Source of the DNA: a virus
Length of the DNA: 64,000 nucleotides
Strand: one strand, 5' to 3'
Virus record (IMG/VR): IMGVR_UViG_3300037310_000404
Coordinates: 62,998-126,997 of that record
Shown: positions 1-64,000 of the stretch, piece after piece
Numbering within the stretch: position 1 is the stretch's first letter
How the letters are laid out: each line of letters opens with the position of its first letter
The notes under the pieces: generated by a model
Databases searched by the model: none
What the model saw: only the letters and a program-made list of their open reading frames with translations
What the model was told of the DNA's origin: nothing
Made by a program: the position numbers and the translations under genes

Positions 1-82
1 GCGTGATGATTTGTTAAAAAATTTGGATGAAGAAGATCAATAATTGTAGTATAATATATTCAATCCACCACTTACGAGGTAA

Positions 83-877
83 ATGCAGGAGATGAAAAAC
101 CAACAACTTGGCAATGACGCTATCGGACATCATATCATTGCGGATCTACACGGTATTAAAAATTCAGATACTTTTGATAATATAGAAATAATGAAATCGC
201 TGCTAATGGCAGCCGCTAAAAAAGCGAAAATGAAAGTAGTATCTGAGGCATGGTACAAGTTCGAGCCAACTGGTCTGACAGGCGTTTTGGTTTTGGCTTC
301 ATCTCATATCAGTGTGCATTACTGGCCCGAAAAACAGTTCTTGCATTGCGATATATTTACTTGTAATGACGGCGTTGCCGAACATGCTCTTGAGTATATT
401 ATCGATGCCTTAAAGCCGGATTTGAACAAGTCGAAAATTATAAATATTGACAGAAGCATCTACAAGGAAACAAAGCCATTTGGTTTTTCATTTTTAATTG
501 ATGGACTTGGATGCGCATCACTTAAAGATCTTGACGATATCGATATAGCCTACGACTTTTTAAATGAACTCACCGAATCCATAGGTATGACGAAGCAATC
601 GGAGCCATGCGTGGTGAGGACCGATGCCAAGAAATTTCCCGATAAGCGCGGATTGTCAGGCGCAGTTTTTTTGGTAGAATCATCGATAACTATCCACACT
701 ATATCAACGGCTGATAAACGCTTTGTTACGGTTGATTGCTACAGCTGCAGGCCGTTTGACAAAGAAATAGTTAAAAAAGTAATTAAGAAATACTACAAGC
801 CGAAAATGTTCAGCAAAGAACAGTATCTTGAGCGTGGCGTTGAATACCATGCATATAACGATTCTAGAAAGGCGTAA
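83..877 (+). CDS. speD: Tandem two-domain S-adenosylmethionine decarboxylase-family proenzyme
   Basis: Domain 1: GHHIIADLHG...FEPTGLTGVLVLASSHISVHYWPE...DIFTC. Domain 2: GLSGAVFLVESSITIHT...DCYSCRPFD. Confidence 0.8.
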   Translation: MQEMKNQQLGNDAIGHHIIADLHGIKNSDTFDNIEIMKSLLMAAAKKAKMKVVSEAWYKFEPTGLTGVLVLASSHISVHYWPEKQFLHCDIFTCNDGVAEHALEYIIDALKPDLNKSKIINIDRSIYKETKPFGFSFLIDGLGCASLKDLDDIDIAYDFLNELTESIGMTKQSEPCVVRTDAKKFPDKRGLSGAVFLVESSITIHTISTADKRFVTVDCYSCRPFDKEIVKKVIKKYYKPKMFSKEQYLERGVEYHAYNDSRKA

Positions 878-892
878 TCGGTGGAGGAATAA

Positions 893-2965
893 ATGGACAA
901 TATAGAAATTCAGGCTTTAGCCGACGCGCTTGTAGAAAAGCTAAAGGAAGATGGTATTAAAATCTTCCCAGAAACCGCAAGTGCTATAGCGCAAGAAATA
1001 GCAGCAGAGCACCAAAAGGATCCAGGTATCCCAATTGATGTCATTGTTAAAAGGCAATATGCAAAGATACGCGGCATCAAGGAGGACGGTGGGGGCCTTT
1101 CTGGTACTGTTGCTTCTTTATTGCCAAAAATTGCTCTTTTGGAAAAGGAATTGCTTGTCGTTGCTGCCCGTGGACCGATTACGCCAGAGGAAATTAAGGC
1201 ATGGCGTAAGCGTATCTACGACGAAGTATATATACCTTTCCAAAATATTGGTGCGGAGATATCTGATAAAGTAGCCGATCTCATGCAGAAATTTGAAGAA
1301 CTGTCTAAAAATAAACATGAGGCGGAAGAAGAATTTAATGTCTTAGTTCAAAAAGCAAATCAGGCATTTAAAGACCTTATTGATCGCGGTAGCCCTTCTG
1401 CCGGACCAGTTAGAAGAAGGTATGTCGACGCAAAGTACGATCTAGTCCACAAGTCAGAGGAAATAACCAAAGCAACTGCCGAGTTAAATTTTACCCGTGG
1501 TCTTTTAACCTACCTTACTGGGGCTGGAGATTATTTAAAGAAAACCGTGAGACTTCCGGAAAACTTCGGAGTTCAACTTGATGGCGCTAGTGCATATTTG
1601 AGACAAGCCGGAGTAACACTTGGCGAAATATCTGAAATCATAAATGCGCTTAAAGATAAGAAAAATCCAAACAGCTTAAAGCTTAAGGAGATGGTGAAGG
1701 AGGGACCGGAAAGGCATAGGTTGCCAATTTGGATGGCTCGTTCACTGAGCAATAATCCAACCTTAACGGCCCAAGAGGCCTCCATTGGACCAGGCGTAAC
1801 CAATATTGATGCAGAGAAGTTTGAGAACTCGTCCATTTTCTATGAAGCGGGCAGACGTTTGTGGGAAAAGATAAATGAACAAAATCCAGATATGTCTCAA
1901 GAAGAAAAGCTAGCCAAATACAACACGGAAGTTGATATATACAAGCAAAAAATGCTTAATACAGTGGCTAAGATCAACAAGCTTCCTGATACTTGGCGCA
2001 AATTCAGAGAAATATACGAGATCCTTGATCCGGAAGCTCCTGAGCAGGTAGCTGCCCTACATTCTACTACCGAAGAGTCCCCTGAATCGTATCAAAAATG
2101 GCATACTCCAACCAGCATTCAATCGCTAAATATCGACCCGGATGACGACGCCGCGATGCGTAGCGCCAAATGGTATTTAAATAAGAAAAATACCCGCGCC
2201 TGGTCTGAAATCAGAAAGATGGCGGAGGCTCAGAACCCAAACGCTCATTGGTCAACGCTATTTGCTTTGAGCCATATGCAACCAACCAAGTATGATCCGA
2301 AAACTGGAAAGACTTATGGCGAACAATTTCTTTCGGAGTTAAGCGAAGAAAAACGTAAAGATCCCGACATGCAAGCTGCCGCTCAGAAGATAGACGGAAT
2401 TATGGCTACTAAGCGTAAGGAAATGGCCATTCAGGTTATATTTAACCCAGGTGTTCCTGATTGGATATTGATGAGGTTGGCCTCTTTGGGCTATCGTAGC
2501 TCGGCAAATGGACAAGTCCAAAAAGAAGCCGATGAGTCATACGACTTTATTAGGAAGCTTGCCTACGAGATGCTACTTTCTCGTGGCTGGAAGCTTGAGC
2601 GCGATGCTGAGGGCAAACCAGTTGGACACAGACTTGGTGGCGGCCATGAGTTCGGATTCTCTTTCAAGAAAACCACTGATGCGACGACTAAGAGCGCATC
2701 TATCAGGAATGTTGTTTCCCAGCAAGTAGCTCAGCAAAATCCTCAGATTAGCGCTATTGATCAACAGATAAGCAGCGAGAGTGATCAAATCAAGCAGTTA
2801 GAAAATCAAATCAATCAGAAAAGACAAAGAATAAAGGTTCTGGAAGACAACAAAAAACCTCTTATGGAGGAACAGCAGCGTGCACAGGAGGCAAACCAGA
2901 GGATGATGTCTGATTATTCGCAGGGTAAACCTGTGCAGCCAACGTCTCCGGTTCCAGCAGCATAA
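893..2965 (+). CDS. Large hypothetical protein with C-terminal coiled coil
   Basis: 690-aa ORF, SD GGAGGA upstream, Q/E/K-rich tail. Confidence 0.8.
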   Translation: MDNIEIQALADALVEKLKEDGIKIFPETASAIAQEIAAEHQKDPGIPIDVIVKRQYAKIRGIKEDGGGLSGTVASLLPKIALLEKELLVVAARGPITPEEIKAWRKRIYDEVYIPFQNIGAEISDKVADLMQKFEELSKNKHEAEEEFNVLVQKANQAFKDLIDRGSPSAGPVRRRYVDAKYDLVHKSEEITKATAELNFTRGLLTYLTGAGDYLKKTVRLPENFGVQLDGASAYLRQAGVTLGEISEIINALKDKKNPNSLKLKEMVKEGPERHRLPIWMARSLSNNPTLTAQEASIGPGVTNIDAEKFENSSIFYEAGRRLWEKINEQNPDMSQEEKLAKYNTEVDIYKQKMLNTVAKINKLPDTWRKFREIYEILDPEAPEQVAALHSTTEESPESYQKWHTPTSIQSLNIDPDDDAAMRSAKWYLNKKNTRAWSEIRKMAEAQNPNAHWSTLFALSHMQPTKYDPKTGKTYGEQFLSELSEEKRKDPDMQAAAQKIDGIMATKRKEMAIQVIFNPGVPDWILMRLASLGYRSSANGQVQKEADESYDFIRKLAYEMLLSRGWKLERDAEGKPVGHRLGGGHEFGFSFKKTTDATTKSASIRNVVSQQVAQQNPQISAIDQQISSESDQIKQLENQINQKRQRIKVLEDNKKPLMEEQQRAQEANQRMMSDYSQGKPVQPTSPVPAA

Positions 2966-2966
2966 T

Positions 2967-3608
2967 ATGTTAAATTATTCATCTAGAAAAAGCTTCAGAC
3001 TAAAGTGTGTGGCTGATGTTTTCCCAGCGGGATCGCCAGCTAACAGTCCAATTGGTCAAGCTGTTATGAATACCGTAATGCCAGGGGTAGGTACAGCAGC
3101 CAAGCAGATCAATCAAAACTTTGGCAAAGACGAGTTAGCTCTTGATCAGCAGCCGAATCCGGCAAACGAGCATCTTGAGAATATCGGTGGTCCGAAAGTG
3201 ACTATTGAGCCAGCATTCCAAAGCATGATCCAAAACGCTGTTAATTTCGTTAATAACAAATATCCGGATCTTCTGCGTGATGTTACCGACGTGTTTGGAC
3301 ATGTAGAGGACGGTGGAGTATTTGGTGAATTCAAGACAACTAAACCTCATTCAATTTTTATAAATATAAGAGATATTGAATCGAAGGTGCGCCAGGTATT
3401 ACAGGGCCACGATGAAAATGCTATAAAAAAAGAAATAGAAAATCAAATAATCAAAACACTAATTCACGAAAGCACTCATCGTAAGGAGTTTGGCGACACT
3501 GGATACTCTACCGAAAGCGGTCCAGAGCAAGCTGAAAAAGCCGTGGAACCGTTTCTGGAACAAATATCCAATCGAGAAGGCTTGAATATTATAACTTCTA
3601 GAGCTTAA
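2967..3608 (+). CDS. Putative zinc metallopeptidase-like protein (HEXXH)
   Basis: LIHESTHRKE motif followed by a downstream E (TESGPE). Confidence 0.55.
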   Translation: MLNYSSRKSFRLKCVADVFPAGSPANSPIGQAVMNTVMPGVGTAAKQINQNFGKDELALDQQPNPANEHLENIGGPKVTIEPAFQSMIQNAVNFVNNKYPDLLRDVTDVFGHVEDGGVFGEFKTTKPHSIFINIRDIESKVRQVLQGHDENAIKKEIENQIIKTLIHESTHRKEFGDTGYSTESGPEQAEKAVEPFLEQISNREGLNIITSRA

Positions 3609-3628
3609 TTTAAATATAGCTAGATAAT

Positions 3629-3660
3629 AAAAAAGACCTGACAATTGTCAGGTCTTTTTT
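3629..3660. terminator. Bidirectional intrinsic terminator
   Basis: Perfect 32-bp palindrome aaaaaagacctgacaa/ttgtcaggtctttttt between convergent genes. Confidence 0.9.
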
Positions 3661-3681
3661 ATTTACTGTTGGTTGTGTTGT

Positions 3682-4104
3682 TTATGATAGAACTAAGTCT
3701 TTGGTCGGTGACAAGAGTTTTTTAAACTGACCACTCAAAATATCCTGGAATGTCTGCACGTCAAACGACCTTTTCTTTAGCTTATCTGTTTTCTTGTCAT
3801 ATTCAATAGAGAGCAGCCCTTCAAGCAATGCTTTTGTTCTTGCCGGACCTATCTCTTCTGCCCAAAACTCATCTGTAACGGTTATCATCACGGTCGAGTT
3901 TGTAAGTAGAGTGTATGGTTCTCTTATGATTCTGACATTAACATGCTTTTTCCCCAACTTGTTTTTGCCGCTCTTAAAAAAGAACCTTAACTCGGCCGGG
4001 TTAAGATGGGCAAATCTTTCCTTAAACTCGTCTAAAATTTTCACTGCCTCTTCTTGAACTTCTTTGGCTTCGTAATACTTATCAGTTTTCTTTTGTTGTG
4101 CCAT
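3682..4104 (-). CDS. Phage metallopeptidase-like protein with degenerate active site
   Basis: Family-like layout (HLNPAELRFFF...MITV..EFW...ALLEGLLSI...FDVQTF..IL), but the HExxH position reads LEGLL. Confidence 0.45.
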   Translation of the reverse strand: MAQQKKTDKYYEAKEVQEEAVKILDEFKERFAHLNPAELRFFFKSGKNKLGKKHVNVRIIREPYTLLTNSTVMITVTDEFWAEEIGPARTKALLEGLLSIEYDKKTDKLKKRSFDVQTFQDILSGQFKKLLSPTKDLVLS

Positions 4105-4549
4105 TACCTTCCCCTGAGTTAAGTTTCATGATATCGGAACAGTCTGGACAAGAAATATACGAATGCGAATCTATCCTGAATCTTAGCGAGGATAGTTGGG
4201 CTAAAATTTCGGACTCAATTTTGCCAACGTTCTTAGCCACATTATGGATCGCATTATCGCAAGTCTTCCTGTCCTTATAGAACTTGTTGTGAGACCTATG
4301 ATACTTGGAATCATCAATGAACACAACTTTAATCTTAAGTTTCTTTAAATAATCAAATATCATTTTATCGATATTTTGATTTCTAGTGAAACCCTCTTCT
4401 TTGTTGATTCTAACTTCTAAGATGCTTTTATTTTCGCATCCTTCAAGAATGTCAATAATGACATCATAATGATTAAGTTTTAGTAACTCTTCCAGTGTCC
4501 TATTCATCATGGCAAAGACTCCGGCTTTCGGATTAAGCCTTCGGGGCAT
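4082..4549 (-). CDS. Hypothetical protein
   Basis: 155-aa ORF coupled to its neighbours; C-terminal CPDC. Confidence 0.65.
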   Translation of the reverse strand: MPRRLNPKAGVFAMMNRTLEELLKLNHYDVIIDILEGCENKSILEVRINKEEGFTRNQNIDKMIFDYLKKLKIKVVFIDDSKYHRSHNKFYKDRKTCDNAIHNVAKNVGKIESEILAQLSSLRFRIDSHSYISCPDCSDIMKLNSGEGNGTTKEN

Positions 4550-5150
4550 TTTTATATATAGTCTCTACCTTTTCAGCCAATTCCTCAAGAGTTCCTTGAT
4601 TATAGACTACATTTTCAAAAGCGACATCATCTAAGTCTTTTTCTGAAATGTCGTCTATGTCCAACTGTCCGTCCGGCCTTATTAATCTTATAATTGTTGA
4701 GTTTGGAATTTTCTTGACAATGCCAATTTCGTTTTTAAACCTAAGATCATCAATACAAAATATAATGCCGTTCGGGGTTTCGGCATTAGTTTTAATAATT
4801 CTATCATAAACAATGTCAGCCCATATGGTTGGTCTGATTTCCCTAAACTTAGCGCCTATGTTGATGAGGAGCTGGCGGCCCTTATCTTGTATCAACTGCG
4901 GGACTATGTAAACTGCCGCGCTAGTGTTTGGAAGAGGTCCTGCCGGAGGCATTGTGTGCGAATGGTCGTAGTAAAGCTCTTTGTCGCCATCCCAGCCGAA
5001 ATACTCTTTGGCTATTTCCTTAAGGGCAGATGCAAAAGAAATTCGCCGGAACTCAAGACCCTCTTTTTCGACTAGTGCTTTTAGTATATTAGAAGATTCC
5101 GTCTTACCAGATTGTGCTTTGCCTGAAAACGCAATAAGTCTATTTGGCAT
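4533..5150 (-). CDS. Deoxynucleoside monophosphate kinase
   Basis: P-loop SGKAQSGKT, FASALKEIA, GRQLLINIG, IDDLRFKNE. Confidence 0.85.
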   Translation of the reverse strand: MPNRLIAFSGKAQSGKTESSNILKALVEKEGLEFRRISFASALKEIAKEYFGWDGDKELYYDHSHTMPPAGPLPNTSAAVYIVPQLIQDKGRQLLINIGAKFREIRPTIWADIVYDRIIKTNAETPNGIIFCIDDLRFKNEIGIVKKIPNSTIIRLIRPDGQLDIDDISEKDLDDVAFENVVYNQGTLEELAEKVETIYKNAPKA

Positions 5151-5204
5151 GGAAAACCTGAAAAATATATATCTCTATTATACTAAAAAATAATAAAAAA
5201 TCTA

Positions 5205-6020
5205 TTACGGATTATAGGTTTTTATGGGCGCTAGATTGTAATACTTTTCAACAAAATTTTTATTATACAATCTTTCCTTTTCTAACTTAGAAATTACACC
5301 TCTTAAAAAGGTAGAGAACTTAGTTCCTCTGCCCGCATGTCTCCATTCCCACCCACGAGCCTTTCTATCTGTTTCTATCATGCATCTAGCCGCACAATTG
5401 GTTGGAATATCCATTAAGTCTTCTATGGTTCTTATCTTTTTAATCTTAAAATTAATTATACCGCTTTCGTATAGATAATTTAATAATTTTACGTTATTTA
5501 AATTATCCTCATTTATCTGCCATGAGTAATAATCCATCGTGTCTTTCATTACTGTTTTTTTAATCGATGGCAAGTATGTACCAGCCTTCCAGCTGCTAAT
5601 TAATTTATTATTAAACCCTGACTCGTCCATGCCCCATTGTAGTATTTGAACTATCCGATCTATGTGATTATCGCCGAGATCGGTGAAAACCCATGAGTTA
5701 TCAAAAGCCGCCTTAACGTGACTCTCGATCATGGGAAGGCTTCTCTTATACCCCTGTTTTTTGAGATTATCCCTTATTTCGTAGGATAATATTTTAATTA
5801 AAAGAGCTCCCTGGTATCTGGCCAATCTATTGTTAGATCTTAGTTCAGAATCTGCTAGGGCTCTTTGGTTGTTATTATATAATTCAATTACTTGAGTACG
5901 CAACCTTTGTAGTTCAACGTCTTGCGCCATGGCAGTTTGTGTAGTACTGTCCGCCAATAGGCCCTTCGATAACAACGTGGTTAATAATATGATAATGATC
6001 AGCGTCTTTCTAATGCTCAT
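5205..6020 (-). CDS. Signal-peptide-bearing lysozyme/lytic transglycosylase-like protein
   Basis: Hydrophobic N-terminus; DESGFN and DYYSWQINE resemble the ES.FN and DYG..QIN motifs. Confidence 0.5.
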   Translation of the reverse strand: MSIRKTLIIIILLTTLLSKGLLADSTTQTAMAQDVELQRLRTQVIELYNNNQRALADSELRSNNRLARYQGALLIKILSYEIRDNLKKQGYKRSLPMIESHVKAAFDNSWVFTDLGDNHIDRIVQILQWGMDESGFNNKLISSWKAGTYLPSIKKTVMKDTMDYYSWQINEDNLNNVKLLNYLYESGIINFKIKKIRTIEDLMDIPTNCAARCMIETDRKARGWEWRHAGRGTKFSTFLRGVISKLEKERLYNKNFVEKYYNLAPIKTYNP

Positions 6021-6101
6021 GATTACCTTTCTACTGCATCCGTAATTAAATTTGCAGATTTAATATAATACTTTTTTATAAAAAAATTTTTTAATTACGG
6101 T

Positions 6102-6147
6102 AAACAAAAACCCGTCTGCGAAAGTGTGATTTCGATCACAGACGGGT
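6102..6147 (-). terminator. Intrinsic terminator with branched loop
   Basis: 9-bp stem ACCCGTCTG/CAGACGGGT enclosing a TGAT-CGAA-ATCA hairpin, then TTTTGTTT on the minus strand. Confidence 0.7.
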
Positions 6148-6157
6148 CTTGTTTTGA

Positions 6158-6352
6158 TTAGTTTACACCCAACTGACGTAGTCCTGCACGCTTTACTGCC
6201 TTTGTAAAGCTGCCAAAGCGCTCCTCGATAGTGCTAGAAGCGAACTTTCTGCGAGCGCTGTTGCGGTAGCGGCTTCTTGAGATTACTCTTGAGGCACCTG
6301 CCACTGCGCGCAAATTGGTTAGCAACTCTTCGCTACTAAACTTGTTTGCCAT
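6158..6352 (-). CDS. Stand-alone homing-endonuclease-associated repeat protein
   Basis: EELLTNLRAVA...SSTIEERFGSFTKAVKRAGL; ATG 6352 preceded by GGGAGGG. Confidence 0.65.
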   Translation of the reverse strand: MANKFSSEELLTNLRAVAGASRVISRSRYRNSARRKFASSTIEERFGSFTKAVKRAGLRQLGVN

Positions 6353-6401
6353 TTTATTTTCCCTCCCTTCTCGTGTAAGCATTTAGTGAATTACTAATTA
6401 A

Positions 6402-6429
6402 ATTATACCAAATCTCCGCAAAAAGTCAA
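6402..6429 (-). promoter_or_regulatory. sigma70-type promoter
   Basis: TTGACT-16-TATAAT with TG extension. Confidence 0.6.
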
Positions 6430-6489
6430 CTTCAATTTAATTTTGATATAATGATAAATGCATAATTAATATATTCTCAGGTTGAACTA

Positions 6490-7212
6490 ATGTATAATTT
6501 AAGCATTCTTTCAATTTTTAGAAACAGCTCAGATTACCTTCAAAATTATATAAACAACGTAAAAAAAGCATTCGCTCATAATGGTGGCAAATGCCATGCG
6601 ATCTGGCTTGAGGGCGATTCGGCCGACACGACCCTTCAAATGCTTGAGGCGGCTAAGAAAGAGATGGAGAATGAGAACATCACCGTGACCTTGGTTAAAT
6701 ATGACCTAGGGCTGCCTCATTCCGGCGGGGACCATCCAGAAAGATGGTTTAGGCTCGGTAATTGTTGGAATCGATGTCTGGATGAGCTCAAACCGTCCGA
6801 CTATACTGTGTGCGTAGAGAGCGACCTGATGTGGCAGCCATCGATCATAGCTAAGCTTTGTCGAGAGGTTAATGAGCAAAGAAATGTCGTATTCCCGATG
6901 CTTATGCGCCATTATCCATTCGATAACCAGTTCCACGATACCCATGGATTTACAAGGAACGGATCCAACTTCACTAATGGGTTGCCCTTCTGGAGAGTTG
7001 CCCAGGGGATGTCAGAAGATGAGAATTGGCTAGAAATAACGACTGGTGGCGGCATGATAGTATCAAAATATGACTATCAGAAACTCGGAAAATTCGGATT
7101 GCACGACTGCATCATGCATTATCCGGAAAATGTCAAACTGTTCATGAGCAAGAACTTAAAAATATATCATCCACCAGCTAATTCTGGAGAGACTGAGGTT
7201 GTTTATAAGTGA
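6490..7212 (+). CDS. GT-A fold glycosyltransferase-like protein
   Basis: EGDSADTT, N..L...DYTVCVESDL; first gene of the glycan cluster. Confidence 0.6.
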   Translation: MYNLSILSIFRNSSDYLQNYINNVKKAFAHNGGKCHAIWLEGDSADTTLQMLEAAKKEMENENITVTLVKYDLGLPHSGGDHPERWFRLGNCWNRCLDELKPSDYTVCVESDLMWQPSIIAKLCREVNEQRNVVFPMLMRHYPFDNQFHDTHGFTRNGSNFTNGLPFWRVAQGMSEDENWLEITTGGGMIVSKYDYQKLGKFGLHDCIMHYPENVKLFMSKNLKIYHPPANSGETEVVYK

Positions 7213-8135
7213 AGAAAGTACTTTTTGTAAACACCTCGCGAAAGCAGTGTGGTGTCCATCAATATGGATATAACATGTTCAGATGCCTCGCGAGGTCATC
7301 TAAATATAGTTTTGCCTACATCGAGGCTCCAAATCTGAGTGTTGCGGTAGAGGCTTATAGACAATTCGGGCCAGATATAGTCATATGCAATTATCACCAG
7401 GGCGCTAGTGCATTTTTAAATCCAAACCAACCAAGGGCCTTTGGTTTAGCCAAAACCTTCTGCATTCTGCATGAAGACATAGATGGCAGCTTTAGCAGGG
7501 GATTCTACGACTACTACATATTTGGCGATCCGCAATGGGCTTTAGCGAACAACTTTAGGCTGTCTGTTCCCAGGTTCGTTTTTGACTATGAAAACAAGAT
7601 GCCAGATCCGGAAATTCCTACATTTGGCACTTTTGGGTTTTCTTTTCCCGGAAAAGATTACAATAAATTCCTGGAAACTATTCAGTCTCAATATGACAAA
7701 GCTATAATAAAAATTCACTCTCCGCAAAATGACGTAATGATCCATGACCACCATCAGCGAATGTTGGCCGATGTCATGTCAAAGAAAAAGGATGGAATCG
7801 ATGTTCAATTTTCAAGAAATTTCTTGGAACGTGAGCAGGTGCTGGATTTTCTGGCATCAAATACGGCGAATGTCTTCATTTATGACAAAAGCAGCCATCT
7901 TGACGGAATATCAAGCGTCATTGACTTTGCCATAGCGGCTAAAAGGCCGGTTATAGTTAATAAATGTGCTTTATTCAGGCATGTTCTTCACCTCCCCATA
8001 AATATTGAAGATCATGATGTAAAATCAATTGTATCGCGTGGGGCAACGATATTCGACGAGCTCAGGGACCGCTGGTCGGAACAAAAAAACATTGAGTTCT
8101 ATGAGAATCTATTCGAAAGGATCTTGGCCGAGTGA
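7209..8135 (+). CDS. GT-B fold glycosyltransferase-like protein
   Basis: CGVHQYG, TFGF..PGK, ISSVIDFAIAAKRPVIV. Confidence 0.6.
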   Translation: MKKVLFVNTSRKQCGVHQYGYNMFRCLARSSKYSFAYIEAPNLSVAVEAYRQFGPDIVICNYHQGASAFLNPNQPRAFGLAKTFCILHEDIDGSFSRGFYDYYIFGDPQWALANNFRLSVPRFVFDYENKMPDPEIPTFGTFGFSFPGKDYNKFLETIQSQYDKAIIKIHSPQNDVMIHDHHQRMLADVMSKKKDGIDVQFSRNFLEREQVLDFLASNTANVFIYDKSSHLDGISSVIDFAIAAKRPVIVNKCALFRHVLHLPINIEDHDVKSIVSRGATIFDELRDRWSEQKNIEFYENLFERILAE

Positions 8136-8926
8136 TTCCAATTGACATGACCGCAGACTGGTTGCCCGTTGGAGAAAACGAGCCGAAAACTCACGGTGTC
8201 GGAGACACTCTCCTGATCAGCTCTGTTGTTCGCGAGATATCTCAAAGATATCCGGACAAAAAGATCATAGTAAAAACCCGTGGTCCTAAAGAGATATTCT
8301 ATAACAACCCACGAGTTTATAGAGTTGAGCATGGATACTGGGGAGAGTATGAGTTTTGGCCTCATGGCCGCTGGCGCGGCATGCATCAAATTCAGAACCT
8401 CTGCGAAAGCTATGGCATACATAACGCCGATATAACGCCCGAGTTATTTATCAGCGATAAAGAAAGAATGGTTGCCGAAAAAAGCCTACAGATGTTAACG
8501 GGTGGTAAGCCAGCCATCATGTTTTGCGGAGCAGCAACTCATCCCGAAAGAAATTGGGATAATAATAAGTGGGCCGATCTTATAGCCATGCTCAGTAGGA
8601 AGTATGAAGTCTTCCAAATGGAAGAGACTCTTCGATACGACTTTGAGTCCGGAGACATAACCGAGATCTACCCCGCCATACCGGGTGCGCGCCAAGAATT
8701 GCGTGGCTTTGGGCTTAGAAAGCTTTTTGCTATGATGTCGGTAAGTAGAAAATATCTTGGTGTAAATACCGGATGGATGGTCGCCGGATGTGCCTTTGGA
8801 TATGACAATTACACGGTCCTACAAAACAAAACTCCGTTTTGGATGTTCCCGAGAAACAAGAATTTTGTGAAAGAAGATGATTACGCTACGATCAGGAAAA
8901 CGATCGAAGAAGATTGGATGAAATGA
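8132..8926 (+). CDS. GT9 (heptosyltransferase-like) glycosyltransferase
   Basis: GVGDTLL, EIFYNNP, R.WD..KWADL, YLGVNTGWM. Confidence 0.65.
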   Translation: MIPIDMTADWLPVGENEPKTHGVGDTLLISSVVREISQRYPDKKIIVKTRGPKEIFYNNPRVYRVEHGYWGEYEFWPHGRWRGMHQIQNLCESYGIHNADITPELFISDKERMVAEKSLQMLTGGKPAIMFCGAATHPERNWDNNKWADLIAMLSRKYEVFQMEETLRYDFESGDITEIYPAIPGARQELRGFGLRKLFAMMSVSRKYLGVNTGWMVAGCAFGYDNYTVLQNKTPFWMFPRNKNFVKEDDYATIRKTIEEDWMK

Positions 8927-8980
8927 GTTTTAATAAAACACTTTAGCGGAAGAGCTCATTAAATAATAAATGAAGATTAG

Positions 8981-9727
8981 GTGAACACAGTGAAAATAGC
9001 TATCGCCAGTCGCGGCCTTGTTAGAAGTCCATGGAACAACAGCATCGGACCACACGATACGTCATCCGTCATGTGGTGCGTTGAAAACTTAAACATACTA
9101 AAGGGGCAACTGGGCGATCACGAGATAAAGACATTTTTCTGTTCGTGGAAGTATGCAAACGCAATAGAGTATGCTGGTCATTTCGATACAAGTTTACTGT
9201 TAGATGAACCGTCTCATAAAGAGTCATATGAAAGGCTCCCGAGACAACCGATGTGGTTTAGAGATCCTGGTCATTACTGTCATGGCACCAGCTCTTTGTA
9301 TAAATTTTTTCATCAATCAAGAGAATTGATGAAGACGGTAAAATCTGCTGACGGCGATTTTGATTATATCATAGCCTACAGGCCAGATCTAAGAATTAAA
9401 ATGGGGAATATCTCGGAATGGTTTAATGGAGACTATGTGATACCAGGAATGTCCTGCATCAACTTTAATGACCATATCAACATAGCGCCAGCAAAAAGCA
9501 TGTACGATGTCTGGGATTATAGTGACGAGGAGCTTCTGGCGGCAGTTGATAAATCACTAGACACAGAAGACGTATTAAAAAATCTTGTTCTAGACAGTGG
9601 TTTAAATTTTTCGACTAATGTCAATATCCAGGAATACAAGTTGCGCAATTTTGACGTGCGTGCTCATTATCATGCTGGCGGCTACGAAGCGATGCGCAAA
9701 CAGCTACTGGGGAAACAGGGGTCATGA
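8981..9727 (+). CDS. Hypothetical glycan-cluster protein
   Basis: IAIASRG...FDYIIAYRPDL...NDHI; GTG start. Confidence 0.55.
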   Translation: MNTVKIAIASRGLVRSPWNNSIGPHDTSSVMWCVENLNILKGQLGDHEIKTFFCSWKYANAIEYAGHFDTSLLLDEPSHKESYERLPRQPMWFRDPGHYCHGTSSLYKFFHQSRELMKTVKSADGDFDYIIAYRPDLRIKMGNISEWFNGDYVIPGMSCINFNDHINIAPAKSMYDVWDYSDEELLAAVDKSLDTEDVLKNLVLDSGLNFSTNVNIQEYKLRNFDVRAHYHAGGYEAMRKQLLGKQGS

Positions 9728-10224
9728 TGAACAACAGCTACAAAGATATCAAATACCTCTTTGTTGATATTGACGGCGTAATGACGACTGGCCGCAAAGT
9801 ATATGATGATGCACATGCTGTGGTTTATAAAGAATATAATGATAAAGACTTTACAGCTCTTTCGTTATTCAAGCAAAAAGGCGTGCGCGTCGTATTGTTA
9901 TCCGGCGATAAAAAGATTAATCAGGCAATGGCTGATAAAAGAAAATTAGAGGCATATTTCACGTCATGGCTACTAGTTGGCCAGGAGCCCGAGCTTCCAG
10001 AAAAAGTGCAAATAATGAAAGACCTAGGGGCTGATTTGTCACAAAGCGCCTATGTCGGAGATGACTATTTCGATATAGCTGTATTTAAGCATGTAGCATA
10101 TTCATTCTGCCCGGCCGATGCGCCGGGATATGTAAAAAGGAATTGTCAACATACTCTCGCGATAAAAGGCGGCGAAGGGGTTATTGCGGCACTCTTCGAT
10201 TTAATCTATGGCCAAGAATTCTAA
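9724..10224 (+). CDS. KdsC-like HAD phosphatase
   Basis: DIDGVMT, LSGD, YVGDDYFD, CPADA, GGEGVI. Confidence 0.85.
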   Translation: MMNNSYKDIKYLFVDIDGVMTTGRKVYDDAHAVVYKEYNDKDFTALSLFKQKGVRVVLLSGDKKINQAMADKRKLEAYFTSWLLVGQEPELPEKVQIMKDLGADLSQSAYVGDDYFDIAVFKHVAYSFCPADAPGYVKRNCQHTLAIKGGEGVIAALFDLIYGQEF

Positions 10225-10939
10225 AAATATCAGTATATACGGGCATTTGTTCAAAGACCATATATATTATTTACCAGGATTCCCAAAGGAAAACACGGCC
10301 ACCACTGCCGATGTTCTTGATGAGCGCTATGGCGGCACGGACAACTTTATACGACACTTTGTTCATATAAACAAAGTTGTGGTGAAAAGGTTCGAAATCC
10401 CTGCGACAGCTGTAATAATAGTTAATAGGAAAAATGGGTCAAGATCAAGTATGGCCTATTGGGAACCGGCTCCTCAGAATATCTTTAGGCTCGCTAGCGG
10501 CTGTGTATGGGCGCATTTTATGTATGCTGATAAAATGGACATACCGATAGATTTTCTTAAGAAATTAAAGGATAGGAAAGTTATAATTTCTGTCGATTTG
10601 TGCATTAAGAATCATGACAATAAATGCAAAAATTACTTGCGCGGCGTATTCAAATATACCGACTATCTTATAGCATCTGACGCAGAGATTGTGGATCTAA
10701 AAAAAGAAGTAAAATTGTGCAAAAATACAGTGATACACTATGCCGACAAAATAGTAATAAATAATCGAGTTTACAAAAATCATAATTATTCTAAAAGAGT
10801 CAAGAACACACTAGGGGCCGGTGACTTTTTTGCGGCCGAATTGGTGTCGGCCATGCTGGACGGTAAAAGTCTAATCAAAGCGGCTTCTAGGGCCGCCAAG
10901 CAAAGCGCCTTATTCGTGAAGGGGAAAATTAATGAGTAA
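10208..10939 (+). CDS. PfkB-family carbohydrate kinase
   Basis: NTLGAGDFFAA signature; GG..N. Confidence 0.8.
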   Translation: MAKNSKNISIYGHLFKDHIYYLPGFPKENTATTADVLDERYGGTDNFIRHFVHINKVVVKRFEIPATAVIIVNRKNGSRSSMAYWEPAPQNIFRLASGCVWAHFMYADKMDIPIDFLKKLKDRKVIISVDLCIKNHDNKCKNYLRGVFKYTDYLIASDAEIVDLKKEVKLCKNTVIHYADKIVINNRVYKNHNYSKRVKNTLGAGDFFAAELVSAMLDGKSLIKAASRAAKQSALFVKGKINE

Positions 10940-12101
10940 GACAAATATTTTAATACCTATGTCTGGAAAGGCCAGGAGATTTCTTGAAGAAGGATATGTA
11001 ATGCCAAAGCCTTTAATCATGGCTAAGGACAAACATATTATTGATTGGTCTATGCAGTCAATAGATCTAAAAAATAGCAATTTAATATTTGTTGTAAGAA
11101 ATGATCATGTCTGTAATTTTTCTATAGATAAAATCCTGAAGCATAAGTTTGGAGAAGATATCAAGATAGTGAAAACGTATCAAGACACGAGAGGCAGTGT
11201 AGAGACGTGTTTATATGCCAAGGATTTAATCAATAATGAAGATCCTCTGTTAGTATATTGTTTAGACGTGTTCTTTGAGCCGCAATTTAATCCACAATCG
11301 GCTCCAGCGGAGCTGGACGGCCTGTTGCTTACATTTAAATCTAATTCTCCAAACTATAGCTATACCGATGTTGATGAAAACGGATTTGCTAGAAATGTTG
11401 TAGAAAAAACAGCCATCAGTAACAACGCCAATGTCGGGGTATACTGCTTCCGTCATGGGTCAGATTTTGTTAAATACGCAGAAGACATGTTGGCCAAAGA
11501 CATTCGCACAAATGGCGAATTTTATATCGCGCCTTTATATAATCTGATGATCGCTGATGGTAAAAAGATTGGTATTAGAGAAGTGGAAAAGATGCACGTT
11601 ATGGGAACTCCAAAAGAACTTGAGTTTTTCACCAAGGTGGCGCTTAACAGATTTGGTGATAGAAAAATTGCTTTATGCGCCGACCATTCTGGATTCGAGC
11701 TTAAAGAGCACTTTAGAAAGATGCTAATTAAATATAAGATTGCTTATGTGGATTTTGGTTGTTATACCATTGACGATTGTGATCAAGTTGATTTTACTAA
11801 AATAGCTTGCAGGTCTGTTTTGAACGGCGTATGTTCTCATGGTATAGGTTTTTGCAGAACCGGGCAGGCCATAAATATCGCGGCTAATAAATTCGATGGG
11901 ATTAGGTCTGCACTAGTCTTTAATGATTACACGGCCGAATATGCCGTCCGGCATAATGGGGCAAACTTTTTCACAATAGCAACAAAATTTGTAAACGAGG
12001 ACGAGTCAGAAAAAATCCTTGGAAGATTACTTAACTCATCTTTTGAAGGCGGCCGTCATCAGGTCAGAGTTCAGAAGATAAATGACTTGGAAAACAGATG
12101 A
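10932..12101 (+). CDS. Nucleotidyltransferase-RpiB (ribose-5-phosphate isomerase B) fusion
   Basis: N-terminal IPMSGKARRF..PKPLI...NVGVYCF; C-terminal ADHSGFELK...CRTGQAINIAANK...FEGGRHQVRV. Confidence 0.85.
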   Translation: MSKTNILIPMSGKARRFLEEGYVMPKPLIMAKDKHIIDWSMQSIDLKNSNLIFVVRNDHVCNFSIDKILKHKFGEDIKIVKTYQDTRGSVETCLYAKDLINNEDPLLVYCLDVFFEPQFNPQSAPAELDGLLLTFKSNSPNYSYTDVDENGFARNVVEKTAISNNANVGVYCFRHGSDFVKYAEDMLAKDIRTNGEFYIAPLYNLMIADGKKIGIREVEKMHVMGTPKELEFFTKVALNRFGDRKIALCADHSGFELKEHFRKMLIKYKIAYVDFGCYTIDDCDQVDFTKIACRSVLNGVCSHGIGFCRTGQAINIAANKFDGIRSALVFNDYTAEYAVRHNGANFFTIATKFVNEDESEKILGRLLNSSFEGGRHQVRVQKINDLENR

Positions 12102-12541
12102 TACTCATATCACATCGCGGCAACTTCCGTGGCCCAAACCCAGAAAAAGAAAACACCCCGGATTATATCCTTGGGGCGCTCGGGCGCGGATTTGATGTAG
12201 AGGTGGATGTATGGGTAACTCAGGATGCATTCTTCCTAGGCCACGATAAACCAGAACATCTGGTAGAAAAAAAGTTTCTAGCTGATAATCGCGACCATCT
12301 GTGGATTCATTGCAAAAACATAGAGGCTCTTGAAATTTTCAATAGCTATGATGGTTACAAATACTTTTGGCACCAAAATGATGACTGCTGTCTGGTTTCA
12401 AATAGAGTTATCTGGCATAAACCAAATCCGGTGGCTAAATTTCCGGGCATTAATCTGATGCCGGAATTTAACAAATTAACAAAAATAGACCTGGATGGTG
12501 CTCAGGGAGTTTGTTCAGATTATATAGAGAGGTATGTGTGA
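12098..12541 (+). CDS. Glycerophosphodiester phosphodiesterase/PLC-like protein
   Basis: ISHRGN, EVDVW, LGHD, WIHCKN, GVCSDY. Confidence 0.7.
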   Translation: MILISHRGNFRGPNPEKENTPDYILGALGRGFDVEVDVWVTQDAFFLGHDKPEHLVEKKFLADNRDHLWIHCKNIEALEIFNSYDGYKYFWHQNDDCCLVSNRVIWHKPNPVAKFPGINLMPEFNKLTKIDLDGAQGVCSDYIERYV

Positions 12542-12858
12542 AGCTATTTAGAATAGAGGATTTCGTGGGTGGATGGTTCATCGGCGACTTTGAACCTTCT
12601 TTATTAAAAACTAAGGATTTTGAGGTCGGCTATAAGTATCACAAAAAGGGCGAACATTGGCCTGATCATTACCACAAAATAGGAACTGAGTATAATTGCA
12701 TAGTTAAGGGCCATATGATACTAAATGAAGTTGAGCTTAAGGATGGTGATGTATTTGTGATAGAGCCGGGACAACCATCAAAAAGTACTTTTTTGGATGA
12801 CTGTCATATTATTGTGGTAAAAACTCCGTCAGTCCCCGGAGATAAGTATGAAATTTAA
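12538..12858 (+). CDS. Cupin-fold protein
   Basis: GWFIGDF, HYHKIGTEYN; GTG start overlaps the upstream TGA. Confidence 0.7.
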   Translation: MKLFRIEDFVGGWFIGDFEPSLLKTKDFEVGYKYHKKGEHWPDHYHKIGTEYNCIVKGHMILNEVELKDGDVFVIEPGQPSKSTFLDDCHIIVVKTPSVPGDKYEI

Positions 12859-12896
12859 TTTGATATAATTATAAATAATCTTTGGAGAACCAATAA

Positions 12897-14120
12897 ATGC
12901 AAAAATGCAGAATTGATGGCTCGGATCTTGTAGAGGTTATAAATCTCGGCGAAATGTATTTCACGGATTTCGTTGATGATCCAACCGACGGGGTAAAAAG
13001 CCCCCTTCGTCTTGGTATTGGTAAAAACTCTGGACTGGTCCAGCTGTTCGAAACATTGAATCCTGAAAAGATGTATCGTAAATACTGGTACAGATCTGGA
13101 ATAAACGAGGCGATGCGCAGAGATCTGAAAAACATTGTTGAATGCTCAAAGAAATATGTGGAGGTAAATCCGGGAGATACAGTACTGGACATAGCCGCCA
13201 ACGACTGTACACTATTAAGCTTCTGGGGCGACGACATAAAAACAATAGGAATTGATCCGTCTAGTGCATCTGATCATATGGTATTCAAGCCAACGAGCTA
13301 TGTTAAAGACTTTTTCAATTCAGCTAACTACTGGAGCGTGGCCGATGAAAAAGCAAAGGTCATCACTTCAATAGCTATGTTTTATGATCTTCCGGATCCT
13401 GCCTGGTTCGTCGAAGAAGTAAAAAAGTGTCTCAGGGATGATGGTTTGTGGGTTATGCAAATGAGCTATACCCCATTAATGCTTGAACAGAACGCTTTCG
13501 ATAATATCTGCCATGAGCACATCGAATACTATACTCTTACATCTCTTAATAAGCTATTAGATGGCCATGGATTTAAAATAGTGGATGTTGAGTTGAACGA
13601 TGTTAATTCCGGGAGCCTGAGAGTCTATATCGCTCATAAAGACAACAATAAGTTCAAGCTTAATCACCACTCATTACAAATTGGAGAATTCAGAACCAAA
13701 TCGCTGTTAGCTTATGAAGATAGCCTGGATCTTGCTTCTCCTAAGCCGTATCAGGAATTCTTTGCCAGAGTAGAAGAAAATAAAAATAAGACAATGGAAT
13801 TGCTACGCAGATTAAAAGCAAACGGAAAGGTAGTCGTTGGTTACGGGGCAAGCACTAAAGGAAATACGCTTCTGCAGTATTATGGGATCGGGCCAGATTT
13901 AATCCCTTGTATCGCAGAAAGAAGTCCTGAGAAGCTTGGCAAGAAAACAATCGGAACAGGAATTCCAGTCATATCTGAAGAAGAAATGCGCGAAATGAAG
14001 CCGGACTACTTATTTATCTTCCCCTGGCATTTTGTGGACGTATTTAAAACAAGAGAAGCCGCGCTAAGGGAATCCGGCACAAGATTTATTGTTCCATTAC
14101 CATCAATTTACATAATTTAA
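12897..14120 (+). CDS. NDP-sugar C-methyltransferase
   Basis: VLDIAANDCTLL, FDNICHEHIEYY, GYGASTKGNTLLQY, FPWHF. Confidence 0.85.
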   Translation: MQKCRIDGSDLVEVINLGEMYFTDFVDDPTDGVKSPLRLGIGKNSGLVQLFETLNPEKMYRKYWYRSGINEAMRRDLKNIVECSKKYVEVNPGDTVLDIAANDCTLLSFWGDDIKTIGIDPSSASDHMVFKPTSYVKDFFNSANYWSVADEKAKVITSIAMFYDLPDPAWFVEEVKKCLRDDGLWVMQMSYTPLMLEQNAFDNICHEHIEYYTLTSLNKLLDGHGFKIVDVELNDVNSGSLRVYIAHKDNNKFKLNHHSLQIGEFRTKSLLAYEDSLDLASPKPYQEFFARVEENKNKTMELLRRLKANGKVVVGYGASTKGNTLLQYYGIGPDLIPCIAERSPEKLGKKTIGTGIPVISEEEMREMKPDYLFIFPWHFVDVFKTREAALRESGTRFIVPLPSIYII

Positions 14121-14131
14121 TCGGGGTCAAA

Positions 14132-15094
14132 ATGAAAAAGGTTTTAATTACTGGAGCAACCGGGTTTGTTGGGAGCCACATGATCGATTATATCCTGGCT
14201 AATCACCCGGACTATTCTATTGTGGCCATGAAGCGACGTAGAAGTGATATGGATAATGTGCGTCACGTCATAAACCACCCTCGCATCACATGGGCGGTTT
14301 GCAATGCCGAGGATTATGGTAGTGTTCAAAACGTATTTCAAGAACATGGACCGTTTGACAAAATATTCCATCTTGCCGCACAGTCATTTGTTAAGTTTTC
14401 TTGGGACTCGCCAATAGAGACAATCCATAGCAATGTGGATGGCACGGTAAATATTCTTGAGGCCACTAGGAAAATGTCTCCCGATGCAGTGGTGCAAATT
14501 GCTGGCTCATCTGAGGAATATGGGTATCAGGAGACGTTTCCTCTCACCGAAGATTTGTTGCTTAGACCTTTGTCGCCATACGCAGTATCAAAGGTGGCCG
14601 CCGAGAACCTTGGGTATCAGTATTTCAAATCTTATGGCATCAAGACCATTCTTACTCGCACCTTTAATCATGAGGGCCCAAGAAGAGGTGAGGTATTCGT
14701 AACCTCTACATTTGCCAAACAAGTAGCGGAAATAGAGAAGGGGCTAGTGTGTCCTGTCATTAAACATGGCAATCTGGATTCATACCGTGATTATACTGAT
14801 GTTAGAGATGTTGTCGTTGCTTATTGGCTCGCTACTGAAAAGTGCATACCAGGAGAGCCATATAATATTTGTTCTGGGAATTTAACAAAAATTGAAGACG
14901 TATTAAAAACATTTATGAGTTTGTCTCCAATAGAAATAACTGCCCAAGAAGACCCTTCGAGACTAAGACCGTCAGATCTTGTAAAACTATGCGGATCGTC
15001 AGAAAAATTTAAAAAAGCAACAGGTTGGGAACCGAAGATAAGTGTTGATACAATGCTGAAAGATATCCTTGAGTATTGGAGAGGGAAGGTCTAA
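14132..15094 (+). CDS. gmd: GDP-mannose 4,6-dehydratase-like extended SDR
   Basis: TGATGFVG, HLAAQSFV, SSEEYG, YAVSK, FNHEGPRRG, RDYTDVRD. Confidence 0.75.
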   Translation: MKKVLITGATGFVGSHMIDYILANHPDYSIVAMKRRRSDMDNVRHVINHPRITWAVCNAEDYGSVQNVFQEHGPFDKIFHLAAQSFVKFSWDSPIETIHSNVDGTVNILEATRKMSPDAVVQIAGSSEEYGYQETFPLTEDLLLRPLSPYAVSKVAAENLGYQYFKSYGIKTILTRTFNHEGPRRGEVFVTSTFAKQVAEIEKGLVCPVIKHGNLDSYRDYTDVRDVVVAYWLATEKCIPGEPYNICSGNLTKIEDVLKTFMSLSPIEITAQEDPSRLRPSDLVKLCGSSEKFKKATGWEPKISVDTMLKDILEYWRGKV

Positions 15095-15525
15095 TGGAAA
15101 CATTTGGATCATTACTCGACAAGTTGTCTATAGAGACAATTAGGCTATCCAAACTCGATGAGTCTTCTGCCGAGGTTGTTTCTGGAGTTTCATCTAAGAT
15201 TAATATATTAAAAGCTGAGATAGATGACTATATTATTGCTGCAGTGGCCAAAAAAGTTCCTATCGAAGACCCAAAATTCAAAATTTATAAATATGAAAAG
15301 CCAGCCGGTGACGTTTTTGGAGGCATCGGAGATGCTGTCGCAAGACTATTTGAAGCCAATTTAAAACTTTGGAACCTTGAAGATGTTCGTCGCGACAAGA
15401 GCGTTGCAGATAAAGACCGCCTAGCCGCATGTGATGATGTTGCCAGATGGAATAGGGTGCGCAATGATGCTATGGACTCAATTAATAATATGTTGAAAAC
15501 ATATATTGAAAATAAAAATAGTTGA
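15094..15525 (+). CDS. DUF4254-like protein
   Basis: ETFGSLLDKLSI and N.KLW.LED...RND..D.IN; TAATG coupling. Confidence 0.55.
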   Translation: METFGSLLDKLSIETIRLSKLDESSAEVVSGVSSKINILKAEIDDYIIAAVAKKVPIEDPKFKIYKYEKPAGDVFGGIGDAVARLFEANLKLWNLEDVRRDKSVADKDRLAACDDVARWNRVRNDAMDSINNMLKTYIENKNS

Positions 15526-15550
15526 CAAAAAACATTATCAATGCTATACT
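15522..15550 (+). promoter_or_regulatory. sigma70 promoter
   Basis: TTGACA-17-TATACT with TG extension. Confidence 0.8.
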
Positions 15551-15587
15551 TTGGCCATGTTGGCAACTTTTATCCTGGGGATAATAC

Positions 15588-16391
15588 ATGCGATTTGAAG
15601 AAATAGGCAAAGTTTTGCCAAACGAAGAAATAGTGGCTCTTATAAAACTGTATCGTGAAAACAACGACTACGAGGCCAGGGATAAGGTTATCATTGCCAA
15701 CATGGGGGCGGTATACAGCTTGGCTCACAAGTATGCCGGGCATTTCATCGGCAAACATGTTAGCTTTGAAGATTTAGTCTCTGATGGTGCGATTGGGCTT
15801 ATTGAGGCTATAGATAGATTTGATACCAATCTTGGGGTCAAATTTTCGACCTATTTCCATTGGTGGGTTTTGAAGAGAATAACGGAAAATATAGCTGGAG
15901 GCCCTCTTAGTCTACCATTTCACCGGACTCAAATCTATAATAAATTTAAGAAAATTCAAGAAGAACTTATCCAGTCCGGGCAACATATAGATTTTGAGGA
16001 TATAGCGGATCAGATCGGTGTCTCAAAAGAAATTCTTATAGATACAGTACAAAAACACTCCCCGACTGTTGACAACGATTCAAAAAATGAAGACTGGGGA
16101 CATCAAAAGATCAATGCCGCCATAATACAGAAAGAACGTCTTGAAGATAGTTTAACAGACGGTATTATGTTTAGGCGCATCAAAAAACTAATAAATAAGA
16201 ATTTGAGCGATCGAGAAAAGTACGTTATAGTTGAAAGGTTTGGACTGGGCGAAAATGAACCCAAAACCTTGGAGGCGATCGCTAAAGAGTTAGATGTTAG
16301 CTGTGAATTTGTTAGAGTTATTCAAAATAAAAGCATAGACAAAATTAAAAGGCTTATCAATAGTGGCCGTGGGACCAAGTCGGATGATTAG
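15588..16391 (+). CDS. sigma70-family RNA polymerase sigma factor
   Basis: Region 2 DLVSDGAIGLIEAIDRFD...KFSTY; region 4 KTLEAIAKELDVSCEFVR. Confidence 0.9.
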   Translation: MRFEEIGKVLPNEEIVALIKLYRENNDYEARDKVIIANMGAVYSLAHKYAGHFIGKHVSFEDLVSDGAIGLIEAIDRFDTNLGVKFSTYFHWWVLKRITENIAGGPLSLPFHRTQIYNKFKKIQEELIQSGQHIDFEDIADQIGVSKEILIDTVQKHSPTVDNDSKNEDWGHQKINAAIIQKERLEDSLTDGIMFRRIKKLINKNLSDREKYVIVERFGLGENEPKTLEAIAKELDVSCEFVRVIQNKSIDKIKRLINSGRGTKSDD

Positions 16392-16578
16392 AGTTGATGT
16401 AAAATATTCAAGCGGTCATGCGAAATCAGTGACAATAGAAAACAAGGCCAAGTGTGCGCAATGGCTTTCCTTGGTTCACCAACCATGGAAAACAATAACA
16501 ATAACCTCGCATGGCAACCAGTACCAAATATCTAGTAAAATGGATTTGAACGCATGGATTGAGAAAAATGGCAAATGA
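16384..16578 (+). CDS. Hypothetical protein
   Basis: Small ORF coupled in the operon. Confidence 0.55.
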   Translation: MIRVDVKYSSGHAKSVTIENKAKCAQWLSLVHQPWKTITITSHGNQYQISSKMDLNAWIEKNGK

Positions 16579-17095
16579 CAAGGATAAAGAAATAATCTTC
16601 CAGCCATATGGTAAGGATGAATTTTATATAAATCTTTTAGCCAGCAAAGATGGGGAGTGGCTTTTTGGTCCAAGTGATAAAGATAAATTCAACCACTTGA
16701 ATCAAAATTCTATTGTGCATAGCTATTTGCACATTAAAGGCAAAAATCCAAAATATCATAAAATTTTAATAGATGATGGTTTTGAATTAAAGACCGATCC
16801 GTCACGAGTTTTAATCAAAAAAGATGCTAAAAAGCCAACAAATGTTAACGAACTCTATGTTTTTGTAGTATATAATTATGAACACAGTTTTCTTCACTTG
16901 GAGTATACTCCGAGTTATGACGAGTATGTTGAGCTTAAAAAAAATTTTAACATACTATCAACCTTTATTATTATTGGAGACGAGCTCTCTGTTGATGCCG
17001 AAAAAACTGGCATCGGGATAGGAACTAGGCGTCAAAATGTTATTGAGCTTATAGAAGATCTAAAAAAAGAAAAAAGGGAATTGGAGGATTTATGA
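16568..17095 (+). CDS. Hypothetical protein
   Basis: ORF coupled in the operon. Confidence 0.7.
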   Translation: MANDKDKEIIFQPYGKDEFYINLLASKDGEWLFGPSDKDKFNHLNQNSIVHSYLHIKGKNPKYHKILIDDGFELKTDPSRVLIKKDAKKPTNVNELYVFVVYNYEHSFLHLEYTPSYDEYVELKKNFNILSTFIIIGDELSVDAEKTGIGIGTRRQNVIELIEDLKKEKRELEDL

Positions 17096-17301
17096 GCAAG
17101 GAATTTTTCGATACTATGGAGAAAATAGAGGCTTTGGCGAAAAGAATTAAATTCCTTGAAGGCGCTCATCCAGAAATCTATAATAAATACCAGCAACCAG
17201 CCATAGAGGCTTTAAAAGCTCTAGATAAACTTGACAAGGAGATATCGAAAGATCTGAAAGCTAAATCAAAGTCTAGTCGTCCAAGAACGAGGAGACAGTA
17301 A
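17092..17301 (+). CDS. Hypothetical protein
   Basis: ATGA overlap; SD GGAGG. Confidence 0.7.
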   Translation: MSKEFFDTMEKIEALAKRIKFLEGAHPEIYNKYQQPAIEALKALDKLDKEISKDLKAKSKSSRPRTRRQ

Positions 17302-17885
17302 TGAAAAAAGAAAGAGAATTGACAGAAAGAGAATTTAAAACTCTTAGAAAATTGTTGCTTCTTTGGTTTCGTCTTGCTGTGCGTCGGAAATATCCTATTA
17401 TGTTAAATATCATCCTGTTTGCGTCGGTGTTCACCAATGTTTATTTTTTGTTCGATAGACCAGAGAAGCAGGTCGCTGTCGTGATGGAAAAACCAGTTAA
17501 TTTTGGAAATGTATTAGACTTATCTAATTATCCGTCGGTTTCAAGAAATTCTCAAACTCTATCTCGAAGATTCTCTATCCTTTATAAGGCTTATCTAAAT
17601 GATAAGTCGACTCCTGACTTTTCTCATAACATAAACAATACTAGACAGATAAAAAAGGAGTGGGTTTCTTATTGTAAGATCCAGCTGAAAAAAGTTATAT
17701 CTATAAAAGCAAGAGTGCGTGATCTTGAGCTTGTTTTAATAAATAATTATCCTGACAAAATAGATGACATAGAGCTTATCATCCAGGATAAAAAATATGA
17801 AGAACATTTGGCTGATATGTCAAATTATTATGCCAAGTTTATATCTGAAGAGGAGTATAGGAGTATTACAAATTCCATGGATTGA
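17301..17885 (+). CDS. Hypothetical membrane-anchored protein
   Basis: Hydrophobic segment IMLNIILFASVFTNVYFLF. Confidence 0.65.
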   Translation: MKKERELTEREFKTLRKLLLLWFRLAVRRKYPIMLNIILFASVFTNVYFLFDRPEKQVAVVMEKPVNFGNVLDLSNYPSVSRNSQTLSRRFSILYKAYLNDKSTPDFSHNINNTRQIKKEWVSYCKIQLKKVISIKARVRDLELVLINNYPDKIDDIELIIQDKKYEEHLADMSNYYAKFISEEEYRSITNSMD

Positions 17886-17886
17886 T

Positions 17887-18060
17887 ATGCAAGTAAAAAT
17901 TAAAGCTGACCGAAACTGTTTATGGTGCAATAAAAGTATAAAAAAGGGTGATTACGTTTGTGTATATAAAAGCGGGGCTGTCGTGCACCAGGGAGAGTGT
18001 TGGGAAAATGTAAAAACTTTATCGGGGAAAATTAAGAGGGGCGATAAAGATAAGCGTTGA
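17887..18060 (+). CDS. Small putative zinc-binding protein
   Basis: CLWC...HQGEC. Confidence 0.5.
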   Translation: MQVKIKADRNCLWCNKSIKKGDYVCVYKSGAVVHQGECWENVKTLSGKIKRGDKDKR

Positions 18061-18071
18061 GCGGATGAGAT

Positions 18072-18716
18072 ATGTTTGGTTTTGGTGTAAAAAAGAATAT
18101 CAAAATTATAGATTCTAGCGTCCTTGTGGATGGTAGAATACTTGGCATTATAGAGTCTGGTTTTATAGAGGGTGATCTTCGGGTGCCCCCTTTTGTTATA
18201 TTAGAGTTGCAACACTTAGCCGATTCACAGACCCACGAAAAAAGACAAAAAGGGAAAAGGGCTCTTGAGCTCTTAGAGAGATTACAAAAAACTGGATCAG
18301 TAAATGTTTCCGACGACGAATTCGACGTAGTCGAAAAAGTCAAAGAAGTTGACACGAAACTTGTTTTGTTGTGCAAAGAGCTTGGGGCAAAACTGCTTAC
18401 CGTTGATTTTAATTTAAATAAGATAGCCAAGATACATGGTGTGTCTGTTTTAAATATCAATGAACTTTTTTCTGCCATTAGACCAATCGTGTTGCCGGGT
18501 GATCGATTTACTATAAAGATCTTTAGAGCTGGGGCTATGCCGGATCAGGGTGTTGGTAGCCTGGAGGATGGGACGATGGTTGTTGTTGACGGCGCATTAA
18601 AATTTAGGGGCCAGAAAGTAGAGGTTGTGTGTCGGCAATTTAATAGCAATCCGTCTGGTAGAATGGTTTTTGCTGAAATAGACGAATCTGGTGCCAGTGA
18701 TGAAGCCGCCCGATAA
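18072..18716 (+). CDS. PIN/TRAM domain protein (YacL-like, no membrane domain)
   Basis: IIDSSVLVDGR, LELQHLADS, RGKRALE, DFNLNK, GQG.G.LEDGTMVVV. Confidence 0.85.
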   Translation: MFGFGVKKNIKIIDSSVLVDGRILGIIESGFIEGDLRVPPFVILELQHLADSQTHEKRQKGKRALELLERLQKTGSVNVSDDEFDVVEKVKEVDTKLVLLCKELGAKLLTVDFNLNKIAKIHGVSVLNINELFSAIRPIVLPGDRFTIKIFRAGAMPDQGVGSLEDGTMVVVDGALKFRGQKVEVVCRQFNSNPSGRMVFAEIDESGASDEAAR

Positions 18717-19401
18717 GAAGATAGAGTGGTATGAAAACGGAAATATAAAAGAATATGCCCAATATCGTGGCCGTAAATTGCATGGTAAAAGAATTTTGTA
18801 TTACATTAATGGGGTAGAAAAATCAGTTTCTTTTTATAAGAATGGCGATCTAAACGGAAAAAATGCACACTATAGTTCTAATGGTACTAAATTAAAAACT
18901 GTAGAGTATAGAAAAAATAAGAAGCACGGGTTGGCTATAACTTATTTCCCGAACGGCAGCGTGCAGTCTGAATATGAGTATGTTAATAATAGAAAACATG
19001 GAACATTCAAAGAGTTCTATCCAAATGGCTCTTTAATGATAACTGGCCAAAATATTAATAACAAAATCTCCGGAAAATATATCGAATTTGATAAGGATGG
19101 TAATATTTCTCATGAATGTAACTATGTTCGCGGAGCGCTTTCTGGACCTTTGCGAGATTATGAAAATGGTTTTTTAAAAAAAGAATATTTTTATAAGTCT
19201 GGGAAACTTAATGGAAAATGTACTGAGTATCATGAAAATTCTAGACAAGTAAAGTGCTCCATGGATTTTGTAAACGGAAAAAGACATGGGGATTTTCTTT
19301 ATTATACCACTACAGGGCTATTAAAAATTAAATCGATGTACAAAAATGACATCTGTACCGAGCATGTCGAATATGGAAAGCAATGGAGGCATGGTGACTG
19401 A
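18700..19401 (+). CDS. MORN-variant repeat (YwqK-like) protein
   Basis: Repeated Y.NG.L....Y.NG...G units. Confidence 0.8.
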   Translation: MKPPDKKIEWYENGNIKEYAQYRGRKLHGKRILYYINGVEKSVSFYKNGDLNGKNAHYSSNGTKLKTVEYRKNKKHGLAITYFPNGSVQSEYEYVNNRKHGTFKEFYPNGSLMITGQNINNKISGKYIEFDKDGNISHECNYVRGALSGPLRDYENGFLKKEYFYKSGKLNGKCTEYHENSRQVKCSMDFVNGKRHGDFLYYTTTGLLKIKSMYKNDICTEHVEYGKQWRHGD

Positions 19402-19759
19402 CGTCTTTGAAAAAAATATAGATTTTTCCGAACTGAAGAATTGGAAAAAAAATGAGGCTTCTAAATATAAGTTTGCTTCTGAATTCGATGAAGTTCTTAA
19501 AAATTTTTACGTCCCATGGGAAGCCGTACAAAAAGATGGAGATAAGAACACGGTTCATGTTTTTGCAAGCCATGTTTACGATAGAGATAAGTTTATTTAT
19601 ATAAACTGGGTTTATGATAAACATAAAGTAATATCAAAAGATATCGTATCGATTGAAAAGTCTAATTTAAAAAAGTGGTTGAGAGAAGCTCGCGATTCAA
19701 GTATGATTGACTGCGATAGTTTAATTAACATAGCGAGATTTTTGTATTTTGAGGATTAG
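19391..19759 (+). CDS. Hypothetical protein
   Basis: SD GGAGG; coupled ORF. Confidence 0.6.
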   Translation: MVTDVFEKNIDFSELKNWKKNEASKYKFASEFDEVLKNFYVPWEAVQKDGDKNTVHVFASHVYDRDKFIYINWVYDKHKVISKDIVSIEKSNLKKWLREARDSSMIDCDSLINIARFLYFED

Positions 19760-19761
19760 AA

Positions 19762-20568
19762 ATGAACCGCAAAGACTTTTTAAGCTCTACCGGATCTTAT
19801 GAGCCAGTAATACATCTTGATATCGAAAATGATGATTATCTATCTAGTCAAGAGTTTGTAGTAACTGACATAAAAAGAGGATTTTCTGAAATTAGAAAAC
19901 TTCATGAATTATGCATAAAACACGGCGCGTACATAGCAGGAGGATATGCTAGGCATTGCGTAACAATAAATAGCAAGAGTACTGATTTTTCTGACGTAGA
20001 TGTATTCTGCCAAAATCAAGGTTCTTTTGATGCGTTATTAGCCGAGATCAAGAATATCCTCGAAGGAGACATTGCATACTTAGATATTTTACAAACAGAA
20101 TACGCTGTAACTATAGGTTTTAAAAACCTATCTGGCGATGCTCAGTTTTTAAAAAATGTTGAAAGAGCACAGGGTAGGATAAAAAATAAAATATCTCAAA
20201 TTTTTCCTATTCAAATTATAAAACCAGTTACGATAGAGACCGGTAGACAAACTGGTGGAGATATTATTGAGATTTTAAAAAATTTCGATCTTGACATATG
20301 TCAGGTTGCCATAGTATCTCCAGTCAAAGCCATTTGTTCTTTTAGCATGATGGCGAGTGATAAGGATAACTCGATGAAGGTCTCAAAAGGTTTACATAAC
20401 CCATATATGACAATGGCTCGTGTTATTAAATATGGCGGCCGGGGTGTTCGTGTCAAAGCTGGGATTTTGCAAGATTTGTTTACTTTTTTTGCAGAAAATA
20501 CATATAAGAAAGATGGCTGTGGGGCGGCGGATCTTGAGGAGTTTATAAAGAAACAAGGAATGTCTTAA
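19762..20568 (+). CDS. Class II nucleotidyltransferase (tRNA nucleotidyltransferase/poly(A) polymerase head-like)
   Basis: YIAGGYAR, DVDVF, NFDLDICQ, R..KY..RG. Confidence 0.7.
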   Translation: MNRKDFLSSTGSYEPVIHLDIENDDYLSSQEFVVTDIKRGFSEIRKLHELCIKHGAYIAGGYARHCVTINSKSTDFSDVDVFCQNQGSFDALLAEIKNILEGDIAYLDILQTEYAVTIGFKNLSGDAQFLKNVERAQGRIKNKISQIFPIQIIKPVTIETGRQTGGDIIEILKNFDLDICQVAIVSPVKAICSFSMMASDKDNSMKVSKGLHNPYMTMARVIKYGGRGVRVKAGILQDLFTFFAENTYKKDGCGAADLEEFIKKQGMS

Positions 20569-20592
20569 TATCCCTGTTAGTAAGGCGTAATG

Positions 20593-20790
20593 TTATCCAC
20601 ATTAAATCTAATCAAAAAAGTGCGATTCCTATATACTTCTTATATACATATTATTATATATAGTACATAATATATAATTAATATAGTATATAGAAAATCA
20701 GGAAATTTAGTTATATTTAATTATCTTAAAATAATTAAAGAAAATGATTGAAATTAAAAAATTTTTTGGTATAATTAAATTACTTAACTA
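20593..20790. other. AT-rich intergenic tract with a DnaA-box-like 9-mer and nested inverted repeats
   Basis: TTATCCACA at 20593-20601; inverted repeats 20629-37/20685-93 and 20653-60/20671-78. Confidence 0.4.
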
Positions 20791-20808
20791 ACATAACAAA
20801 CAAAAAAG

Positions 20809-21189
20809 ATGACAACTATACAGATATCAAGCACCTACCTATCTTCTACTCTTAAACCTAGACAGGCAGCTGAAAGGATTAAAGAGATACTGTATGATTT
20901 TTTGGATCATACAGATATTGATTCAGGATTTAATACAGATCTTTTCATAGATGAACTAACAACCACAGAAGAGGAAGAGTTCAGGGTTATAGAGGATGAG
21001 GTTGTTGAAAGTCCGGATATTGAAATCGATGATGAAAAATTAGATCATATGATTTCTGACTACCTGGAGTATGAAGAAACTACAGGCGCAGCGGATGATG
21101 ATTATGGAGACGACGAAGATGGCGACAGCGACGAGGCAGAAGACGAGCCGGAGTTTGATTTCGACGATAACTATGACGACGAAGAGTAA
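20809..21189 (+). CDS. Highly acidic hypothetical protein
   Basis: D/E-rich throughout; acidic tail. Confidence 0.75.
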   Translation: MTTIQISSTYLSSTLKPRQAAERIKEILYDFLDHTDIDSGFNTDLFIDELTTTEEEEFRVIEDEVVESPDIEIDDEKLDHMISDYLEYEETTGAADDDYGDDEDGDSDEAEDEPEFDFDDNYDDEE

Positions 21190-21229
21190 ATTTTAATATA
21201 ATATCTAAAAACAACAGAAGGAGAGTAAC

Positions 21230-21454
21230 ATGGCTAGAAAGAACTTGTGGACCGAAGATCAGCTAAAGAAAATGGCTGAAGAGATAGATACTAAGAAGGT
21301 TGAGAACCCTTCTTACACTGCCAAAGATTACGCGGCAGAGAAGCAGATTGTTTACGGAACCTTGTATCAGGCTTTGCGTAGGAAGGGCTTATTCAAGCCT
21401 TCAAGACAGCGCACCCGCAAATCTGATGTTCAAGAGCCAGCTACAGTCGCATAA
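21230..21454 (+). CDS. Small putative HTH DNA-binding protein
   Basis: AKDYAAEKQIVYGTLYQALRRKG; SD AAGGAG. Confidence 0.55.
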   Translation: MARKNLWTEDQLKKMAEEIDTKKVENPSYTAKDYAAEKQIVYGTLYQALRRKGLFKPSRQRTRKSDVQEPATVA

Positions 21455-21475
21455 AAGGAAGAGGTTTAAATATAA

Positions 21476-21751
21476 ATGCCCGATTTTGACGGTATTCCTC
21501 GCAGACCGAAGCTTAATCAAGAAGAAGACGAAGACGATTTTGACTGGAAAGATTGGAAGAAAGAAGTAGAAGAAAACCAATCAACCATTTATGCCGTCTA
21601 TATGAATAAAAATATCCCAGAGGTAACGATCCAGATTTTAAACGATTTTGGTTTTAAATGGAATGGCCACTTTTGGGAAAATACAAACGGATTAAACAAG
21701 GATGAAATTTCTTCTTTAGAAGAAGAGGGAATCGTAGTCCAAAAAAACTAA
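21476..21751 (+). CDS. Hypothetical protein
   Basis: ORF with SD GAGG. Confidence 0.65.
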   Translation: MPDFDGIPRRPKLNQEEDEDDFDWKDWKKEVEENQSTIYAVYMNKNIPEVTIQILNDFGFKWNGHFWENTNGLNKDEISSLEEEGIVVQKN

Positions 21752-21772
21752 AATCATTCTAGTGGAGAAAAA

Positions 21773-22126
21773 ATGCCAAAGGGTCAAAAAAAAGTTGCGT
21801 TAAAAAAGAAGACAGCAAAAAAGAAGACAGTTAAGCCATCTTCGTCGCTGAAGAAGACTGTTAAAACCGGGAAAGTAAAACTTCAAACAGAAGTTGAAAA
21901 CGCTGTCTTAACAGACAAAGAAATGCCTGTGTCTCAGACGGCGGCAGAGACGCCAAAGGCTAAAAAGACTGGTCCCACAACAAAGGCCACAGGAACAGCA
22001 GCCCTGAAAGGTGGTGCTGTTGTGATTTCCACCCACAACGATGACGCGTCGGCAGAGAAATCTAAGGCTGTCGTAATTCGAGGCGGTAAAGCAGTATTGG
22101 TTGAAAACATAGACGATGTCGAGTAA
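21773..22126 (+). CDS. Lys-rich basic hypothetical protein
   Basis: KKVALKKKTAKKKTVK N-terminus. Confidence 0.65.
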   Translation: MPKGQKKVALKKKTAKKKTVKPSSSLKKTVKTGKVKLQTEVENAVLTDKEMPVSQTAAETPKAKKTGPTTKATGTAALKGGAVVISTHNDDASAEKSKAVVIRGGKAVLVENIDDVE

Positions 22127-22770
22127 TGGCCATGAAACTTATTTTAGCGATTTTAATGGCGTTACCCTTCTCGCTTCTTTCCGCCGAACCCGAGTCTCCT
22201 AATAATAGCTCGGGCTTCGTGTTGGAGAAACAAGTCACCAAACAACAACTTTCTATGTTTTTTGACTTTTCGCTAGAAGAGATGAGGAATAGTAATTTTG
22301 GCCTCTCTCGTGATATGTTTGAGCTGATTGGAGAAAGAGCTCCCAGTGATTTCCCAATGTGCTTTTACCACCTAGCCCAGCTCTACAGACAGATCCCGAC
22401 CTTGGAAAACGCTGGGAAAGAAAAAGCAAACCTGGAGAAGTTTGTAGCTCTCTACAACAAAAAGACAAAAGTTGACAAGACGTTCTTTGAAGAGAGTTAT
22501 TCTAGGCTTATAGCACTAGAGAATGATCCGATAAAGTTGGCAAAATATGCCAAAACTATCCTGAAGATATCAAAGTCATCTTCCCAAGGCAAGCACATCG
22601 CGGTTTCCGCGTATACCAAAATCTTCTCCATAACAAATGATGCAGAGTACGCTAGTAAAATAGAGAAAATGAGCATGTCCGCTGTTCCTAAACGCTCGAT
22701 GCTGCCGGTTATTGATCGCCCATCAACAGGGGCGTCAACAATAGATGCGAGCTTTAGCATTTCCAGATAA
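22126..22770 (+). CDS. Secreted helical hypothetical protein
   Basis: Signal-peptide-like LILAILMALPFSLLSA. Confidence 0.65.
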   Translation: MAMKLILAILMALPFSLLSAEPESPNNSSGFVLEKQVTKQQLSMFFDFSLEEMRNSNFGLSRDMFELIGERAPSDFPMCFYHLAQLYRQIPTLENAGKEKANLEKFVALYNKKTKVDKTFFEESYSRLIALENDPIKLAKYAKTILKISKSSSQGKHIAVSAYTKIFSITNDAEYASKIEKMSMSAVPKRSMLPVIDRPSTGASTIDASFSISR

Positions 22771-22788
22771 GACGGGAAGGTAAAAGAA

Positions 22789-23136
22789 ATGTTTAAAAGC
22801 TGGCTGGAAAAAAGTATATTAATCTGCATATTAGCAGCGAATGTTCTTTTATCTTGGACTATCCTAAAAATAAAAATAGAAGAGATTAATCAGAATACTG
22901 CTCAGAAAATAGAAGAGACACGCAGAAGCTTATTTCTCTATATGATAGAGAACTCTTACGGAACTTTTGTTATCAAAGCTGAGGGTGAAAATCTGGAAGC
23001 CGCTATTGCTGAGCTAAAAAACATGATAAATGTTTCTAAACAAAATAAATGGTCTCTTATTGGAAATAAGAAAATAACTAAGAAAATTGATGGATCCATA
23101 GAGCTTTTTCAGACTATTTATAGATTGCCAGATTAA
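22789..23136 (+). CDS. Membrane-anchored hypothetical protein
   Basis: N-terminal TM SILICILAANVLLSWTIL. Confidence 0.65.
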   Translation: MFKSWLEKSILICILAANVLLSWTILKIKIEEINQNTAQKIEETRRSLFLYMIENSYGTFVIKAEGENLEAAIAELKNMINVSKQNKWSLIGNKKITKKIDGSIELFQTIYRLPD

Positions 23137-23198
23137 TTTTATAAAAATTGATTTAAATAAGCCTTGACAATTTAATTAAAAAATAGGATCATTGGTTT

Positions 23199-23828
23199 AT
23201 GAAAATACTAGCGATCCTGTTTTTAATGCTAGCGTTAGTTATCCCGGCCTCTGCGAGTGACCATGGAGCCGCTGTTGATTTGTATATTGAGGCTGGTGGT
23301 AAAAATATCGCTAGGGCTAAAAAATATACAGAGATTATAAAATTGCTTTGGAAGAAAAATAGGTCAAAACTTTCTCATATACCAACGCCTAACATACCAA
23401 TAGCGCTAGGTTTGAGCGAAAGTACATTTAATCCGCTAGCAGTTTCTTCTGCTGGATGTCTTGGCGTTTTTCAACTAGACCCTAGCACTGCCGTTTGGAT
23501 TTGCAAAAGATATAAAATTAAGTATAATAAGAGAACGATAAAAAAAGAACTACTAAACGATGTTTATTTTAACATACTTGTTGGGATGTGCTCGTTAGAT
23601 TATGAGATGGAGCAATCAAAAAATTTAAAAGAAGCTATTTTGTCATATAAGTGCGGAGGCACCTATATCAGGTCAAAATGGTCATATAGTTCTAGAGAAA
23701 ACGAACTATACTCGATATTCGCCAATAAGCTGGAGCGTCTTAATAATGAGCGCAAAAAAGACGATATTCATCCCGAAAAAGCTAAAAATAGCTTTAAATC
23801 GCCACGCAAGAAAAAGTTTTCCCGATGA
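23199..23828 (+). CDS. Lytic transglycosylase (SLT domain) with signal peptide
   Basis: ESTFNPLAVSSAGCLGVFQL, FNILVG, AILSYKCG. Confidence 0.85.
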   Translation: MKILAILFLMLALVIPASASDHGAAVDLYIEAGGKNIARAKKYTEIIKLLWKKNRSKLSHIPTPNIPIALGLSESTFNPLAVSSAGCLGVFQLDPSTAVWICKRYKIKYNKRTIKKELLNDVYFNILVGMCSLDYEMEQSKNLKEAILSYKCGGTYIRSKWSYSSRENELYSIFANKLERLNNERKKDDIHPEKAKNSFKSPRKKKFSR

Positions 23829-24192
23829 ATGCCTCGGTATATTTGAATGTATGGAGGCAAACGGCAATTATTTGATTATAAATACTCATGAGTGCAGGAA
23901 TACGGCTAGGAATAAAAGATTCGGTGGAGAGTTTGCTAAAAAGGAATTCAGAAAATTTACCAAGCTATCTAAAAAACTTAGTAGAACGAAGCTATTTTTG
24001 GGTGTTTACCACAGTCATCCGATAAGTGCCAGCATAAGACTCGGAGAGCAAGATAAATACTCGGGAAACCTTTTTAGATTATTTAGAATGCAGCTCATTC
24101 TTGGTCTAAAGAATCGCGGAGTTGTCAAACACGGATTTTGGAAGGTCGGTAAAAACAAGAAGTGGGCGTCTTTCGCCATAAAGGAAATTTAA
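23746..24192 (+). CDS. JAB/MPN (Mov34) domain protein
   Basis: FPDECLG and GVYHSHP...QD. Confidence 0.75.
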
Positions 24193-24193
24193 A

Positions 24194-25060
24194 ATGCAAG
24201 CCTATTTAGATTTAGCTAAGGATATTCTTGAAAACGGATATGAGAGAAAAGATCGCACTGGAGTGGGAACAATTGGCGTTTTCGGACGTCAACTAAGGTT
24301 TGACCTCTCTAAGGGCTTCCCTCTTCTTACCACCAAAAAACTCCACCTCAAATCAATAATTCATGAATTATTATGGATTATTAGCGGAGCTACCAATATT
24401 CAATATCTCAAAGACAATGGCGTTAGAATTTGGGATGAGTGGGCGGATAAAAACGGAGACCTTGGCCCGGTTTATGGTCATCAATGGAGAAACTTTGGCG
24501 GCGGTCAAAAGGTTATCATAAACAAAACAAGATCCGTCGGAGCATCCACCGGTATCGGGGATGCGATCTTTGTAAATAGTGCGGGGGTTGACCAACTGGC
24601 TAAGCTTATCGACGGACTGAAGAACAATCCAGATTCCAGAAGGCATATTATAAATGCATGGAACCCAGAGGATATCGACAAAATGGCGCTTCCTCCATGT
24701 CACGCCTTTGTTCAGTTCAATGTAAGAAAAGGAAAATTCCTGGATTGCCAACTGTACCAAAGAAGCGCCGATTATTTTTTAGGAGTTCCATTCAATATAG
24801 CCAGTTATTCATTGCTTACCATGATGATCGCTCAAGTGGTTGGTCTTGAACCAGGAGAGTTTGTGCACACATTTGGAGATGTGCATATTTATAAAAATCA
24901 TATAGACAAAATAAAGCAGCAGATCGAAAGAGATCCAAAACCATTACCTAGGATTAAAATAAATACTAATGTGAAAAACATAGAAGATTTTAAATACGAA
25001 GATTTTGAACTCGTCGACTATAATCCTCATCCGGCAATAAGGGCTGAAGTTGCGGTATAA
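24194..25060 (+). CDS. thyA: Thymidylate synthase
   Basis: DRTGVGT, MALPPCH, YQRSAD.FLGVPFN, GDVHIY. Confidence 0.97.
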
Positions 25061-25078
25061 AAGAGAGCATAAAAGACC

Positions 25079-25264
25079 ATGGGCAGAGACGATATAAAAC
25101 CTGGATCGATATGGACTACGGGAATTCCGTCAAGACCAGACGTGGAGATTATTAGAGTTAATATATACTCAGAAGTAGTTATCTGGTGTTATGCTGGCCA
25201 ATCTCAAACCTTTGATACTAATATTGATCAGTTTTTAAAACAATTCAAACCAAAGACTAATTGA
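25079..25264 (+). CDS. Hypothetical protein
   Basis: 61-aa ORF in the operon. Confidence 0.55.
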   Translation: MGRDDIKPGSIWTTGIPSRPDVEIIRVNIYSEVVIWCYAGQSQTFDTNIDQFLKQFKPKTN

Positions 25265-25289
25265 CAAATTAGCAGGAAACAAGTATAAT
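25261..25289 (+). promoter_or_regulatory. Consensus sigma70 promoter
   Basis: TTGACA-17-TATAAT. Confidence 0.85.
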
Positions 25290-25295
25290 ATGGAT

Positions 25296-26126
25296 ATGGA
25301 TCTCAATTCCTATCTGTCTCCTGAGCTTAAAAAGATCATTCGAAAGAAGAATCTCAGCTCTGGCGAGATAACTTCGCTCGTTACAAAATACGCCAAGGTA
25401 AAAAATTTGGCTAAAAAAGACTTGTTTAAGGACTTGATCTTTGAAAACATGGCTAAAATGATTTTCAAAATGTCTGCCGACGCGTTAAAGCAAACCGGGG
25501 CTGGATCAGAGGCTTTTGCTGATTTTTTTCAGTATGGAACCATAGGGTTTATGGAGGCATTAGAAAGATTTAAACCAAGCATGAAGATTAAGTTTTCTAC
25601 ATATGCCTTTTACTGGATAAAACATTATTTGACTATTTGCAACCAGGAACTAAGAGTATTTAGAACTCCAAGAGATATCTATATCTCTAATGCTAAATAT
25701 CATAGTGTTGTAAACGAGTCCAAACTAACAGATCTTTCGGTAGATGTCATTCTCAAAAAGAGAGGCATAACGCGTGAGCAATTTGAAAAATATCGGTCGG
25801 ACTCAGAGATCGTTGGCCGAAGATTGATAAGTCTCCAGAACACGATTGGGCCAGACGGAAGCCAAAAGACTGTTGAGAATATTCTGCGTATTGAAGACAA
25901 ACAAAATGCACTCGATAAGCTAGAGAACGATGATATGCATGTATATATACGCAGGGTTTCAAAACTAATGCCAAGGGACGAGAGTTTGGCGATTGAGAAA
26001 ATATTCTATGAAGGTCTTTCGAGAAAAGAGTTGGCCAAAGTGCTTGGAGTAACACCCAGAAGGGCTGCTGCGATCGAGGCCAAAGCGGTAAAGAGATTAC
26101 ATAACAATTTAACAGCAAGGGAATAG
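25296..26126 (+). CDS. Second sigma70-family sigma factor (probably leaderless)
   Basis: DFFQYGTIGFMEALERF...KFSTYAFYWI; region 4 LSRKELAKVLGVT; ATG 7 nt after the -10 box (alternative start 25290). Confidence 0.85.
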   Translation: MDLNSYLSPELKKIIRKKNLSSGEITSLVTKYAKVKNLAKKDLFKDLIFENMAKMIFKMSADALKQTGAGSEAFADFFQYGTIGFMEALERFKPSMKIKFSTYAFYWIKHYLTICNQELRVFRTPRDIYISNAKYHSVVNESKLTDLSVDVILKKRGITREQFEKYRSDSEIVGRRLISLQNTIGPDGSQKTVENILRIEDKQNALDKLENDDMHVYIRRVSKLMPRDESLAIEKIFYEGLSRKELAKVLGVTPRRAAAIEAKAVKRLHNNLTARE

Positions 26127-26129
26127 GTC

Positions 26130-26333
26130 ATGGGAAATCAACTAACAGTATCCGGAAGCTCGGTGGGCGCGTCTGGATCACAAAAAATAGAAGTTCCGTC
26201 AGACGTTTTTGAAAAAGAACGCCTGATGAAATATCATGGTGTAACTACCGATAAGGAGTTAAAGCTAGCCATTTATCAGGATATGTTACGCAAGCAGAGA
26301 AACAAAAGATCATCTTCATCTCAGAGTATTTAA
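26130..26333 (+). CDS. Hypothetical protein
   Basis: 67-aa coupled ORF. Confidence 0.6.
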
Positions 26334-26788
26334 TGGACGCAAAGTTTTACTCTAAAACTGTTTACATAAAAAGAGACTCTGACGCAATCGAGCCGACTTA
26401 TGCAACAGCTGGTGCTGTTGGCGCTGATCTTTGTTCAGCCGAAGAGGTATCGATAATGCCTGGCGATAGGCTTTTAGTTCATACAGGTGTCTATCTTGAG
26501 ATACCGGTTGGGTTTGAAGTACAGGTCCGCCCAAGAAGTGGATTGGCTTTAAAACACGGCATCACCGTGGTAAACTCTCCTGGCACCATCGACAGCGACT
26601 ATAGGGGAGAAGTTGGTGTAGTTTTGATCAATCATGGCAAAGACGTGTTCAAAATAAAAAAAGGTGATAGAATCGCACAGTTAGTATTGAACGAAGTTCA
26701 TCGGATGGCTTTTGTTGAGATCCAAGAGCTATCCGAAACACAGCGAGGCGAAGGCGGCTACGGAAGCACCGGAGTCTCAAAACAATAA
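26333..26788 (+). CDS. dut: dUTPase (trimeric)
   Basis: [40 protein letters not shown]. Confidence 0.97.
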
Positions 26789-26884
26789 GGGGGCGACAGG
26801 TTTCGACGGGAGAAGTGAACGATAGGACGCATGCCGGGGGATGCTCAAGATACCTCGTTAAAAATTTCTAGGGCACAGAGAACT

Positions 26885-26914
26885 GCTGAAGACGCAGAAC
26901 TCCTAGCAGCTTAA
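26885..26914 (+). other. tmRNA tag reading frame (A)AEDAELLAA*
   Basis: GCT resume codon after AGAACT; ends LAA-TAA. Confidence 0.8.
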
Positions 26915-27113
26915 TTGCTGCACTCAACATGGGGACTCCTCTAACTATGTATGAGCCGCAGAGGATAGGATCAGAACAAAGCTTATTTCGCCAATCAGCT
27001 TACTTGTCTGATCTGAAATAAAGAGCGAAAGTGGCAAAAAGTGTTGCCGGACCTGAAAACCGGATAAGCATGTAGTTGGTCTACCAGGATCATCTTTCGG
27101 ACGTGGGTTCGAT

Positions 27114-27711
27114 TAAGGAGCCGATAAGCTATGAAGATTGAATATCTAGCTGGCATAATAGATGTGGAAGGCACCATGTCTATATTTATGGATGGCGGTA
27201 AAATGGTTCCATCCATAACGGTTGCCAATACCAACAAAAAACTGCTAGATGAAATCTTCAAATTCCTTAAAGCGAACGGAGTAAAATCCGAAATATGTAT
27301 GCATAAAGCAAGATCGGCGAGGCATAAAGACTCATACAGCCTGAGAGTCAGATGGAATGCCGCGATAAGACTTGCCAGCATGCTAGACGGATTTCTGATA
27401 ATCAAAACAGAACAATGCAAATTGCTTGTTAATGATTTTCGGAAAAGGACTCCGAGAAATGGCAAATATTCGCAAGGAATGCTGGCTAGCAAAAATAAGT
27501 TGATAGCCAGGTTTAGAAAGCTCAACAGTCGCGGTGTATAGTAATATACACATGAAAAATTCTCTCTGATTGACTTGGAAGCCCTGAAGAGGGTGACAAG
27601 GCGGAAGGCCTAAAGCCACCGTGAACGACTAAGCGAGAGAACATCCTATAACAAGGATGATGCGATAGTCTAAGCTGCATGTATAACAAAATAAGATGCA
27701 GGAAAGTGCTG
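27114..27711 (+). mobile_element. Group I intron in the tmRNA T-loop
   Basis: 5' exon ends in U and intron ends in G; P3 TTCTCTC/GAGAGAA (27560-66/27635-41); P7 GACTA/TAGTC (27627-31/27666-70); P2, P8 and P9 hairpins. Confidence 0.9.
27131..27541 (+). CDS. Single-motif LAGLIDADG homing endonuclease
   Basis: YLAGIIDVEGTMSI; SD AAGGAG at the intron 5' end. Confidence 0.92.
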   Translation: MKIEYLAGIIDVEGTMSIFMDGGKMVPSITVANTNKKLLDEIFKFLKANGVKSEICMHKARSARHKDSYSLRVRWNAAIRLASMLDGFLIIKTEQCKLLVNDFRKRTPRNGKYSQGMLASKNKLIARFRKLNSRGV

Positions 27712-27744
27712 TCCCACCGCCTCCACCAATTTTAAAGCAGGGCT

Positions 27745-28398
27745 ATGAACATAGCGACCTTAAAGCAGTATGACAAAATATGTCTTGTGGATGTTGGTTT
27801 TCACAAGGGGCATTTTGTCAACGACTTCATCCGGGATCATGGCTTTGATAGAAGTAAAATGAGGGTCATTGCTATAGATCCGATTAAGCACAATCAGGGC
27901 TCATATGACGAATTCCATCAGGTTGCTATATCGACTGAGCCTGGCAGGGCTAAATTCAATATCTATGACGAGCCCGGCTGCAACTCCTTACACGATCTGC
28001 AAACAGGAAAAATGGTCGATAAGATAAATCACGAGGGTTGGTACTGTAGATATCCAATCAAAAAGATTGACGAGATAGAAGTGGATGTGGTCAGGCTTGA
28101 TACGATACTCGAAACATTACAGGAGCCAATCATACACTTTCTAAAGGTAGATGCGTAAGGTAATGATTTGAACGTGATTAAAAGCGCCGGTAACATGTTA
28201 GATAGGGTTATATTTATACAGATGGAGAGCAGTGTCGCGCAAAATCCAAACGAAATCATGTATAGCGGTCAGACATTGATCAACGATGACCTAGAATACA
28301 TGAAGAGTCGAGGTTTTGAAGTAGTGAGCATAACCGACTATTCGCACCAAGCGCCACCAGAGGCGAATGTTTTGCTTTACAATAAGAGATTTTCGTAG
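27745..28398 (+). pseudogene. FkbM-family methyltransferase with an in-frame TAA at 28156-28158
   Basis: VDVGFHKG...AIDPI...HFLKVDA*GNDLNVIKSAG continues in the same frame. Confidence 0.75.
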
Positions 28399-28412
28399 AA
28401 ACGAGATGATCT

Positions 28413-28667
28413 ATGGATGCAAAAGTAGCTTTCACAAGATCGGCAGGAACCTTCTTCATATTAAAGAAGTGGGAGAAGGCTTCGACCGAATATGAAAAAA
28501 TCATAGAGCTTTATGGAGATGACCCGATGATCTATGAGCAGCTTTTCATTTGTTATAACAATTTAAGAGATCCAAGAGCAAAATCCACACTTGAAAAAGC
28601 GATAAAGTTTACAACAAAACCAGAAAAACTAGCTCTCTTAAAAGAGAAACTAAATCAGTTTAAGTAG
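28413..28667 (+). CDS. TPR-like protein
   Basis: KWEKASTEYEKII...QLFICY...AKSTLEKAI. Confidence 0.6.
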   Translation: MDAKVAFTRSAGTFFILKKWEKASTEYEKIIELYGDDPMIYEQLFICYNNLRDPRAKSTLEKAIKFTTKPEKLALLKEKLNQFK

Positions 28668-28677
28668 GAGGTTTAAA

Positions 28678-28722
28678 ATGAAAAAGCCGACAAAAGGACC
28701 CAAGAAACCCTGCGGATGCTAA
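28678..28722 (+). CDS. 14-aa peptide MKKPTKGPKKPCGC
   Basis: Perfect SD AGGAGGT 5 nt upstream; exactly fills the gap between two genes. Confidence 0.6.
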   Translation: MKKPTKGPKKPCGC

Positions 28723-28723
28723 G

Positions 28724-29311
28724 ATGCCGACTATCAAAGAAAAAATAAACGATTTTATCGAAGATGTAAACTATAGGATTGAATCATATGGTGTTTTTGA
28801 TACATTTATTGAACGACCGTTTAGAGCCGCCGTAGTTTCCCCGGTTAAAAAAATCATAAAAATTCTAGCATGGATTCCAATCTTGTGGGAAGATCGAGAC
28901 TGGGACGATTCTAGTGTTTTATACCTATTAAAATATAAGATTATGCGCATGCGCAAAGAAATAGCGAATGGTTACGGTGCCGAAGACTGGAAACAGGAAC
29001 GCTTGGCCGAAATGGACGCTACTTTATCAGTTGTTCAAAAAATCATTGACGGAGATTTTGCAAAATCAGAAAGAGCTGAGCACGCTGAGAAATATGGAGA
29101 AATAAATTTTAGAAGCGAGCCCACTGATAATCCGAAATGGCGTAGAGGTATAATATCCTATAGCAAAATTGACCCAAATGATTCTGAAAAAGCCGAACAG
29201 GCCAGGCAGGAATCGTTTGTAATTTCTCAAGTCGAAGAACTTAGGGAGACCGAAGCGTATAATGAGCTTTTCAAATTATTAGCCCAAAATCTTAGAAAAT
29301 GGTGGGACTGA
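28724..29311 (+). CDS. Hypothetical protein
   Basis: 195-aa ORF. Confidence 0.75.
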   Translation: MPTIKEKINDFIEDVNYRIESYGVFDTFIERPFRAAVVSPVKKIIKILAWIPILWEDRDWDDSSVLYLLKYKIMRMRKEIANGYGAEDWKQERLAEMDATLSVVQKIIDGDFAKSERAEHAEKYGEINFRSEPTDNPKWRRGIISYSKIDPNDSEKAEQARQESFVISQVEELRETEAYNELFKLLAQNLRKWWD

Positions 29312-29313
29312 TA

Positions 29314-29535
29314 ATGACGTTTAGCGCAGCGTATAACGAGGGAGATATTCTTCAGTTAATAACAATTAATAATTATGATTTGAGAAACCCGCATCTTTAC
29401 AAGGTGATACAAGCTGACAAGGTAAAAAATTGTTATACGCTAAGGGATATGCAAACTCAGGAACAACAGCCTCCGTATTCGAAAGAGGTTTTAGATGTTA
29501 ATTTTGAAAAAGTTCAAAAAACAAGAACGGTTTAG
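29314..29535 (+). CDS. Hypothetical protein
   Basis: Coupled ORF. Confidence 0.6.
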   Translation: MTFSAAYNEGDILQLITINNYDLRNPHLYKVIQADKVKNCYTLRDMQTQEQQPPYSKEVLDVNFEKVQKTRTV

Positions 29536-29577
29536 GTTATTTTTGATATAATTAAATTAACTCATTTAGAGGACTGC

Positions 29578-30087
29578 ATGAAAAAGTTTTTAATGGTTGT
29601 TCTTGCTCTTTCGATTTCGGCTCTTGCTTCGGCTTCATGGAGCGATTACAGGTCGGCATCCACAGAAGCTCGCAGATATTTAAGCCAACTGCAAGCAGAA
29701 ACAAACACAGCAACCGCGCTGTCATCTCTAGAGGGTGTCGTTGCGGCCTGTGAGGCAACAGCTGTAGAGGCAAAGAAACTCGGCAGACCGGACATTGCAA
29801 GTTGGGCATATAACAACGCCGCATATGCCAACATAGTTGCGTTTAAGAAGGCTTGCAACTACACGAGTATGAATACTAAGATCGAATCCCTAGATCCAAA
29901 ATGCGAAGATAGAAAAATCTTGTTGAGGCAGCTGCAGGATCTTTACAGGACCAATTTGCATCTTCTGGATTCTGCCGACAAATATCTTGAGTCTGCATCG
30001 GCTCTGTCAAGTGTTTCCGCAGCAAAAGTGGAATCAAATCGTGGATTTATCAGCGATGTAAGGAAGTTCATAGAAATAACATTTTAA
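29578..30087 (+). CDS. Secreted helical hypothetical protein
   Basis: Signal peptide MKKFLMVVLALSISALASA. Confidence 0.7.
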   Translation: MKKFLMVVLALSISALASASWSDYRSASTEARRYLSQLQAETNTATALSSLEGVVAACEATAVEAKKLGRPDIASWAYNNAAYANIVAFKKACNYTSMNTKIESLDPKCEDRKILLRQLQDLYRTNLHLLDSADKYLESASALSSVSAAKVESNRGFISDVRKFIEITF

Positions 30088-30100
30088 CTCAGGAGAGGTT

Positions 30101-30406
30101 ATGAATCACGTAAAGCTATTGATCGAGGAAAAGTCTGGAGAGCTCGTCAACACGTTTGGCTTTGCTTACACAGACAAGTCGCAGGAAGTAAAGTGGGTTG
30201 ACAGCGCCGTTGTTGCCACACGCAGCAAGGACAATAAGTGGAGCTACAAGGTTGGCTCAAAAGTCGGCACATTGTCCGAAGAGCAGTATGCCACCTTTAA
30301 GCATTTGCTTGAGAAGGTCACGCAGTACGTCGAAACCAACGGGATGAATCTTGCTGGTATTAAGGTAGAGAAGCCAAAAGCCGATGCCGAAAAAGCTGCC
30401 AAGTAA
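30101..30406 (+). CDS. Hypothetical protein
   Basis: SD AGGAGAGG. Confidence 0.75.
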   Translation: MNHVKLLIEEKSGELVNTFGFAYTDKSQEVKWVDSAVVATRSKDNKWSYKVGSKVGTLSEEQYATFKHLLEKVTQYVETNGMNLAGIKVEKPKADAEKAAK

Positions 30407-30731
30407 CCAGCTGCCGGACGTAGATAAAAAAGCGTTCATCATAGATAGTAGCAAAGATGAGACAGATAGATTACTTGATCTATTTAGATTAGCTGGCAAA
30501 AATGTAGAAAATATAGGCAGCATATTTGTCATGCTAGTCGAAAACGCTCCCGTGCCGGACAGCCTAGAGATAGACTCAACGGTTGGGGGCGATTTTGTTT
30601 ATGTGTATACCGATGATGATTCTAGGCTGTTGTTGAATCAGCTTGATACATGCGTTTATGACCCGGTATACAAAAGAGTTATAGGTAGCATTGTAAAGAC
30701 AGAGCTCCTATTAGGGAAAAAAGCATTATGA
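30384..30731 (+). CDS. Hypothetical protein
   Basis: 115-aa ORF; start uncertain. Confidence 0.6.
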   Translation: MPKKLPSNQLPDVDKKAFIIDSSKDETDRLLDLFRLAGKNVENIGSIFVMLVENAPVPDSLEIDSTVGGDFVYVYTDDDSRLLLNQLDTCVYDPVYKRVIGSIVKTELLLGKKAL

Positions 30732-31537
30732 GCACAAAGCCTCAATCAATATCTATATCCGAAAGAATGAAGACATACTACGAGCACCGCACAAGGGCGT
30801 ATTTGCCCCGCAGGTCTTATTCCATATTGAGACTAGACGGGCGCTCATTTCATAACTTTACAAAAACCATCGGAGCTGTAAAGCCATACGACCGAGACCT
30901 TATGAGCCGCATGGACCTTACGGCCAAATATCTTTGCGCCAACATACAGGGCGCTAAATTAGCATATGTCCAATCCGATGAGATTTCGATTCTTATGACC
31001 GATTTTGATGCTATACAAACGCAGGCATGGTTTGATGGCAATATCCAGAAGATCGTGTCCGTTTCCGCTTCGATGGCCGCAGGATTCTTTAATTCCATTA
31101 GCAAGGGAACATTCGGATCCAATCCATACGACAATGTTGAAAAGTATCAGGGAATGGATGTGAATGATTGGATCGTGGTAGCTGATAAAGAGCTAGCCGC
31201 TTTTGATGCTAGAGTGTTCACGATTCCAGACAAAGTAGAGGTTTATAATTATTTTGTCTGGCGTATACAAGATTGGGAATCAAATAGCTTACAGATGCTT
31301 GCCAGAAGCTATTACAACCAAAGCGATCTTCACGGCAAAAGCTGGGACGAGTTACAGTCTATGATCGTTGCTTCTGGCGGAGATTGGCACAAGCTCGATC
31401 CGGAACTTAAATACGGCAGAATCTGCAGCACTCGTCTGGGCGGCATGTGGGGAACCTATGCTGCTCCAGATCTTCATGATCCAAAACAAAAAGAAGAATT
31501 TAAAAAACTGATTCCGGAGCACGGCTATGAGCTCTAA
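30728..31537 (+). CDS. tRNA(His) guanylyltransferase Thg1-like protein
   Basis: RLDGRSFH, YVQSDEIS, WFDG.IQKI.S, FDAR, NYFVWR. Confidence 0.92.
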   Translation: MSTKPQSISISERMKTYYEHRTRAYLPRRSYSILRLDGRSFHNFTKTIGAVKPYDRDLMSRMDLTAKYLCANIQGAKLAYVQSDEISILMTDFDAIQTQAWFDGNIQKIVSVSASMAAGFFNSISKGTFGSNPYDNVEKYQGMDVNDWIVVADKELAAFDARVFTIPDKVEVYNYFVWRIQDWESNSLQMLARSYYNQSDLHGKSWDELQSMIVASGGDWHKLDPELKYGRICSTRLGGMWGTYAAPDLHDPKQKEEFKKLIPEHGYEL

Positions 31538-32186
31538 ACAATTATCCCCAGAACAACTTTATGAAGCCTGGGACACTCTTCCAGAGGACTTTAAAGAAGC
31601 AAATTATAGAGATGTTCTCAAGGCAATGGGTTTTGAAGATAATGATAATAATAGGAGCTGGTTCCATCAAATAGTAAAAACCAGCGAAGAGATAGAGGCT
31701 CTTAAGAAAAGGTGGGCCGAGCAGGATGAGAAGTGGGCAAAGGAGCGAGCCGAGCACAGAATTCTCATTGAGAAGCAAAAAGAAGTATTAGATGAACATA
31801 AGCAATTTAAAAAAGAAAGATACGAGCGCTATATAATTGGCATGACCAAGTCTCTTTGGTGGCAATGGCTTTTCCCGCCAAAAGATCCTGCATTGCGAGG
31901 CTATATACAAAGTCACTTGTGGGGATACAGGCTTCGTCGCTCCATAAAAGGCACCAGGTCTTTTATTTATGGGAAATTTAGGATACCGGAGAAAAAGTCA
32001 AGATTCTTAAATAAATGGAGAAAGAGCCCATTTTATTTTAATCCATTTATAAAGGGACACGTTATATTGTTTGGATATCAGGCTGCCCTAAGAAGCAGAT
32101 TAAGAGCATATAAAACAAAAAGGGAATTGGCGGCATTCTCAAAAAAGATGGAGAAGAAGCATGGAATCAAAAAAAATTCTTTATGA
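31527..32186 (+). CDS. Hypothetical protein
   Basis: 219-aa ORF. Confidence 0.7.
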   Translation: MSSKQLSPEQLYEAWDTLPEDFKEANYRDVLKAMGFEDNDNNRSWFHQIVKTSEEIEALKKRWAEQDEKWAKERAEHRILIEKQKEVLDEHKQFKKERYERYIIGMTKSLWWQWLFPPKDPALRGYIQSHLWGYRLRRSIKGTRSFIYGKFRIPEKKSRFLNKWRKSPFYFNPFIKGHVILFGYQAALRSRLRAYKTKRELAAFSKKMEKKHGIKKNSL

Positions 32187-32670
32187 TAATGAGTGGCTGT
32201 CCCTCATTGACTCTGACGGGTACATCTACTCCCATGAAGTCAAAGGGGACGGCAAGAAGGTGGCCATTCTAGTCGTTGATTCCCAAAATCCAGGGAAAGT
32301 TCTTGGGCGATATGAGAATACTCCGGCTCATGGTGACGGAATACAACTGGCATCGATAACTGGAACCGTTGAAGACGATGATCCGCTATCAACCGCCGTT
32401 ATGGAAACTGACGAAGAGGCCGGTTTTTTTGTAGATGAAGACGAGCTTATAGAGCTTGGAATAGTAAGGCCAAGCAAGAGCGCCGACACCACTTGCTATC
32501 TATATGCTGTTGACGTTGCCGGAAAAACCCAGCACGAGCCGGAGGGCGACGGTAGTTCTGGAGAACAGGGCGCTTATGTAAAATGGATTAGCGCCCAAGA
32601 TGCCGTTGAATGCAAAGACCCTCTTATGTCGGTCATGCTAATGCGCTACGCCCTAATGCAGGAGAAATAA
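32161..32670 (+). CDS. Nudix-family hydrolase
   Basis: GTVEDDDPLSTAVMETDEEAG (Nudix box with R>M). Confidence 0.7.
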   Translation: MESKKILYDNEWLSLIDSDGYIYSHEVKGDGKKVAILVVDSQNPGKVLGRYENTPAHGDGIQLASITGTVEDDDPLSTAVMETDEEAGFFVDEDELIELGIVRPSKSADTTCYLYAVDVAGKTQHEPEGDGSSGEQGAYVKWISAQDAVECKDPLMSVMLMRYALMQEK

Positions 32671-32957
32671 TTAGTCTCAAAATAGAAGTCGCAGATAACT
32701 ATGAAGCATTTGCTTCTAGGATTAAGTCGTTATACGCACTTGGATTTACTGCAGCATACCCGGCAGATAGATATGGCGTAGACGTCCCAGTACCGCACCT
32801 TGGATATAAGCTTCACCTTCAAGAAGATCCAGAAGACGGATTTCTGATCGAGCTTCCCATAACCAAGCTAAGAGAAGCATCAGAGGATACAAGAAAAAAG
32901 TACTTTAGTAGCGACAAAGGAAGAATGAATTTTCCGAAAGAAATCTCTACACAATAA
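32670..32957 (+). CDS. Hypothetical protein, possible ATT start
   Basis: SD AGGAG then TAATT overlap; the alternative ATG at 32610 overlaps the upstream gene. Confidence 0.5.
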   Translation: MSLKIEVADNYEAFASRIKSLYALGFTAAYPADRYGVDVPVPHLGYKLHLQEDPEDGFLIELPITKLREASEDTRKKYFSSDKGRMNFPKEISTQ

Positions 32958-32986
32958 AAAAAGAAATCTCTACACAATAAAAAAAG
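32937..32986 (+). repeat. Exact 23-bp tandem duplication
   Basis: aaagaaatctctacacaataaaa x2 plus aaag. Confidence 0.9.
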
Positions 32987-32997
32987 GAGCAAGTTAA

Positions 32998-33210
32998 ATG
33001 GCTGACGATGTTGATTTCGAAAAAGGCGAAGAGTCCGAGCAGATCTCGGAGCTAGTCTCTGAGCAGAAGTTTAAGGGCAGACCCGTATTGGTTCTAAAGA
33101 GAAGTGCTGATGACAAGTACCCATTTTCCATGGGTCTTGGAAAGTGCAAGCTCATTATCGATAATTACGAGGCCATTGAGGAGTTTGTTCAGCGCCACGG
33201 TGGCCAATAA
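32998..33210 (+). CDS. Hypothetical protein
   Basis: SD AAGGAG. Confidence 0.7.
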   Translation: MADDVDFEKGEESEQISELVSEQKFKGRPVLVLKRSADDKYPFSMGLGKCKLIIDNYEAIEEFVQRHGGQ

Positions 33211-33224
33211 TACACTAGGCGGCC

Positions 33225-33995
33225 ATGGCTGTTATCATTAAAACACCTAACCAGATAGAGCTAATGAGCCAGGCCGGTTCAGTGGTTGCAAAAGTATTAG
33301 ACAAAGTGGCTCAAAACTGCAAGTCTGGTGTATCGACATATTACTTAAACAAGATAGCGAATAGGGAGCTTCGTGAAAACGGGGCTCTTTCTTCTTTTTT
33401 GGGCTATTCTCCTCATCCGGGCGCAGTTCCCTATCCTGCCGTGATATGTGCCTCTGTGAATAGCGTCGTGGTTCATGGTATTCCGAATAAAGATATTATT
33501 CTTGCAGACGGGGATATCATAGGCATCGATTTCGCTTGCCATAAAGACGGATGGTGCGCCGACGCAGCCATCACGGTAGGGGTCGGAGAAATATCCACGG
33601 AAAGAAAAAAAATAATCCAAGCCACTAAGGAGTGCTTGGATATGGCAATTGAAAAGTGCGTGATCGGAAACACTCTGGGGGATATAGGTCACACAATTTA
33701 TGAGCACGCAAAGAAAAACAGTTTCGATGTCGTCAAAACATTCTCCGGCCACGGCATAGGGAAAAGCATGCACGAAGAGCCTTCGGTTTTTAACATTGGA
33801 AATCCTGGCGCTGGGATGAAGCTTGAAGAGGGAATGGTTATTGCCATAGAACCAATGTTGACAGCTGGCACGGACGAAGTTTTTATAGACTCTGACAAGT
33901 GGACAGTGAAAACCAAGGATGGACATGACTCGGCCCACTTTGAGCATTCAGTAGCAATAACTCAAAATGGGCCTAAGATTTTAACAGTTATTTAG
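33225..33995 (+). CDS. map: Methionine aminopeptidase type I
   Basis: SVNSVVVHGIP, DAAIT, GHGIG...HEEP, IAIEPM, SAHFEH. Confidence 0.96.
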   Translation: MAVIIKTPNQIELMSQAGSVVAKVLDKVAQNCKSGVSTYYLNKIANRELRENGALSSFLGYSPHPGAVPYPAVICASVNSVVVHGIPNKDIILADGDIIGIDFACHKDGWCADAAITVGVGEISTERKKIIQATKECLDMAIEKCVIGNTLGDIGHTIYEHAKKNSFDVVKTFSGHGIGKSMHEEPSVFNIGNPGAGMKLEEGMVIAIEPMLTAGTDEVFIDSDKWTVKTKDGHDSAHFEHSVAITQNGPKILTVI

Positions 33996-34980
33996 TTTTC
34001 TTTTTTTCGTCGTCATACTTTTCAAATCTAGCAACAATATCCTTAACAACAGCAGATCTAACAACGTCACTCTTATCAAAAGTTACAATAGACGTATACG
34101 GAGAGTCCTTCAGGATTTCTGCTACCGTATCCAGAGAATTCTTTTTGTTGAATGACAGATCCGATTGCCTAGAATCACCGCAAAATATTATTTTTGAATT
34201 TGGATGATCACCCAACCTGGTCAGCATTAGATAGAAATTTTTCAGCTCGACATTTTCGCTTTCATCTACGATTGTTATAACTCCCTCAAAGTTTCCAAGG
34301 GTAATACCACGGGCATATGCGATTGGCAAAATCTCTATAGCGCCCTTCTCTATATACTTATCTCTCTTTTCTTTACCTATTAGCTCCTCGAATATTGAAT
34401 TTATTGGGAGCAAGAAAGGGGACATTTTTTCATCTATATCTCCTGGAAGAAATCCGAAATCTTCAGAAGTAATAGCCGGTCTAGTAATGACTATCTTTTT
34501 AATCATTCTTTTTTCCAAGAACTTCAACGCAATTGCACAAGCCAAAAATGTTTTTCCAACGCCAGCCTCGCCATTGGCAAAAATGATCTGACGGCCAATG
34601 ACGCCATCGATCAATTGTTTTTGGTGCTCTGTTTTTGGTTGGATGGTATGAATTCTGTCGCCATCATTGAAGTCCAATTTATGCCAATTAGTTGATGGCG
34701 GAGCAGAGCCGGGGTAGGCTTTATTATGAAGAATGACATCGCCGATATCTTTTAGAGTCACAGCGTCACCCATGCTCGATAATCCATGAAACTTATTAAC
34801 GAGTTCGAGAGTAAGACCCTTATCGCCCTTGACTACAAGTAGTCCTACTCGATTTATATTAAACTTAATATTATATGCTTCTTCTATTTTTTTGAATACA
34901 TCGTCCTGTGGGTTATTTTGGTATATTTGTGTTATTATATCTTTTGTCTGCAGAGTTAACTTACGAGTTGATTTAGACAT
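33988..34980 (-). CDS. phoH: PhoH-like ATPase
   Basis: GEAGVGKTFLA, TRPAI, GFLPGD, IVDESEN, LTRLG, GDSRQSD. Confidence 0.93.
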   Translation of the reverse strand: MSKSTRKLTLQTKDIITQIYQNNPQDDVFKKIEEAYNIKFNINRVGLLVVKGDKGLTLELVNKFHGLSSMGDAVTLKDIGDVILHNKAYPGSAPPSTNWHKLDFNDGDRIHTIQPKTEHQKQLIDGVIGRQIIFANGEAGVGKTFLACAIALKFLEKRMIKKIVITRPAITSEDFGFLPGDIDEKMSPFLLPINSIFEELIGKEKRDKYIEKGAIEILPIAYARGITLGNFEGVITIVDESENVELKNFYLMLTRLGDHPNSKIIFCGDSRQSDLSFNKKNSLDTVAEILKDSPYTSIVTFDKSDVVRSAVVKDIVARFEKYDDEKKKTK

Positions 34981-35003
34981 CTATTGTCCGCTCCTGTATA
35001 TTA

Positions 35004-35438
35004 TCAGTCTATTGCGAAAGCGTCTATGCCGTGTCTGGCCAACTCCTCCTCTCGTAACGTGTAAGTCCTATCCGTAACCTTCTCAAATATATGTAATGGG
35101 TAGTTTGGTAAGAACTGACCCATCAATATAGCGTCGACGAGTATATGCTTAGTATGTTCATCTAGTTTATACACCGTAATGGCGCTAGAATTATATATAT
35201 GAATCCAACCCCTGTCTATCAACAAGTCCCTAAAAGAGTCGTAGCTCTTCCCTTCCAATTCCGACAAATTCGGTAAATCTTTGTGTCTGCTTTTTAATTT
35301 CCTATAATTTCTAATGAACCACTTGCCGTGCATGTCGAATTCGCTATTTAAAGGCAAAACATCGCCATCGGGGTCTATCCATCCCTTGTGGCCCCTTTGG
35401 ATACTCGAAATTGGTTCTCTATAAGATAGTCTAATCAT
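35004..35438 (-). CDS. Hypothetical protein
   Basis: 144-aa ORF starting MIRLS; GWIDPDG. Confidence 0.7.
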   Translation of the reverse strand: MIRLSYREPISSIQRGHKGWIDPDGDVLPLNSEFDMHGKWFIRNYRKLKSRHKDLPNLSELEGKSYDSFRDLLIDRGWIHIYNSSAITVYKLDEHTKHILVDAILMGQFLPNYPLHIFEKVTDRTYTLREEELARHGIDAFAID

Positions 35439-35492
35439 AATTAATTTTATATTTTTTTATTATGTCGCTACCATAATGAAATATAATAAAAG

Positions 35493-35885
35493 ATGGAGAG
35501 AGCGATGACGATACTGGTGGTCGATGATTCATTAACAATTAGGCATTTTCTAAAACTAATACTTTTAGAACTATTCCCAGAGTGCTCAGTGGTCGAAGCC
35601 GTTGACGGCAAAGACGCGTTGCATAGGATGACAGAGAATAAGATCGATCTTATTATTACTGATTTAGAGATGGGGAATCATGACGGTGAGGATTTTCTTA
35701 AAAAAATCTTATCTAATAAGATTTTAAAAAATAAGAAAATCATAATTTTCTCATCGCAGCAGGATTTTTTAATTAAATTTGATATACCTTTGAATGAAAA
35801 CATATCTTTTATAGATAAGGCAACGGCTCCGAATGCCATTAAAAAGCAAATTAAAGAATTTTACGATGGGATCGAAAAAAGTTAA
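35493..35885 (+). CDS. Stand-alone response-regulator receiver domain
   Basis: ILVVDDS, LIITDLEM, IIFSS, FIDK. Confidence 0.88.
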   Translation: MERAMTILVVDDSLTIRHFLKLILLELFPECSVVEAVDGKDALHRMTENKIDLIITDLEMGNHDGEDFLKKILSNKILKNKKIIIFSSQQDFLIKFDIPLNENISFIDKATAPNAIKKQIKEFYDGIEKS

Positions 35886-35937
35886 AATTTTATAAAAAAT
35901 CATTATAGAAAGTAATTAAATAATAAGGGGATTCAAA

Positions 35938-37287
35938 ATGTCATCCTATATAAAATCAATGATAAAATACCGGGCAGCTGTTAAATTAGCAGCTCAAGAA
36001 GCGGCTGAAGATGGTAATCCATATTTCGGCCAGGGCGTTATTAAATCGTTCGAAATTGGAGAAACTAGCATTTCTGGCGTTGATCTTGATAGGGCGAATA
36101 TTTCCGAGAAACTTAGTGTTATAGCCAAACGAAAAAAGGATGACACGGAAGGCTACTTTGAAGAGAGCTACTTAGAGCTAGATGGATTCGATGACGATGA
36201 GCCATTCGCATCCCCTCGTAGAACTAGATTATTTGATGACGAAGACGTTGATCTATCTGAGTTACATGAAGAAGACATTGCCGAGCACGGAATAAGCTCT
36301 CCGGAGCAAGATCCAGAATTTAAGAAAGTATTGGAACAAGATAAGACGTCAAGCCCGACTCAAGATAGAATCAATCTTATCAGAGAAAGAGCAGAAGCTT
36401 TAAGAAAAAAGAAAGAGATGGATGCGCAAGAAGCCTCGGTTCCAGCATTGCAAGAAGAGGTAATTGAGCAAGCCGAAGATGTAGCGCCTCAAGCTGGATC
36501 AGTTGCCGTAGAAAAGGATGAATCTCTTGAAGATGATGAGTCTGATGATGAGTCTGATGATGAGCTGGATGAGGTAGAAGAAATTGAATCTGGTGATAGC
36601 AAATCTGATGAGGACGAATTAGATGGCGAAGAAGAACCCAAAAAGCGTGGCAGAAAGAAGGGTCAAACCAGCGAAGGCAGACAGTTCGAGAGTGATATTC
36701 CGGTAATTGATGAACTCCGCATGGCTGCCTATGATATTGATTTTCTAAATAGCTATGGCATCAATGAGAAGAAGATGGATCAGATGTTCGACGTCCAAAA
36801 CTATATTGATCTTATTGCTAAGACAGATCCGAAAAAGGCAAGAAAGATACAATCATCTTCCGAAGAGCCGGAGCTTTGGGAAATGGCTGAGCCGCATATT
36901 GATGCCGCAAGCAAAGAAGAGAAGCGTGAAGTTGAAAACTTAATTGAATCAGCTTACAATAATTTAGCTAAATTAAAGATGGCAGAATCTGACTATGACG
37001 CAGAAAAGGCCGGTGCCAGCGATAAGAAATCTTTAAAAGCAAAAGAAAAAATCAAAAGCACAATTGAGAAGTTAAGGGATAATGAGGTTTCTACATTTAG
37101 TGGAATTGAATTGTTTAATAAGCTAGAAGCCGCATTCTTTAGAAAGTATTTTTCAAAGTTGCGTGACAAACTAGAAAAGAAAGCATCTGAGATCGAAGAA
37201 CGAGTAGAGGGTCTAAAAGAAAAGAAAGAAGAAGAAAAATCGGATCAGGAATTGGCGCAAAAAATACTTAAAAAAGAGAAACAATAA
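35938..37287 (+). CDS. Large acidic/charged hypothetical protein
   Basis: 449-aa ORF with DDES repeats. Confidence 0.8.
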   Translation: MSSYIKSMIKYRAAVKLAAQEAAEDGNPYFGQGVIKSFEIGETSISGVDLDRANISEKLSVIAKRKKDDTEGYFEESYLELDGFDDDEPFASPRRTRLFDDEDVDLSELHEEDIAEHGISSPEQDPEFKKVLEQDKTSSPTQDRINLIRERAEALRKKKEMDAQEASVPALQEEVIEQAEDVAPQAGSVAVEKDESLEDDESDDESDDELDEVEEIESGDSKSDEDELDGEEEPKKRGRKKGQTSEGRQFESDIPVIDELRMAAYDIDFLNSYGINEKKMDQMFDVQNYIDLIAKTDPKKARKIQSSSEEPELWEMAEPHIDAASKEEKREVENLIESAYNNLAKLKMAESDYDAEKAGASDKKSLKAKEKIKSTIEKLRDNEVSTFSGIELFNKLEAAFFRKYFSKLRDKLEKKASEIEERVEGLKEKKEEEKSDQELAQKILKKEKQ

Positions 37288-38102
37288 TGAAAAAGCAAGC
37301 AACAAGACCGATTCGGTTTACACCCGTCGAGCGCGAGCTAGTAAGAACACTCGCGCTAAATTCTGTTGTCAACATTAAGAAAGTATCCAAGGCTGCGATA
37401 GATGCGCTGTTATTCAGCGATCCGGCTATGCGTGGCGATATTATGATGGGACAAATTTTTTCTGATTTAAATATCGAAACCATTGCACAGATTACTACAG
37501 TAAAAAACAAAATATTCAATACTCTTATTTCAATAGAGGTTGGCGACGAGATCAAACCTGCTTATTCTGGCCCACTATACAGATTTTTAAACAACGCCGT
37601 GTCTGGAGCAAATGAGGAAAAGGGATTGGCGAGGGTTAAACTCTATCTGAATCCAGGAGTAGGCATTAGAGATATATATATTAATTCAGAAGAATTATTT
37701 GTAGCCATTCAGATAATCTTGTCGCACGAGATTAGTCATATTAAGGATGTCATTAGGCAAAGTGAAACAGATATCCATGGTGCAATGGACAAAGCCAAGA
37801 CAGAGGAAGAAAGAATTGATTTATTTAAGAAGTATATTAATGCCCCTTCCGAATTTAAATCGCGCCTCAAAGAAATTATCGTCCAACTTGATTACATCAT
37901 CAATCAAGATAAAATGAGGTATCTGAGCATATTTTGGAACAATACGCCGTCCGGAAGAGCCGTCATGATTGATAAGGTCCTGGCGCAATCACCGGCATGG
38001 ACAACCAACGAAGATATATTCACTGAAGAAAGTAAGAAAAAAGTAAGAAAGACTATTTACCAATATTTCTTAGATGAGCTAAACGAAGCAAGAAGCAACT
38101 AA
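37287..38102 (+). CDS. Hypothetical protein with HEXXH motif
   Basis: ILSHEISHIKD...PSEF. Confidence 0.55.
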   Translation: MKKQATRPIRFTPVERELVRTLALNSVVNIKKVSKAAIDALLFSDPAMRGDIMMGQIFSDLNIETIAQITTVKNKIFNTLISIEVGDEIKPAYSGPLYRFLNNAVSGANEEKGLARVKLYLNPGVGIRDIYINSEELFVAIQIILSHEISHIKDVIRQSETDIHGAMDKAKTEEERIDLFKKYINAPSEFKSRLKEIIVQLDYIINQDKMRYLSIFWNNTPSGRAVMIDKVLAQSPAWTTNEDIFTEESKKKVRKTIYQYFLDELNEARSN

Positions 38103-38384
38103 TTAAGAATTTGATTTTGGATTAAAACGCCCCTTTTGCATGGGGCGTTTTTCTTTTATCTGGGCGAAAACATAATTTTGCCTAAGCTCTGTCTTTTTGA
38201 TGGTGTGTTTTTTTGATGGATTCTTAACTTCACATAGAACACATTCGTCATTATTGATTTTTTCGATTACTAGTTCGGGCCCATATTTCTGCTTAGCTAT
38301 GTAATAAAACCAGCTCTGACCAATAAAGAAATCATTGGAGTCATCTTTTTTGTCTTTATTTAATAACCAATCAATTCTGCGCAT
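38103..38384 (-). CDS. Hypothetical protein
   Basis: 93-aa ORF. Confidence 0.55.
   Translation of the reverse strand: MRRIDWLLNKDKKDDSNDFFIGQSWFYYIAKQKYGPELVIEKINNDECVLCEVKNPSKKHTIKKTELRQNYVFAQIKEKRPMQKGRFNPKSNS
38124..38151 (+). terminator. Intrinsic terminator
   Basis: AAAACGCCCC/GGGGCGTTTT stem followed by a T-run. Confidence 0.65.
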
Positions 38385-38568
38385 ATCCGTCTGACCTGAA
38401 TTTCATAATCCCATACTTGATTTGATAGTGTAAATTTTCTGAGTTTGGCAGTTTTCCTACAACATTCTTATTGGCAATATCTAAGAATGCGGACTTCAGA
38501 CTTTCTGAATTCTTGATATAGAACACGCCACGAGATGCGTTATCATAATATAGAATTCTATACTCCAT
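38371..38568 (-). CDS. Hypothetical protein
   Basis: Start trimmed to ATG 38568 to avoid overlap with ssb. Confidence 0.5.
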   Translation of the reverse strand: MEYRILYYDNASRGVFYIKNSESLKSAFLDIANKNVVGKLPNSENLHYQIKYGIMKFRSDGYAQN

Positions 38569-38650
38569 GATATTTAGTATATCAATTAAGTTGAAATCCA
38601 GATTTTTTCTTGTATAATAAGGTAAATCACATATTCTTGCGGAGAACGAT

Positions 38651-39001
38651 ATGGCTAATTTGAACACTGTTGTTATTGCCGGAAGATTGACCAAGGATCC
38701 GGTATCAAGAACCGAAGATGCTCAAGTTGTTAATATGGTCGTTGCCGTAAACCATAGAACCAAGTCGCAACAAAGCGGCGAAGAAAAGGAGCACACTGAT
38801 TTTGTGCCAGTGTCTGTATTTGGACGTACGGCGGAATTGTGTGTTGAAAAACTAAAGAAAGGGTCTTCGGTATTAATTCATGGCCGAATTCGTTCACGCT
38901 CAAAAGAAGTCCGTGGAGAAAAGAAATTCTTTACTGAAGTAGTGGCTAAGAAAATTGATTTTTTAGATAGATACATCCATCGCCCAGACGAACAAAAGTA
39001 A
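38651..39001 (+). CDS. ssb: Single-stranded DNA-binding protein
   Basis: NTVVIAGRLTKDP, VAVN, FG..AE, KKGS.V.I.GRI. Confidence 0.92.
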   Translation: MANLNTVVIAGRLTKDPVSRTEDAQVVNMVVAVNHRTKSQQSGEEKEHTDFVPVSVFGRTAELCVEKLKKGSSVLIHGRIRSRSKEVRGEKKFFTEVVAKKIDFLDRYIHRPDEQK

Positions 39002-39022
39002 AAAGGCATAAAAAACTCAAAT

Positions 39023-39052
39023 AAAATCCATAATTAATTAATTATGGGTTTT
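39023..39052. terminator. Near-perfect 30-bp palindrome, probable terminator
   Basis: aaaatccataattaa/ttaattatgggtttt after ssb. Confidence 0.55.
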
Positions 39053-39054
39053 AT

Positions 39055-39064
39055 TTTTATAAAA
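39055..39064 (+). promoter_or_regulatory. TTTTATAAAA motif (candidate phage promoter)
   Basis: Recurs at 6074, 23137, 35888, 52904, 60957 and 63550, all intergenic. Confidence 0.5.
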
Positions 39065-39076
39065 ACTTATTAGAAT

Positions 39077-39619
39077 ATGAACTATAGACATCTAATAGCA
39101 TATCTGGGTCAAAACAGGAAAATACAGGATTCTGATCTTGTAAACATTACAGGATTTGAAAACTATACTCCATATGTTTTAAAAAGCCTAAAAGCAATGT
39201 TTGATAACGGTCTGATAAAGAGTTATCCAAGACTGGTTAACAACGGATACACAACTGTATCCATAGACTGGAGAACAGATCATCCATCTAAAGATAATCC
39301 AATTTCAAAAGCTGGTGGCGGAGAAAGACACCGAGACAATGGTCTTCCGGCTACAGAATATCCAGATGCGTCATATGTTGGATATGCCATAAATGGTAAA
39401 TATCATAGAGTTGACGGTCCGGCACGAGCATGGGACACTCCAATCAAAATGGCTATATGGTCTAGAGCAGATAGGCCAGGAATACCAGAAGCAAAACAGA
39501 GTACTTATAAATTTTATCTGGGCGGCATGAACGCGACTAAGGAAGAGTTTGAAAAATTTATACGAGAAAACTATCCGGAAGCTGGCGACAAGATTTTCAT
39601 CGAGGACTATGTTTCATGA
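39077..39619 (+). CDS. NY.HLIAYLGQ-family protein with HRxDGPA repeats
   Basis: Shared N-terminus; HRDNGLPA and YHRVDGPA. Confidence 0.7.
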   Translation: MNYRHLIAYLGQNRKIQDSDLVNITGFENYTPYVLKSLKAMFDNGLIKSYPRLVNNGYTTVSIDWRTDHPSKDNPISKAGGGERHRDNGLPATEYPDASYVGYAINGKYHRVDGPARAWDTPIKMAIWSRADRPGIPEAKQSTYKFYLGGMNATKEEFEKFIRENYPEAGDKIFIEDYVS

Positions 39620-40236
39620 ATTATGGGCATCTTATAGCATATATAGGGCAAAAGAAATCAAGAGAAATGGATGCCTCTAGATATTTTACAAAGTTTGGAA
39701 AATTCAACGATGTTATCAAGGATGTTGGTGGCGGCTATTTATTTAAAAAAGTAAGAACTTTGCCGAACAGAACAGGCTACAGGGATGCGGGCTCTGTTTC
39801 GGAACTTAGCACAGCCGGTGATTGTTTGTTTATTTGCGATAGTATTGATAAAAAATGCGTTATTATAAGTCAAAATGACTATCCGAAATTGTCTCAGGCA
39901 ACAATGGTAAAGTATGCCGAGTTATTTAAGAAAGTAGAAGATTTTAATACAACAAACCAGTCCAACGAGACGGTCTTCAATAATAACAGAGCCATGGGTA
40001 GAAATTTGTTTTTGTACGATGATCCAACCGGGCTAGTGTCAGTTGGCCGAGTTAAGACAGTTGATCAATCAGCTTATACATTAACAGTTGAATCTGGGGC
40101 AAAAATCGGCCCAATTTATAGATTGCCACAATATGCCAATACGCTATATGTGGACGGCGAAACAAACGCCATATTGATATCTACTTCTAAGATAGGTTCA
40201 CAATTGACAGCGCTATCTGAGTTTTTATTATACTAG
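39616..40236 (+). CDS. NY.HLIAYLGQ-family protein
   Basis: MNYGHLIAYIGQKK. Confidence 0.7.
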   Translation: MNYGHLIAYIGQKKSREMDASRYFTKFGKFNDVIKDVGGGYLFKKVRTLPNRTGYRDAGSVSELSTAGDCLFICDSIDKKCVIISQNDYPKLSQATMVKYAELFKKVEDFNTTNQSNETVFNNNRAMGRNLFLYDDPTGLVSVGRVKTVDQSAYTLTVESGAKIGPIYRLPQYANTLYVDGETNAILISTSKIGSQLTALSEFLLY

Positions 40237-40245
40237 GAGGGAAAT

Positions 40246-40536
40246 ATGGCTTATGTAGGCAATTGCGGGCGTCATGGACAGTATTTAAACCAATGTGACG
40301 GGTGTATAGAGGAAAGGCCATTATATGCCCTTGTGGAGCGAATTAAGGGTGGCGTGGAGCCAGATTTGGCACTCCAGCAGATATTGGATGAAAAGCTTGA
40401 AAAAGAACAAAAGGCAGAACAGGAAAGAGTCAGAAAAGAGCTAGATAAGCAATTTAAGTCTCTGGCCAGATCAAGGGCAATTTCTGAGTTTTTATCAACA
40501 AGACCAGATCTGGCAGACGATGGTGTTGTTTATTGA
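40246..40536 (+). CDS. Hypothetical protein
   Basis: SD AGGAGG; C..H....C..C N-terminus. Confidence 0.7.
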   Translation: MAYVGNCGRHGQYLNQCDGCIEERPLYALVERIKGGVEPDLALQQILDEKLEKEQKAEQERVRKELDKQFKSLARSRAISEFLSTRPDLADDGVVY

Positions 40537-40542
40537 GGCTAG

Positions 40543-40570
40543 TTGAAAACGGCAAAAAGTTTGGTATAAT
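40543..40570 (+). promoter_or_regulatory. sigma70-type promoter for the NAD operon
   Basis: TTGAAA-16-TATAAT with TG extension. Confidence 0.6.
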
Positions 40571-40647
40571 ATATTTAACAACAGACAGCTTAATCCAGAA
40601 CCTCACAAAATCGACCTATATACAGGCGATAGAAAAAGGAGACGGTC

Positions 40648-41583
40648 ATGGAACAGAACAAACCTACCGATTGTGGAGTTATTGTAGGACGATTTCAGGT
40701 CCCATATCTTCACGAGGGCCACAAAGAATTAATTGACGCAATTTTGGCCCGACACAAGAAAGTCGCTATCTTTCTTGGTATCACCCCAACAAAAAATACA
40801 ACTCGCAACCCGCTTGATTTCGCGACCCGGAAAGCCATGATCCAAAGTGCTTATCCGGGCGTTATTATTTTGCCCATTAATGATGTGGGCAACGATAGGG
40901 CATGGTCTGAAATATTAGATCATAAGATACGGGAAGTATTTCACACCGAAACCGTTACGCTTTATGGTTCAAGAGATGGATTCATTCCTGCATATGTCGG
41001 AAAGTTTCCAAAAGCAGAACTGCAGGAGACGAAGAAAATATCAGGGTCGGAGATAAGGTCGTGGATCAAGGACGATGTCAGAAATTCAGAAGACTTTAGA
41101 AGGGGTGTCATCTATGCATCGTTTAACAAATACCCAATAACTTATACAACTGTCGATGCAGCAATTATGGATGATCACGGGAACGTCTTATTGGCAAGAA
41201 AAAAACATGATGAAGCCGGTAAGTATCGTTTTATCGGTGGATTCGTAAACAAAAACCAGGATGATTCCCTGGAAGAAGCAGTGAAAAGGGAGGTGATGGA
41301 AGAAACCAATAGTCTCGCAGTTTCTGAACCTGTTTACATCGGTAGCGCAAAAATAGACGACTGGCGTTACAAAAACGAGGAAGATGGAATTATGACAACC
41401 TTCTTCGCGATGCAGTACATGTTCGGAAGACCAGAGGCATCTGATGATATTGACGAAGTGAAATGGTTCAATATCGAAAAGTTGGTCGAAACTGAAGGCT
41501 ATCAGCTAGTTAAAGAGCACAGAGTTCTACTAAATCTACTCAAAGCGCATCTAGAAAAAAGAGCGCAGAAAAAGGGAGAGTAA
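40648..41583 (+). CDS. nadM: Bifunctional NMN adenylyltransferase/Nudix hydrolase
   Basis: GRFQVPYLHEGH, RNPL, SGSEIR; Nudix GGFV...AVKREVMEET. Confidence 0.92.
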   Translation: MEQNKPTDCGVIVGRFQVPYLHEGHKELIDAILARHKKVAIFLGITPTKNTTRNPLDFATRKAMIQSAYPGVIILPINDVGNDRAWSEILDHKIREVFHTETVTLYGSRDGFIPAYVGKFPKAELQETKKISGSEIRSWIKDDVRNSEDFRRGVIYASFNKYPITYTTVDAAIMDDHGNVLLARKKHDEAGKYRFIGGFVNKNQDDSLEEAVKREVMEETNSLAVSEPVYIGSAKIDDWRYKNEEDGIMTTFFAMQYMFGRPEASDDIDEVKWFNIEKLVETEGYQLVKEHRVLLNLLKAHLEKRAQKKGE

Positions 41584-41586
41584 GCC

Positions 41587-42978
41587 ATGAGAAAGAATAT
41601 AATTTTAATGACAGACAGCTACAAGCTGTCGCACCATAAGCAGTATCCAGAAAATACCACTAACATCTACAGTTATTTCGAAAGCAGGATCGGTGCAAAA
41701 TACAACGAGACCGTTTTTTTTGGTCTTCAATATTTCCTCAAAGAATACTTTGATGGAGTCGTTGTAACGAAAGAAAAGCTTGAACAAGCCAAGAAGCTTG
41801 CCGATACACACGTTGGCCCCGGCATCTTCAACTATGATGGATGGAAATATATCACAGAAAAACATAATGGCAAATTACCGCTCAGGATCAAGGCTGTCCC
41901 AGAAGGAACACCGGTAACAGTAAGCAACGTGCTTATGACTGTCGAAGTTACTGATCCCAAGTGTTATTGGCTCACAAACTACGTAGAAACTTTATTAGTT
42001 CAAGTATGGTATCCAAGCGTGGTAGCGAGCTTGTCCAGACACAACAAGAAAACAATTTTGAAATACCTTGAAGAAACTGGGGACCCAAACGGTATCATGT
42101 TCAAGCTACATGATTTTGGGTATCGTGGTGTTTCCAGCAATGAAAGCGCTAGCCTGGGCGGAGCGGCTCATTTGGTTAACTTCATGGGCACCGATACTAT
42201 AGCTGGTATTACGATGCTCGAAGACTATTATGCCGCAGACCAAATGCCTGGATTCAGCATACCCGCATCTGAGCATAGCACCATCACTAGCTGGACACGG
42301 GCTGGCGAGGTTGACGCCATGAGAAACATGTTGACTCAATACCCAAAAGGCCTAGTCGCTTGCGTTTCTGATAGCTGGGACATCATTAATGCTTGCCGCA
42401 ATCTCTGGGGCGGGGATCTCAGGGATCTTGTTCTTGCAAGAGACGGTGTTTTGGTTGTCCGCCCAGATTCTGGAGATCCGGTAAAGTTGCTACCGGAGGT
42501 TCTGTCGACTCTTGGCGATAGATTTGGAACTTATGTCAACAGTAAGGGGTTTAGAGTTCTTAACGATAAGGTCCGGGTTATCCAGGGAGACGGAATCACG
42601 CCAGAGAGCATCCCGGTCATTCTGGAAGAGCTAAAGAGATGCGGTTGGTCTGCTGACAATCTAGCATTCGGCTCTGGCGGCGGGTTACTCCAAAAGGTCG
42701 ATCGAGATACTAATAGATTTGCATTCAAATGTTCAGAGGCAATTGTGGGCGGCATACCCCGAGAGGTATTTAAACAACCAATCACAGACGGAACAAAGAA
42801 TTCGAAAAAAGGAAGGCTGAAACTGATACGCGTCGATGGCAAGTTCGTAACCGTTAACGAGAATGAGCCCGGGGATGATATCCTTGAGACTGTTTTTGAA
42901 AATGGCGAAATTGTCAAGACGTATACTTTGTCAGAAGTCAGAGACAATGCAGCCATAAAAGAGAGCGTATTAGCCTAG
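41587..42978 (+). CDS. nadV: Nicotinamide phosphoribosyltransferase
   Basis: TDSYKLSH, LHDFGYRG, PASEHS, VSDSWD, VVRPDSGDP, QGDG, FGSGG. Confidence 0.95.
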   Translation: MRKNIILMTDSYKLSHHKQYPENTTNIYSYFESRIGAKYNETVFFGLQYFLKEYFDGVVVTKEKLEQAKKLADTHVGPGIFNYDGWKYITEKHNGKLPLRIKAVPEGTPVTVSNVLMTVEVTDPKCYWLTNYVETLLVQVWYPSVVASLSRHNKKTILKYLEETGDPNGIMFKLHDFGYRGVSSNESASLGGAAHLVNFMGTDTIAGITMLEDYYAADQMPGFSIPASEHSTITSWTRAGEVDAMRNMLTQYPKGLVACVSDSWDIINACRNLWGGDLRDLVLARDGVLVVRPDSGDPVKLLPEVLSTLGDRFGTYVNSKGFRVLNDKVRVIQGDGITPESIPVILEELKRCGWSADNLAFGSGGGLLQKVDRDTNRFAFKCSEAIVGGIPREVFKQPITDGTKNSKKGRLKLIRVDGKFVTVNENEPGDDILETVFENGEIVKTYTLSEVRDNAAIKESVLA

Positions 42979-42994
42979 CACCAAGAGGGCGGAT

Positions 42995-43435
42995 GTGATT
43001 ATAGGATTTACCGGAACGCAGCGAGGCATGACCGACCAGCAAAAACACTGGGTCGCCATTTATCTTGAGAATTTTAAATGCTCAAGATTTCATCATGGCG
43101 ATTGTGTTGGGGCAGACTCGGAAGCACATGACATAGCTGCCAAGTCAGGATACCCTATTGTGATCCATCCGCCCTCATATAATTCAAAGAGAGCCTTTTG
43201 CGAAAAAATATCGACAGCCCAGGTGCTTTCCCCTAAATGGTATATCGACAGGAATCATGATATTGTAGATTCATCAGAGATTGTCTTGGCAGCGCCCGGG
43301 GAATCAACTGAACAACTGAGATCTGGAACCTGGGCAACGATACGCTATGCAAAAAAGAAGGGAAAACCATTGATCATAGTTTTCCCGGATGGCTCGTCAA
43401 AAACCCTTAATATGAAGATAGTTAACGCTTCATAA
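42995..43435 (+). CDS. SLOG-superfamily protein
   Basis: IGFTGTQRG, HHGDCVGAD, RNHDIVD, SGTWATIRYA. Confidence 0.75.
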   Translation: MIIGFTGTQRGMTDQQKHWVAIYLENFKCSRFHHGDCVGADSEAHDIAAKSGYPIVIHPPSYNSKRAFCEKISTAQVLSPKWYIDRNHDIVDSSEIVLAAPGESTEQLRSGTWATIRYAKKKGKPLIIVFPDGSSKTLNMKIVNAS

Positions 43436-43814
43436 CGCTCTTAAGATACGCCATTATCTTCTTGCCGCGAATTTTTCTTCCATCAATTTGTATAAGTTTT
43501 ATGCCCTTCTCACTACAATAATCACGAACCCATTGGTCCCTAATCCTTTGCTTACGAAGCCTCTCCTTGCCACCCCATTTTTTTACGCTACGATGATGTT
43601 GGGAGCCATCAAACTCAATCCAGTGCTCGATACCGCCTATGATCATTTTAAAATCTATAATAGTATAATTTCGTATTAACTCAGAACCGTCATAGATCTT
43701 CTCGCGAACATAAAACTGTTCGACTATTTCCGAGTCTGGAAACAGCTCTTTTAAGTAGACACCGGTAGCTTTTTCGTTTTTCTTTTTTGGGATTTTAGGT
43801 CTGCGTCTTCGCAT
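43422..43814 (-). CDS. DUF559/Vsr-like PD-(D/E)XK endonuclease
   Basis: IDF...IEFDGSQHH...RDQWVRDYC..KGIKLIQI. Confidence 0.7.
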   Translation of the reverse strand: MRRRRPKIPKKKNEKATGVYLKELFPDSEIVEQFYVREKIYDGSELIRNYTIIDFKMIIGGIEHWIEFDGSQHHRSVKKWGGKERLRKQRIRDQWVRDYCSEKGIKLIQIDGRKIRGKKIMAYLKSVMKR

Positions 43815-43835
43815 ACCTAAATGAAATTTTATAAA

Positions 43836-44777
43836 CTACTTAAGCTTTTTAAGCACCTTGTCCCTGTGTTTCATAATTACTTCATAAGCATAACTTTTTT
43901 CTGGAGGGTTTTCAAATACCTTGGAAACAGCCTCTCTTCTTAGCCGACTCTTGTCAAAAACATCGTAAACGAATGTTCTGATGGTAAATAGAAATGCGTT
44001 AGTAGCGCCAGAAAAACCGGTGACCGTTTGTCTCTCTAATCGAATATGCATCTTTGATCTGAAAGGTTTGTCATATATATGTTCGAAATCAGGATGTCTG
44101 TTTAGATAAGAGGTGGTCTTAAAGCTTATCGCCGCAAGTCTCTCAAAAGATATCAGCTTTGTGGCTATAAATACCATCATCTTTAGAGTATTTGGAATAA
44201 TTCTCTTTATTCCTTTGACACCTTTGTGTATATGGTCGAAACCCCTTCCAATGGCTTCTTCAGCAGACCATCCATTACACGCACATAGATGTATCGATGA
44301 GGCGAAATCTCTGCCATTCTTTCCAAAATCATGAACAACAAGATCCTCCGGAACCTGCATGGCAAGAGCATCCATCGCGTCTACAAATTTTAACTTAGAT
44401 TTGTAATCAACTAAATTTCCTTCTAGGTCAAACTTTAGCTCTTCTTCGGTTAGTTTACATTGGAGAGTAAGAACATTATTAGCGAACTTTGATTGAAAAT
44501 ACTCAGGATACTCTTTTAGCAGGGTTTGTATGATGAATTTAACTATCTCCGGGTATTTCTTTGACGTATGGCGATAGTATTTTGATAATCTCTCTTTTCT
44601 ACATAGTTCTTTATTTTTTCTGAACATCTTGAACGATTTCTCGTTGATCAGAAATCTTTTTTTGTGTTTGGAAAATGGCAACAGCCCCATTGATGATGGT
44701 TTTAATCCATCATAAAGAGGAAAGAAGTCCTCTTCATAAGAGAATATTTTGGGGTCTACTTTAATTAGATTTTTCAT
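43836..44777 (-). CDS. Heme-dependent oxidative N-demethylase alpha-subunit-like protein (DUF3445)
   Basis: QVPEDLVV, HLCACNGWS...IGRGF..IH..V, RLERQT, LFTIRT. Confidence 0.75.
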   Translation of the reverse strand: MKNLIKVDPKIFSYEEDFFPLYDGLKPSSMGLLPFSKHKKRFLINEKSFKMFRKNKELCRKERLSKYYRHTSKKYPEIVKFIIQTLLKEYPEYFQSKFANNVLTLQCKLTEEELKFDLEGNLVDYKSKLKFVDAMDALAMQVPEDLVVHDFGKNGRDFASSIHLCACNGWSAEEAIGRGFDHIHKGVKGIKRIIPNTLKMMVFIATKLISFERLAAISFKTTSYLNRHPDFEHIYDKPFRSKMHIRLERQTVTGFSGATNAFLFTIRTFVYDVFDKSRLRREAVSKVFENPPEKSYAYEVIMKHRDKVLKKLK

Positions 44778-45195
44778 CCCACTTCTCGTATACGTTTTCG
44801 ATCCATTTTCCTTGGTTTTCAAAGTTTGGATTATTTTTGAAATATTGGTATGCGGATTCGATCTGTTCTATAGTCAAGTTTTTGACTTCATGATAGTCGT
44901 CGTAATTCATCATGAAGTTTATTGGGATATCATCTCTAAATGCGTATATCATAATCCATTCGGCATCTAGTAATTCTGTTATCATCTGCCCCTGGGACTC
45001 ATTTAGATTTAGTGACTTAAGCCATCCTTGTATCTTGATCCTCTTTTCTCCCATTTGTATAATTGCATCATTCCACCCGTCTCCACGAGTATCTCTTGGC
45101 TTCGTGGTTCCGTCGGCTTGTCCCCATGAAGCCGGATAGATACCCATATTTTGAAAAGCAGCTTCGAGGGCATAGTGTCTCAGGGCTCCGTTCAT
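44761..45195 (-). CDS. Hypothetical protein
   Basis: ATG 45195 with SD AGGAGAGG. Confidence 0.6.
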   Translation of the reverse strand: MNGALRHYALEAAFQNMGIYPASWGQADGTTKPRDTRGDGWNDAIIQMGEKRIKIQGWLKSLNLNESQGQMITELLDAEWIMIYAFRDDIPINFMMNYDDYHEVKNLTIEQIESAYQYFKNNPNFENQGKWIENVYEKWDEKSN

Positions 45196-45482
45196 TTTGC
45201 CTCTCCTTTTTTCAAATGCAAAACATCTGGCCGATCTCCGATTATTCTTTTCCAAACTGCCTCAATGTCGGTATCATCTTTAACTTTTAGACCATAGATT
45301 TCCTCTATAGTAAACCAAAGAACATTGGCATGGATATGTATAATAACCATTTTTAGATCTTTGTCATAGTGAACATTGTCAACCCTGGTCTCGTTCGGAT
45401 CAGGGGTATATTTGCCAGCAACGACGGATGACGCGTATGCCACTCCGGCACACAAGAGTAATGCTATCGATATTTTAAGCAT
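45192..45482 (-). CDS. Small secreted hypothetical protein
   Basis: Signal-peptide-like ISIALLLCAGVAYA. Confidence 0.6.
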   Translation of the reverse strand: MLKISIALLLCAGVAYASSVVAGKYTPDPNETRVDNVHYDKDLKMVIIHIHANVLWFTIEEIYGLKVKDDTDIEAVWKRIIGDRPDVLHLKKGEAK

Positions 45483-46014
45483 TTATGATTCTTTCTATTT
45501 CTATTTCTGGCACCGGGGAGAAGCCCCAATGTTCAACCCCTAGATTAATCATTCTTTTTTCTAGATTTATTTTTGGACCATGGTTATGTTGGTGTCCGTG
45601 AAGTAGCCACTGCCTATCTTTTACAGCTGGAACTAACATTCTATCTCTGAACTTATGATCATACTGTAAATCATATGCATCAACATATGGATAATGACTA
45701 AGCAATACGTTTTTACCGCCTATGCTTAATTCAAGGCTCGTGTGTATTTCTTTAAAGTGACCAGCGCACTGAGATTCTCTATCATGGTTGCCAAGTATTA
45801 ATATTTTATTTCCATTTAACCTGTCGGCGTAAAACTTAACCCTTGATTTCAGCGCGAAGTCCCCAAGGCAATATATGGTGTCATCATTGGAAACTTTGGC
45901 ATTCCAATTATTTATTATTGCCAAATCCATTTCAACTAAGTGTCGAAACGGTCTTTGACAATATTTTATTATATTCGCATGGCCAAAGTGCGGATCGCTA
46001 ATAAAAAAATTCAC
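45475..46014 (-). CDS. Calcineurin-like metallophosphoesterase
   Basis: SDPHFGH, LGDF, GNHD, LSHYP, LHGHQH. Confidence 0.9.
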   Translation of the reverse strand: MNFFISDPHFGHANIIKYCQRPFRHLVEMDLAIINNWNAKVSNDDTIYCLGDFALKSRVKFYADRLNGNKILILGNHDRESQCAGHFKEIHTSLELSIGGKNVLLSHYPYVDAYDLQYDHKFRDRMLVPAVKDRQWLLHGHQHNHGPKINLEKRMINLGVEHWGFSPVPEIEIERIINA

Positions 46015-46023
46015 AGCATGGCC

Positions 46024-46752
46024 TTATAGGAGATCTTTAAATTTGCCAACATTTTCATCTTTGTCGCCATCCTCCTTTTCGTCGATAATTTTACGCATCT
46101 CCCTAAAAACTTCTTCTGCCGGTATTAGTTTTTCTGTTCCATTATCTATTTCTTCTACGCGCCTTTTTAGCTCTTTAGCCTGCTCATCTCTATTTTCCGG
46201 GGTTCCGTGAAAGCTTATTTCCCACAACAGAGCCCAAATGACATCCATCAAACACAAACTTTTCTTTCCTTTAAATAAAGGTGGCTCTTGAGGATTTTGA
46301 TACAGCTTTCTTATTTCGAATTCATCGCTCACAACTATCGGCAAATGCTTCAACGAATTGATTGGAGAAAAATCAAGAGCATATCTTTCTCCATCAATAC
46401 CAATTCCTGTGGCGTCGAAAGATTCAACAACCTCCCCATCTTCGTACTGTTCTATAATGCGGCCAATTCTGATGTGTTTTATTTTTTGTATGTGTTCTAT
46501 TGAATCTTTATCTAGATCTCCTATTGGTTTTTTCATTTCCTCATAAAAAACTTCAAAATCACACCATGCCAATTCTCCCCATACACCACCAAGAGGCTTT
46601 ATGAGCTCTAACATATCCTCAACAGTCCATCCGTCGATTTCGGCTATGCCGTCGACAATCGCAACCTTTAAGATATCGTCATACTCGATTACCTTTTTTG
46701 CACCGTAGTAATCGCTTATGATTGTTTTGTCTTTTTTGAGATATAGACTCAT
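46024..46752 (-). CDS. Hypothetical protein
   Basis: 242-aa ORF. Confidence 0.75.
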   Translation of the reverse strand: MSLYLKKDKTIISDYYGAKKVIEYDDILKVAIVDGIAEIDGWTVEDMLELIKPLGGVWGELAWCDFEVFYEEMKKPIGDLDKDSIEHIQKIKHIRIGRIIEQYEDGEVVESFDATGIGIDGERYALDFSPINSLKHLPIVVSDEFEIRKLYQNPQEPPLFKGKKSLCLMDVIWALLWEISFHGTPENRDEQAKELKRRVEEIDNGTEKLIPAEEVFREMRKIIDEKEDGDKDENVGKFKDLL

Positions 46753-46766
46753 CTTTTTCTCTAATT

Positions 46767-46799
46767 AAAAAGCCAGTAGACTTATAATCTACCGGCTTT
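46767..46799 (-). terminator. Intrinsic terminator
   Basis: GCCGGTAGAT-TATAA-GTCTACTGGC-TTTTT. Confidence 0.85.
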
Positions 46800-46803
46800 G
46801 AAT

Positions 46804-47013
46804 TGGTGGGCGATCGGAGAGGGGAACCTAACAGCTCGTCTTAGGCGAAAGAGTGTTAAGCGTTGCTTTGTGAGGTCTTAGGATTAACTGTTGAAGTAAT
46901 AAAATTTAAGTTTTAAGAACTTTATCTTCATCAGCATATGGATAATGGCTTATCAGGCCAATCCGTTTAACGATCCTATGACTCACTGCTAGGTTCCGCC
47001 CCTCCTCACGCCC
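46804..47013 (-). ncRNA. Unassigned ~210-nt structured RNA ending in ACCA
   Basis: 5'/3' rod GGGCG-TGA-GGAGGGG-C-GGAACCTAGCAG / CTGTTAGGTTCCCCTCTCC-GAT-CGCCC-ACCA plus internal stems; no ORF. Confidence 0.7.
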
Positions 47014-47040
47014 GTGCTCTCGGGTTTCCCCGAGGTACAA

Positions 47041-47523
47041 TCACAGACTGATCTCTGGAACCTCGATCTGTGTCGTGTGATTGAAGGCGGTAAGCTCGTC
47101 GTGCAGCTTTTCGATTTCCTTTTCGATGTCCCTTACCTTGGCATCGATGTCTGTATCCTTTAGATAGACAACCCTCTTAACCGTCTTCACCGTCTCTTCT
47201 TCCCCGGTCTGGCGGTTGTACTTAGTCTCTTCGTGATCTTGCTCGTTGGTGTTGATCTGACGCAACTGAGCAGCCTTAGACTTCAGCTCGGCAATACGGT
47301 AAATCTTGCCATAGACTGGAGCATTAGCAGTCGCGATGGCAGACTTAACCGCCACCAAAGCCTCGACGATCTTCTCATATTTCTCTAACTCGACCTTGGC
47401 CTCGTAATTCACCTTCTGGGTTTCAAGACGCGAGTTGGATGCGGAAACAGTCCTAAAGAGGCGCTCCTTCTCTCCGACTAGGCGGTTCTTAAGATTTAGT
47501 GCCTTCGCGATTGTGACCTTCAT
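47041..47523 (-). CDS. DIP1984/DUF6847-like coiled-coil protein
   Basis: TIAKALNLKNRL...NS...LKSAI..AN...IAELKS...IEKLHDELTAFNHTT.IEV; SD GAGGAG. Confidence 0.6.
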   Translation of the reverse strand: MKVTIAKALNLKNRLVGEKERLFRTVSASNSRLETQKVNYEAKVELEKYEKIVEALVAVKSAIATANAPVYGKIYRIAELKSKAAQLRQINTNEQDHEETKYNRQTGEEETVKTVKRVVYLKDTDIDAKVRDIEKEIEKLHDELTAFNHTTQIEVPEISL

Positions 47524-47562
47524 GATTATCTCCTCTTATTTTGACTTTGTTATTATATTGTT

Positions 47563-47591
47563 ATTATACCAGAATAGCTTTATTTTGTCAA
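47563..47591 (-). promoter_or_regulatory. Consensus sigma70 promoter
   Basis: TTGACA-17-TATAAT with TG extension. Confidence 0.85.
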
Positions 47592-47840
47592 GTGAAGTCC
47601 TGGGTTTAGTTTAAAATCCTTGACAAACTCATCGAATGTTATCATGCTTATCCTATCCTCAATTGGAATATCGTCATTCAATCTTATAAATGTTATAAAT
47701 TGAACACCAGAATGCGGGCTTGTATCAGTATCGATTATCTCTATCTCTTCGCCTGTATCCACGAATCTATTGTCTTTGCCAAGCTCGGACCATAGCTTGG
47801 ATTTCTGAAAACAAATATATTTATAACCTGGCTTTATCAT
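47580..47840 (-). CDS. Hypothetical protein (leaderless)
   Basis: TTGAAA-16-TATAAT with ATG 7 nt downstream. Confidence 0.65.
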   Translation of the reverse strand: MIKPGYKYICFQKSKLWSELGKDNRFVDTGEEIEIIDTDTSPHSGVQFITFIRLNDDIPIEDRISMITFDEFVKDFKLNPGLHLTK

Positions 47841-47874
47841 AATAATATTATACTGTCTTCATTATTTATTTCAA

Positions 47875-48973
47875 TTAATTTTTAATAAAAACGCAATCTT
47901 TTATCAACTCATCAATGTCGCCATTTAATATTTTCTCAACCCCATATTCTCTGCCAGTCCTTTCATCTTTTACAATTTGTCTGCCATAAACCAAATAAGT
48001 TCTAATCTGATGTCCAAAACTAACATCATCTTTCTCGCCAGCCAATGCCCTCTCTTCCTTCTTAATATTCGATTCTTCTAGATATATTAGTCTAGATTTT
48101 AGTTCGTCCATGGCTATTTCACGATTTTCGTTTTGTGATCTAGTGGTTTGGCATTTTACCGTGATACCAGATGGGATGTGTTTAATTCTAACAGCCGTCT
48201 CCACCTTATTGACATTTTGACCACCTTTACCACCAGACCTAAAAAAATCTATCTCTATATCCGATTTTGGTATTTTTATATCTTTTTGTTCTCTATCAAT
48301 CACTGGCACAATATCCACACGAGCAAATGAAGTCTGCCTTCTCTGGTTTGCGTCAAAAGGAGAAATTCGCATGAGTCTATGCACCCCTGATTCGCGTCTT
48401 AATTTTCCATATACGTAATTTCCGTCTATCCTGAAAGTAACAGTTTTGATCCCAGCCACTTCTCCTGGTTGCTTATTAATTATAGATATATTGAGACCAT
48501 TCTTTTCCGCCCATCTGGAGTACATGCGCAATAGTATCTTAACCCAATCCTGGCTCTCTGTCCCGCCAGCTCCGGATTGGATAGTCAGAATAGCACTGTT
48601 TTTATCATATAGTCCAGAAAAAGCCCGCATACGGTCTATATCGTCAAGAGCAGATGCGAGTTTGATGATGTTAGTATCGAGCTCGCGGGCTATCCCTTGA
48701 TCGTCATGGTTCTCTAGGATCTCAATGGCATAAGCTATATTATCCAGCATAGAGGCTAAAGCTCTATATCGGTTCAGGTCTTCTCTTGTCGAGTTTATTT
48801 GTATTTGTTTTTGTTTCGCAGTCTTATTATCTAACCAAAAATTTTTTGACTGCATCTCAAATTCGAGGCGTGCTATTAAAGCCTCTTTGGATGAAACATC
48901 AAAGGAACTCCTGGCACTCCTTAACGCGGAGCGCAAGATTCTGGTATACATTTTTCAGCTTATTGTCCAACAT
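47875..48973 (-). CDS. prfB: Peptide chain release factor 2 with programmed +1 frameshift
   Basis: SPF and GGQ motifs; 24-codon first frame from ATG 48973 (SD AAGGAG) ends CTT TGA, and the +1 frame continues DVSSKEA. Confidence 0.93.
48898..48912 (-). promoter_or_regulatory. prfB +1 frameshift cassette
   Basis: AGGAG-TTC-CTT-TGA-T (internal SD 3 nt before the slippery CTT). Confidence 0.9.
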
Positions 48974-48983
48974 GACTTACTCC

Positions 48984-49271
48984 TTAATCGCATAGCTTTT
49001 TCTGTGACGATCTTTTGCTTATATCCTGTTCATCCAAATCAAAGGTTACTTCTACTATTCCATGCCCGTCGTCTCGATAATCCCTTAGCTCTGTAAACTT
49101 TCTCTGCTGCGGCAACTGACTCCATTCATATATCCTGTCGTTTATATCGAATGCATCGTATTGTCCGCCACACACCTTGCAATGAACCAAATATTGCATC
49201 ATCATTGTGCCGGTGCGCACTTCGTTATATCTTTCTAACGAATCAGTACTATCACACAAAAGACAGTTCAC
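48984..49271 (-). CDS. Zinc-ribbon hypothetical protein
   Basis: CLLC...CKVC; GTG start just after the tRNA. Confidence 0.6.
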   Translation of the reverse strand: MNCLLCDSTDSLERYNEVRTGTMMMQYLVHCKVCGGQYDAFDINDRIYEWSQLPQQRKFTELRDYRDDGHGIVEVTFDLDEQDISKRSSQKKLCD

Positions 49272-49281
49272 GGCTTACCTA

Positions 49282-49373
<92 letters not shown>

Positions 49374-49376
49374 ATT

Positions 49377-49550
49377 TTATGCTGCACTAACAAGCTTTTT
49401 AATGCATTTCTTACAGGTTATTTTCATTATATCATCTGAGGCGCGCCATGGATTCTTAATGTTTCTAGGCGTTTTACCACATTTTCTATCGCCATATATC
49501 CACTCGTCGCCAGCAATCAGAGAAGAATGGACTTTTCGACTGTCTTTCAT
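49377..49550 (-). CDS. 57-aa putative zinc-binding protein
   Basis: My translation: MKDSRKVH...KCG...ITCKKCIKKLVSAA; lies below a consensus promoter. Confidence 0.55.
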   Translation of the reverse strand: MKDSRKVHSSLIAGDEWIYGDRKCGKTPRNIKNPWRASDDIMKITCKKCIKKLVSAA

Positions 49551-49559
49551 AGTATTTAG

Positions 49560-49588
49560 ATTATATCAGACTATTTCTTTTTTGTCAA
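49560..49588 (-). promoter_or_regulatory. Consensus sigma70 promoter
   Basis: TTGACA-17-TATAAT. Confidence 0.85.
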
Positions 49589-49613
49589 AGAATGCTTTAT
49601 TTTTTATATAAAC

Positions 49614-49775
49614 TCACTTGTTTTCGACAACTGGCACATTTTTTGGCTGGTAACATCCCCATTCCGACCTCAGGTATTTCTCGCACTCAATACACCTTAT
49701 GCCCAGCAGCTTCTTCATCCCTTTTGTGTCTGTGGCGTATTGCCTGTATATACTTTTATCCTTGCTTTTTTTCAT
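49614..49775 (-). CDS. Small hypothetical protein
   Basis: ATG 49775 with SD GGGGA; CIEC. Confidence 0.4.
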   Translation of the reverse strand: MKKSKDKSIYRQYATDTKGMKKLLGIRCIECEKYLRSEWGCYQPKNVPVVENK

Positions 49776-50325
49776 GTCCCCTAAACAGTGTTGGGCTATA
49801 TAACTGTTCCATGTAGTGCCTGTGCGTTGCCATGATGATTTCCCGAGCCCTGTCTGATGACTCGTTTTCCCCAACCACTACCTCTTTCTTTTCAAGGATT
49901 TTGTACTCTTCAAAGAACCGCTTCAGTTCATCTTGTTGGTATTCTGGCAAGTCCTTTAGCTCCTTATGCATTGACACTGAAGCATCCCCTACCGGAACGC
50001 AAACTATCTTGCTATCGATCTTCCCTTGATCCATCATCTGAATGACACCAATAGGTTTTACATCAACAATACAACCGGGATAAATGATTGTTTGCCCGAG
50101 CACAACGGCATCAAGCGGATCGTTGTCATGGGCTAGGGTTTGTGGGAAGAACCCGTAGTTAAACGGGTATCGACTTGCCCCAAGCAAGACCCTGTCTAAT
50201 CTGATAACCCCATATTCTTTATCGAGCTCAAATTTGTTCTTGCATCCGGAGTTGATTTCTATAACTGCAGTACAAACTTCTGGAGAATTTTTCCCTAACT
50301 TTATATCATGCCACAAATGAACCAT
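49756..50325 (-). CDS. ppa: Family I inorganic pyrophosphatase
   Basis: KNKFELDKE, LDR, YPFNYGF, DNDPLD, D.KIVCV. Confidence 0.94.
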   Translation of the reverse strand: MVHLWHDIKLGKNSPEVCTAVIEINSGCKNKFELDKEYGVIRLDRVLLGASRYPFNYGFFPQTLAHDNDPLDAVVLGQTIIYPGCIVDVKPIGVIQMMDQGKIDSKIVCVPVGDASVSMHKELKDLPEYQQDELKRFFEEYKILEKKEVVVGENESSDRAREIIMATHRHYMEQLYSPTLFRGHEKKQG

Positions 50326-50346
50326 ACGTTGCTCCGGTTGATTGGT

Positions 50347-50907
50347 TTAATTACCTTTAGATATTTTTTCCAGAAAATTAAGTCTTGAATTCTTATGGCT
50401 ATTTTCTTCTACGGCTCCTGTTTGCACTTTGGCTTTTTCGACAGCTTCCGCTACCTTCTTCTCGATTTCCTGCCTGATATCCTGGGAGCTGTTGATTACT
50501 TTATCAACTAATTCAGAAATCTTTTTATCTTTGTTAATTTTTTCTTTATCCTTGATAATGTTATATGCCATCATCAACTTATTCAATTCTTCGCCCGGGC
50601 GCATCATTGTATATCTTTCATCGAACCACTCTTTCGACTCTGAAAAATTTCCAGTTCTAGCTTTCCCGGTGTCTGAGATGTATTCATATGAAAACTTTAT
50701 CTCGCCAAGAATAGTTGAATTAAGGTCCAAAATTTTTATCATTGAGACCGCAGAGACAGATGCTTCTGTAGAAACAAACCACTTGTCTTTAATTTTTTGC
50801 TTTAAAAACCAGACCTTTATTTCTCTAAAATTTACAAAAATGATCATGGCCGAAACTATTAATATCGTTATCAGCGGCAGAATAACTATTGGAGTTAGGC
50901 TATTCAT
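50347..50907 (-). CDS. Membrane-anchored hypothetical protein
   Basis: N-terminal TM; charged remainder. Confidence 0.65.
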   Translation of the reverse strand: MNSLTPIVILPLITILIVSAMIIFVNFREIKVWFLKQKIKDKWFVSTEASVSAVSMIKILDLNSTILGEIKFSYEYISDTGKARTGNFSESKEWFDERYTMMRPGEELNKLMMAYNIIKDKEKINKDKKISELVDKVINSSQDIRQEIEKKVAEAVEKAKVQTGAVEENSHKNSRLNFLEKISKGN

Positions 50908-51167
50908 TTCGCATTCTCAGCACTATGGGGCACAATCTTATTGCACACAGAACAATGCTTCTTCATGCCGTCTAGATCATACCAAGTAATCCATAAATGA
51001 CCAAATATCTTGCATGTGAAACCGCGTTCATCTAACCATAATTTAGCCATTATGCACACTATTACGATTGCATACATTAAAAGCATGCATATAAAAAATA
51101 CCAGCCCAATAACAATAATGGCGGCGAATAATACAATAGAAGCAATATCCCAAAGACTACTGGGCAT
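50904..51167 (-). CDS. Small membrane protein with C..FGH.W/CxxC motif
   Basis: Long hydrophobic stretch; CKIFGHLW...CSVC. Confidence 0.55.
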   Translation of the reverse strand: MPSSLWDIASIVLFAAIIVIGLVFFICMLLMYAIVIVCIMAKLWLDERGFTCKIFGHLWITWYDLDGMKKHCSVCNKIVPHSAENAK

Positions 51168-52074
51168 TCTTTTTCTCCTTGTATTGCAACCCGGCTTTGT
51201 AGACGGATAAAAATTCGTCCATCTTTACATAGGCACCGGAAGCTTCGTTGTGCCCACCTCCGCCGAATTTCTCAGCCAGTTCACGAGCCCTGGTTGTTCC
51301 GGGCAAACCCCTTGTCGATATCTTAATACGGTTCCCAAGAATGTTATAGACGAGACCAACGCCGTCAGGAGAAAGTCTTGCGAGCTCGTTGCCCACTTCA
51401 GAAATAGAAGCCCCATGCCCGGAATTAACTACTCGGACATTCATGCCAAACATAGTACAGACAGAGCTATTGTCTACGATATTTTCGACATCGTCCATGA
51501 GCCTTGAGCGCAGAAGTTTTCCAGCCTCAAGAGCTTTGGCATAATCAAATCCGTCTAGCAATACAGCCATATCATGCCATGAGCCGATCTTTGTGACCGA
51601 GCGAACATATTGATTAATGTAGACCGAGTCTGGGTTTTTTTCCCACTTCCATAGATCAGCTATCTCGATGAACTCTAATATTTGCGGTCTAGGGATTGCC
51701 CCTGGTAACTGATTAAAGAAATCCCAGGTCAAAGTAGCGCCGCACTTATTCATATCAAACTTGCACATAGAACGAACGATATTAGCCTTTTGCGGCTCTT
51801 TTTCCCAATATTTATCAAGATTATTCACGGCTGTAATATGGTGATCCAAAACAGCAAACTTAATGCCATTTTCATACAAGCCCCAAAGGTCTTCAGGATT
51901 TGGGCAAAAGTCGGTAAAAAGAACTTCATCACCCTTGTTTAGTGATAGCTCTGTCTTCCATTCGTGAGCATAAGTTGTCATGCAAATAGTTGCATCAGGC
52001 CTGAATCGCTTTACAATTGCGGCCGACATCGATCCATCTTGGCAGTTTTTATGCGATATGCAATAATAACTCAC
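51157..52074 (-). CDS. DHH/DHHA1 phosphoesterase (nanoRNase-like)
   Basis: HKNCQDG, TDF, DHH, GGGHNEASG. Confidence 0.88.
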   Translation of the reverse strand: MSYYCISHKNCQDGSMSAAIVKRFRPDATICMTTYAHEWKTELSLNKGDEVLFTDFCPNPEDLWGLYENGIKFAVLDHHITAVNNLDKYWEKEPQKANIVRSMCKFDMNKCGATLTWDFFNQLPGAIPRPQILEFIEIADLWKWEKNPDSVYINQYVRSVTKIGSWHDMAVLLDGFDYAKALEAGKLLRSRLMDDVENIVDNSSVCTMFGMNVRVVNSGHGASISEVGNELARLSPDGVGLVYNILGNRIKISTRGLPGTTRARELAEKFGGGGHNEASGAYVKMDEFLSVYKAGLQYKEKKNAQ

Positions 52075-52826
52075 TTTTTCTCCGATGTAAGTTTATCGTA
52101 CCACCTTCTGACGGTGTGTCTTTCTACTTTATAAATTTTTGCTACGTTTATTATACCAACTTTGTCTATTTGTGTCAATAGGGTATTTTTATCCGGAATG
52201 TCTTGTATGGTTCTTTTCTTGTATGGATTTTTTTTGATACATTCTCGGCAAAAGCCGGTTGTGTTATAGTAGTCGACCAAATTATCGCATCCTTTACATT
52301 TCTGTTTCTGTCTGCCTCTCCTTTTTGAATTAGAGGAGCAAAATGTCTCAGTTTGCGAATGACAATTTGGACATAAAATCCTTAGATTTTCTATCAAATT
52401 ATTAAATGGGTCACCATCGATATGATCAAGTTGTAATACCAGTGGTTTTTCGTTCCAAATATTTTCAACCGGACATAAGCAACATTTTTCCAGTAATAAT
52501 CCCTCGTTGATGAGTCTGGTTTTTAAATATGAACTATTATAATCTGAATTTTTTACCAAAATATCTTCAATTGGCCTCCTGCTAAGTCGCGGATTCTTCT
52601 TCCCTGCTCTAAGTTTATATGAATTGAATTTTGAATAGTCTATTCTGTCCTTATTCAGTCTAAACTTCAATTTTCTTATGCTGGAATTGCTGGTTCCATT
52701 AAATCTTTGGGTTGATCCATCTATGCCCAATCTCGCCAACGCCTCTTTGAATGTCTGGCTTTCATCAATTATTTTTTCTAGTTCAGATTTGTCTATTTCA
52801 TCTATAATTTGCCCAGGATATAGCAT
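52071..52826 (-). CDS. Free-standing HNH homing endonuclease
   Basis: LQLDHIDGDPFNNLIENLRILCPNCHSQT; C-terminal HTH-like segment. Confidence 0.9.
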   Translation of the reverse strand: MLYPGQIIDEIDKSELEKIIDESQTFKEALARLGIDGSTQRFNGTSNSSIRKLKFRLNKDRIDYSKFNSYKLRAGKKNPRLSRRPIEDILVKNSDYNSSYLKTRLINEGLLLEKCCLCPVENIWNEKPLVLQLDHIDGDPFNNLIENLRILCPNCHSQTETFCSSNSKRRGRQKQKCKGCDNLVDYYNTTGFCRECIKKNPYKKRTIQDIPDKNTLLTQIDKVGIINVAKIYKVERHTVRRWYDKLTSEKK

Positions 52827-52847
52827 GGTTGCCCCTTGATATTTGAT

Positions 52848-52877
52848 TTATGCCATCATTTAAAAATGATGGCATAA
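52848..52877. repeat. 14-bp inverted repeat between divergent genes
   Basis: ttatgccatcattt/aaatgatggcataa. Confidence 0.75.
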
Positions 52878-52925
52878 TAATATAAACTTATAAAATTTAT
52901 CTATTTTATAAAAACTTATTATAAT

Positions 52926-53285
52926 ATGATTAGATTATCTAACAGAGAAAAAATGCTCGTAGAAGTCGGAACCCAGGTTCAGACTTCATGGCAAATGAAC
53001 GACGGAGACGAAGGGAACCTTAATCTGGATCGTCGTGAGGAGTTTGGAGATATTGATGCCGCTAGAGATTTCGTGCTGGATTTAGCCGATCGCTATGATT
53101 TCACAGAACTTGATAGTTACTCGCCAGAAAATGGTTTCCTTCAGGTAAAAACTGAGCCAAGGGATAGTTCTGGTTCGTTTGTTACAATTATCTTGACGTT
53201 GGACAATTTCGATCCAGGCGACATAACTAGTCTTTATAAAGACATAGAGCAAAGAAGACAAATAGGGATTCATGCCAAATTATAA
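52926..53285 (+). CDS. Hypothetical protein
   Basis: Starts MIRLS; 22-nt upstream region nearly identical to that of 39077. Confidence 0.75.
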   Translation: MIRLSNREKMLVEVGTQVQTSWQMNDGDEGNLNLDRREEFGDIDAARDFVLDLADRYDFTELDSYSPENGFLQVKTEPRDSSGSFVTIILTLDNFDPGDITSLYKDIEQRRQIGIHAKL

Positions 53286-53775
53286 GCACGTCATATCATA
53301 CTTGGGAGAAAAAAGAGTTAGGGAACTTCACGAGGTTGACAAAAAGCTTGTGTATGTTACTGGCTATTATAATTACACTCCAGCGGTTATGGAAAAATTA
53401 CATGAAATGCATGACGCCGGGATTATTCCAAGCCCCCCGGTCAATATTGGCGGCGATATTTATTGGCTTATTAATAGAAAAATACAAAACTTTGTGAATG
53501 TTTATAGGGAAAATGACCTTCCATCAGTTGAAAGAAAAGGCCGCCAAGATTGGTGCAATAAGAGTTCGGATCCAGATAGAGAAAATGGCCCCTGTCGAAT
53601 CCACATCAACAATGGAAAGCCGATAGAATATTTATGGGTTAAACCGGGCGACCGCAGCATAACAGCTAGTGCTTTCCAGGAGTCAAAAATAAATACTATG
53701 TCGAGGGAAGAATACATAAATTATATTAAGAAAAACTTCCCGAACGCAAAACAGGAATACTTAGATGCGATATAA
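53272..53775 (+). CDS. NY.HLIAYLGQ-family protein with HRxDGPA-like repeats
   Basis: MPNYKHVISYLGEK; RENDLPS and DRENGPC. Confidence 0.7.
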   Translation: MPNYKHVISYLGEKRVRELHEVDKKLVYVTGYYNYTPAVMEKLHEMHDAGIIPSPPVNIGGDIYWLINRKIQNFVNVYRENDLPSVERKGRQDWCNKSSDPDRENGPCRIHINNGKPIEYLWVKPGDRSITASAFQESKINTMSREEYINYIKKNFPNAKQEYLDAI

Positions 53776-54313
53776 GTACCTCATAGCGTATCTAGGTCAG
53801 AGTAAGGGGTTGCAAAGTCTATCAGCAGATGACAGACGTCTTGTATTATTAAATGGATTTGGAAATTTTACTGACGACGTAATCAAAAGACTAACAGAGC
53901 TAAGGGATGCCGGATTGATCGAAAGCGCTCCAATAATAAACGATGAAGACGAAAATAATCTAAAATGGTACACCGTTAATGGGGTTGTATCTAGATCCCT
54001 TGGTGGCCCATCCGGATTGATAAAAAACTTCGGAACAGAAGACGCGCATTACGCCGAGTGGATGGTTAACGGCAGCTATCATAGAATAGATGGGCCTTCA
54101 AGGATAAATATTTCACCTGTTGATTCCTACATAGGATGGCACGAAGGAGCTAATATTATTGCAATTGAAAAAATAACATCTGCCGGGGTGGACTATTTTA
54201 TTGGACCACGCACCTTTTGTACCAAAAAAGCATATGAAGACTTAATAAGAAAGCATTATCCAGCAGCAGGCAACAGAATGCACTTTGAAGATTTTAAGGA
54301 TGAAGTCTACTAA
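53765..54313 (+). CDS. NY.HLIAYLGQ-family protein with HRxDGPA repeat
   Basis: MRYKYLIAYLGQ; YHRIDGPS. Confidence 0.7.
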   Translation: MRYKYLIAYLGQSKGLQSLSADDRRLVLLNGFGNFTDDVIKRLTELRDAGLIESAPIINDEDENNLKWYTVNGVVSRSLGGPSGLIKNFGTEDAHYAEWMVNGSYHRIDGPSRINISPVDSYIGWHEGANIIAIEKITSAGVDYFIGPRTFCTKKAYEDLIRKHYPAAGNRMHFEDFKDEVY

Positions 54314-55536
54314 TGGACTATAAATTTATTATTGCTTATATTGGTCAGCAAAAGCTAAAAGGTCTTAGCGATGATCAGATCATTCATATTACTGGAGTAG
54401 AAAACTTTACTCCGGGCATAGTTGCTCGTTTGCAAAAGATGTTTGTAGAAGGCAAGATACGTAGCCGCCCGGTTGTTGCGACAACTCCTACATATGAAAT
54501 TCCGGGTGATAATCGTAAAACAGTTACGTGGTATGATGCCGATGGCCGAATCCACAGAGACGGAGACTTGCCTGCCGAGGAGATAGAAAATACGATGCAG
54601 ACATGGTTTAAACATGGGCTGCGCGATAGAGAGACGGGCCCTGCAATTGTTTATAATAATGGCGATGTGACGTGGTTTAAGGGCGGTCGCGGCATAGTTT
54701 CTACAGATCCATCCATAGAGGTTTCGCAATCAGAATATGATGCTAATCCGGAGGCCGAACTGAAGAAGGCGGCCGAGCGATATATTAAATATTATGCCAC
54801 CAAAATTCAGGAAGAATTTCCTCAGGCAGATCCTGTCTATACAAGTGAAGAAGCACTAAACAGACTCAGAGAAAAAATATACGACGGAGACTTGACGGTA
54901 GTGGAAGATAGCGATATTGTGTTTGAGAACGAATGGGTAGATATCGAAGATGAACAATCGGATGTTGGAACCAATAAAAAAGCACAATATAAATATGTCG
55001 AGCCGTATATTGGAGAAAGAAGAAATAGAAGTTTACCCAAATATATGTTGATCCATGACTCTCTTAAGTCTGTAGGGATAAACCTGAAAGATAAAGTATT
55101 TAAATTTTTTAATGTTGACAGTGATTATTCGGTTTATGAGGCAGCGCCCCCGCCGCTAGGAACCAAATGCCACATGCTAATTGATGCACAAAAGCAAGAA
55201 GTTTTTATTCTTGGAAACATTGGCATTAGCTCGTTACGAATTGATGGGTTCCCAGAAAAATTCGATCCGGCAAAAATTAGAAAAATGATAGATGCGCTAA
55301 TTGAAAGTGCTGATGATAACCCCACCTCTCCTTGGTATAGATCAAAAAATCTTATTTATAATAAATTTTATGGTATACATTCAGATGGAAAAATTAAAGA
55401 ACTTGACGCGGCTAATATTTCAAGCGATCGCGCACGAGGGTTTGGTTATTGGAGAAAAATAAAAAAACTTAATACTGTTATTTTCCCAGACGATCCGATG
55501 AGTGCTTTATTCTACTTTGCAAATGCCAAACTATAA
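54313..55536 (+). CDS. NY.HLIAYLGQ-family protein, extended
   Basis: MDYKFIIAYIGQ; HRDGDLPA and RDRETGPA. Confidence 0.75.
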   Translation: MDYKFIIAYIGQQKLKGLSDDQIIHITGVENFTPGIVARLQKMFVEGKIRSRPVVATTPTYEIPGDNRKTVTWYDADGRIHRDGDLPAEEIENTMQTWFKHGLRDRETGPAIVYNNGDVTWFKGGRGIVSTDPSIEVSQSEYDANPEAELKKAAERYIKYYATKIQEEFPQADPVYTSEEALNRLREKIYDGDLTVVEDSDIVFENEWVDIEDEQSDVGTNKKAQYKYVEPYIGERRNRSLPKYMLIHDSLKSVGINLKDKVFKFFNVDSDYSVYEAAPPPLGTKCHMLIDAQKQEVFILGNIGISSLRIDGFPEKFDPAKIRKMIDALIESADDNPTSPWYRSKNLIYNKFYGIHSDGKIKELDAANISSDRARGFGYWRKIKKLNTVIFPDDPMSALFYFANAKL

Positions 55537-56167
55537 ACATCTCATCGCCTATCTTGGCGAAAAGAGAAACAAAAACATATCCGCTCGGGACTTCGGCTTC
55601 CTGTGCCCGCTATCAAGACTTAGAGACCTTCTTGCCGAGAAGGGCGTCTCTAATTTAGACACCATTAAATTTAATAATGTCTTTCGGTCTATGAGCAATA
55701 ATCCAAACTCAACACCAATATCGATTGGGATAGATGATTTTGAAAAGGCTAACAATTTAACAAGGGCAATTGGCGGATATTATGACGGTTCTGAGCATCG
55801 GATTATTTTTTCTGTAGCTGGAGAAGGGGATAAACAGATTGATCTAGAAGTATTCAAGAGAGTACCTCCAAAGAGATATTTAAAATTTTTCTATTCGTAT
55901 CTTGCAACCCCTAATCCGCTTACGCACTCGTTGCCAAATGACTATAGAGCTTTTTTTATTGATAGCAGAGACGAGTCCATAAAAGAGGTGAAAAATTTTG
56001 ATCCGAATACTGTTAGGCGCGGAGGGGTACAGGGTAATGACCTTCCCGGGTACGGTCCTTGGGCATTTACGAGAGTAGTTGGCGGCGACGAAAAAGTGAT
56101 ATTGTTCATACCGCCATTTACATCTTTGATCAATTGTTATGCGACCTACATGGAGGCAAATCCGTAA
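55523..56167 (+). CDS. NY.HLIAYLGQ-family protein
   Basis: MPNYKHLIAYLGEK. Confidence 0.7.
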   Translation: MPNYKHLIAYLGEKRNKNISARDFGFLCPLSRLRDLLAEKGVSNLDTIKFNNVFRSMSNNPNSTPISIGIDDFEKANNLTRAIGGYYDGSEHRIIFSVAGEGDKQIDLEVFKRVPPKRYLKFFYSYLATPNPLTHSLPNDYRAFFIDSRDESIKEVKNFDPNTVRRGGVQGNDLPGYGPWAFTRVVGGDEKVILFIPPFTSLINCYATYMEANP

Positions 56168-56187
56168 AAGAAACGGTGCCCACAAAT

Positions 56188-56219
56188 AAAAAAGACGAGT
56201 CTTTTGACTCGTCTTTTTT
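56188..56219. terminator. Bidirectional intrinsic terminator
   Basis: aaaaaagacgagtc-tttt-gactcgtctttttt. Confidence 0.9.
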
Positions 56220-56238
56220 ATTTCAGCTAATGGGAAGA

Positions 56239-56397
56239 TCAGGAAATAGTTACCTGATCAAGCGAAACTTTTTTTCCATCTATATCTCCATCGACAAGTT
56301 TGTTGAAAAACTCATCGATTGTCATATCCTTATTGGCGTCAGCCATTTTGAAGAACTCATCCATGGTTCCGCCTTCATACGTGGCAGTGATTTTCAT
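56239..56397 (-). CDS. 52-aa hypothetical protein with TMDEFF/TIDEFF internal repeat
   Basis: SD AAGGAGG; own promoter. Confidence 0.7.
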   Translation of the reverse strand: MKITATYEGGTMDEFFKMADANKDMTIDEFFNKLVDGDIDGKKVSLDQVTIS

Positions 56398-56429
56398 GGC
56401 GTCCTCCTTTTCTTTCTTCCTACGATTAA

Positions 56430-56458
56430 ATTGTACCAAATTACGAAATTTTTGTCAA
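56430..56458 (-). promoter_or_regulatory. sigma70 promoter
   Basis: TTGACA-17-TACAAT with TG extension. Confidence 0.8.
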
Positions 56459-56459
56459 G

Positions 56460-56867
56460 TTAAAAGCTTCCAAGACCATCCGAATGCAGAACCACTTCTC
56501 TCATTCTTGGAGTTACATCCTGGAAAGTGTTTGATCTCTTGATATAAAACTTGGCATCTTTCATCGGTGTGCCCTTCTCAGTTTCTAAATTCTGAAGAGC
56601 GTTTCTAAGAGCCTGAGTTAGTTCCTGCATAGACCTTTCTCTGTGGATAGAAAAACGCTTTGTTCCTCGCACGATTACGTCAAGAAGTTTTTCACGATGC
56701 TTGGCGTCAAAATCAAATATAATAGCACCCTGAGGGATCGTTCTCGGGTCCAAAGCAGCGGCATGTGATACTAATTGATCAGGTTCATCTTTAATGCCAA
56801 AAAACTCAGCAATAGACATTTGCCTGACATTTGCGGTTTTCATAACGATATTTTTATAGTTTTTCAT
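56460..56867 (-). CDS. Hypothetical protein
   Basis: SD GGAG; starts MKNYKN. Confidence 0.7.
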   Translation of the reverse strand: MKNYKNIVMKTANVRQMSIAEFFGIKDEPDQLVSHAAALDPRTIPQGAIIFDFDAKHREKLLDVIVRGTKRFSIHRERSMQELTQALRNALQNLETEKGTPMKDAKFYIKRSNTFQDVTPRMREVVLHSDGLGSF

Positions 56868-56918
56868 AGCCTCTCCGTTTTTGTATCTATGTGATTAATA
56901 TAATAAAATATTATAAAA

Positions 56919-56947
56919 TTGACATAATTTATGATTTATAGTATAAT
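56919..56947 (+). promoter_or_regulatory. Consensus sigma70 promoter
   Basis: TTGACA-17-TATAAT; ATG 7 nt downstream. Confidence 0.85.
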
Positions 56948-56953
56948 TAATTT

Positions 56954-57606
56954 ATGTATAAATATGGATATATGGGCCAAAAAAGGGCCTCCAAGCTTAA
57001 AAAAAGCCTATTTGACACTTCTGTATCTCAAGCAGAAGTCATTGATTTGTTGAATATATACAAGGACTATTCTCACTTCTTTTTTGGGCCTAGTATTAAC
57101 TGGAGATTTCAGGGGCCTCAAGAGCTGGCAAGAATATTTTCGTATATTAGTGCGGAGGGGCTGATTGTACGTATGACATTGTACTCGATCACGGCGCAAA
57201 GGTGCTTTTTGTTATTTCTACAGCAAAAAAATATATACACGATGCATTCGTTGCTAGTATGCACAGGATAGACATAGACGAAATGATCGCCTTATTCAAA
57301 GAGGGTGAATATTGCAGAAGTAATTCGACCAGCTTCAGACATGAATCCTACAAACATGTACTTATTAAGCCCGGTGTGAGCGCCCTTGGGAATGAGTTTT
57401 ATATTGAAGATGTAAAGATAGATACGAGCAGTTGCGTAGGATGGCCATGGAATATGCATAACGGCGATCCTGGTTACTCTCACATGACATCGAGGCTTTC
57501 TGCTGGTTTAAAAAGGAATATTTGTGTCTGGTTCGACAAGGTTTCCTCGACGGAATACACTACTTTTATACTCATGCTGTTTTTCTTACATGAACACAAG
57601 GGATAA
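56954..57606 (+). CDS. Hypothetical gene, probably one ORF split by a -1 frameshift at GGGG 57157-60
   Basis: ORFs 56954-57271 and 57202-57606 overlap; the second frame is open from 57151. Confidence 0.45.
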
Positions 57607-57982
57607 GCATCCTAATGCCAGACTTGGGAGAGTGCTTTATGAGAATGATCCGCATCCATCTTCGCAAGCATCGTTGGCAAAATTAAATAGCGATCTTTGG
57701 CGAACAGATGAAACCGTCTATCATGGCAAGCGTTGGAAAGAGTTTAAGGATAAGTTTCTTGATAAGATTATGGCTAATAATGGAAGCCTAACTTGTCATT
57801 ACTGTAAATCAGACAACCTGGCTAGAGATTGGCAAAAAGAGCCAAACGTTCCAGGAAACAAAAAAGCCACGCTGGATCATGTTATTCCGACAAGTCACGG
57901 TGGAGGTCTGTACGACGAGTCTAACCTAGTAGTTGCTTGCAAAAATTGCAACGAGAAGAAGGGAAACAAAACAAATGTTTGA
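57590..57982 (+). CDS. HNH endonuclease (short, McrA-like)
   Basis: CHYC...TLDHVIPTSHGG...SNLVVACKNCNEKKG. Confidence 0.9.
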   Translation: MNTRDKHPNARLGRVLYENDPHPSSQASLAKLNSDLWRTDETVYHGKRWKEFKDKFLDKIMANNGSLTCHYCKSDNLARDWQKEPNVPGNKKATLDHVIPTSHGGGLYDESNLVVACKNCNEKKGNKTNV

Positions 57983-58457
57983 AAACATCGTTGGTGAGAC
58001 AATAGAGGCAATGAACTCAAATAACTGTGATCAAATCGATGCTTATCAAAAAATAGATCACAAGGTTGGCGACTTCATTGAACTTCAGCTTTACAAGCCG
58101 CAAGATCCATCACAATTAGAATTAAAGAAAATTTCTGACGGAGTTTTTGAGATAAAAAGAAAAAGCGCCGTGGCGATGATGTCTACACACGAGGCGGTCA
58201 GGGCAGTCGTTGCCGAAGTAAACCTTAAAAATAAACCGTCGTCCATAGTGGTTTTAAGCAAATTTGATTTTGTAACAAAAGATACTATAGAAACTTATGA
58301 TCCATATCCAATATACGCGACCATAGATAACGGTGAGTTGGTTATGACTAGTCTAGAAAAAGGCGTAGCAAAATTTGAAACTTATGTTATGGTCGCTTCC
58401 GACGGCGGGAATCTGTTTGGCGCTATGGCCCTATGTCTTCGCCCTCGTCAAAAGTAG
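57975..58457 (+). CDS. Hypothetical protein
   Basis: Coupled ORF. Confidence 0.65.
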   Translation: MFENIVGETIEAMNSNNCDQIDAYQKIDHKVGDFIELQLYKPQDPSQLELKKISDGVFEIKRKSAVAMMSTHEAVRAVVAEVNLKNKPSSIVVLSKFDFVTKDTIETYDPYPIYATIDNGELVMTSLEKGVAKFETYVMVASDGGNLFGAMALCLRPRQK

Positions 58458-59022
58458 AATCAAGGACTTCAAGTTGTTCATTTACCTCCACGGAAAACGA
58501 ATATCTAGTAGGAACATCTTGCTTAGAGTTTATATTTGTCCATATTCCGCTTTGAAGTTCCTGAAAACTGCCAAGGTTTCCAACCCTAAAACCAGCTTCC
58601 CCAAATCTGCACTCTAAAAATCTGGCCTCGTCGCTTCCCGATTCTGGCGTCCTTATGCGCAAATCAATACTGCTTTCTTCTGCCACATTGTCAAAATCTC
58701 TAATTATAAAAATATTTACCTTATATCCATCGTCATGGATTACTGTTAAATAGTGAATATCGCTGTAAATAGCTGAGGGGCATATGGTAATGCTATCCAG
58801 CTGGCCCGTGCCAGTCTGAAGAGACGTCCACATAGACGATCTCCTTGGTTTGATTCTTTGGAATTCGTCTAACGAGTCTTTAATGATTTTAATTGTTTTC
58901 TTGTTTGTTGTCTTATTATTGAATGCGCAGCGGCTCAAAATATATTCAGAAAACCCAAGCGTTTCTATTGGGTCTTCGTTATTTCTAAGAAACGTCATTC
59001 TATCCATATGGTTATTATACAA
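58423..59022 (-). CDS. Hypothetical protein
   Basis: 199-aa ORF; start uncertain. Confidence 0.65.
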   Translation of the reverse strand: MYNNHMDRMTFLRNNEDPIETLGFSEYILSRCAFNNKTTNKKTIKIIKDSLDEFQRIKPRRSSMWTSLQTGTGQLDSITICPSAIYSDIHYLTVIHDDGYKVNIFIIRDFDNVAEESSIDLRIRTPESGSDEARFLECRFGEAGFRVGNLGSFQELQSGIWTNINSKQDVPTRYSFSVEVNEQLEVLDSTFDEGEDIGP

Positions 59023-59024
59023 AA

Positions 59025-59054
59025 AAATATGGCTGCTTTAAAGCAGCCATATTT
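59025..59054 (-). terminator. Intrinsic terminator
   Basis: Perfect 30-bp palindrome with a T-run on the minus strand. Confidence 0.75.
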
Positions 59055-59078
59055 CGAAGGGGATTGAATTGTTATAAA

Positions 59079-59486
59079 TTAAAAATGTAAAATTATTTTA
59101 TCATCATAAATTTCGGCCATATTAGGAAAGATAGAATGTTTACCCAAAGTTTTAGTGGCCTCTACTTCTACTTCAAGCTTTGACAGATCAATAGAATCCT
59201 CAAACGGCTTTTCCTCATAATCATTATCTGACCATACCTCTTCAACACCAGAAATTTTTACAACCTGAGGAGGTACAGTAATTGAAATATCTTTTATCCC
59301 CCAAGACCTAGCATCAATTTCGTATTTCCATTGCAATGATTGAATTTTTAAATTCTGAACCTCTCTATTATGAGAGGCCCTGTTGTCCTCTGCCGGGAAT
59401 GAATTACTTATAAAAGTATTATCGTCAGGTCTAAGCGAAAGATCTGAGTATTTTTTAATTATGTTTTTATAGGCTTTTTTATCCAT
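59079..59486 (-). CDS. Hypothetical protein
   Basis: 135-aa ORF. Confidence 0.7.
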   Translation of the reverse strand: MDKKAYKNIIKKYSDLSLRPDDNTFISNSFPAEDNRASHNREVQNLKIQSLQWKYEIDARSWGIKDISITVPPQVVKISGVEEVWSDNDYEEKPFEDSIDLSKLEVEVEATKTLGKHSIFPNMAEIYDDKIILHF

Positions 59487-59548
59487 CTTAATGTAATAGT
59501 TTTCTATAAAATAATTGAAATTTAATTCAATTGAAGTATAATAACAAT

Positions 59549-59812
59549 ATGAAAAAGATCAAATTTTATGATATTTACTGGGATATTGATTATGTCGATA
59601 TTGGCCAGGAAGAGGCGGCCACTAATCTTCCGATAGAATGTGAATTAGAAGTAGATGATAATTTTAATGTAGAATTCCAAGGTGAACAAGTGCTATACGA
59701 TCAGTTCGGGTTTTATGTCCTATCGTTTAAAAGCGTTGAATCTGCCCCACTGACAGCCGAGATGCTTTTAAATACACGAATACACCCGCAAGTAAAGGAT
59801 ATTAAAAACTAA
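59549..59812 (+). CDS. Hypothetical protein
   Basis: ATG 7 nt after TATAAT. Confidence 0.65.
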   Translation: MKKIKFYDIYWDIDYVDIGQEEAATNLPIECELEVDDNFNVEFQGEQVLYDQFGFYVLSFKSVESAPLTAEMLLNTRIHPQVKDIKN

Positions 59813-60405
59813 TGTCCACGCAATATTTCACAGAGGAGATTGCATCAGTGGCCACAACAGAGACCTTCACCGCATTCAGAATGCTAGCGTCTTTTCGGCA
59901 GAATCTAGATCAAAAATCGGGACCTAGGAACAGTTATATTGTGAATGAATATATTGGATATTTTTATAAATCAGAAGGCGGCAAGTGGTTCGGACCATTT
60001 AATTCTTCGACATATGCTATTAGGCACATGAGCAAACACGGCATATCACATACTGACAGTAAGATAGTTTTTGGGACCGCCATGGTTCAGGATCATACTG
60101 GCGAAATAGTTGCCTTTTTAACGAACTGCGTCAATGAGGTTAAAATCGTTGGTATTATGGAAGAAAAAGTTGAACTCATAACTCAGCACAACATCCAGCC
60201 AGACGCTGTTGGCGTAGAACCAGCTCCACCTCCACTTCAAATGATTCCAAAAGGGCAGCTGGCTTCGAGACACGCCATGTACAAAGCGATCAGTATGGTT
60301 GGTGAGAATGCTTTGGGGATATTGGGATCGATTAAGAAATGGTTTATGAAGAACCAAGAATCAAAAAATACAAACGATCAGAATATCTCTACTCCTATCT
60401 CGTAG
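59812..60405 (+). CDS. Hypothetical protein
   Basis: TAATG-coupled 197-aa ORF. Confidence 0.7.
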   Translation: MSTQYFTEEIASVATTETFTAFRMLASFRQNLDQKSGPRNSYIVNEYIGYFYKSEGGKWFGPFNSSTYAIRHMSKHGISHTDSKIVFGTAMVQDHTGEIVAFLTNCVNEVKIVGIMEEKVELITQHNIQPDAVGVEPAPPPLQMIPKGQLASRHAMYKAISMVGENALGILGSIKKWFMKNQESKNTNDQNISTPIS

Positions 60406-60785
60406 ATCGTCCACATCCCCGTCCCATAAGTATTATCAAGCTGATTTTTGACAGCCTGGGCATCTGCTAGTGTATGGTAGATCTTATCATCGTACGCTTT
60501 TACTAATTTTTTATTATTGGCAACTATCCATGCCTGATATGGATAATAAACAGGTGGTGCATTTATTATAGATGCGATATTTTTTGTATACGGATTTGTG
60601 TAATATTTTTTGAATATATATTTACTGACGCTAACACACTGCGAAGGATGTTGTCTGTTTTTTAACACTATTATCCCATCGATATAGTCCAAAAACTCAA
60701 CGTGTCTGGGCTGATTGAGCGTGCAATTGCTCGGCCACAGCCTTTCAAAATTTTGCCCTATATATTTTTTGTATTTTTTTCTCAT
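60378..60785 (-). CDS. Hypothetical protein
   Basis: ORF; start uncertain (60785 or 60815). Confidence 0.6.
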   Translation of the reverse strand: MRKKYKKYIGQNFERLWPSNCTLNQPRHVEFLDYIDGIIVLKNRQHPSQCVSVSKYIFKKYYTNPYTKNIASIINAPPVYYPYQAWIVANNKKLVKAYDDKIYHTLADAQAVKNQLDNTYGTGMWTIYEIGVEIF

Positions 60786-60870
60786 AGTATAACAATTATA
60801 TATAACATTTGGCATTTTATGTCAACCCATTTTATATGTTTTTATTATACTGGAACAATAGGGCAAAGTT

Positions 60871-60930
60871 ATGAATTATAAATATATAATAACTCAAAAA
60901 AAAGAAGAAAAAGTCGCCAAGGAAATATAA
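60871..60930 (+). CDS. 19-aa ORF MNYKYIITQKKEEKVAKEI
   Basis: N-terminus matches the MNY(K/R)x(L/I)I paralog tag. Confidence 0.35.
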   Translation: MNYKYIITQKKEEKVAKEI

Positions 60931-61031
60931 TTAATTAATTAAATTTTATTGGTTTTTTTTATAAAAAACTAGTATGATAGTAGAGTAATAATCCTACCAA
61001 ATTGATTAATTAATATATCACGGAGCGAATT

Positions 61032-61466
61032 ATGACAAATCCAAATGTAACTCTTAATATGATTAAGAGGCAGATTAAGCTGGCCGATGCTAACGTACCC
61101 GCCACGTTTACCGTAACCCTTGCACTAGTAAATGCTCAAGACGGAAAAGTAATGGTGGATGCTCAATACAAGGGAAATCCACAGATAATGCAAAAAGTAA
61201 ACGCTTTAATCGAGCGAGATTTCCTGCAGCTTATAAGTGAAGCTGCCAACCGGAGTCTACCGAATGAAAATTTTGATGATGAAGACTATCTAAATAGCTC
61301 AGGTCTAAAACAGTATTTTGAGCTCGAAGATAATACAGGAAAACAATTAGTGCAATTAGTAGAAGATGGATACAACCTCTTGAATGAATATGTATTCGAT
61401 CAGCCGACGTTATCCATAGACGAACCAACACCATTTATAGAACTAATCTTCCAGGCAAACATTTAA
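61032..61466 (+). CDS. Hypothetical protein
   Basis: SD GGAG. Confidence 0.7.
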   Translation: MTNPNVTLNMIKRQIKLADANVPATFTVTLALVNAQDGKVMVDAQYKGNPQIMQKVNALIERDFLQLISEAANRSLPNENFDDEDYLNSSGLKQYFELEDNTGKQLVQLVEDGYNLLNEYVFDQPTLSIDEPTPFIELIFQANI

Positions 61467-61484
61467 GTCAGCCTATTTTTTAGT

Positions 61485-61519
61485 ATAATCCCCTGGAGAT
61501 TAAATCTCCAGGGGATTAT
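61485..61519 (+). terminator. 16-bp perfect hairpin, probable terminator
   Basis: ataatcccctggagat-taa-atctccaggggattat. Confidence 0.65.
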
Positions 61520-61524
61520 TTATT

Positions 61525-61854
61525 ATGTCAATAAAACTCTTCATTTTAAAAATAGCACACTACCTATATAAAATAAAAAGAAAGAAATACATTATTGCTG
61601 AAAAAGAAACTATTATAAATTCAAAAATAACAGATAGCGTATTTCTGAGATTAAGACATAGGCACAGCTTTGAAAGTTTCGATGAGGCTTTTGGTTTTTT
61701 AAAAAGTCTTGATCTTCGCTCTTATTATAAAAAGAATAAAGAAAACAACTGCTATTACCTAAAGCACAACAACATAAAAACAACGTATCATCTGACTTCC
61801 GGATTTACCCCACTTGAAAAATATTTAGTTTTTAAGCATCACGAACAAAAGTAA
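61525..61854 (+). CDS. Hypothetical basic protein
   Basis: 109-aa ORF. Confidence 0.55.
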   Translation: MSIKLFILKIAHYLYKIKRKKYIIAEKETIINSKITDSVFLRLRHRHSFESFDEAFGFLKSLDLRSYYKKNKENNCYYLKHNNIKTTYHLTSGFTPLEKYLVFKHHEQK

Positions 61855-61867
61855 CTTAAATAGTATT

Positions 61868-62296
61868 TTAAACCGGCCAGATGTATGGCAAATCATCGGA
61901 AATATCGTTATTAAAATATCTGGCATAAAACTCTTTGTTCTTTCTTAAAAGATTAGATCTATGAGAATTATGAAAATCTTGCCTCCCCAACCAGGGAGGC
62001 ATTTCTTTTTTGATCACACCCAAAGATTTAATAATTCGCTTGCTCTTTTCTAGACATGTATCCTTGTAGCCAAAACCCGTCCAGGCGGCACAAACTGCTT
62101 TGATATATTGAAATAAGGCCCACTCATAACCACGCCACATCTTTACGGCCGGATGATTAATCCATGCACCGCTCTTGCCACGCCCAGCCAGGATCGACAA
62201 TATCTGCATGGCCTCGACCCGCTGCTTGCCGAGCCTACGCCTATCCAAAACCAGAGCGCTTTTTTTGAAGTCGTCGTATGGAAGAAATGTCTGCAT
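61868..62296 (-). CDS. Pyrimidine-dimer DNA glycosylase-like protein (MSMEG_6728 family)
   Basis: MQTFLPY, RLGKQRVEA.QI, NHPAVKMWRGYE, SHRSNLLRK. Confidence 0.88.
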   Translation of the reverse strand: MQTFLPYDDFKKSALVLDRRRLGKQRVEAMQILSILAGRGKSGAWINHPAVKMWRGYEWALFQYIKAVCAAWTGFGYKDTCLEKSKRIIKSLGVIKKEMPPWLGRQDFHNSHRSNLLRKNKEFYARYFNNDISDDLPYIWPV

Positions 62297-63000
62297 TATT
62301 TTTCCATATAAAAAGCAAAATCTTTGACAATAGCCGGTAGACTTTCGTTACTATCGTATATATCCTGTAGCCTTTTTGCTCCTTCTGCCATTTTCCTGAA
62401 CTTCTCGAAGCTTGTTCCGGCCAAGGCTATTTGTTCTGGAGTCATGGTATTTTCTATATATTCCACATAAGCCTTGATCATATAATGGCTTAGATGTGAA
62501 AGCTTACCAATAACTTCATCATGGGTTATGGCATTAATCTTTGTGGTTTTGAATCCCAGATCACGCCAAAATCTAGCTATTGGATGATTATCCAAATCGA
62601 TATCGCCAGAAATATCGTCGCTTATAATGATGCAGTTCTTGTTCCAATCCAAAATATCCCAATCGCCAGCAAGAGGTCCGACCATTGGATGAACAGACTT
62701 ATACGCATCGGAACCATGTGATAACGCTGCATATTTTCTGCACAAATCCCCTTTGACGCTACCTATTTCAGAAACATAGGTTCTATCAAGACGCATACTG
62801 TATAGTTTTTGTATAATCTGAGGAATAACTGATATAGGAGTAGCAATTATCACATGATTAATTTCACCAGCAACCTCTTCAATTTCTATCTCATCTCCAA
62901 TATCAAATACTTTAACTGGCCCATAGAACCTCTCGATTCTTTGTTTTAAAAGCTGGCCCATTACGCCATTGCCGACAATATAAGTTCTAGAGAATTTCAT
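62296..63000 (-). CDS. tyrA: Prephenate/arogenate dehydrogenase-like protein
   Basis: IVGNGVMG, IIATPI, EIGSVK, HPMVGP, HDEVIGKLSHLSH. Confidence 0.8.
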   Translation of the reverse strand: MKFSRTYIVGNGVMGQLLKQRIERFYGPVKVFDIGDEIEIEEVAGEINHVIIATPISVIPQIIQKLYSMRLDRTYVSEIGSVKGDLCRKYAALSHGSDAYKSVHPMVGPLAGDWDILDWNKNCIIISDDISGDIDLDNHPIARFWRDLGFKTTKINAITHDEVIGKLSHLSHYMIKAYVEYIENTMTPEQIALAGTSFEKFRKMAEGAKRLQDIYDSNESLPAIVKDFAFYMEK

Positions 63001-63045
63001 ATACACCTCAAGTCCATATTATCATATATAAACAATTTAGTCAAC

Positions 63046-63074
63046 TTGACATAAAATGAATTATATTGTATGAT
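63046..63074 (+). promoter_or_regulatory. sigma70 promoter
   Basis: TTGACA-17-TATGAT; back-to-back with TTGACT on the minus strand. Confidence 0.75.
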
Positions 63075-63080
63075 AGACTT

Positions 63081-63495
63081 ATGATAAGATTAAGATATAT
63101 AGGGCAGAGAAGAGCTCTTGGATTGCCGTCAAGGTTTATTACCTCGGACGTATTGACCGAAGCTGGGGAATGGAATCTTGAAACAATTGGCTTTTTTTTG
63201 GAGTGCCTAGGGAGCGATGGAAAGTGTTTAATTTTAAACAAAGATCATTATTTTATTGTTAAAAAACTTAATGATGAATCATATGAACTTATAATTAATA
63301 AGGAAAACCGGATATGGTAGTGTTCGCTCAGAAAAGTTTTCAACCGGCGCAAATGAATATTATGTTATATTTGATAAAAAATCAAAAATGCCAATTTATA
63401 TTAAATATAACGACAGGCTAAAAAATAAAGAGGAAGTAGTAAAGTTTCTACCCGATATTGTTATGTTTTTAGAAAAAGAATTAAATAAACAATAA
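63081..63495 (+). CDS. Hypothetical gene, probably split by a +1 frameshift at AAAA 63304-07
   Basis: Frame 1 stops at 63320; the +1 frame is open 63295-63495 with no usable start. Confidence 0.45.
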
Positions 63496-63594
63496 TTATC
63501 GTCAGTTTTTGACATTTGTTTAGTTAATTAATTTATTTCATACTATTTATTTTATAAAAAATTATTTAGTAAATCACCTGAGGGCTAAACTCAA

Positions 63595-64000
63595 ATGCCG
63601 TATTTCCCTAAAAAATTATTGGATTCTTTGGATACTTATCTAACTCGTCATAAAAAGAGAATGCGCGAATTAGAGAAGCGTAAAAAGCTAGAATTAGAAC
63701 AGAAGAAAACCAAAGAAGCTTTCGCCAAATTGCCCGTATATGAAAAGCTAGAAAAGCATATGGGTGAAAGAAAAAAGTTAATAGAAAAACTCAGAACAGA
63801 ACATCCGGATTGGGATTTTCAAAAAGCAAAAGAAGAAGCAGTAAAGATGCACGGATTCGCCAAACCGTTCGATTATCTAAAAGCAGCATCAGTAAAAAAT
63901 AAAGGAGCAGAAATGAAACCGAAAAAAGCATTTTACGATACACTGAGATCAGATAGAAAGAACAGATTGGCTTATATACTTGAGCCAAAAGAAGTGACTG
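63595..64000 (+). CDS. Hypothetical protein, truncated by the window end
   Basis: Open from ATG 63595 (MPYFPKKLLDS...) to the end of the window. Confidence 0.7.
   Translation, partial: MPYFPKKLLDSLDTYLTRHKKRMRELEKRKKLELEQKKTKEAFAKLPVYEKLEKHMGERKKLIEKLRTEHPDWDFQKAKEEAVKMHGFAKPFDYLKAASVKNKGAEMKPKKAFYDTLRSDRKNRLAYILEPKEVT

Follow-up and report, generated by a model that had tools for sequence, protein, structure and literature searches.

A predicted sugar-activation module in a phage glycan operon, built around a nucleotidyltransferase-RpiB fusion

Background

The ADP- and GDP-glycero-manno-heptose pathways (GmhA, HldE or HddA, GmhB, HldC or HddC) follow a four-step logic in which a PfkB-family anomeric kinase (HldA) is paired with a HAD-IIIA terminal phosphatase (GmhB) that acts on the bisphosphate. 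HldA, whose substrate is heptose-7-phosphate, is to our knowledge the only PfkB anomeric kinase. The type II PMI-GMP enzymes (AlgA, WbpW, XanB, ManC) join, in one polypeptide, an NTP-transferase at the N-terminus to an aldose-ketose isomerase at the C-terminus; within a single nucleotide-sugar route the former catalyses the last step and the latter the first. Their isomerase is a cupin acting on fructose-6-phosphate and their middle step is performed by a phosphomutase. The Cys-type RpiB isomerases include E. coli RpiB/AlsB and C. thermocellum RpiB; the E. coli RpiB also isomerises allose-6-phosphate.

A phage-encoded example is the Afh pathway of the arabinosyl-5-hydroxycytosine phages (HY126 AfhE/AfhF; RB69 gp51, gp52-53 and gp55; DLP3 gp81-83), which makes UDP-arabinofuranose in the order Ru5P > Ara5P > Araf-1,5-P2 > Araf-1-P > UDP-Araf (PMC13326640). 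It uses a pentulose-5-phosphate isomerase, an anomeric kinase giving the 1,5-bisphosphate, a HAD terminal phosphatase and a nucleotidyltransferase (NT), with one pathway enzyme fused to the NT (PMC13326640). The isomerase has the SIS arabinose-5-phosphate isomerase fold, the fused kinase is APH-like and the NT is MurU-like.

Here we describe a five-gene module in a 64,000-nucleotide stretch of phage DNA (the window) from an IMG/VR record of 127 kb that is ~66% complete. Most likely the module is a route to an activated sugar for a phage-made glycan. No earlier description of it was found in the literature.

Organization of the module and its operon

The features discussed below are the following, in window coordinates.

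6490-15525, + strand: 12-gene phage glycan operon containing the module (gene order and domain matches)
8132-8926, + strand: GT9-like gene (weak, short match, 25 bits)
8981-9727, + strand: DUF7796/WavE-like protein, 248 aa, candidate glycosyltransferase (hhalign)
9724-10224, + strand: HAD-IIIA phosphatase of the KdsC/KDN-9-P clade, 166 aa (profile and PDB matches)
10208-10939, + strand: mini PfkB/ribokinase-like kinase, 243 aa (Pfam PfkB, 30.8 bits)
10932-12101, + strand: fusion of 389 aa, sugar-1-phosphate-type NT (~1-240) and Cys-type RpiB (~245-389) (domain matches)
12098-12541, + strand: mini-GDPD, 147 aa, a stripped-down glycerophosphodiester-phosphodiesterase fold (AF2 model and invariant residues)
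12538-12858, + strand: metal-binding cupin, 106 aa (Cupin_2, 5e-4)
12897-14120, + strand: NDP-sugar C-methyltransferase, TylCIII-like (Methyltransf_14, 3.9e-46)
14132-15094, + strand: extended SDR of the GDP-sugar 4,6-dehydratase / 4-reductase clade (PDB matches)

ORF coordinates and domain searches place all five module genes on the + strand at 9724-12858. From the upstream 248-aa gene to the cupin the start/stop overlaps are 4, 17, 8, 4 and 4 nt, the first being an ATGA shared with the HAD start. The translational coupling proposed in the initial annotation is borne out by these overlaps, as are its five protein identities (KdsC-like HAD, PfkB kinase, NT::RpiB fusion, phosphodiesterase-like protein and cupin) by motif, profile and structure-model matches. 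For the cupin, GTG 12538 is the most likely start and not the TTG 12511 of the mechanical ORF, because the former gives a GTGA overlap, a GAGAGG Shine-Dalgarno sequence and a length of 106 aa as in relatives.

The operon comprises a GT2, a 308-aa protein of no assigned function, the GT9-like gene, the DUF7796-like gene, the module, the C-methyltransferase, the SDR and a DUF4254 gene. A divergent promoter region lies at its 5' side (~6400-6470), a strong promoter (15522-15550) precedes the gene that follows it, and no convincing internal terminator was found within 6490-15525.

This context sets the module apart from the Afh system: the phage is without a 5-hydroxycytosine synthase or a DNA glycosyltransferase, and its ThyA is canonical. 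Together with a dUTPase, the canonical thymidylate synthase means that nothing suggests DNA hypermodification. The same genes argue against a role in nucleotide supply or counter-defence through the synthesis or breakdown of a ribose-based nucleotide metabolite (ADP-ribose, PRPP or NAD type), which we consider very improbable. All module parts handle ribose-like phosphates and the phage encodes a nicotinamide phosphoribosyltransferase (41587-42978). However, this NAD gene lies 30 kb from the module, and every locus embeds the module among glycosyltransferases, sugar methyl-, sulfo- and aminotransferases and SDRs.

Core enzymes

The HAD protein retains both the DxDG and GDDxxD motifs. Its best matches (NCBIfam 3e-24; PDB 3e81/1j8d 2e-19) are of the KdsC type, which distinguishes it from the Afh phosphatase and from GmhB, whose model it matches at only E 0.006. 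By analogy we propose that it is a terminal (omega) phosphatase on a sugar-1,omega-bisphosphate.

The kinase exceeds the Pfam PfkB cut-off of 25.8 bits, contains the GG..N and GAGD motifs and belongs to an almost wholly metagenomic, unnamed family, in whose alignment G12, D17, G42, N46 and G203-A-G205-D206 are invariant. It is a separate PfkB-type protein, unlike the Afh kinase, and a mini form without specific resemblance to HldA. The AF2 model (pLDDT 86.5) is nearest to ribokinase 5zwy (E 3e-13), the M. jannaschii nucleoside kinase 2c4e and ketohexokinase. These neighbours are furanose-binding kinases, which counts for a pentose substrate, but they phosphorylate primary and not anomeric hydroxyls, which counts against the anomeric (C1) kinase role that we propose by analogy.

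The fusion recalls the type II PMI-GMP architecture, although its isomerase is an RpiB and a kinase and phosphatase stand in place of the phosphomutase. The NT domain scores slightly below the Pfam cut-off, matches the NDP-sugar pyrophosphorylase 4EVW at 1.8e-18 and has invariant G12, R16, K26, D112, E158 and K159. It resembles neither HldC, HddC nor the Afh NT, and by its closest relatives it is classed as a sugar-1-phosphate nucleotidyltransferase. The RpiB domain (match 8e-36) scores 100-128 bits against Cys-type RpiBs and 50-64 bits against LacA/B and the Mtb type, and, at 104 vs 138.65, does not reach the NCBIfam equivalog cut-off for rpiB. It shares with the Cys-type enzymes the fold and the Asp-His, Cys, Thr, His-Asn and Arg..Arg residues: D251, H252, C308, R309, H341, N342, R375, H376 and R379 are invariant and 90% or more of the sequences keep T310. 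Judged by residues, the domain is catalytically intact, with all Cys-type catalytic and phosphate-binding positions kept. It differs from the free-standing enzymes in its fusion to an NT and in an invariant Arg for Gly after the catalytic Cys (C-R-T-G for the canonical C-G-T-G); Arg309 hints at a modified substrate, which counts against the ribose-5-phosphate route proposed below. The RpiB fusion had been taken to indicate the substrate, and the intact active site does point to ribose-5-phosphate/ribulose-5-phosphate, or to allose-6-phosphate.

Consecutive steps are often catalysed by fused domains, and the NT could act directly on the terminal phosphate of the RpiB product. This would yield an NDP-5-linked ketopentose or, once reduced, an alditol (CDP-ribulose/CDP-ribitol type), transferred as a phospho-sugar, with the mini-GDPD acting on a glycerophosphodiester-like linkage. 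CDP-xylulose/arabinitol and CDP-6-fructose/glucitol synthesis serve as models, with precedents in S. pneumoniae AbpA/AbpB and C. jejuni HS:5 CDP-6-D-fructose; the GDPD fold suits X-O-P-O-CH2-CH(OH)- substrates and an SDR of the NDP-keto-sugar reductase type is often present. We nevertheless regard this route as improbable: the kinase and HAD, which are strictly co-inherited, would have no part in it, the NT is closest to sugar-1-phosphate enzymes and many loci are without a reductase.

Distribution of the module

The module recurs in many phage contigs, mostly marine. A lack of co-occurrence elsewhere had been named beforehand as one outcome that would refute the proposal, but the genes do co-occur: the HAD, kinase and fusion are together in 26/26 loci (23 retrieved via the fusion and three via kinase homologues) and contiguous in 23. 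For the fusion-retrieved loci alone the counts are 23/23 and 20, the HAD lying 5' of the fusion in every one with upstream DNA, and all three blind-chosen kinase homologues sit between a HAD and a fusion. The trio is contiguous in both closest relatives too, which retain all five genes in the same order, and is carried by the cultured cyanophages Bellamy and SynMITS9220M01. The fusion is abundant: at E<=1e-10 it is matched by 1868 proteins, single-domain matches included, and the best 120 of these are all full-length fusions. A search of 185,579 cellular species genomes did not find it; of its two domains only the NT occurs there.

The HAD, the kinase and the two fused domains alone would make up a complete route. 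GmhA-like genes are present in just 2/26 loci, and neither a SIS isomerase nor a second NT was found in the source phage genome as far as the ~66% complete record covers it. Canonical heptose-pathway genes stand beside the module in Bellamy, SynMITS9220M01 and locus L140. In 8/26 loci the fusion lies next to a split transketolase, a further enzyme family of the non-oxidative pentose-phosphate pathway.

Predicted pathway and its product

The module probably follows a general scheme of isomerase, anomeric kinase, terminal phosphatase and nucleotidyltransferase. First, the RpiB domain would interconvert ribulose-5-phosphate and ribose-5-phosphate. The mini-PfkB may then phosphorylate the anomeric hydroxyl to give the sugar-1,5-bisphosphate, as HldA and AfhE do with their substrates, and the KdsC-like HAD would strip the terminal phosphate, as do GmhB and AfhF. 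Lastly, the NT domain would join the sugar-1-phosphate to an NTP. The NDP-heptose-like logic of the initial annotation is plausible, each step having a precedent (HldA, GmhB/AfhF, type II PMI-GMP) and the whole a parallel in Afh; a pentose product is not established. The reading that explains the module best, which we hold at even odds, is a self-contained virus-borne pathway that starts from a pentose-phosphate-pathway sugar phosphate and supplies a glycan encoded by the phage with a nucleotide sugar.

Tentatively we favour NDP-D-ribofuranose as the product, which differs from the UDP-arabinofuranose of Afh in being its C2 epimer. The isomerase here has the RpiB fold, with a ribo, C2-(R) product, in place of the SIS fold. 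Several observations count against this reading. Ribose-5-phosphate is already abundant in cells, so the need for an RpiB is not obvious. SDRs of the 4,6-dehydratase/4-reductase type need a pyranose hexose or heptose, and bacterial loci of the NT clade have adjacent Gmd/Rmd-type pairs. Known ribofuranosylation uses PRPP as donor and not NDP-ribose (PMC12096443).

The SDR of the operon falls below the NCBIfam cut-offs for LegB, Gmd and RmlB. Its nearest PDB matches are the GDP-6-deoxy-4-hexulose reductase Rmd (2pk3, 230 bits) and the GDP-D-glycero-D-manno-heptose 4,6-dehydratase (7us5, 221 bits), and for this reason the pentose is not secured. The same four steps could instead lead to a nucleotide-activated hexose or heptose in pyranose form, probably carrying GDP, that the cupin, C-methyltransferase and SDR turn into a 6-deoxy, C-methylated sugar, an outcome that we think rather unlikely. 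RpiB might act as an allose-6-phosphate/psicose-6-phosphate-type or heptulose-7-phosphate isomerase, always giving a C2-(R) aldose. Alternatively RpiB, with transketolase, might only raise sedoheptulose-7-phosphate while the kinase, HAD and NT use heptose-7-phosphate from a host or phage GmhA. The substrate of HldA and the allose-6-phosphate activity of E. coli RpiB fit such a product, as do the GT9-like gene in the operon, WavE-like genes nearby and, in one bacterial NT-clade locus, a SIS isomerase. The SDR family is a frequent neighbour (14 loci), with the cupin directly before it in L144, L005 and L135 and methyltransferase genes between the two in the source phage and L143. However, the SDR is missing from ~40% of fusion loci, including the entire L018-L026 group, and no psicose-6-phosphate source is evident. 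The scarcity of GmhA-like genes, the canonical heptose genes already beside some modules and an active site that is that of ribose-5-phosphate enzymes also speak against it. The SDR and C-methyltransferase could use host GDP-mannose independently of the module; the C-methyltransferase, also found in L005 and L143, is a neighbouring operon branch outside the core.

The likely transferase of the module is the DUF7796/WavE-like protein. It has no Pfam match, but resembles the DUF7796-like family that adjoins the module in 17 loci (hhalign E 2.8e-4, prob 41%) and shares its KIAL..G, HxW and YDxVIxRxD motifs. A GT9 had been placed two genes upstream of the module; the 248-aa gene does intervene before the HAD, but the GT9 match itself is weak and short. 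The GT9 link is not conserved, the putative transferase beside the module being DUF7796/WavE-like in most loci.

Mini-GDPD and cupin

The four-step scheme leaves the roles of the mini-GDPD and cupin unexplained. Both are general NT-clade partners, present even without the RpiB, PfkB and KdsC-like HAD. The mini-GDPD has no Pfam match, but its AF2 model (pLDDT 93) has GDPD structures as top Foldseek matches (1v8e/1vd6/1o1z), and the GDPD catalytic residues H6, R7, N19, E35, D37, H49 and K73 are invariant in its family alignment. We propose that it hydrolyses a sugar cyclic phosphate or phosphodiester; speculatively, a labile NDP-furanose may decay to a sugar 1,2-cyclic phosphate, whose ring the mini-GDPD would open again. 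The NT clade has it as a companion in nearly every viral locus, and also in loci of Pelagibacter, SAR86 and Prochlorococcus.

The cupin has generic matches only in the PDB. A role as a sugar or sugar-phosphate isomerase/epimerase is proposed, speculatively as a metal-dependent accessory. Its motif 1 (G-X5-H-X-H-X4-E-X6-G) is intact, with H44, H46 and E51 invariant in 30 homologues, and most bacterial loci of non-marine origin have it beside or close to the NT.

Organization of the module

Five genes between 9724 and 12858 of the window were originally proposed to form a sugar activation module. All five are real, and their products belong to the families listed here.

Genes of the module (window coordinates, strand, product and basis of assignment)
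9724-10224, +, HAD-IIIA phosphatase of the KdsC/KDN-9-P type (family models)
10208-10939, +, PfkB kinase, 243 aa (Pfam)
10932-12101, +, NTP-transferase::RpiB fusion, 389 aa (family models and PDB matches)
12098-12541, +, mini-GDPD, 147 aa (no Pfam match)
12538 (GTG, most likely start), +, small cupin, 106 aa

The genes are translationally coupled, as had been claimed. Starts and stops overlap by 4, 17, 8, 4 and 4 nt from an upstream 248-aa gene, whose product weakly matches the DUF7796/WavE-like family, through to the cupin. The GTG at 12538 is the most likely cupin start because it overlaps the preceding stop, follows a GAGAGG Shine-Dalgarno sequence and yields a 106-aa protein as in its relatives.

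The module is part of a single plus-strand unit, the glycan operon (6490-15525), within which no convincing terminator was found. The operon is bounded on one side by a divergent promoter region (approximately 6400-6470) and on the other by a strong promoter (15522-15550) ahead of a sigma-factor gene. The latter promoter has a near-consensus extended -10 and precedes the first of two phage-encoded sigma-70-family factors (15588-16391 and 25290-26126, +). Just 3' of the operon (18072-19401, +), a PIN-TRAM-like nuclease gene overlaps the 5' end of a gene for a MORN-repeat protein. The complete IMG/VR phage record is 126,997 bp long and approximately 66% complete, and the window is its second half. 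No close isolate relative of this phage was found in taxonomic placement.

Features of the encoded proteins

The RpiB domain of the fusion is of the Cys type and scores 100-128 bits against the C. thermocellum, T. maritima and E. coli enzymes, versus 50-64 bits against LacA/LacB and the Mtb type. It falls within the RpiB/LacA/LacB family (TIGR00689, 117.9 against a cut-off of 88.3; Pfam LacAB_rpiB, 123 bits) and below the rpiB equivalog cut-off (104 against 138.65). The catalytic pattern that was sought (Asp-His, Cys-x-Thr, His-Asn and Arg-x3-Arg) is present. Across 17 diverse fusions, Asp251-His252, Cys308, His341-Asn342, Arg375, His376 and Arg379 do not vary, and Thr310 hardly does. Arg309 is also invariant in the fusions, at a position where the canonical C-G-T-G motif has Gly. 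The nucleotidyltransferase (NT) domain retains G12, R16, K26, D112 and E158-K159. Its nearest relative is the uncharacterised NDP-sugar pyrophosphorylase 4EVW, followed by broad-specificity sugar-1-P nucleotidyltransferases.

The small kinase (mini-PfkB) is a PfkB family member by Pfam (PF00294, 30.8 against a gathering score of 25.8), and the motifs GG..N (N-terminal) and GAGD (C-terminal) are invariant across the family alignment (A3). In structure, its model (pLDDT 86.5) comes closest to ribokinase (Foldseek E 3e-13), archaeal nucleoside kinase and ketohexokinase, and not to HldA. The family consists of 220-245-aa proteins, nearly all metagenomic and unnamed. It is too divergent for tblastn, which gave no match among isolate phages, and was recovered by profiles and synteny only.

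The HAD-IIIA protein scores 85.9 bits with the KDN-9-P phosphatase model (NF058599, cut-off 180) and 70.8 bits with the KdsC model (TIGR01670, cut-off 106.95). The GmhB model reaches an E-value of only 0.0058, so the protein is not of the GmhB type. These scores describe a divergent relative of the KdsC/YrbI phosphatases that lies below the subfamily cut-offs. A KdsC-like HAD brings to mind a Kdo- or KDN-like ulosonic acid route. This candidate was rejected because neither a KdsA/NeuB-type synthase nor a KdsB-type synthetase was found among the operon genes examined, and because the kinase would be left idle.

The 147-aa protein gives a confident model (pLDDT 93), and its top structural matches are glycerophosphodiester phosphodiesterases (GDPDs; E 5e-4, TM 0.57 on the query). 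With 147 aa it has only approximately 60% of a GDPD TIM barrel and is a candidate member of the family. The GDPD catalytic set H6, R7, E35, D37, H49 and K73 is invariant across 43 homologues. Matches to clostridial toxin repeats were dismissed as noise that short YF-type repeats produce through their composition; the match to GDPDs is probably the meaningful one, and the fold supports it. The cupin has an invariant His-His-Glu metal site. Sequence and profile searches against the PDB returned generic cupins only, and the protein is therefore assigned neither to the RmlC/FdtA type nor to PMI.

Co-occurrence and distribution

The expectation that the genes would co-occur elsewhere was borne out. 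All 23 loci that were retrieved by way of the fusion have the HAD, PfkB and fusion genes together, 20 of them as an uninterrupted run and three with one to three genes intervening. Kinase homologues picked without reference to the fusion lie between the HAD and NT::RpiB genes in 3/3 cases. The order HAD-PfkB-fusion-mini-GDPD-cupin is preserved in both of the closest relatives (74% and 64% identity). In one of them an SDR gene comes immediately next; in the other, methyltransferase genes intervene. The proposed tie to a GT9 did not hold, as the GT9-like gene of the window is not conserved with the module. The GT2, 308-aa and DUF4254 genes of the window are likewise not conserved with it.

The fusion query gave 1868 protein matches at E<=1e-10, a count that includes proteins matching one domain only. 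Every one of the best 120 is a full-length protein of 380-393 aa with at least 52% identity, and many of them are marine. Bellamy and SynMITS9220M01, two Synechococcus phages in culture, carry the fusion. When 185,579 cellular species genomes were scanned with profiles, no fusion was detected, and the NT domain occurred there only by itself, at 44% identity or less. The module is widespread and virus-restricted. Full-text literature searches found nothing on the fusion or the module. Its abundance in aquatic viromes and its presence in the two cultured phages make it directly testable.

The NT clade in other settings

Relatives of the NT domain (the NT clade) also occur without RpiB. The arrangements found in the fetched loci, each with coordinates of its own, are listed here.

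NT clade arrangements and neighbors of the module in fetched loci
HAD_2 (beta-phosphoglucomutase-like)::NT, then mini-GDPD: L008:5344-6729 (S-CAM9 gp067); L060:7353-8723 (Pelagibacter)
Module like the phage UDP-arabinofuranose (Afh) pathway, beside the RpiB module: L019:8807-11057; also L018, L020 and L024; variant in L021 and L022
Split transketolase-like pair beside NT::RpiB: L012:9154-10267; also L003, L013, L017, L023, L059, L141 and L142

Many cyanomyoviruses, S-CAM9 among them, have the HAD_2::NT fusion followed by mini-GDPD, as do Pelagibacter, Prochlorococcus, SAR86 and Poseidoniales. That this cassette is common to cyanomyoviruses and to abundant marine bacteria and archaea suggests that it has been exchanged between hosts and phages. 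In many other bacteria a stand-alone NT sits beside a small cupin, a HAD_2 protein and Gmd/Rmd-type SDRs. Because the NT clade is accompanied by mini-GDPD or cupin outside the RpiB setting as well, both are general partners of the clade. The KdsC-like HAD, mini-PfkB and RpiB fusion are a virus-specific addition to it. The mini-GDPD and the 106-aa cupin represent two large, virus-dominated, unnamed families, for which the module provides a defined biochemical context.

The Afh-like module seen in some phage loci comprises an APH-like kinase (255 aa), an NT::HAD fusion (342 aa) and a mini-GDPD. The split transketolase pair (Transketolase_N, 215 aa, and Transket_pyr, 159 aa; 8/26 loci) could supply pentose-phosphate-pathway flux or could be a ThDP-dependent sugar-branching enzyme. 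Just upstream of the glycan genes in one phage contig, a gene (L019:277-1380) has a DruA (Druantia defence) domain match (2.4e-7).

In two metagenomic proteins of approximately 830 aa (P0222 and P0223), an NT of the same clade is fused to both HAD_2 and GT61 (PF04577), in the order HAD_2::NT::GT61. Such triple fusions link the nucleotidyltransferase to a glycosyltransferase family in the Rosetta-stone sense. The search for longer fusions of the whole module found none, only this form and unrelated RpiB-SHMT fusions.

Relationship to known pathways

In NDP-heptose synthesis the PfkB-type HldA and the HAD GmhB are precedents for the kinase and phosphatase steps. The isomerase and the phosphatase nevertheless differ. 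GmhA has the SIS fold whereas the isomerase of the module has the RpiB fold, and no SIS or SIS_2 match was found in the 127-kb record. The anomeric heptose-7-P kinase is PfkB-type HldA or GHMP-type HddA; the module kinase has the PfkB fold and the GAGD catalytic motif, is structurally nearest to other kinases and may act at the same position. The phosphatase is GmhB in one and a HAD of the KdsC/KDN-9-P type in the other. Type II PMI-GMP enzymes are NT::isomerase fusions with a cupin phosphomannose isomerase domain; the domain order is the same as here, but the isomerase here is RpiB.

The phage Afh route proceeds from Ru5P through Ara5P, Araf-1,5-bisphosphate and Araf-1-P to UDP-Araf (PMC13326640). 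Its isomerase is a SIS-type arabinose-5-P isomerase, its APH-like kinase and MurU-like NT form a single fusion protein, and its phosphatase is a HAD. The module has RpiB, a separate PfkB and a 4EVW-like NT instead, and the two share no more than the HAD step and the overall logic. The Afh pathway also comes with DNA arabinosyltransferases and with a ThyA-like synthase of 5-hydroxy-dCMP, whereas this phage has no such DNA-modification partners. Its sole ThyA homologue (24194-25060, +) scores 429 bits against a thymidylate synthase equivalog cut-off of 327, and a dUTPase gene is nearby (26333-26788, +). Judged from these two genes, the phage probably has ordinary thymine DNA, and an Afh-like use in DNA hypermodification was rejected. 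The module therefore resembles the NDP-heptose and Afh pathways in logic yet would belong to neither, since it lacks a SIS isomerase, GmhB-type or APH-type components, and DNA-modification partners.

Proposed pathway and product

The initial annotation interpreted the module as a four-step pathway activating a pentose or other unusual sugar. The four-step part is plausible, as the conserved activities are complete and each step has a precedent; a pentose is one candidate for the product. Overall, that interpretation is partly supported. Isomerase, anomeric kinase, terminal phosphatase and nucleotidyltransferase would act in turn to convert a pentose-phosphate-pathway intermediate to a nucleotide sugar, and this general scheme is reasonably probable. 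If it holds, it is the third independent invention of such a route, after NDP-heptose and phage UDP-arabinofuranose, and one built from different protein families. A new nucleotide sugar donor may emerge from it.

RpiB and arabinose-5-P isomerase both use Ru5P and give C2 epimers, so the most economical product would be NDP-D-ribofuranose. As a specific assignment this is tentative and somewhat unlikely. The likeness of the kinase to furanose-binding kinases and the split transketolase fit it weakly. R5P is already abundant in cells, which counts against the need for RpiB in a ribose route. In the ribose scheme the NT::RpiB fusion, mini-PfkB as the anomeric kinase and the KdsC-like phosphatase would act by way of ribose-1,5-bisphosphate. 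The mini-GDPD might, speculatively, re-open sugar 1,2-cyclic phosphates formed by decay of a labile NDP-furanose. The ribofuranose would then enter a phage-directed glycan on virions or the host surface. The full proposal is that marine and freshwater phages, cultured cyanophages included, make NDP-D-ribofuranose, so far unknown in biology, through this intermediate and with mini-GDPD salvage for such a glycan; in this complete form it is doubtful. Known bacterial ribofuranosylation uses PRPP plus a phosphatase (PMC12096443). Because that process is PRPP-dependent, an NDP-ribose donor would be new and, if true, the route would be wholly unlike the bacterial one.

The genes 3' of the cupin bear on the product as well. 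In the lineage of the window the cupin is followed by an SDR gene (14132-15094 in the window, extended type). Among solved structures its product best matches GDP-6-deoxy-D-lyxo-4-hexulose reductase (230 bits) and GDP-D-glycero-D-manno-heptose 4,6-dehydratase (221 bits). In the window itself a TylCIII-type C-methyltransferase gene (12897-14120) also follows, and the bacterial NT clade adjoins Gmd/Rmd pairs. Gmd/Rmd-type SDRs and such C-methyltransferases require a pyranose hexose or heptose. Either the product of the module is such a pyranose, or the SDR/C-methyltransferase branch uses host GDP-mannose to make a second sugar of the same glycan. A canonical heptose pathway with RpiB in place of GmhA was downgraded. 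RpiB/LacAB enzymes yield C2-(R) aldoses, several phages have canonical heptose genes alongside the module, and GmhA-like genes are rare (2/26 fusion loci) and absent from the 127-kb record.

The reprogramming of the pentose phosphate pathway by cyanophages is well known, and the module would link it to glycan synthesis. It would also offer a handle on the purpose of phage-made glycans, whether virion glycosylation, host-surface remodelling or superinfection exclusion.

Other genes in the window

The 264-aa protein encoded at 83-877 (+) has two stretches that match Bacillus-type S-adenosylmethionine decarboxylase (TIGR03330, 3e-40) and looks like a duplicated or fused form of the enzyme. A nicotinamide phosphoribosyltransferase of 463 aa is encoded at 41587-42978 (+), with 50-55% identity to phage NAMPTs (Mx1, RsoM2USA and cyanophage B23). 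The gene suggests that the phage has a module for NAD salvage or counter-defence. A 311-aa gene (40648-41583) adjoins it.

Follow-up and report, generated by a model that had tools for sequence, protein, structure and literature searches.

The window analysed here, a stretch of 64,000 nt that corresponds to positions 62,998 to 126,997 of the IMG/VR record IMGVR_UViG_3300037310_000404, contains a phage tmRNA gene that is most probably interrupted at T-loop subsite 7 by a compact, splicing group I intron with a homing endonuclease gene. To this reading, taken jointly with the attribution of the DNA to a large tailed phage with a tmRNA gene of its own, we assign a probability of about 85%. The anatomy of the intron, its homology to other introns, the covariation of its helices and the insertion point of its ORF are all shown by the comparisons described below. 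Group I introns in tmRNA T-loops, some of them carrying LAGLIDADG genes, are already established as a kind; what appears to be new is the phage setting, the lineage of the catalytic core, the position of the endonuclease gene in the P1 loop (L1), and the series of arrangements in which this endonuclease family is found around tmRNA genes. All coordinates refer to the window, and all features lie on its plus (+) strand.

The interrupted tmRNA gene and its phage context

The Rfam tmRNA model RF00023 matches positions 26796–27115 with 78.9 bits (gathering threshold 47), and its alignment ends within the T-loop, the 3' T-stem and acceptor strand being absent from it. Exon 1 (26789–27113), which is covered by this match, comprises the 5' acceptor strand, the pseudoknot body, the tag reading frame, the 5' T-stem and nucleotides 1–6 of the T-loop. 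Exon 2 (27712–27728), recognized by reading the sequence, holds in its 17 bases the U that constitutes T-loop nucleotide 7, the 3' T-stem, the 3' acceptor strand and an encoded ACCA, and it complements the T-stem and acceptor strand of exon 1, including the pairing of U27722 with G3. After deletion of positions 27114–27711 in silico, ARAGORN identifies both exons as a 342-nt tmRNA with the resume codon GCU and the tag AEDAELLAA*, whose reading frame extends from GCU to the stop codon UAA (26885–26914); the position of the resume codon agrees with that in the Rfam alignment. On the raw window, ARAGORN returned only a tRNA-Ser and no tmRNA, and the unspliced tmRNA stretch likewise yielded no tmRNA. 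The complete tRNA-like domain (a 7-bp acceptor stem with a G3-U pair, the T-arm and CCA) is present together with the tag frame only when positions 27114–27711 are removed. The preliminary description of this locus had placed the split between T-loop nucleotides 6 and 7 and had held that removal of 598 nt restores the T-arm and the acceptor stem; RF00023, ARAGORN and the reading of exon 2 show both statements to be right and the coordinates to be exact.

The whole record measures 126,997 bases, with an estimated completeness of 66% (CheckV), and the window makes up its second half. The phage attribution is based on the IMG/VR label, a baseplate wedge protein and auxiliary genes typical of large phages. 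The baseplate wedge protein (E 3.8e-31) is encoded in the first half of the record together with glycosyltransferases, and the window itself encodes PhoH, NAMPT with a NMNAT/Nudix partner, ThyA, a dUTPase, a Thg1-like enzyme and a release-factor-like protein. The Pfam models Terminase_6N and TerL_ATPase and those for the HK97 capsid and the sheath have no match in the 127-kb record, and the corresponding genes may be divergent or located in the missing third. A SmpB gene is also absent from the 127-kb record, 66% complete by estimate, and the SmpB of the host could serve the phage tmRNA. As for close relatives of this phage, searches of viral contigs with the sigma factor and the endonuclease gave none, and a word-indexed protein search returned only the query protein itself. 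The search for intron-less alleles that had been proposed as a check did not succeed either: exact patterns specific to the window's tmRNA retrieved none from viral contigs or metagenomes.

Boundaries and catalytic core of the intron

The intron spans 598 nt (27114–27711) and lies between T-loop nucleotides 6 and 7, which corresponds to subsite 7 among the catalogued T-loop intron subsites 2, 3, 7 or 8 (PMC11915505). Exon 1 ends with U27113, and the intron ends with G27711, the terminal G (omega G, 27711–27711); the U at position –1 and the intron-final G are kept in all ten tmRNA-type relatives. A junction shifted one base to the right would give an identical mature RNA but break the terminal-G rule.

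The general group I model of Rfam, RF00028, with which the intron was to be checked, proved to be of little help, scoring only 11.6 bits on the window against a cut-off of 50 (E 5.6), and it is for this reason that a homologue search was undertaken. We did not take the low score as evidence against an intron, because RF00028 is judged insensitive for this lineage, being silent on the related phage introns as well: it also misses the clear related introns in a coat and an RNR gene (L001 and L002). The seed of this model contains no bacterial sequences (10.1101/2020.01.27.920355). In contrast to RF00028, an nhmmer profile built from 54 other introns, with the window left out, matches the window core with 106.6 bits (E 4.6e-31), which is far beyond chance, and at each of the 51 columns that are invariant in the alignment of 55 family sequences, the window has the invariant base.

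The catalytic core (27560–27701) consists of P3 (27560–66 with 27635–41), P4 (27574–77 with 27597–600), P5 (27581–84 with 27591–94), P6 (27601–04 with 27619–22), P7 (27625 and 27627–34 with 27662–71, with a bulged C27626), P8 (27642–47 with 27654–59) and P9 (27675–80 with 27696–701). Over an alignment of 55 distinct cores, the 36 pairs of P3–P9, including the P3/P7 pseudoknot, are formed in 99.2% of the cells. Double changes occur in 313 cells, compared with 88.5 in shuffled alignments and no more than 53 after the pairing partners have been shifted against each other, and they affect 19 of the 36 core pairs; none of 500 shuffles scored as high. The P3–P9 covariation also holds on the subset of six tmRNA-type sequences. 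RNAalifold applied to the 55 cores supports P3, P4, P5, P6, P8 and P9, and the unconstrained minimum-energy fold of positions 27095–27728 recovers P1, P2, P3, P4, P5, P6, P8 and P9 (z = –7.65). In P7, the pair G27627–C27670 is invariant in the 55 sequences and adjoins the bulged C27626, and the flanking pair 27625–27671 covaries; an invariant G-C pair with an adjoining bulge is typical of a guanosine-binding site and suggests that one is present here. The intact core of P3, P7, P8 and P9 that had been read from the single sequence is thereby confirmed by covariation among its homologues and by the profile match. The window intron is devoid of P5abc and P7.1/7.2, and it lacks the extra P9 hairpins of its gene-type relatives, as do the other tmRNA-type members. 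A P10 pairing was looked for in the window intron and none was found.

The endonuclease gene and its location in the P1 loop

P1 pairs the last four exon bases and the first intron base (27110–27114) with the internal guide sequence AGUCG (27527–27531), U27113 forming a U-G wobble with G27528. The pairing of exon CGAU with GUCG over such a distance, proposed in the preliminary description, is found by the minimum-energy fold across 415 nt, and it is present in all ten tmRNA-type relatives, in which GUCG is invariant and six of which have a loop of only 8–10 nt. With only four exon pairs and an exon sequence that is fixed, P1 has no scope for covariation. The neighbouring P2 is a 7-bp hairpin with a GUAA loop that includes the stop codon of the endonuclease gene (27534–27551), and its seven pairs all change on both sides across six tmRNA-type introns. 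The order after the ORF in the window is therefore GUCG (27528–31), the P2 hairpin (27534–51) and an A-rich joiner to P3.

The loop of P1 contains a gene for a single-motif LAGLIDADG homing endonuclease of 136 aa (27131–27541). A Shine-Dalgarno-like AAGGAG (27115–27120), recognized by reading the sequence, directly follows the 5' splice site, 10 nt before the ATG. The protein matches the Pfam family LAGLIDADG_3 (PF14528) with 25.1 bits (cut-off 22.5), an exhaustive HMMER search recovered 523 homologues, and the family profile, compared with the PDB, matches I-MsoI over the whole length (residues 3–137, E 1.1e-8) and also I-CvuI and I-CreI. On the strength of these matches, the protein is classified as a predicted single-motif, homodimeric LAGLIDADG endonuclease of the I-MsoI/I-CreI type. 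It has in common with I-CreI, I-MsoI and I-CvuI the presence of one LAGLIDADG motif and a similar size (about 140–170 aa), but its sequence identity to them is low, and it differs from them by a C-terminal NSRG that overlaps the intron guide sequence and by a Val at position 7 of the motif. The ORF is of full length, with neither stop nor frameshift, and keeps six of the six invariant family residues. The motif reads DVEG, in which the catalytic Glu is present and preceded by Val; among the 119 homologues with a readable motif, the residue at this position 7 is G (88 homologues), A (26), S (3), T (1) or V (1, the window only). The endonuclease activity may be reduced, given this substitution.

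The placement of the LAGLIDADG ORF in L1, already suggested by the preliminary description, is corroborated by six ORF-less relatives with a simple P1 hairpin, in which 8–10 nt separate the splice site from GUCG, and above all by two introns found in what is a single tmRNA (L283 and L129, exon 1 being 99.4% identical over 332 nt). The cores of these two introns are 91% identical, and their L1 measures 10 nt in the ORF-less L283 versus 451 nt in the ORF-bearing L129. At the level of sequence comparison, this natural allele pair shows the endonuclease gene to be an insertion in the P1 loop. The last codons of the endonuclease gene overlap the 3' strand of P1 and the 5' strand of P2, and the conserved C-terminal NSRG of the family is encoded by the very bases that form the P1 guide sequence; a free-standing copy (in L128) differs by one synonymous base over the NSRG/guide stretch. 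In the fold of the window, an extension of P1 (27118–21 with 27520–23) partly covers the Shine-Dalgarno-like AAGGAG. A matching extension was not seen by eye in L125, the one relative examined, and nothing is built on it.

Relationship to phage gene introns and to bacterial tmRNA introns

Searches with blastn against GenBank phages retrieved two records with 80% identity over the core (about 115 nt). Both matches fall between the halves of split genes, namely a P22-like coat gene (MW202674) and an RNR gene (Roseobacter phage CRP-118), and in the coat gene (L001) the predicted splice sites join both annotated ORFs in frame. At least 120 IMG/VR contigs contain a 19-nt motif of the core; among the matches listed, the window is the only one with tmRNA signatures upstream of the motif. 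In the core tree, a clade with support 97/96 unites the ten tmRNA-type introns with a single gene-type sequence and is nested in the phage gene-intron family. From its sequence relationships, the core lineage of the window is one that is common in phage protein-coding genes and distinct from the common bacterial tmRNA intron. The introns of the coat and RNR genes, which are examples of ORF-less phage gene introns, have a P3–P9 core homologous to that of the window, with shared covarying helices. In contrast to the window intron, with its P2 and its short tail, they interrupt protein genes, have no P2 and bear extra hairpins after P9; their guide sequence lies directly before the A-rich joiner to P3, and in those introns of this kind that do carry an ORF, it is located in the P6 loop region instead of L1.

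An intron-form bacterial tmRNA was first described in Clostridium botulinum. The preliminary description had supposed T-loop introns to be known from a few bacterial tmRNAs, which greatly understates their number: 883 unique intron-form sequences have been reported from 21 phyla, all interrupted in the T-loop and most of them at subsite 7, and LAGLIDADG genes were found in 23 of 844 intron-form tmRNAs, 19 in the P7.1 region and 4 after P9 (PMC11915505). This survey concerned bacterial and archaeal genomes and mentions no phage case (PMC11915505), and no report of an interrupted phage tmRNA turned up in our literature search. The supposed rarity of a viral, endonuclease-bearing example is thus compatible with the literature as far as the phage setting is concerned; nevertheless, endonuclease-bearing tmRNA introns as such have been described, and the phage-like contigs L132 and L135 carry the same arrangement as the window. 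Our own scan of species-representative bacterial genomes for a T-arm followed by an intron start gave at least 120 loci, many of them in Bacillaceae and in MAGs of Gammaproteobacteria, with introns mostly of 250–430 nt, and neither the core motif nor the family profile of the window had a match among the loci listed.

The bacterial tmRNA introns and the window intron interrupt the same host gene at the same subsite 7, between T-loop nucleotides 6 and 7, and obey the same boundary rules (U-1 paired to G in P1, and a terminal G). They are also alike in their layout, GUCG being followed by a hairpin whose loop often measures 4 nt and then by an A-rich joiner, and in the shortness of the 3' tail; some bacterial introns bear LAGLIDADG genes, as the window does. 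However, additional helices lie between P3' and P8 in the common bacterial tmRNA intron, whose catalytic core is of another lineage, and the endonuclease gene, which in the window lies in L1, is located in the P7.1 region or after P9 in the published tmRNA introns, an arrangement that we also encountered in one endonuclease-bearing locus (L261). Two cores that are unrelated, as judged by comparison of their sequences and helices, occupy one tmRNA subsite, and the front end shared by both intron types could reflect either recombination or convergence on the same exon context. The ORF-less members of the window's lineage would give tmRNA genes of about 545 bp. Because this is the size of the smallest intron-form tmRNA mentioned in PMC11915505, the lineage may already be present in that database.

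Genomic contexts of the endonuclease family

The genomic contexts of the ten nearest homologues of the endonuclease were read, DNA being available for nine of them and the tenth (P0003) having none on file. In every readable context (9/10), the endonuclease gene adjoins a tmRNA gene or sits within it. A window-like arrangement, in which the endonuclease is embedded in the same intron, is found in L125, L129–131, L132–134 and L135–136. In the groups of L125, L129, L132 and L135, the interruption of a tmRNA or tmRNA-like gene falls where it does in the window, and the endonuclease gene starts just past the splice site and is followed by GUCG, a hairpin and the same core. The gene context is bacterial in L129–131, and L132–134 and L135–136 are AT-rich contigs with tRNA genes alongside. 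With L132 and L135, at least two phage-like metagenomic contigs besides the window show its arrangement.

The other members of the family, together with a metagenome scan for ORF-less forms anchored on the guide sequence and the core, extend this picture. The scan revealed ORF-less introns of 187–196 nt in tmRNA genes (L128/L291, L283, L304, L313, L314 and L289). Free-standing endonuclease genes follow intact, intron-less tmRNA genes at a distance of 13–20 nt in L126 and L259, and in L257 one follows a 72-nt tmRNA-like tRNA, a label that refers to its 5' end and acceptor stem only, ARAGORN calling it a tRNA with the anticodon UUA. In L128, the free-standing endonuclease comes after a tmRNA that itself holds an ORF-less intron of the window's type, near smpB. 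Finally, in L261 the endonuclease is located inside the common bacterial intron type, downstream of P3. The tmRNA identity is supported by Rfam or ARAGORN for L128, L129, L283, L304, L313, L135, L259 and L261; L314 is called a tmRNA by ARAGORN with an Rfam score under the cut-off, the identity of L132 relies on the acceptor and T-arm only, and L125 is cut by the contig end.

This series of arrangements fits the collaborative-homing and endonuclease-invasion models, both of which have been reviewed (PMC3984707). The settings of the family match the free-standing and embedded forms considered by such homing models, from which the present case differs by its predicted target, a non-coding RNA gene common to bacteria and phages. 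Taken together, the contexts lead us to propose, tentatively and at somewhat under even odds, that one LAGLIDADG family is tied to the tmRNA T-arm and not to any intron, that it moves between bacteria and phages in four arrangements, that the window shows a mobile intron at the final stage of an assembly that proceeded step by step, and that its intron is a hybrid of a phage gene-type core and the P1–P2 front end of bacterial tmRNA introns. The protein tree of the endonuclease mixes free-standing and embedded forms and provides no polarity; accordingly, we claim no direction of evolution from it.

Proposed mechanism and alternative readings

For the window, we infer that the intron splices and that its endonuclease is active on a target in the tmRNA gene, in the following way. 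The precursor would be transcribed jointly with the upstream dUTPase gene, and the intron would fold into P1–P9. An external guanosine would attack after U27113, held in place by the U-G wobble of P1, and the freed exon 1 would in turn attack after G27711; once the exons are ligated, the 342-nt tmRNA with its tag AEDAELLAA would regain its 7-nt T-loop, its T-stem and its acceptor stem. By analogy with characterized enzymes of its type, the endonuclease, a putative homodimer of 136-aa subunits translated from its own ribosome-binding site, would cleave tmRNA genes that lack the intron, at a site within or close to the T-arm, whereupon the intron would be copied in (homing). Ribosomes that reach the last codons of the ORF would open P1 and P2, and the translation and splicing of one molecule should therefore exclude each other.

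Several other readings were weighed against this one. The most serious of them, which we regard as unlikely and yet as a real contender, accepts splicing and holds that the endonuclease is inactive or decaying, the element being a fixed, non-mobile passenger of the phage. It is favoured by the Val that stands in place of Gly/Ala before the catalytic acidic residue and that is unique among the homologues. The equivalent of this position in I-CreI is G19, at the dimer interface, and I-CreI G19S variants are present among the engineered forms in the PDB matches. Decay of the endonuclease after fixation has moreover been described in reviews (PMC3984707). An intact ORF that has kept its full length, its six invariant residues and a good ribosome-binding site nevertheless speaks against this reading. 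That the insert has lost splicing altogether, leaving the phage tmRNA a pseudogene, is improbable. One could invoke in its favour the RF00028 score under the cut-off, the short P1 and the lack of a detectable P10, but the window has kept every invariant column of the family, all its helices are intact, and both U-1 and the terminal G are in place. The exons are also undamaged and yield a complete tmRNA, and related introns with an equally short P1 occur widely in tmRNA genes of bacteria, genes that are presumably essential for trans-translation.

Two further readings concern the provenance of the region and the pairing of P1, and both seem highly improbable to us. The record is a metagenomic contig, and introns of this type also lie in bacterial surroundings (L129, and L128 close to smpB), so the region of the tmRNA and intron might be bacterial DNA misassembled onto phage DNA, in which case the tmRNA would not be encoded by the phage. 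Such a misassembly is hard to reconcile with the gene order, because no base separates the dUTPase stop codon from the start of the tmRNA, the dUTPase belongs to a continuous series of small genes on one strand, and phage-type genes lie on both flanks; in addition, the intron core is present as a single copy in the 127-kb record, and other AT-rich contigs with tRNA clusters show the same arrangement. With respect to P1, the ORF would lie in P2 or another peripheral loop if the guide were a different one, for instance at 27499–27503, where UCGAU could form a 5-bp alternative pairing with GUUGA (at 27499). The alternative guide sequences that we listed were rejected on comparative grounds: GUCG followed by the covarying P2 is found at the same place in all relatives, and in the ORF-less forms GUCG lies 8–10 nt from the splice site.

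Implications for tmRNA genes and their mobile introns

The preferred reading, that of a phage-encoded tmRNA with a splicing, endonuclease-bearing intron, means that viruses could carry the intron and its endonuclease from host to host, the T-arms of the hosts' tmRNAs being almost identical. If the family is indeed tied to the T-arm, its target would be nearly universal, and the phage enzyme could also cut the tmRNA gene of the host itself. The occurrence of two unrelated cores at the same subsite, one of them from introns of phage structural and nucleotide-metabolism genes, provides direct evidence for the repeated, independent invasion of this site. The position of the endonuclease gene in L1, with last codons that double as the guide sequence, suggests from the layout of the locus that translation and splicing would be tightly coupled. 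Finally, the series formed by the free-standing endonuclease, the endonuclease beside an ORF-less intron and the endonuclease inside the intron, together with the allele pair with and without the ORF, makes the collaborative-homing model of the birth of mobile introns testable on a small and easily assayed RNA gene.

The common bacterial type of tmRNA intron, represented by L137-L256 from species-representative bacterial genomes, and the window-type introns without an ORF found in other tmRNA genes (L128, L283, L304, and L314) have unrelated cores. In contrast, their P1-P2 front ends are near-identical, with GUCG followed first by a hairpin whose loop is often 4 nt long and then by an A-rich joiner, and their 3' tails are alike. 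This combination suggests either a core swap or convergence. Two common-type tmRNA introns, from Oceanobacillus alkalisoli (L192) and Bacillus sp. Marseille-Q3570 (L211), carry an additional insert of ~150 nt in the P5/P6 region, and neither insert contains an ORF of endonuclease length.

The family of the window's intron is also found outside tmRNA genes; a single viral contig (L056:6090-7021, - strand) presents one P22-like coat gene with three group I introns of this family in a span of ~900 nt. In two other contigs, a 72-nt tRNA-like gene (L257:1917-1988 and L258:861-932) lies within a phage tRNA cluster, with a free-standing relative of the endonuclease 13 nt downstream. This gene displays a tmRNA-style 5' end and a G3-U acceptor, and ARAGORN assigns it a UUA anticodon. 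It may be a tag-less mini-tmRNA, such as the one reportedly present in phage DS6A. The intron-containing tmRNA of the small metagenomic contig L313 adjoins tRNA genes and a YrlA-like Y RNA match (514-644, - strand) that, at 42.4 bits, is below the cut-off of 69.

Just 3' of the window's tmRNA, an FkbM-type methyltransferase gene (27745-28398, + strand) consists of one reading frame interrupted by a single in-frame TAA (28156-28158), at what we take to be the position of a conserved acidic residue in the FkbM family motif. It may have arisen by nonsense mutation or reflect an error in sequencing, or the codon may be recoded. Elsewhere in the window are genes for a Thg1-like tRNA-His guanylyltransferase (30728-31537, + strand), PhoH (33988-34980, - strand), a NAMPT and NMNAT/Nudix pair (40648-42978, + strand), and a release-factor-like protein with an RF-1 domain (47875-48951, - strand). 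Together with the tmRNA, these genes constitute a sizeable translation-rescue and RNA-repair set in this phage.

Follow-up and report, generated by a model that had tools for sequence, protein, structure and literature searches.

A conserved structured RNA with a seven-nucleotide repeat array follows a remote DIP1984/DUF6847-type gene in phages

Does a small phage gene from a family without a known function travel with an RNA of its own? The question is raised by a locus on the minus strand of a 64,000-nt stretch of viral DNA (hereafter the window), where a preliminary description had placed a promoter, a Shine-Dalgarno sequence, a gene, a GAAA hairpin, a 210-nt RNA and a terminator in one operon, and had suggested that the RNA forms a ribonucleoprotein with the protein encoded upstream. 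The stretch is listed in two freshwater DNA runs, and its source is a large freshwater phage.

The transcription unit and the fold of its RNA

Every one of these elements was recovered where it had been described. The sigma-70-type promoter (TTGACA-17 nt-TATAAT with a TG upstream; 47563–47591, minus strand, as are all features below) matches the consensus at 12 of 12 positions. The strong Shine-Dalgarno sequence AAGAGGAG (47530–47537), read from the sequence, lies 6 nt ahead of the ATG at 47523, which opens a 483-nt reading frame (47041–47523) for a helical protein of 160 aa. The interval between the stop codon and the RNA holds the GAAA-tetraloop hairpin CUCGGG-GAAA-CCCGAG (47019–47034; fold z −3.7), and a GC-rich hairpin of differing sequence occupies this interval in the window and in six of seven closer relatives. 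The RNA, delimited by fold and conservation, spans 46804–47013 and is followed by an intrinsic terminator (46767–46799; fold z −7.6); the consensus scan listed none here, though the 14-bp hairpin and its UUUUU are real. As had been noted, the RNA carries no gene-like frame, a 44-aa TTG frame being the only one within it.

The fold of the window RNA has a minimum free energy of −78.2 kcal/mol compared with −47.5 ± 4.7 kcal/mol for shuffled sequences (z −6.5), and none of 200 shuffles folded as well. This fold reproduced the rod proposed from the letters, which comprises 5 bp, a 3x3 loop, 7 bp, a bulged C and 12 bp, and leaves ACCA (46804–46807) unpaired. The 5' strand of this terminal rod, P1, runs from 46986 to 47013 (fold and clade alignment) and its 3' strand from 46808 to 46834 (fold and arm-pairing tests). 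The minimum-free-energy fold also contains the hairpin P2a (GGAUUGGCC...GCCAUUAUCC; 46940–46964), and a hairpin at the same position in relatives shows two compensatory pairs. An inner helix that had been described, GUGAG..UAGGAU with AUCCUA..CUCAC, is present in the window fold but has no backing from relatives, in whose consensus its 3' side is an unpaired repeat array.

Comparison within the window's clade (six sequences whose proteins are 53–66% identical) gave 47 consensus pairs by RNAalifold, 20 of them compensatory. In this alignment 84.6% of cells were paired, versus 42–55% when the partners were slid, and 21 pairs had changed on both sides, versus at most 12 in the slid controls; none of 500 shuffles equalled any pairing measure. 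The covarying structure anticipated behind homologous genes is thus present. Subgroup C alone gave moderate support (79.9% of cells paired versus 42–62% when slid). A MAFFT alignment of 56 elements yielded zero RNAalifold pairs because the rods cannot be aligned by sequence between subgroups, and this global alignment was replaced by a test of cognate against non-cognate arms, a strand test and the clade-level alignment. Among 29 divergent elements, cognate rod arms paired at −23.0 ± 6.4 kcal/mol and non-cognate arms at −10.5 ± 4.3 kcal/mol, and the cognate arm was the best partner in 23 of the 29; pairing of the end-to-end rod is preserved across relatives despite sequence change. The rods were also stronger in the sense than in the antisense direction (−24.2 versus −17.4 kcal/mol; Wilcoxon p 6e-6; 28 of 29 elements), with 67 G.U pairs in sense rods and 17 in antisense rods. 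These results show that the element is an RNA, on the strand of the gene, and that it is a genuine, conserved structured RNA of about 210 bases. A long-range helix between a GAU strand and a UCAA strand of the core could be picked out visually in subgroups A, D and E, where some of the changes are compensatory; it was not significant against shuffles and is absent in subgroups B and C.

The RNA had been judged to be none of tRNA, tmRNA, 6S, SRP or RNase P RNA, and Rfam 15 bears this out. No family matched 46600–47200 at E ≤ 10 except for a chance miRNA match on the terminator, and the elements of 20 related loci had no match at E ≤ 1; the models checked included those five as well as YrlA and RAGATH-27. 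Searches of the phage record for 6S and RNase P RNA were empty, which is uninformative for a phage.

A heptad array within a conserved core

The preliminary description had missed an array of ten 7-nt units in a single register (46847–46916; register analysis and autocorrelation). Its last unit, CUCUUUC (46847–46853), is conserved. The clade consensus of the heptad is N-U-Y-A-N-M-M and G-poor; of 56 units, 50 have U at the second position and 46 have A at the fourth, and the register is strict in eight clade sequences. In the autocorrelation of the 29 divergent elements the lag-7 count was 68 where 20.8 would be expected (z = 10), and lags 15 and 22 gave additional peaks. In the distant subgroups the clear heptad chains are short (3–5 units, versus about 2 in shuffles), and the 5' GAU-rich strand is able to pair with the repeats in several registers, so the periodicity could be partly structural. 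The array is unpaired in the clade consensus structure. The window's own fold ties up about three heptads in a helix (46985–46972 with 46884–46870), and the array may therefore not be freely single-stranded here.

At a protein identity of 0.52, the core of the RNA is 0.59 identical while the rod flanks are 0.29–0.35 identical. The core is conserved in sequence, and from this comparison we take its sequence to be what is read. It includes the motif GAUGAAGAUAAAG (46920–46932), identified by comparison of relatives, which takes the form GAUnAAGAUAAAG in the clade and GAUnnnnGAUnnUGAU in distant subgroups.

Motifs repeated at fixed spacing on single-stranded RNA are read by protein oligomers in Bacillus, namely HutP on the hut leader, where UAG recurs every 7 nt, and TRAP on the trp leader. 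Both of these RNAs are leaders that act in cis on termination, and their proteins are unrelated to the one encoded here, whereas the motif in the window is U-Y-A rather than UAG or GAG and lies in what we propose is an end-locked stable RNA. A 7-nt period also characterizes the noncoding twin-array cluster #156,623, found mostly in Patescibacteriota, in which fixed tetramers of one array are reverse-complementary to the second, the flanking genes are codirectional and no associated protein was found (bioRxiv 10.64898/2026.10.21.760802). In subgroups A, D and E, 5' UGAU repeats are likewise reverse-complementary to 3' AUCA/UCAA repeats; the likeness is one of description, since the cluster's sequence is not in the paper's text, and the window clade differs in having one long array, not two equal ones.

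The co-encoded protein and its linkage to the RNA

The protein had been labelled DIP1984/DUF6847-like, which proved right but remote. It matched the DIP1984_fam profile at 13.2 bits (cut-off 70), with residues 5–152 on profile positions 2–148 of 149. All 36 relatives matched NF038048 (DIP1984_fam; best 7e-10) and 21 of the 36 matched PF20935 (best 9e-7); as all profile scores fall below the curated 70-bit cut-off, these proteins form a remote subfamily of DIP1984/DUF6847. An AF2 model (pLDDT 89) has four helices and a beta-hairpin, and the top two Foldseek matches were chains of 3KDQ (probability 1.00, TM 0.58–0.62; the next match had probability 0.38). 3KDQ is a DIP1984-family structure from Corynebacterium diphtheriae, and the family goes under the names DUF6847, PF20935 and NCBIfam NF038048. 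On the relatives' profile matches and this fold match, the window protein is a remote member. Public metagenomes contain at least 1,927 clusters of its family, mostly viral, and PF20935 is also found on the nearest clusters in the ESM Atlas, which again are for the most part viral.

Conserved in the protein are the motifs ANAPVYGKI and, at the C terminus, HNxTTxI. Self-association is predicted with an ipSAE of 0.72, compared with 0.00 for the best of three controls; among proteins solved as same-chain pairs 20 of 30 reach this mark, against 1 of 23 among those known as single chains, a calibration that is only rough here since the model used four copies and a custom alignment, and the pass may be memory of the solved relative 3KDQ. 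At least 74% of contacts agreed between runs, partner pLDDT was at least 85, and helices 2 and 3 provide the predicted interface, which takes in ANAPVYGKI. No recognised RNA-binding domain was found in the protein, and it is near neutral (median pI 6.8), which counts against an RNA-binding reading. Sequence searches with the protein returned only coiled-coil noise from the PDB and nothing useful from PHROGs. PADLOC returned no toxin family; its matches were all weak (E no better than 3e-4), the majority of them to LmuB models, and we took these as coiled-coil noise.

Thus the earlier suggestion of a toxin-antitoxin-type pair found no feature in its favor. The type III systems have repeats of about 36 nt upstream of an endoribonuclease toxin, whereas the repeats here are of 7 nt, lie downstream and accompany no toxin family. 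A tRNA-mimic decoy, also suggested, fares no better. ARAGORN reported only a tRNA-Ser in the window and, like Rfam, was silent on the element. The RNA lacks a T arm, a D arm and any tRNA-like domain, and each of the first five pairs in its rod is G-C or C-G, which leaves no G3.U70, the alanine identity pair of tmRNA.

A comparable RNA lies directly 3' of the homologous gene in 59 of 60 distinct IMG/VR loci, in seven closer relatives (L102–L108) and in the huge phage LR756500; in a second huge phage, LR756511, a short ORF separates the gene from a comparable element placed further downstream. A DNA pattern built from the RNA core found copies solely beside the gene, plus four chance matches in coding sequence. 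The INPHARED collection gave no match by DNA search and only two uncultured huge phages by protein search, and a scan of a genome collection added one MAG contig. In phage T5 (AY543070), NF038048, PF20935 and a profile of our own gave no match, the best E over 143 T5 ORFs in hmmsearch was 0.17, and a generic scan at lag 7 brought up nothing obvious, although T5 may still encode a relative at the level of the fold. The other neighbours of the pair are not conserved. An RNA that stays tied to a DUF6847-type gene across many phages while the neighbours change is the pattern expected of a protein-RNA pair. We found no paper describing such a gene-plus-RNA pair and none naming DUF6847; in the portions of the literature available to us, the one mention of DIP1984 had no apparent link to RNA, and the papers on "septicolysin", a frequent automatic name for the DIP1984 family, appeared to be genome or plasmid surveys.

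A proposed protein-RNA pair and its alternatives

We think it somewhat more likely than not that the 483-nt gene and the 210-nt RNA are transcribed as one unit and make up a dedicated protein-RNA pair, in which a stable RNA is excised from the mRNA and oligomers of the protein bind to it. For the ribonucleoprotein put forward in the preliminary description, genetic linkage across phages is observed, whereas binding and processing are what we infer. The primary transcript would begin at the promoter (47591) and end at the terminator (46767). A cut before G47013, the proposed mature 5' end, would free the stable RNA; RNase P is the probable enzyme because the end, a paired G1 and an A-C-C-A tail, resembles the acceptor of 4.5S RNA and tRNA. 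At the other end, trimming would stop at ACCA, which we propose as the mature 3' end, and the GAAA hairpin would probably stay on the mRNA as a protective 3' cap once the RNA has been cut off. The long GC-rich rod would hold both ends together and display a row of some ten G-poor heptads (N-U-Y-A-N-M-M), for the most part single-stranded and ending in CUCUUUC. The DIP1984/DUF6847-type protein, predicted to self-associate, would occupy this row at roughly one protomer or dimer per repeat, building a ribonucleoprotein particle.

The ends of the RNA were compared with those of known RNase P substrates. E. coli 4.5S RNA ends in ...CCCCC-ACCC, and the precursors of both 4.5S RNA and tRNA are cleaved by RNase P. 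In the window G47013 pairs with C46808 and is followed on the other strand by unpaired ACCA, the end features of such a substrate. The substrate-like ends suggested earlier are plausible for the window's own clade, where a paired G and an ACC(N) tail occur in five of seven sequences including the window (ACCA, ACCC, ACCC, ACCU and ACCU; the other two end in UCUAU and AUCU), but not for the distant subgroups, all of which lack the ACC tail and have a rod that runs into a U-run or a separate terminator. The long rod, paired 5' G and unpaired 3' ACC(A/C) are those of 4.5S RNA, which L104 and L105 match exactly at the end, and the CCA of the element is gene-encoded, just as it is in the phage's own tRNA-Ser; unlike both, the element has no SRP domain IV motif or tRNA arms, and the Rfam SRP, tRNA and tmRNA models were silent. 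In having a putative stable RNA with paired ends as a rod or acceptor, a dedicated small protein and, often, phage tRNA genes nearby, the pair recalls tmRNA-SmpB and Ro60-Y RNA. The element differs from tmRNA in lacking a tRNA-like domain, a tag ORF and G3.U70, with no match from the Rfam tmRNA model; for Ro60, no PF05731 (TROVE) match was found in the 127-kb record (about 66% complete), nor did the YrlA model match the element.

We lean towards a role for the particle in translation or tRNA metabolism during infection, because the clade's module sits among genes for a class-I release factor, PTH2, Thg1 and tRNAs. The release factor gene is directly upstream of the module, and peptidyl-tRNA hydrolase PTH2 or Thg1 adjoins the modules of relatives. 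Of 58 loci, 12 have same-strand tRNAs no further away than about 1.5 kb, and one locus (L071) adjoins a tmRNA; the neighbours in other subgroups are GTP cyclohydrolase I or a phosphoribosyltransferase. This translation-gene neighbourhood is anecdotal.

The same neighbourhood would suit an RNA that works independently of the protein, as a decoy or sponge for a host RNA-binding factor with a preference for G-poor, A/C-rich single strands, such as ribosomal protein S1, Hfq or Rho, with the gene merely co-transcribed. A core and array conserved across phages whose proteins are about 50% identical would fit a universal host partner, and the consensus leaves the G-poor array unpaired. However, one protein family is the sole constant neighbour in about 70 loci of otherwise differing context, and free-standing copies of a decoy, expected at least sometimes, did not appear in the core pattern search. 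We consider this reading unlikely.

Slightly less likely still, in our judgement, is that no separate stable RNA exists and that the rod and array are a cis-acting 3' UTR which stabilises or terminates the mRNA or serves as an operator for autoregulation. The RNA is always on the gene's transcript, and in many distant subgroups a U-run comes right after the rod, which could double as a terminator. In the window and its clade, however, there is a separate terminator beyond the rod, a conserved hairpin sits between the stop codon and the rod, and the rod ends resemble processing sites. A conserved core of at least 90 nt with a strict 7-nt register also exceeds the needs of stabilisation.

A third alternative takes the protein and RNA as a guide system. 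VIPR, composed of the Vipr protein and vrRNA and mostly phage-encoded, polymerises protomers of a RAMP protein with RRM core, G-loop and thumb along 9–16 YNNGG units of 5 nt in which NN is hypervariable (bioRxiv 10.64898/2026.04.26.720920, 10.64898/2026.04.26.720927). The element described here could by analogy belong to a second lineage, one without a RAMP, of machines that form a filament on a repeat RNA, in which protomers coat the heptads, clamp U-Y-A and leave the other four bases to read a DNA or RNA target by a gapped code; given the neighbourhood, that target could instead be tRNA, mRNA or the ribosome during infection. The architecture is parallel, consisting of a phage-encoded, small, dedicated and predicted self-associating protein and an RNA of short tandem repeats followed by a conserved structured tail (CUCUUYC and the rod), and between the close relatives L104 and L105 the heptad units differ while the register is kept (compare bioRxiv 10.64898/2026.04.26.720920). 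The analogy is one of architecture only: the protein has the all-helical DIP1984 fold, with no RAMP or RRM and no RAMP among its fold matches, and the units are 7 rather than 5 nt long, largely conserved and nearly devoid of G, unlike those that define a vrRNA. The rods of subgroup A have diverged around an array that hardly varies, the opposite of what hypervariable guide positions would give. We regard such a guide system as a long shot.

A function at the DNA level, as an origin, a set of iterons, a packaging site or a mobile element with inverted repeats, to which short repeats in AT-rich DNA between inverted-repeat flanks might point, is very improbable and already disfavoured by the strand-asymmetric rods with their excess of sense G.U pairs, by the fixed place right after one gene, on its strand and inside its transcription unit, and by a period of 7 nt, not the 10–11 nt of the DNA helix.

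Our findings indicate that a mostly viral protein family without known function travels with its own structured RNA, one that belongs to an RNA family absent from Rfam. If the dedicated pair we favour forms a particle, phages would have a widespread ribonucleoprotein whose reading frame is 7 nt long, a design with counterparts only by analogy, in the HutP and TRAP leaders, Cas7 backbones and VIPR filaments. The pair may also supply the missing protein partner for the effector-less 7-nt periodic array (10.64898/2026.10.21.760802). DUF6847 thereby gains a testable hypothesis, and the "translation islands" of huge phages gain a new component.

The module and its structured RNA

The window covers the latter half of a linear, 127-kb IMG/VR virus record that is ~66% complete, and identical DNA was present in two freshwater metagenome DNA runs. 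Every feature named in the preliminary description was found on the minus strand: a sigma-70 promoter (47591-47563; 12/12 consensus match, extended -10), a Shine-Dalgarno sequence, AAGAGGAG, upstream of a 160-aa ORF (47523-47041), the hairpin CUCGGG-GAAA-CCCGAG (47034-47019), a 210-nt structured RNA (47013-46804) and a terminator consisting of a 14-bp hairpin with a U-run (46799-46767). The 210-nt stretch had been described as lacking an ORF, which holds except for one 44-aa TTG frame. Its minimum free energy was -78.2 kcal/mol versus -47.5 ± 4.7 for shuffled sequences (z = -6.5), and this fold reproduced the proposed rod, the long helix pairing the two RNA ends, as 5 bp, a 3x3 loop, 7 bp, a bulged C and 12 bp followed by a free ACCA. 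As the preliminary description had anticipated, no Rfam family matched the RNA, even at E <= 10. The inner helix that it had also proposed (46985-46972 / 46884-46870) appeared in the window's own fold but not in the consensus of the window and its closer relatives (the clade), and may be window-specific or spurious. Separately, 46966-46959 (GUUAAACG) is able to pair with 46863-46856 (CGCUUAAC) at 7/8 positions; as this pairing would cross the inner helix, it would form a pseudoknot. A GUUAA / UUAAC pairing is recurrent in two distant sets of relatives, subgroups A and E, too.

Conservation of the RNA behind the gene

A single-sequence search returned 17 proteins with 53-66% identity to the window protein, and clade DNA was retrieved for seven relatives (L102-L108). 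In the window and all but one of these relatives, a GC-rich hairpin of varying sequence lies 3' of the stop codon, followed in order by a rod of 30-40 bp, GAUnAAGAUAAAG, a small hairpin, an array of 7-nt units (heptads) and the 3' rod strand. The covariation test suggested at the outset revealed compensatory pairs above both slid and shuffled controls. RNAalifold applied to six clade sequences gave 47 pairs, 20 of them with compensatory changes, and left the array unpaired, while pair counting on the clade alignment found 84.6% paired versus 42-55% for slid partners, and 21 pairs changed on both sides versus <= 12 in controls, with 0/500 shuffles reaching any measure. For the rod alone, 16/31 pairs were compensatory.

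The likewise suggested look downstream of DIP1984/DUF6847 homologs showed that 140-210 nt 3' of the stop codon were non-coding, with ends pairing as a long rod, in 59 of 60 distinct downstream sequences; the structured RNA is linked to the DUF6847-type gene in all but one. Rods differ entirely in sequence between subgroups. When outer arms were exchanged (29 x 29), cognate pairs gave -23.0 ± 6.4 and non-cognate pairs -10.5 ± 4.3 kcal/mol, the cognate arm being the best partner in 23/29 elements. Rod energy averaged -24.2 kcal/mol for the sense versus -17.4 for the antisense strand (p = 6e-6), with 67 G.U pairs in sense and 17 in antisense rods, which indicates selection on RNA from the gene's strand rather than on DNA. 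Interior identity was 0.59 versus 0.29-0.35 for the rod flanks, at a protein identity of 0.52, and the conserved interior comprises GAUnnnnGAUnnUGAU, several U(C/U)AA units and AA(A/C)CUCUU just 5' of the 3' rod strand. A search with the core DNA pattern returned only gene-adjacent copies and four chance coding matches. Only two INPHARED records, both uncultured huge phages, carry the gene: in LR756500 the RNA lies immediately 3' of it, and in the 595-kb LR756511 a lysine-rich ORF of ~28 residues, ~20-110 nt after the gene, precedes a repeat RNA of four perfect GUUAAAA-type heptads, then AAAACUCUUU.

Across 29 divergent elements, YAA motifs recurred at lag 7 (68 versus 20.8 expected, z = 10), with secondary peaks at lags 15 and 22. 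When units were counted backwards from the conserved CUCUUYC, the window and its seven closer relatives each had 7-10 in a single register (ten in the window, 46916-46847, minus strand), with the consensus N-U-Y-A-N-M-M (U2 in 50/56 units, A4 in 46/56, G nearly excluded). Clear heptad chains are shorter in distant subgroups, at 3-5 units. The window RNA is real: a structured RNA that is conserved and strand-specific and belongs to an uncatalogued family.

RNA ends and gene neighbourhood

The tRNA-like, RNase P-like ends first proposed are plausible for the clade, which has a paired G1 and, in five of seven sequences, a post-rod ACC(N) tail: ACCA in the window, ACCC in L104 and L105, and ACCU in L107 and L108 (UCUAU in L102, AUCU in L103), but not for the distant subgroups, where the tail is absent and the RNAs end in a U-run or separate terminator. 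Folding and a tRNA search revealed no further tRNA-like features in the window RNA. RNase P substrates such as the precursors of tRNA and of E. coli 4.5S RNA are laid out in this way, with G1 paired and ACC(N) unpaired, and a GCCA end is gene-encoded in the phage's own tRNA-Ser. Since the ends are of this type and GCCA is encoded, we reasonably infer, for this clade only, 5' processing by RNase P and trimming to CCA, which would leave the upstream hairpin behind as an mRNA cap.

Directly upstream of the module, on the same strand, lies a 358-aa class-I release factor with PCRF and RF-1 domains in one uninterrupted frame (47875-48951), with tRNA-Ser(GGA) with encoded CCA (49284-49373) and an inorganic pyrophosphatase gene (49756-50325) nearby. 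Three clade contigs carry PTH2 behind the module and one carries Thg1 ahead of it; the remaining neighbours differ between loci (GTP cyclohydrolase I, phosphoribosyltransferase, assorted DUFs). Same-strand tRNAs occur within ~1.5 kb at 12/58 loci, and a tmRNA adjoins the module at locus L071. Module-adjacent tRNAs are mostly tRNA-Ser(UGA) and tRNA-Leu(UAA) (L011, L017, L021, L038, L051, L052, L071, L074, L078, L079, L088), both class II with long variable arms; their position could reflect chance or a functional link. The 242-aa gene 3' of the terminator (46024-46752, minus strand) matches at its C-terminus the 'Unstab_antitox' addiction-module antitoxin domain PF09720 (1.8e-7). Elsewhere, the Rfam tmRNA model matches 26796-27115 (plus strand; 78.9 bits), with neither strand of the acceptor stem in the alignment and no ARAGORN call; this may be a phage tmRNA of unusual form, for example permuted or truncated.

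The probable partner protein and the putative RNP

On its own, the window protein had no Pfam match, and NCBIfam yielded nothing beyond a 13-bit, collinear match to DIP1984_fam; its 'DIP1984/DUF6847-like' label was borne out through its fold and its relatives. IMG/VR relatives comprised 9 loci from a single-sequence search and then the best 80 of 115 by profile, and in a 36-member alignment DIP1984_fam matched 36/36 (best 7e-10) and PF20935/DUF6847 21/36. The AlphaFold model (pLDDT 89) has four helices and a beta-hairpin, its sole convincing PDB match being 3KDQ (TM ~0.6), a C. diphtheriae protein of unknown function. At least 1,927 metagenome clusters belong to the family, each labelled 'hypothetical'; ESM Atlas neighbours are mostly viral, with one bacterial cluster auto-named 'putative septicolysin', a name under which the papers found are, from the portions available, genome or plasmid surveys. 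A literature search found no paper naming DUF6847 and a single mention of DIP1984, with no apparent RNA link in the accessible part of its source.

Four copies folded with A3, an alignment of protein relatives, gave a predicted self-association ipSAE of 0.72 (best of 3 controls, 0.00), with contact agreement of at least 74% between runs and partner pLDDT of at least 85. The ipSAE mark, reached by 20/30 proteins solved as one-chain pairs and 1/23 solved as single chains, was calibrated on two-copy runs with different alignments, and the model may have known 3KDQ. The predicted interface is symmetric and would lie on helices 2 and 3, where the invariant ANAPVYGKI motif forms part of it.

In VIPR systems, too, a tandem-repeat RNA is coupled to a phage-encoded protein, but Vipr is a RAMP and vrRNA repeats are 5-nt YNNGG with hypervariable NN (bioRxiv 10.64898/2026.04.26.720920, 10.64898/2026.04.26.720927), so only the architecture is alike. 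A 7-nt periodic twin-array cluster without a partner protein, mostly from Patescibacteriota (bioRxiv 10.64898/2026.10.21.760802), may be related to the heptad RNA, the two being compared by description only. Profile searches of phage T5 gave no counterpart of the gene, and RAGATH-27 did not match the RNA. Most likely, the RNA and its DUF6847-type protein form a putative RNP built on a 7-nt repeat, with predicted processing and binding.
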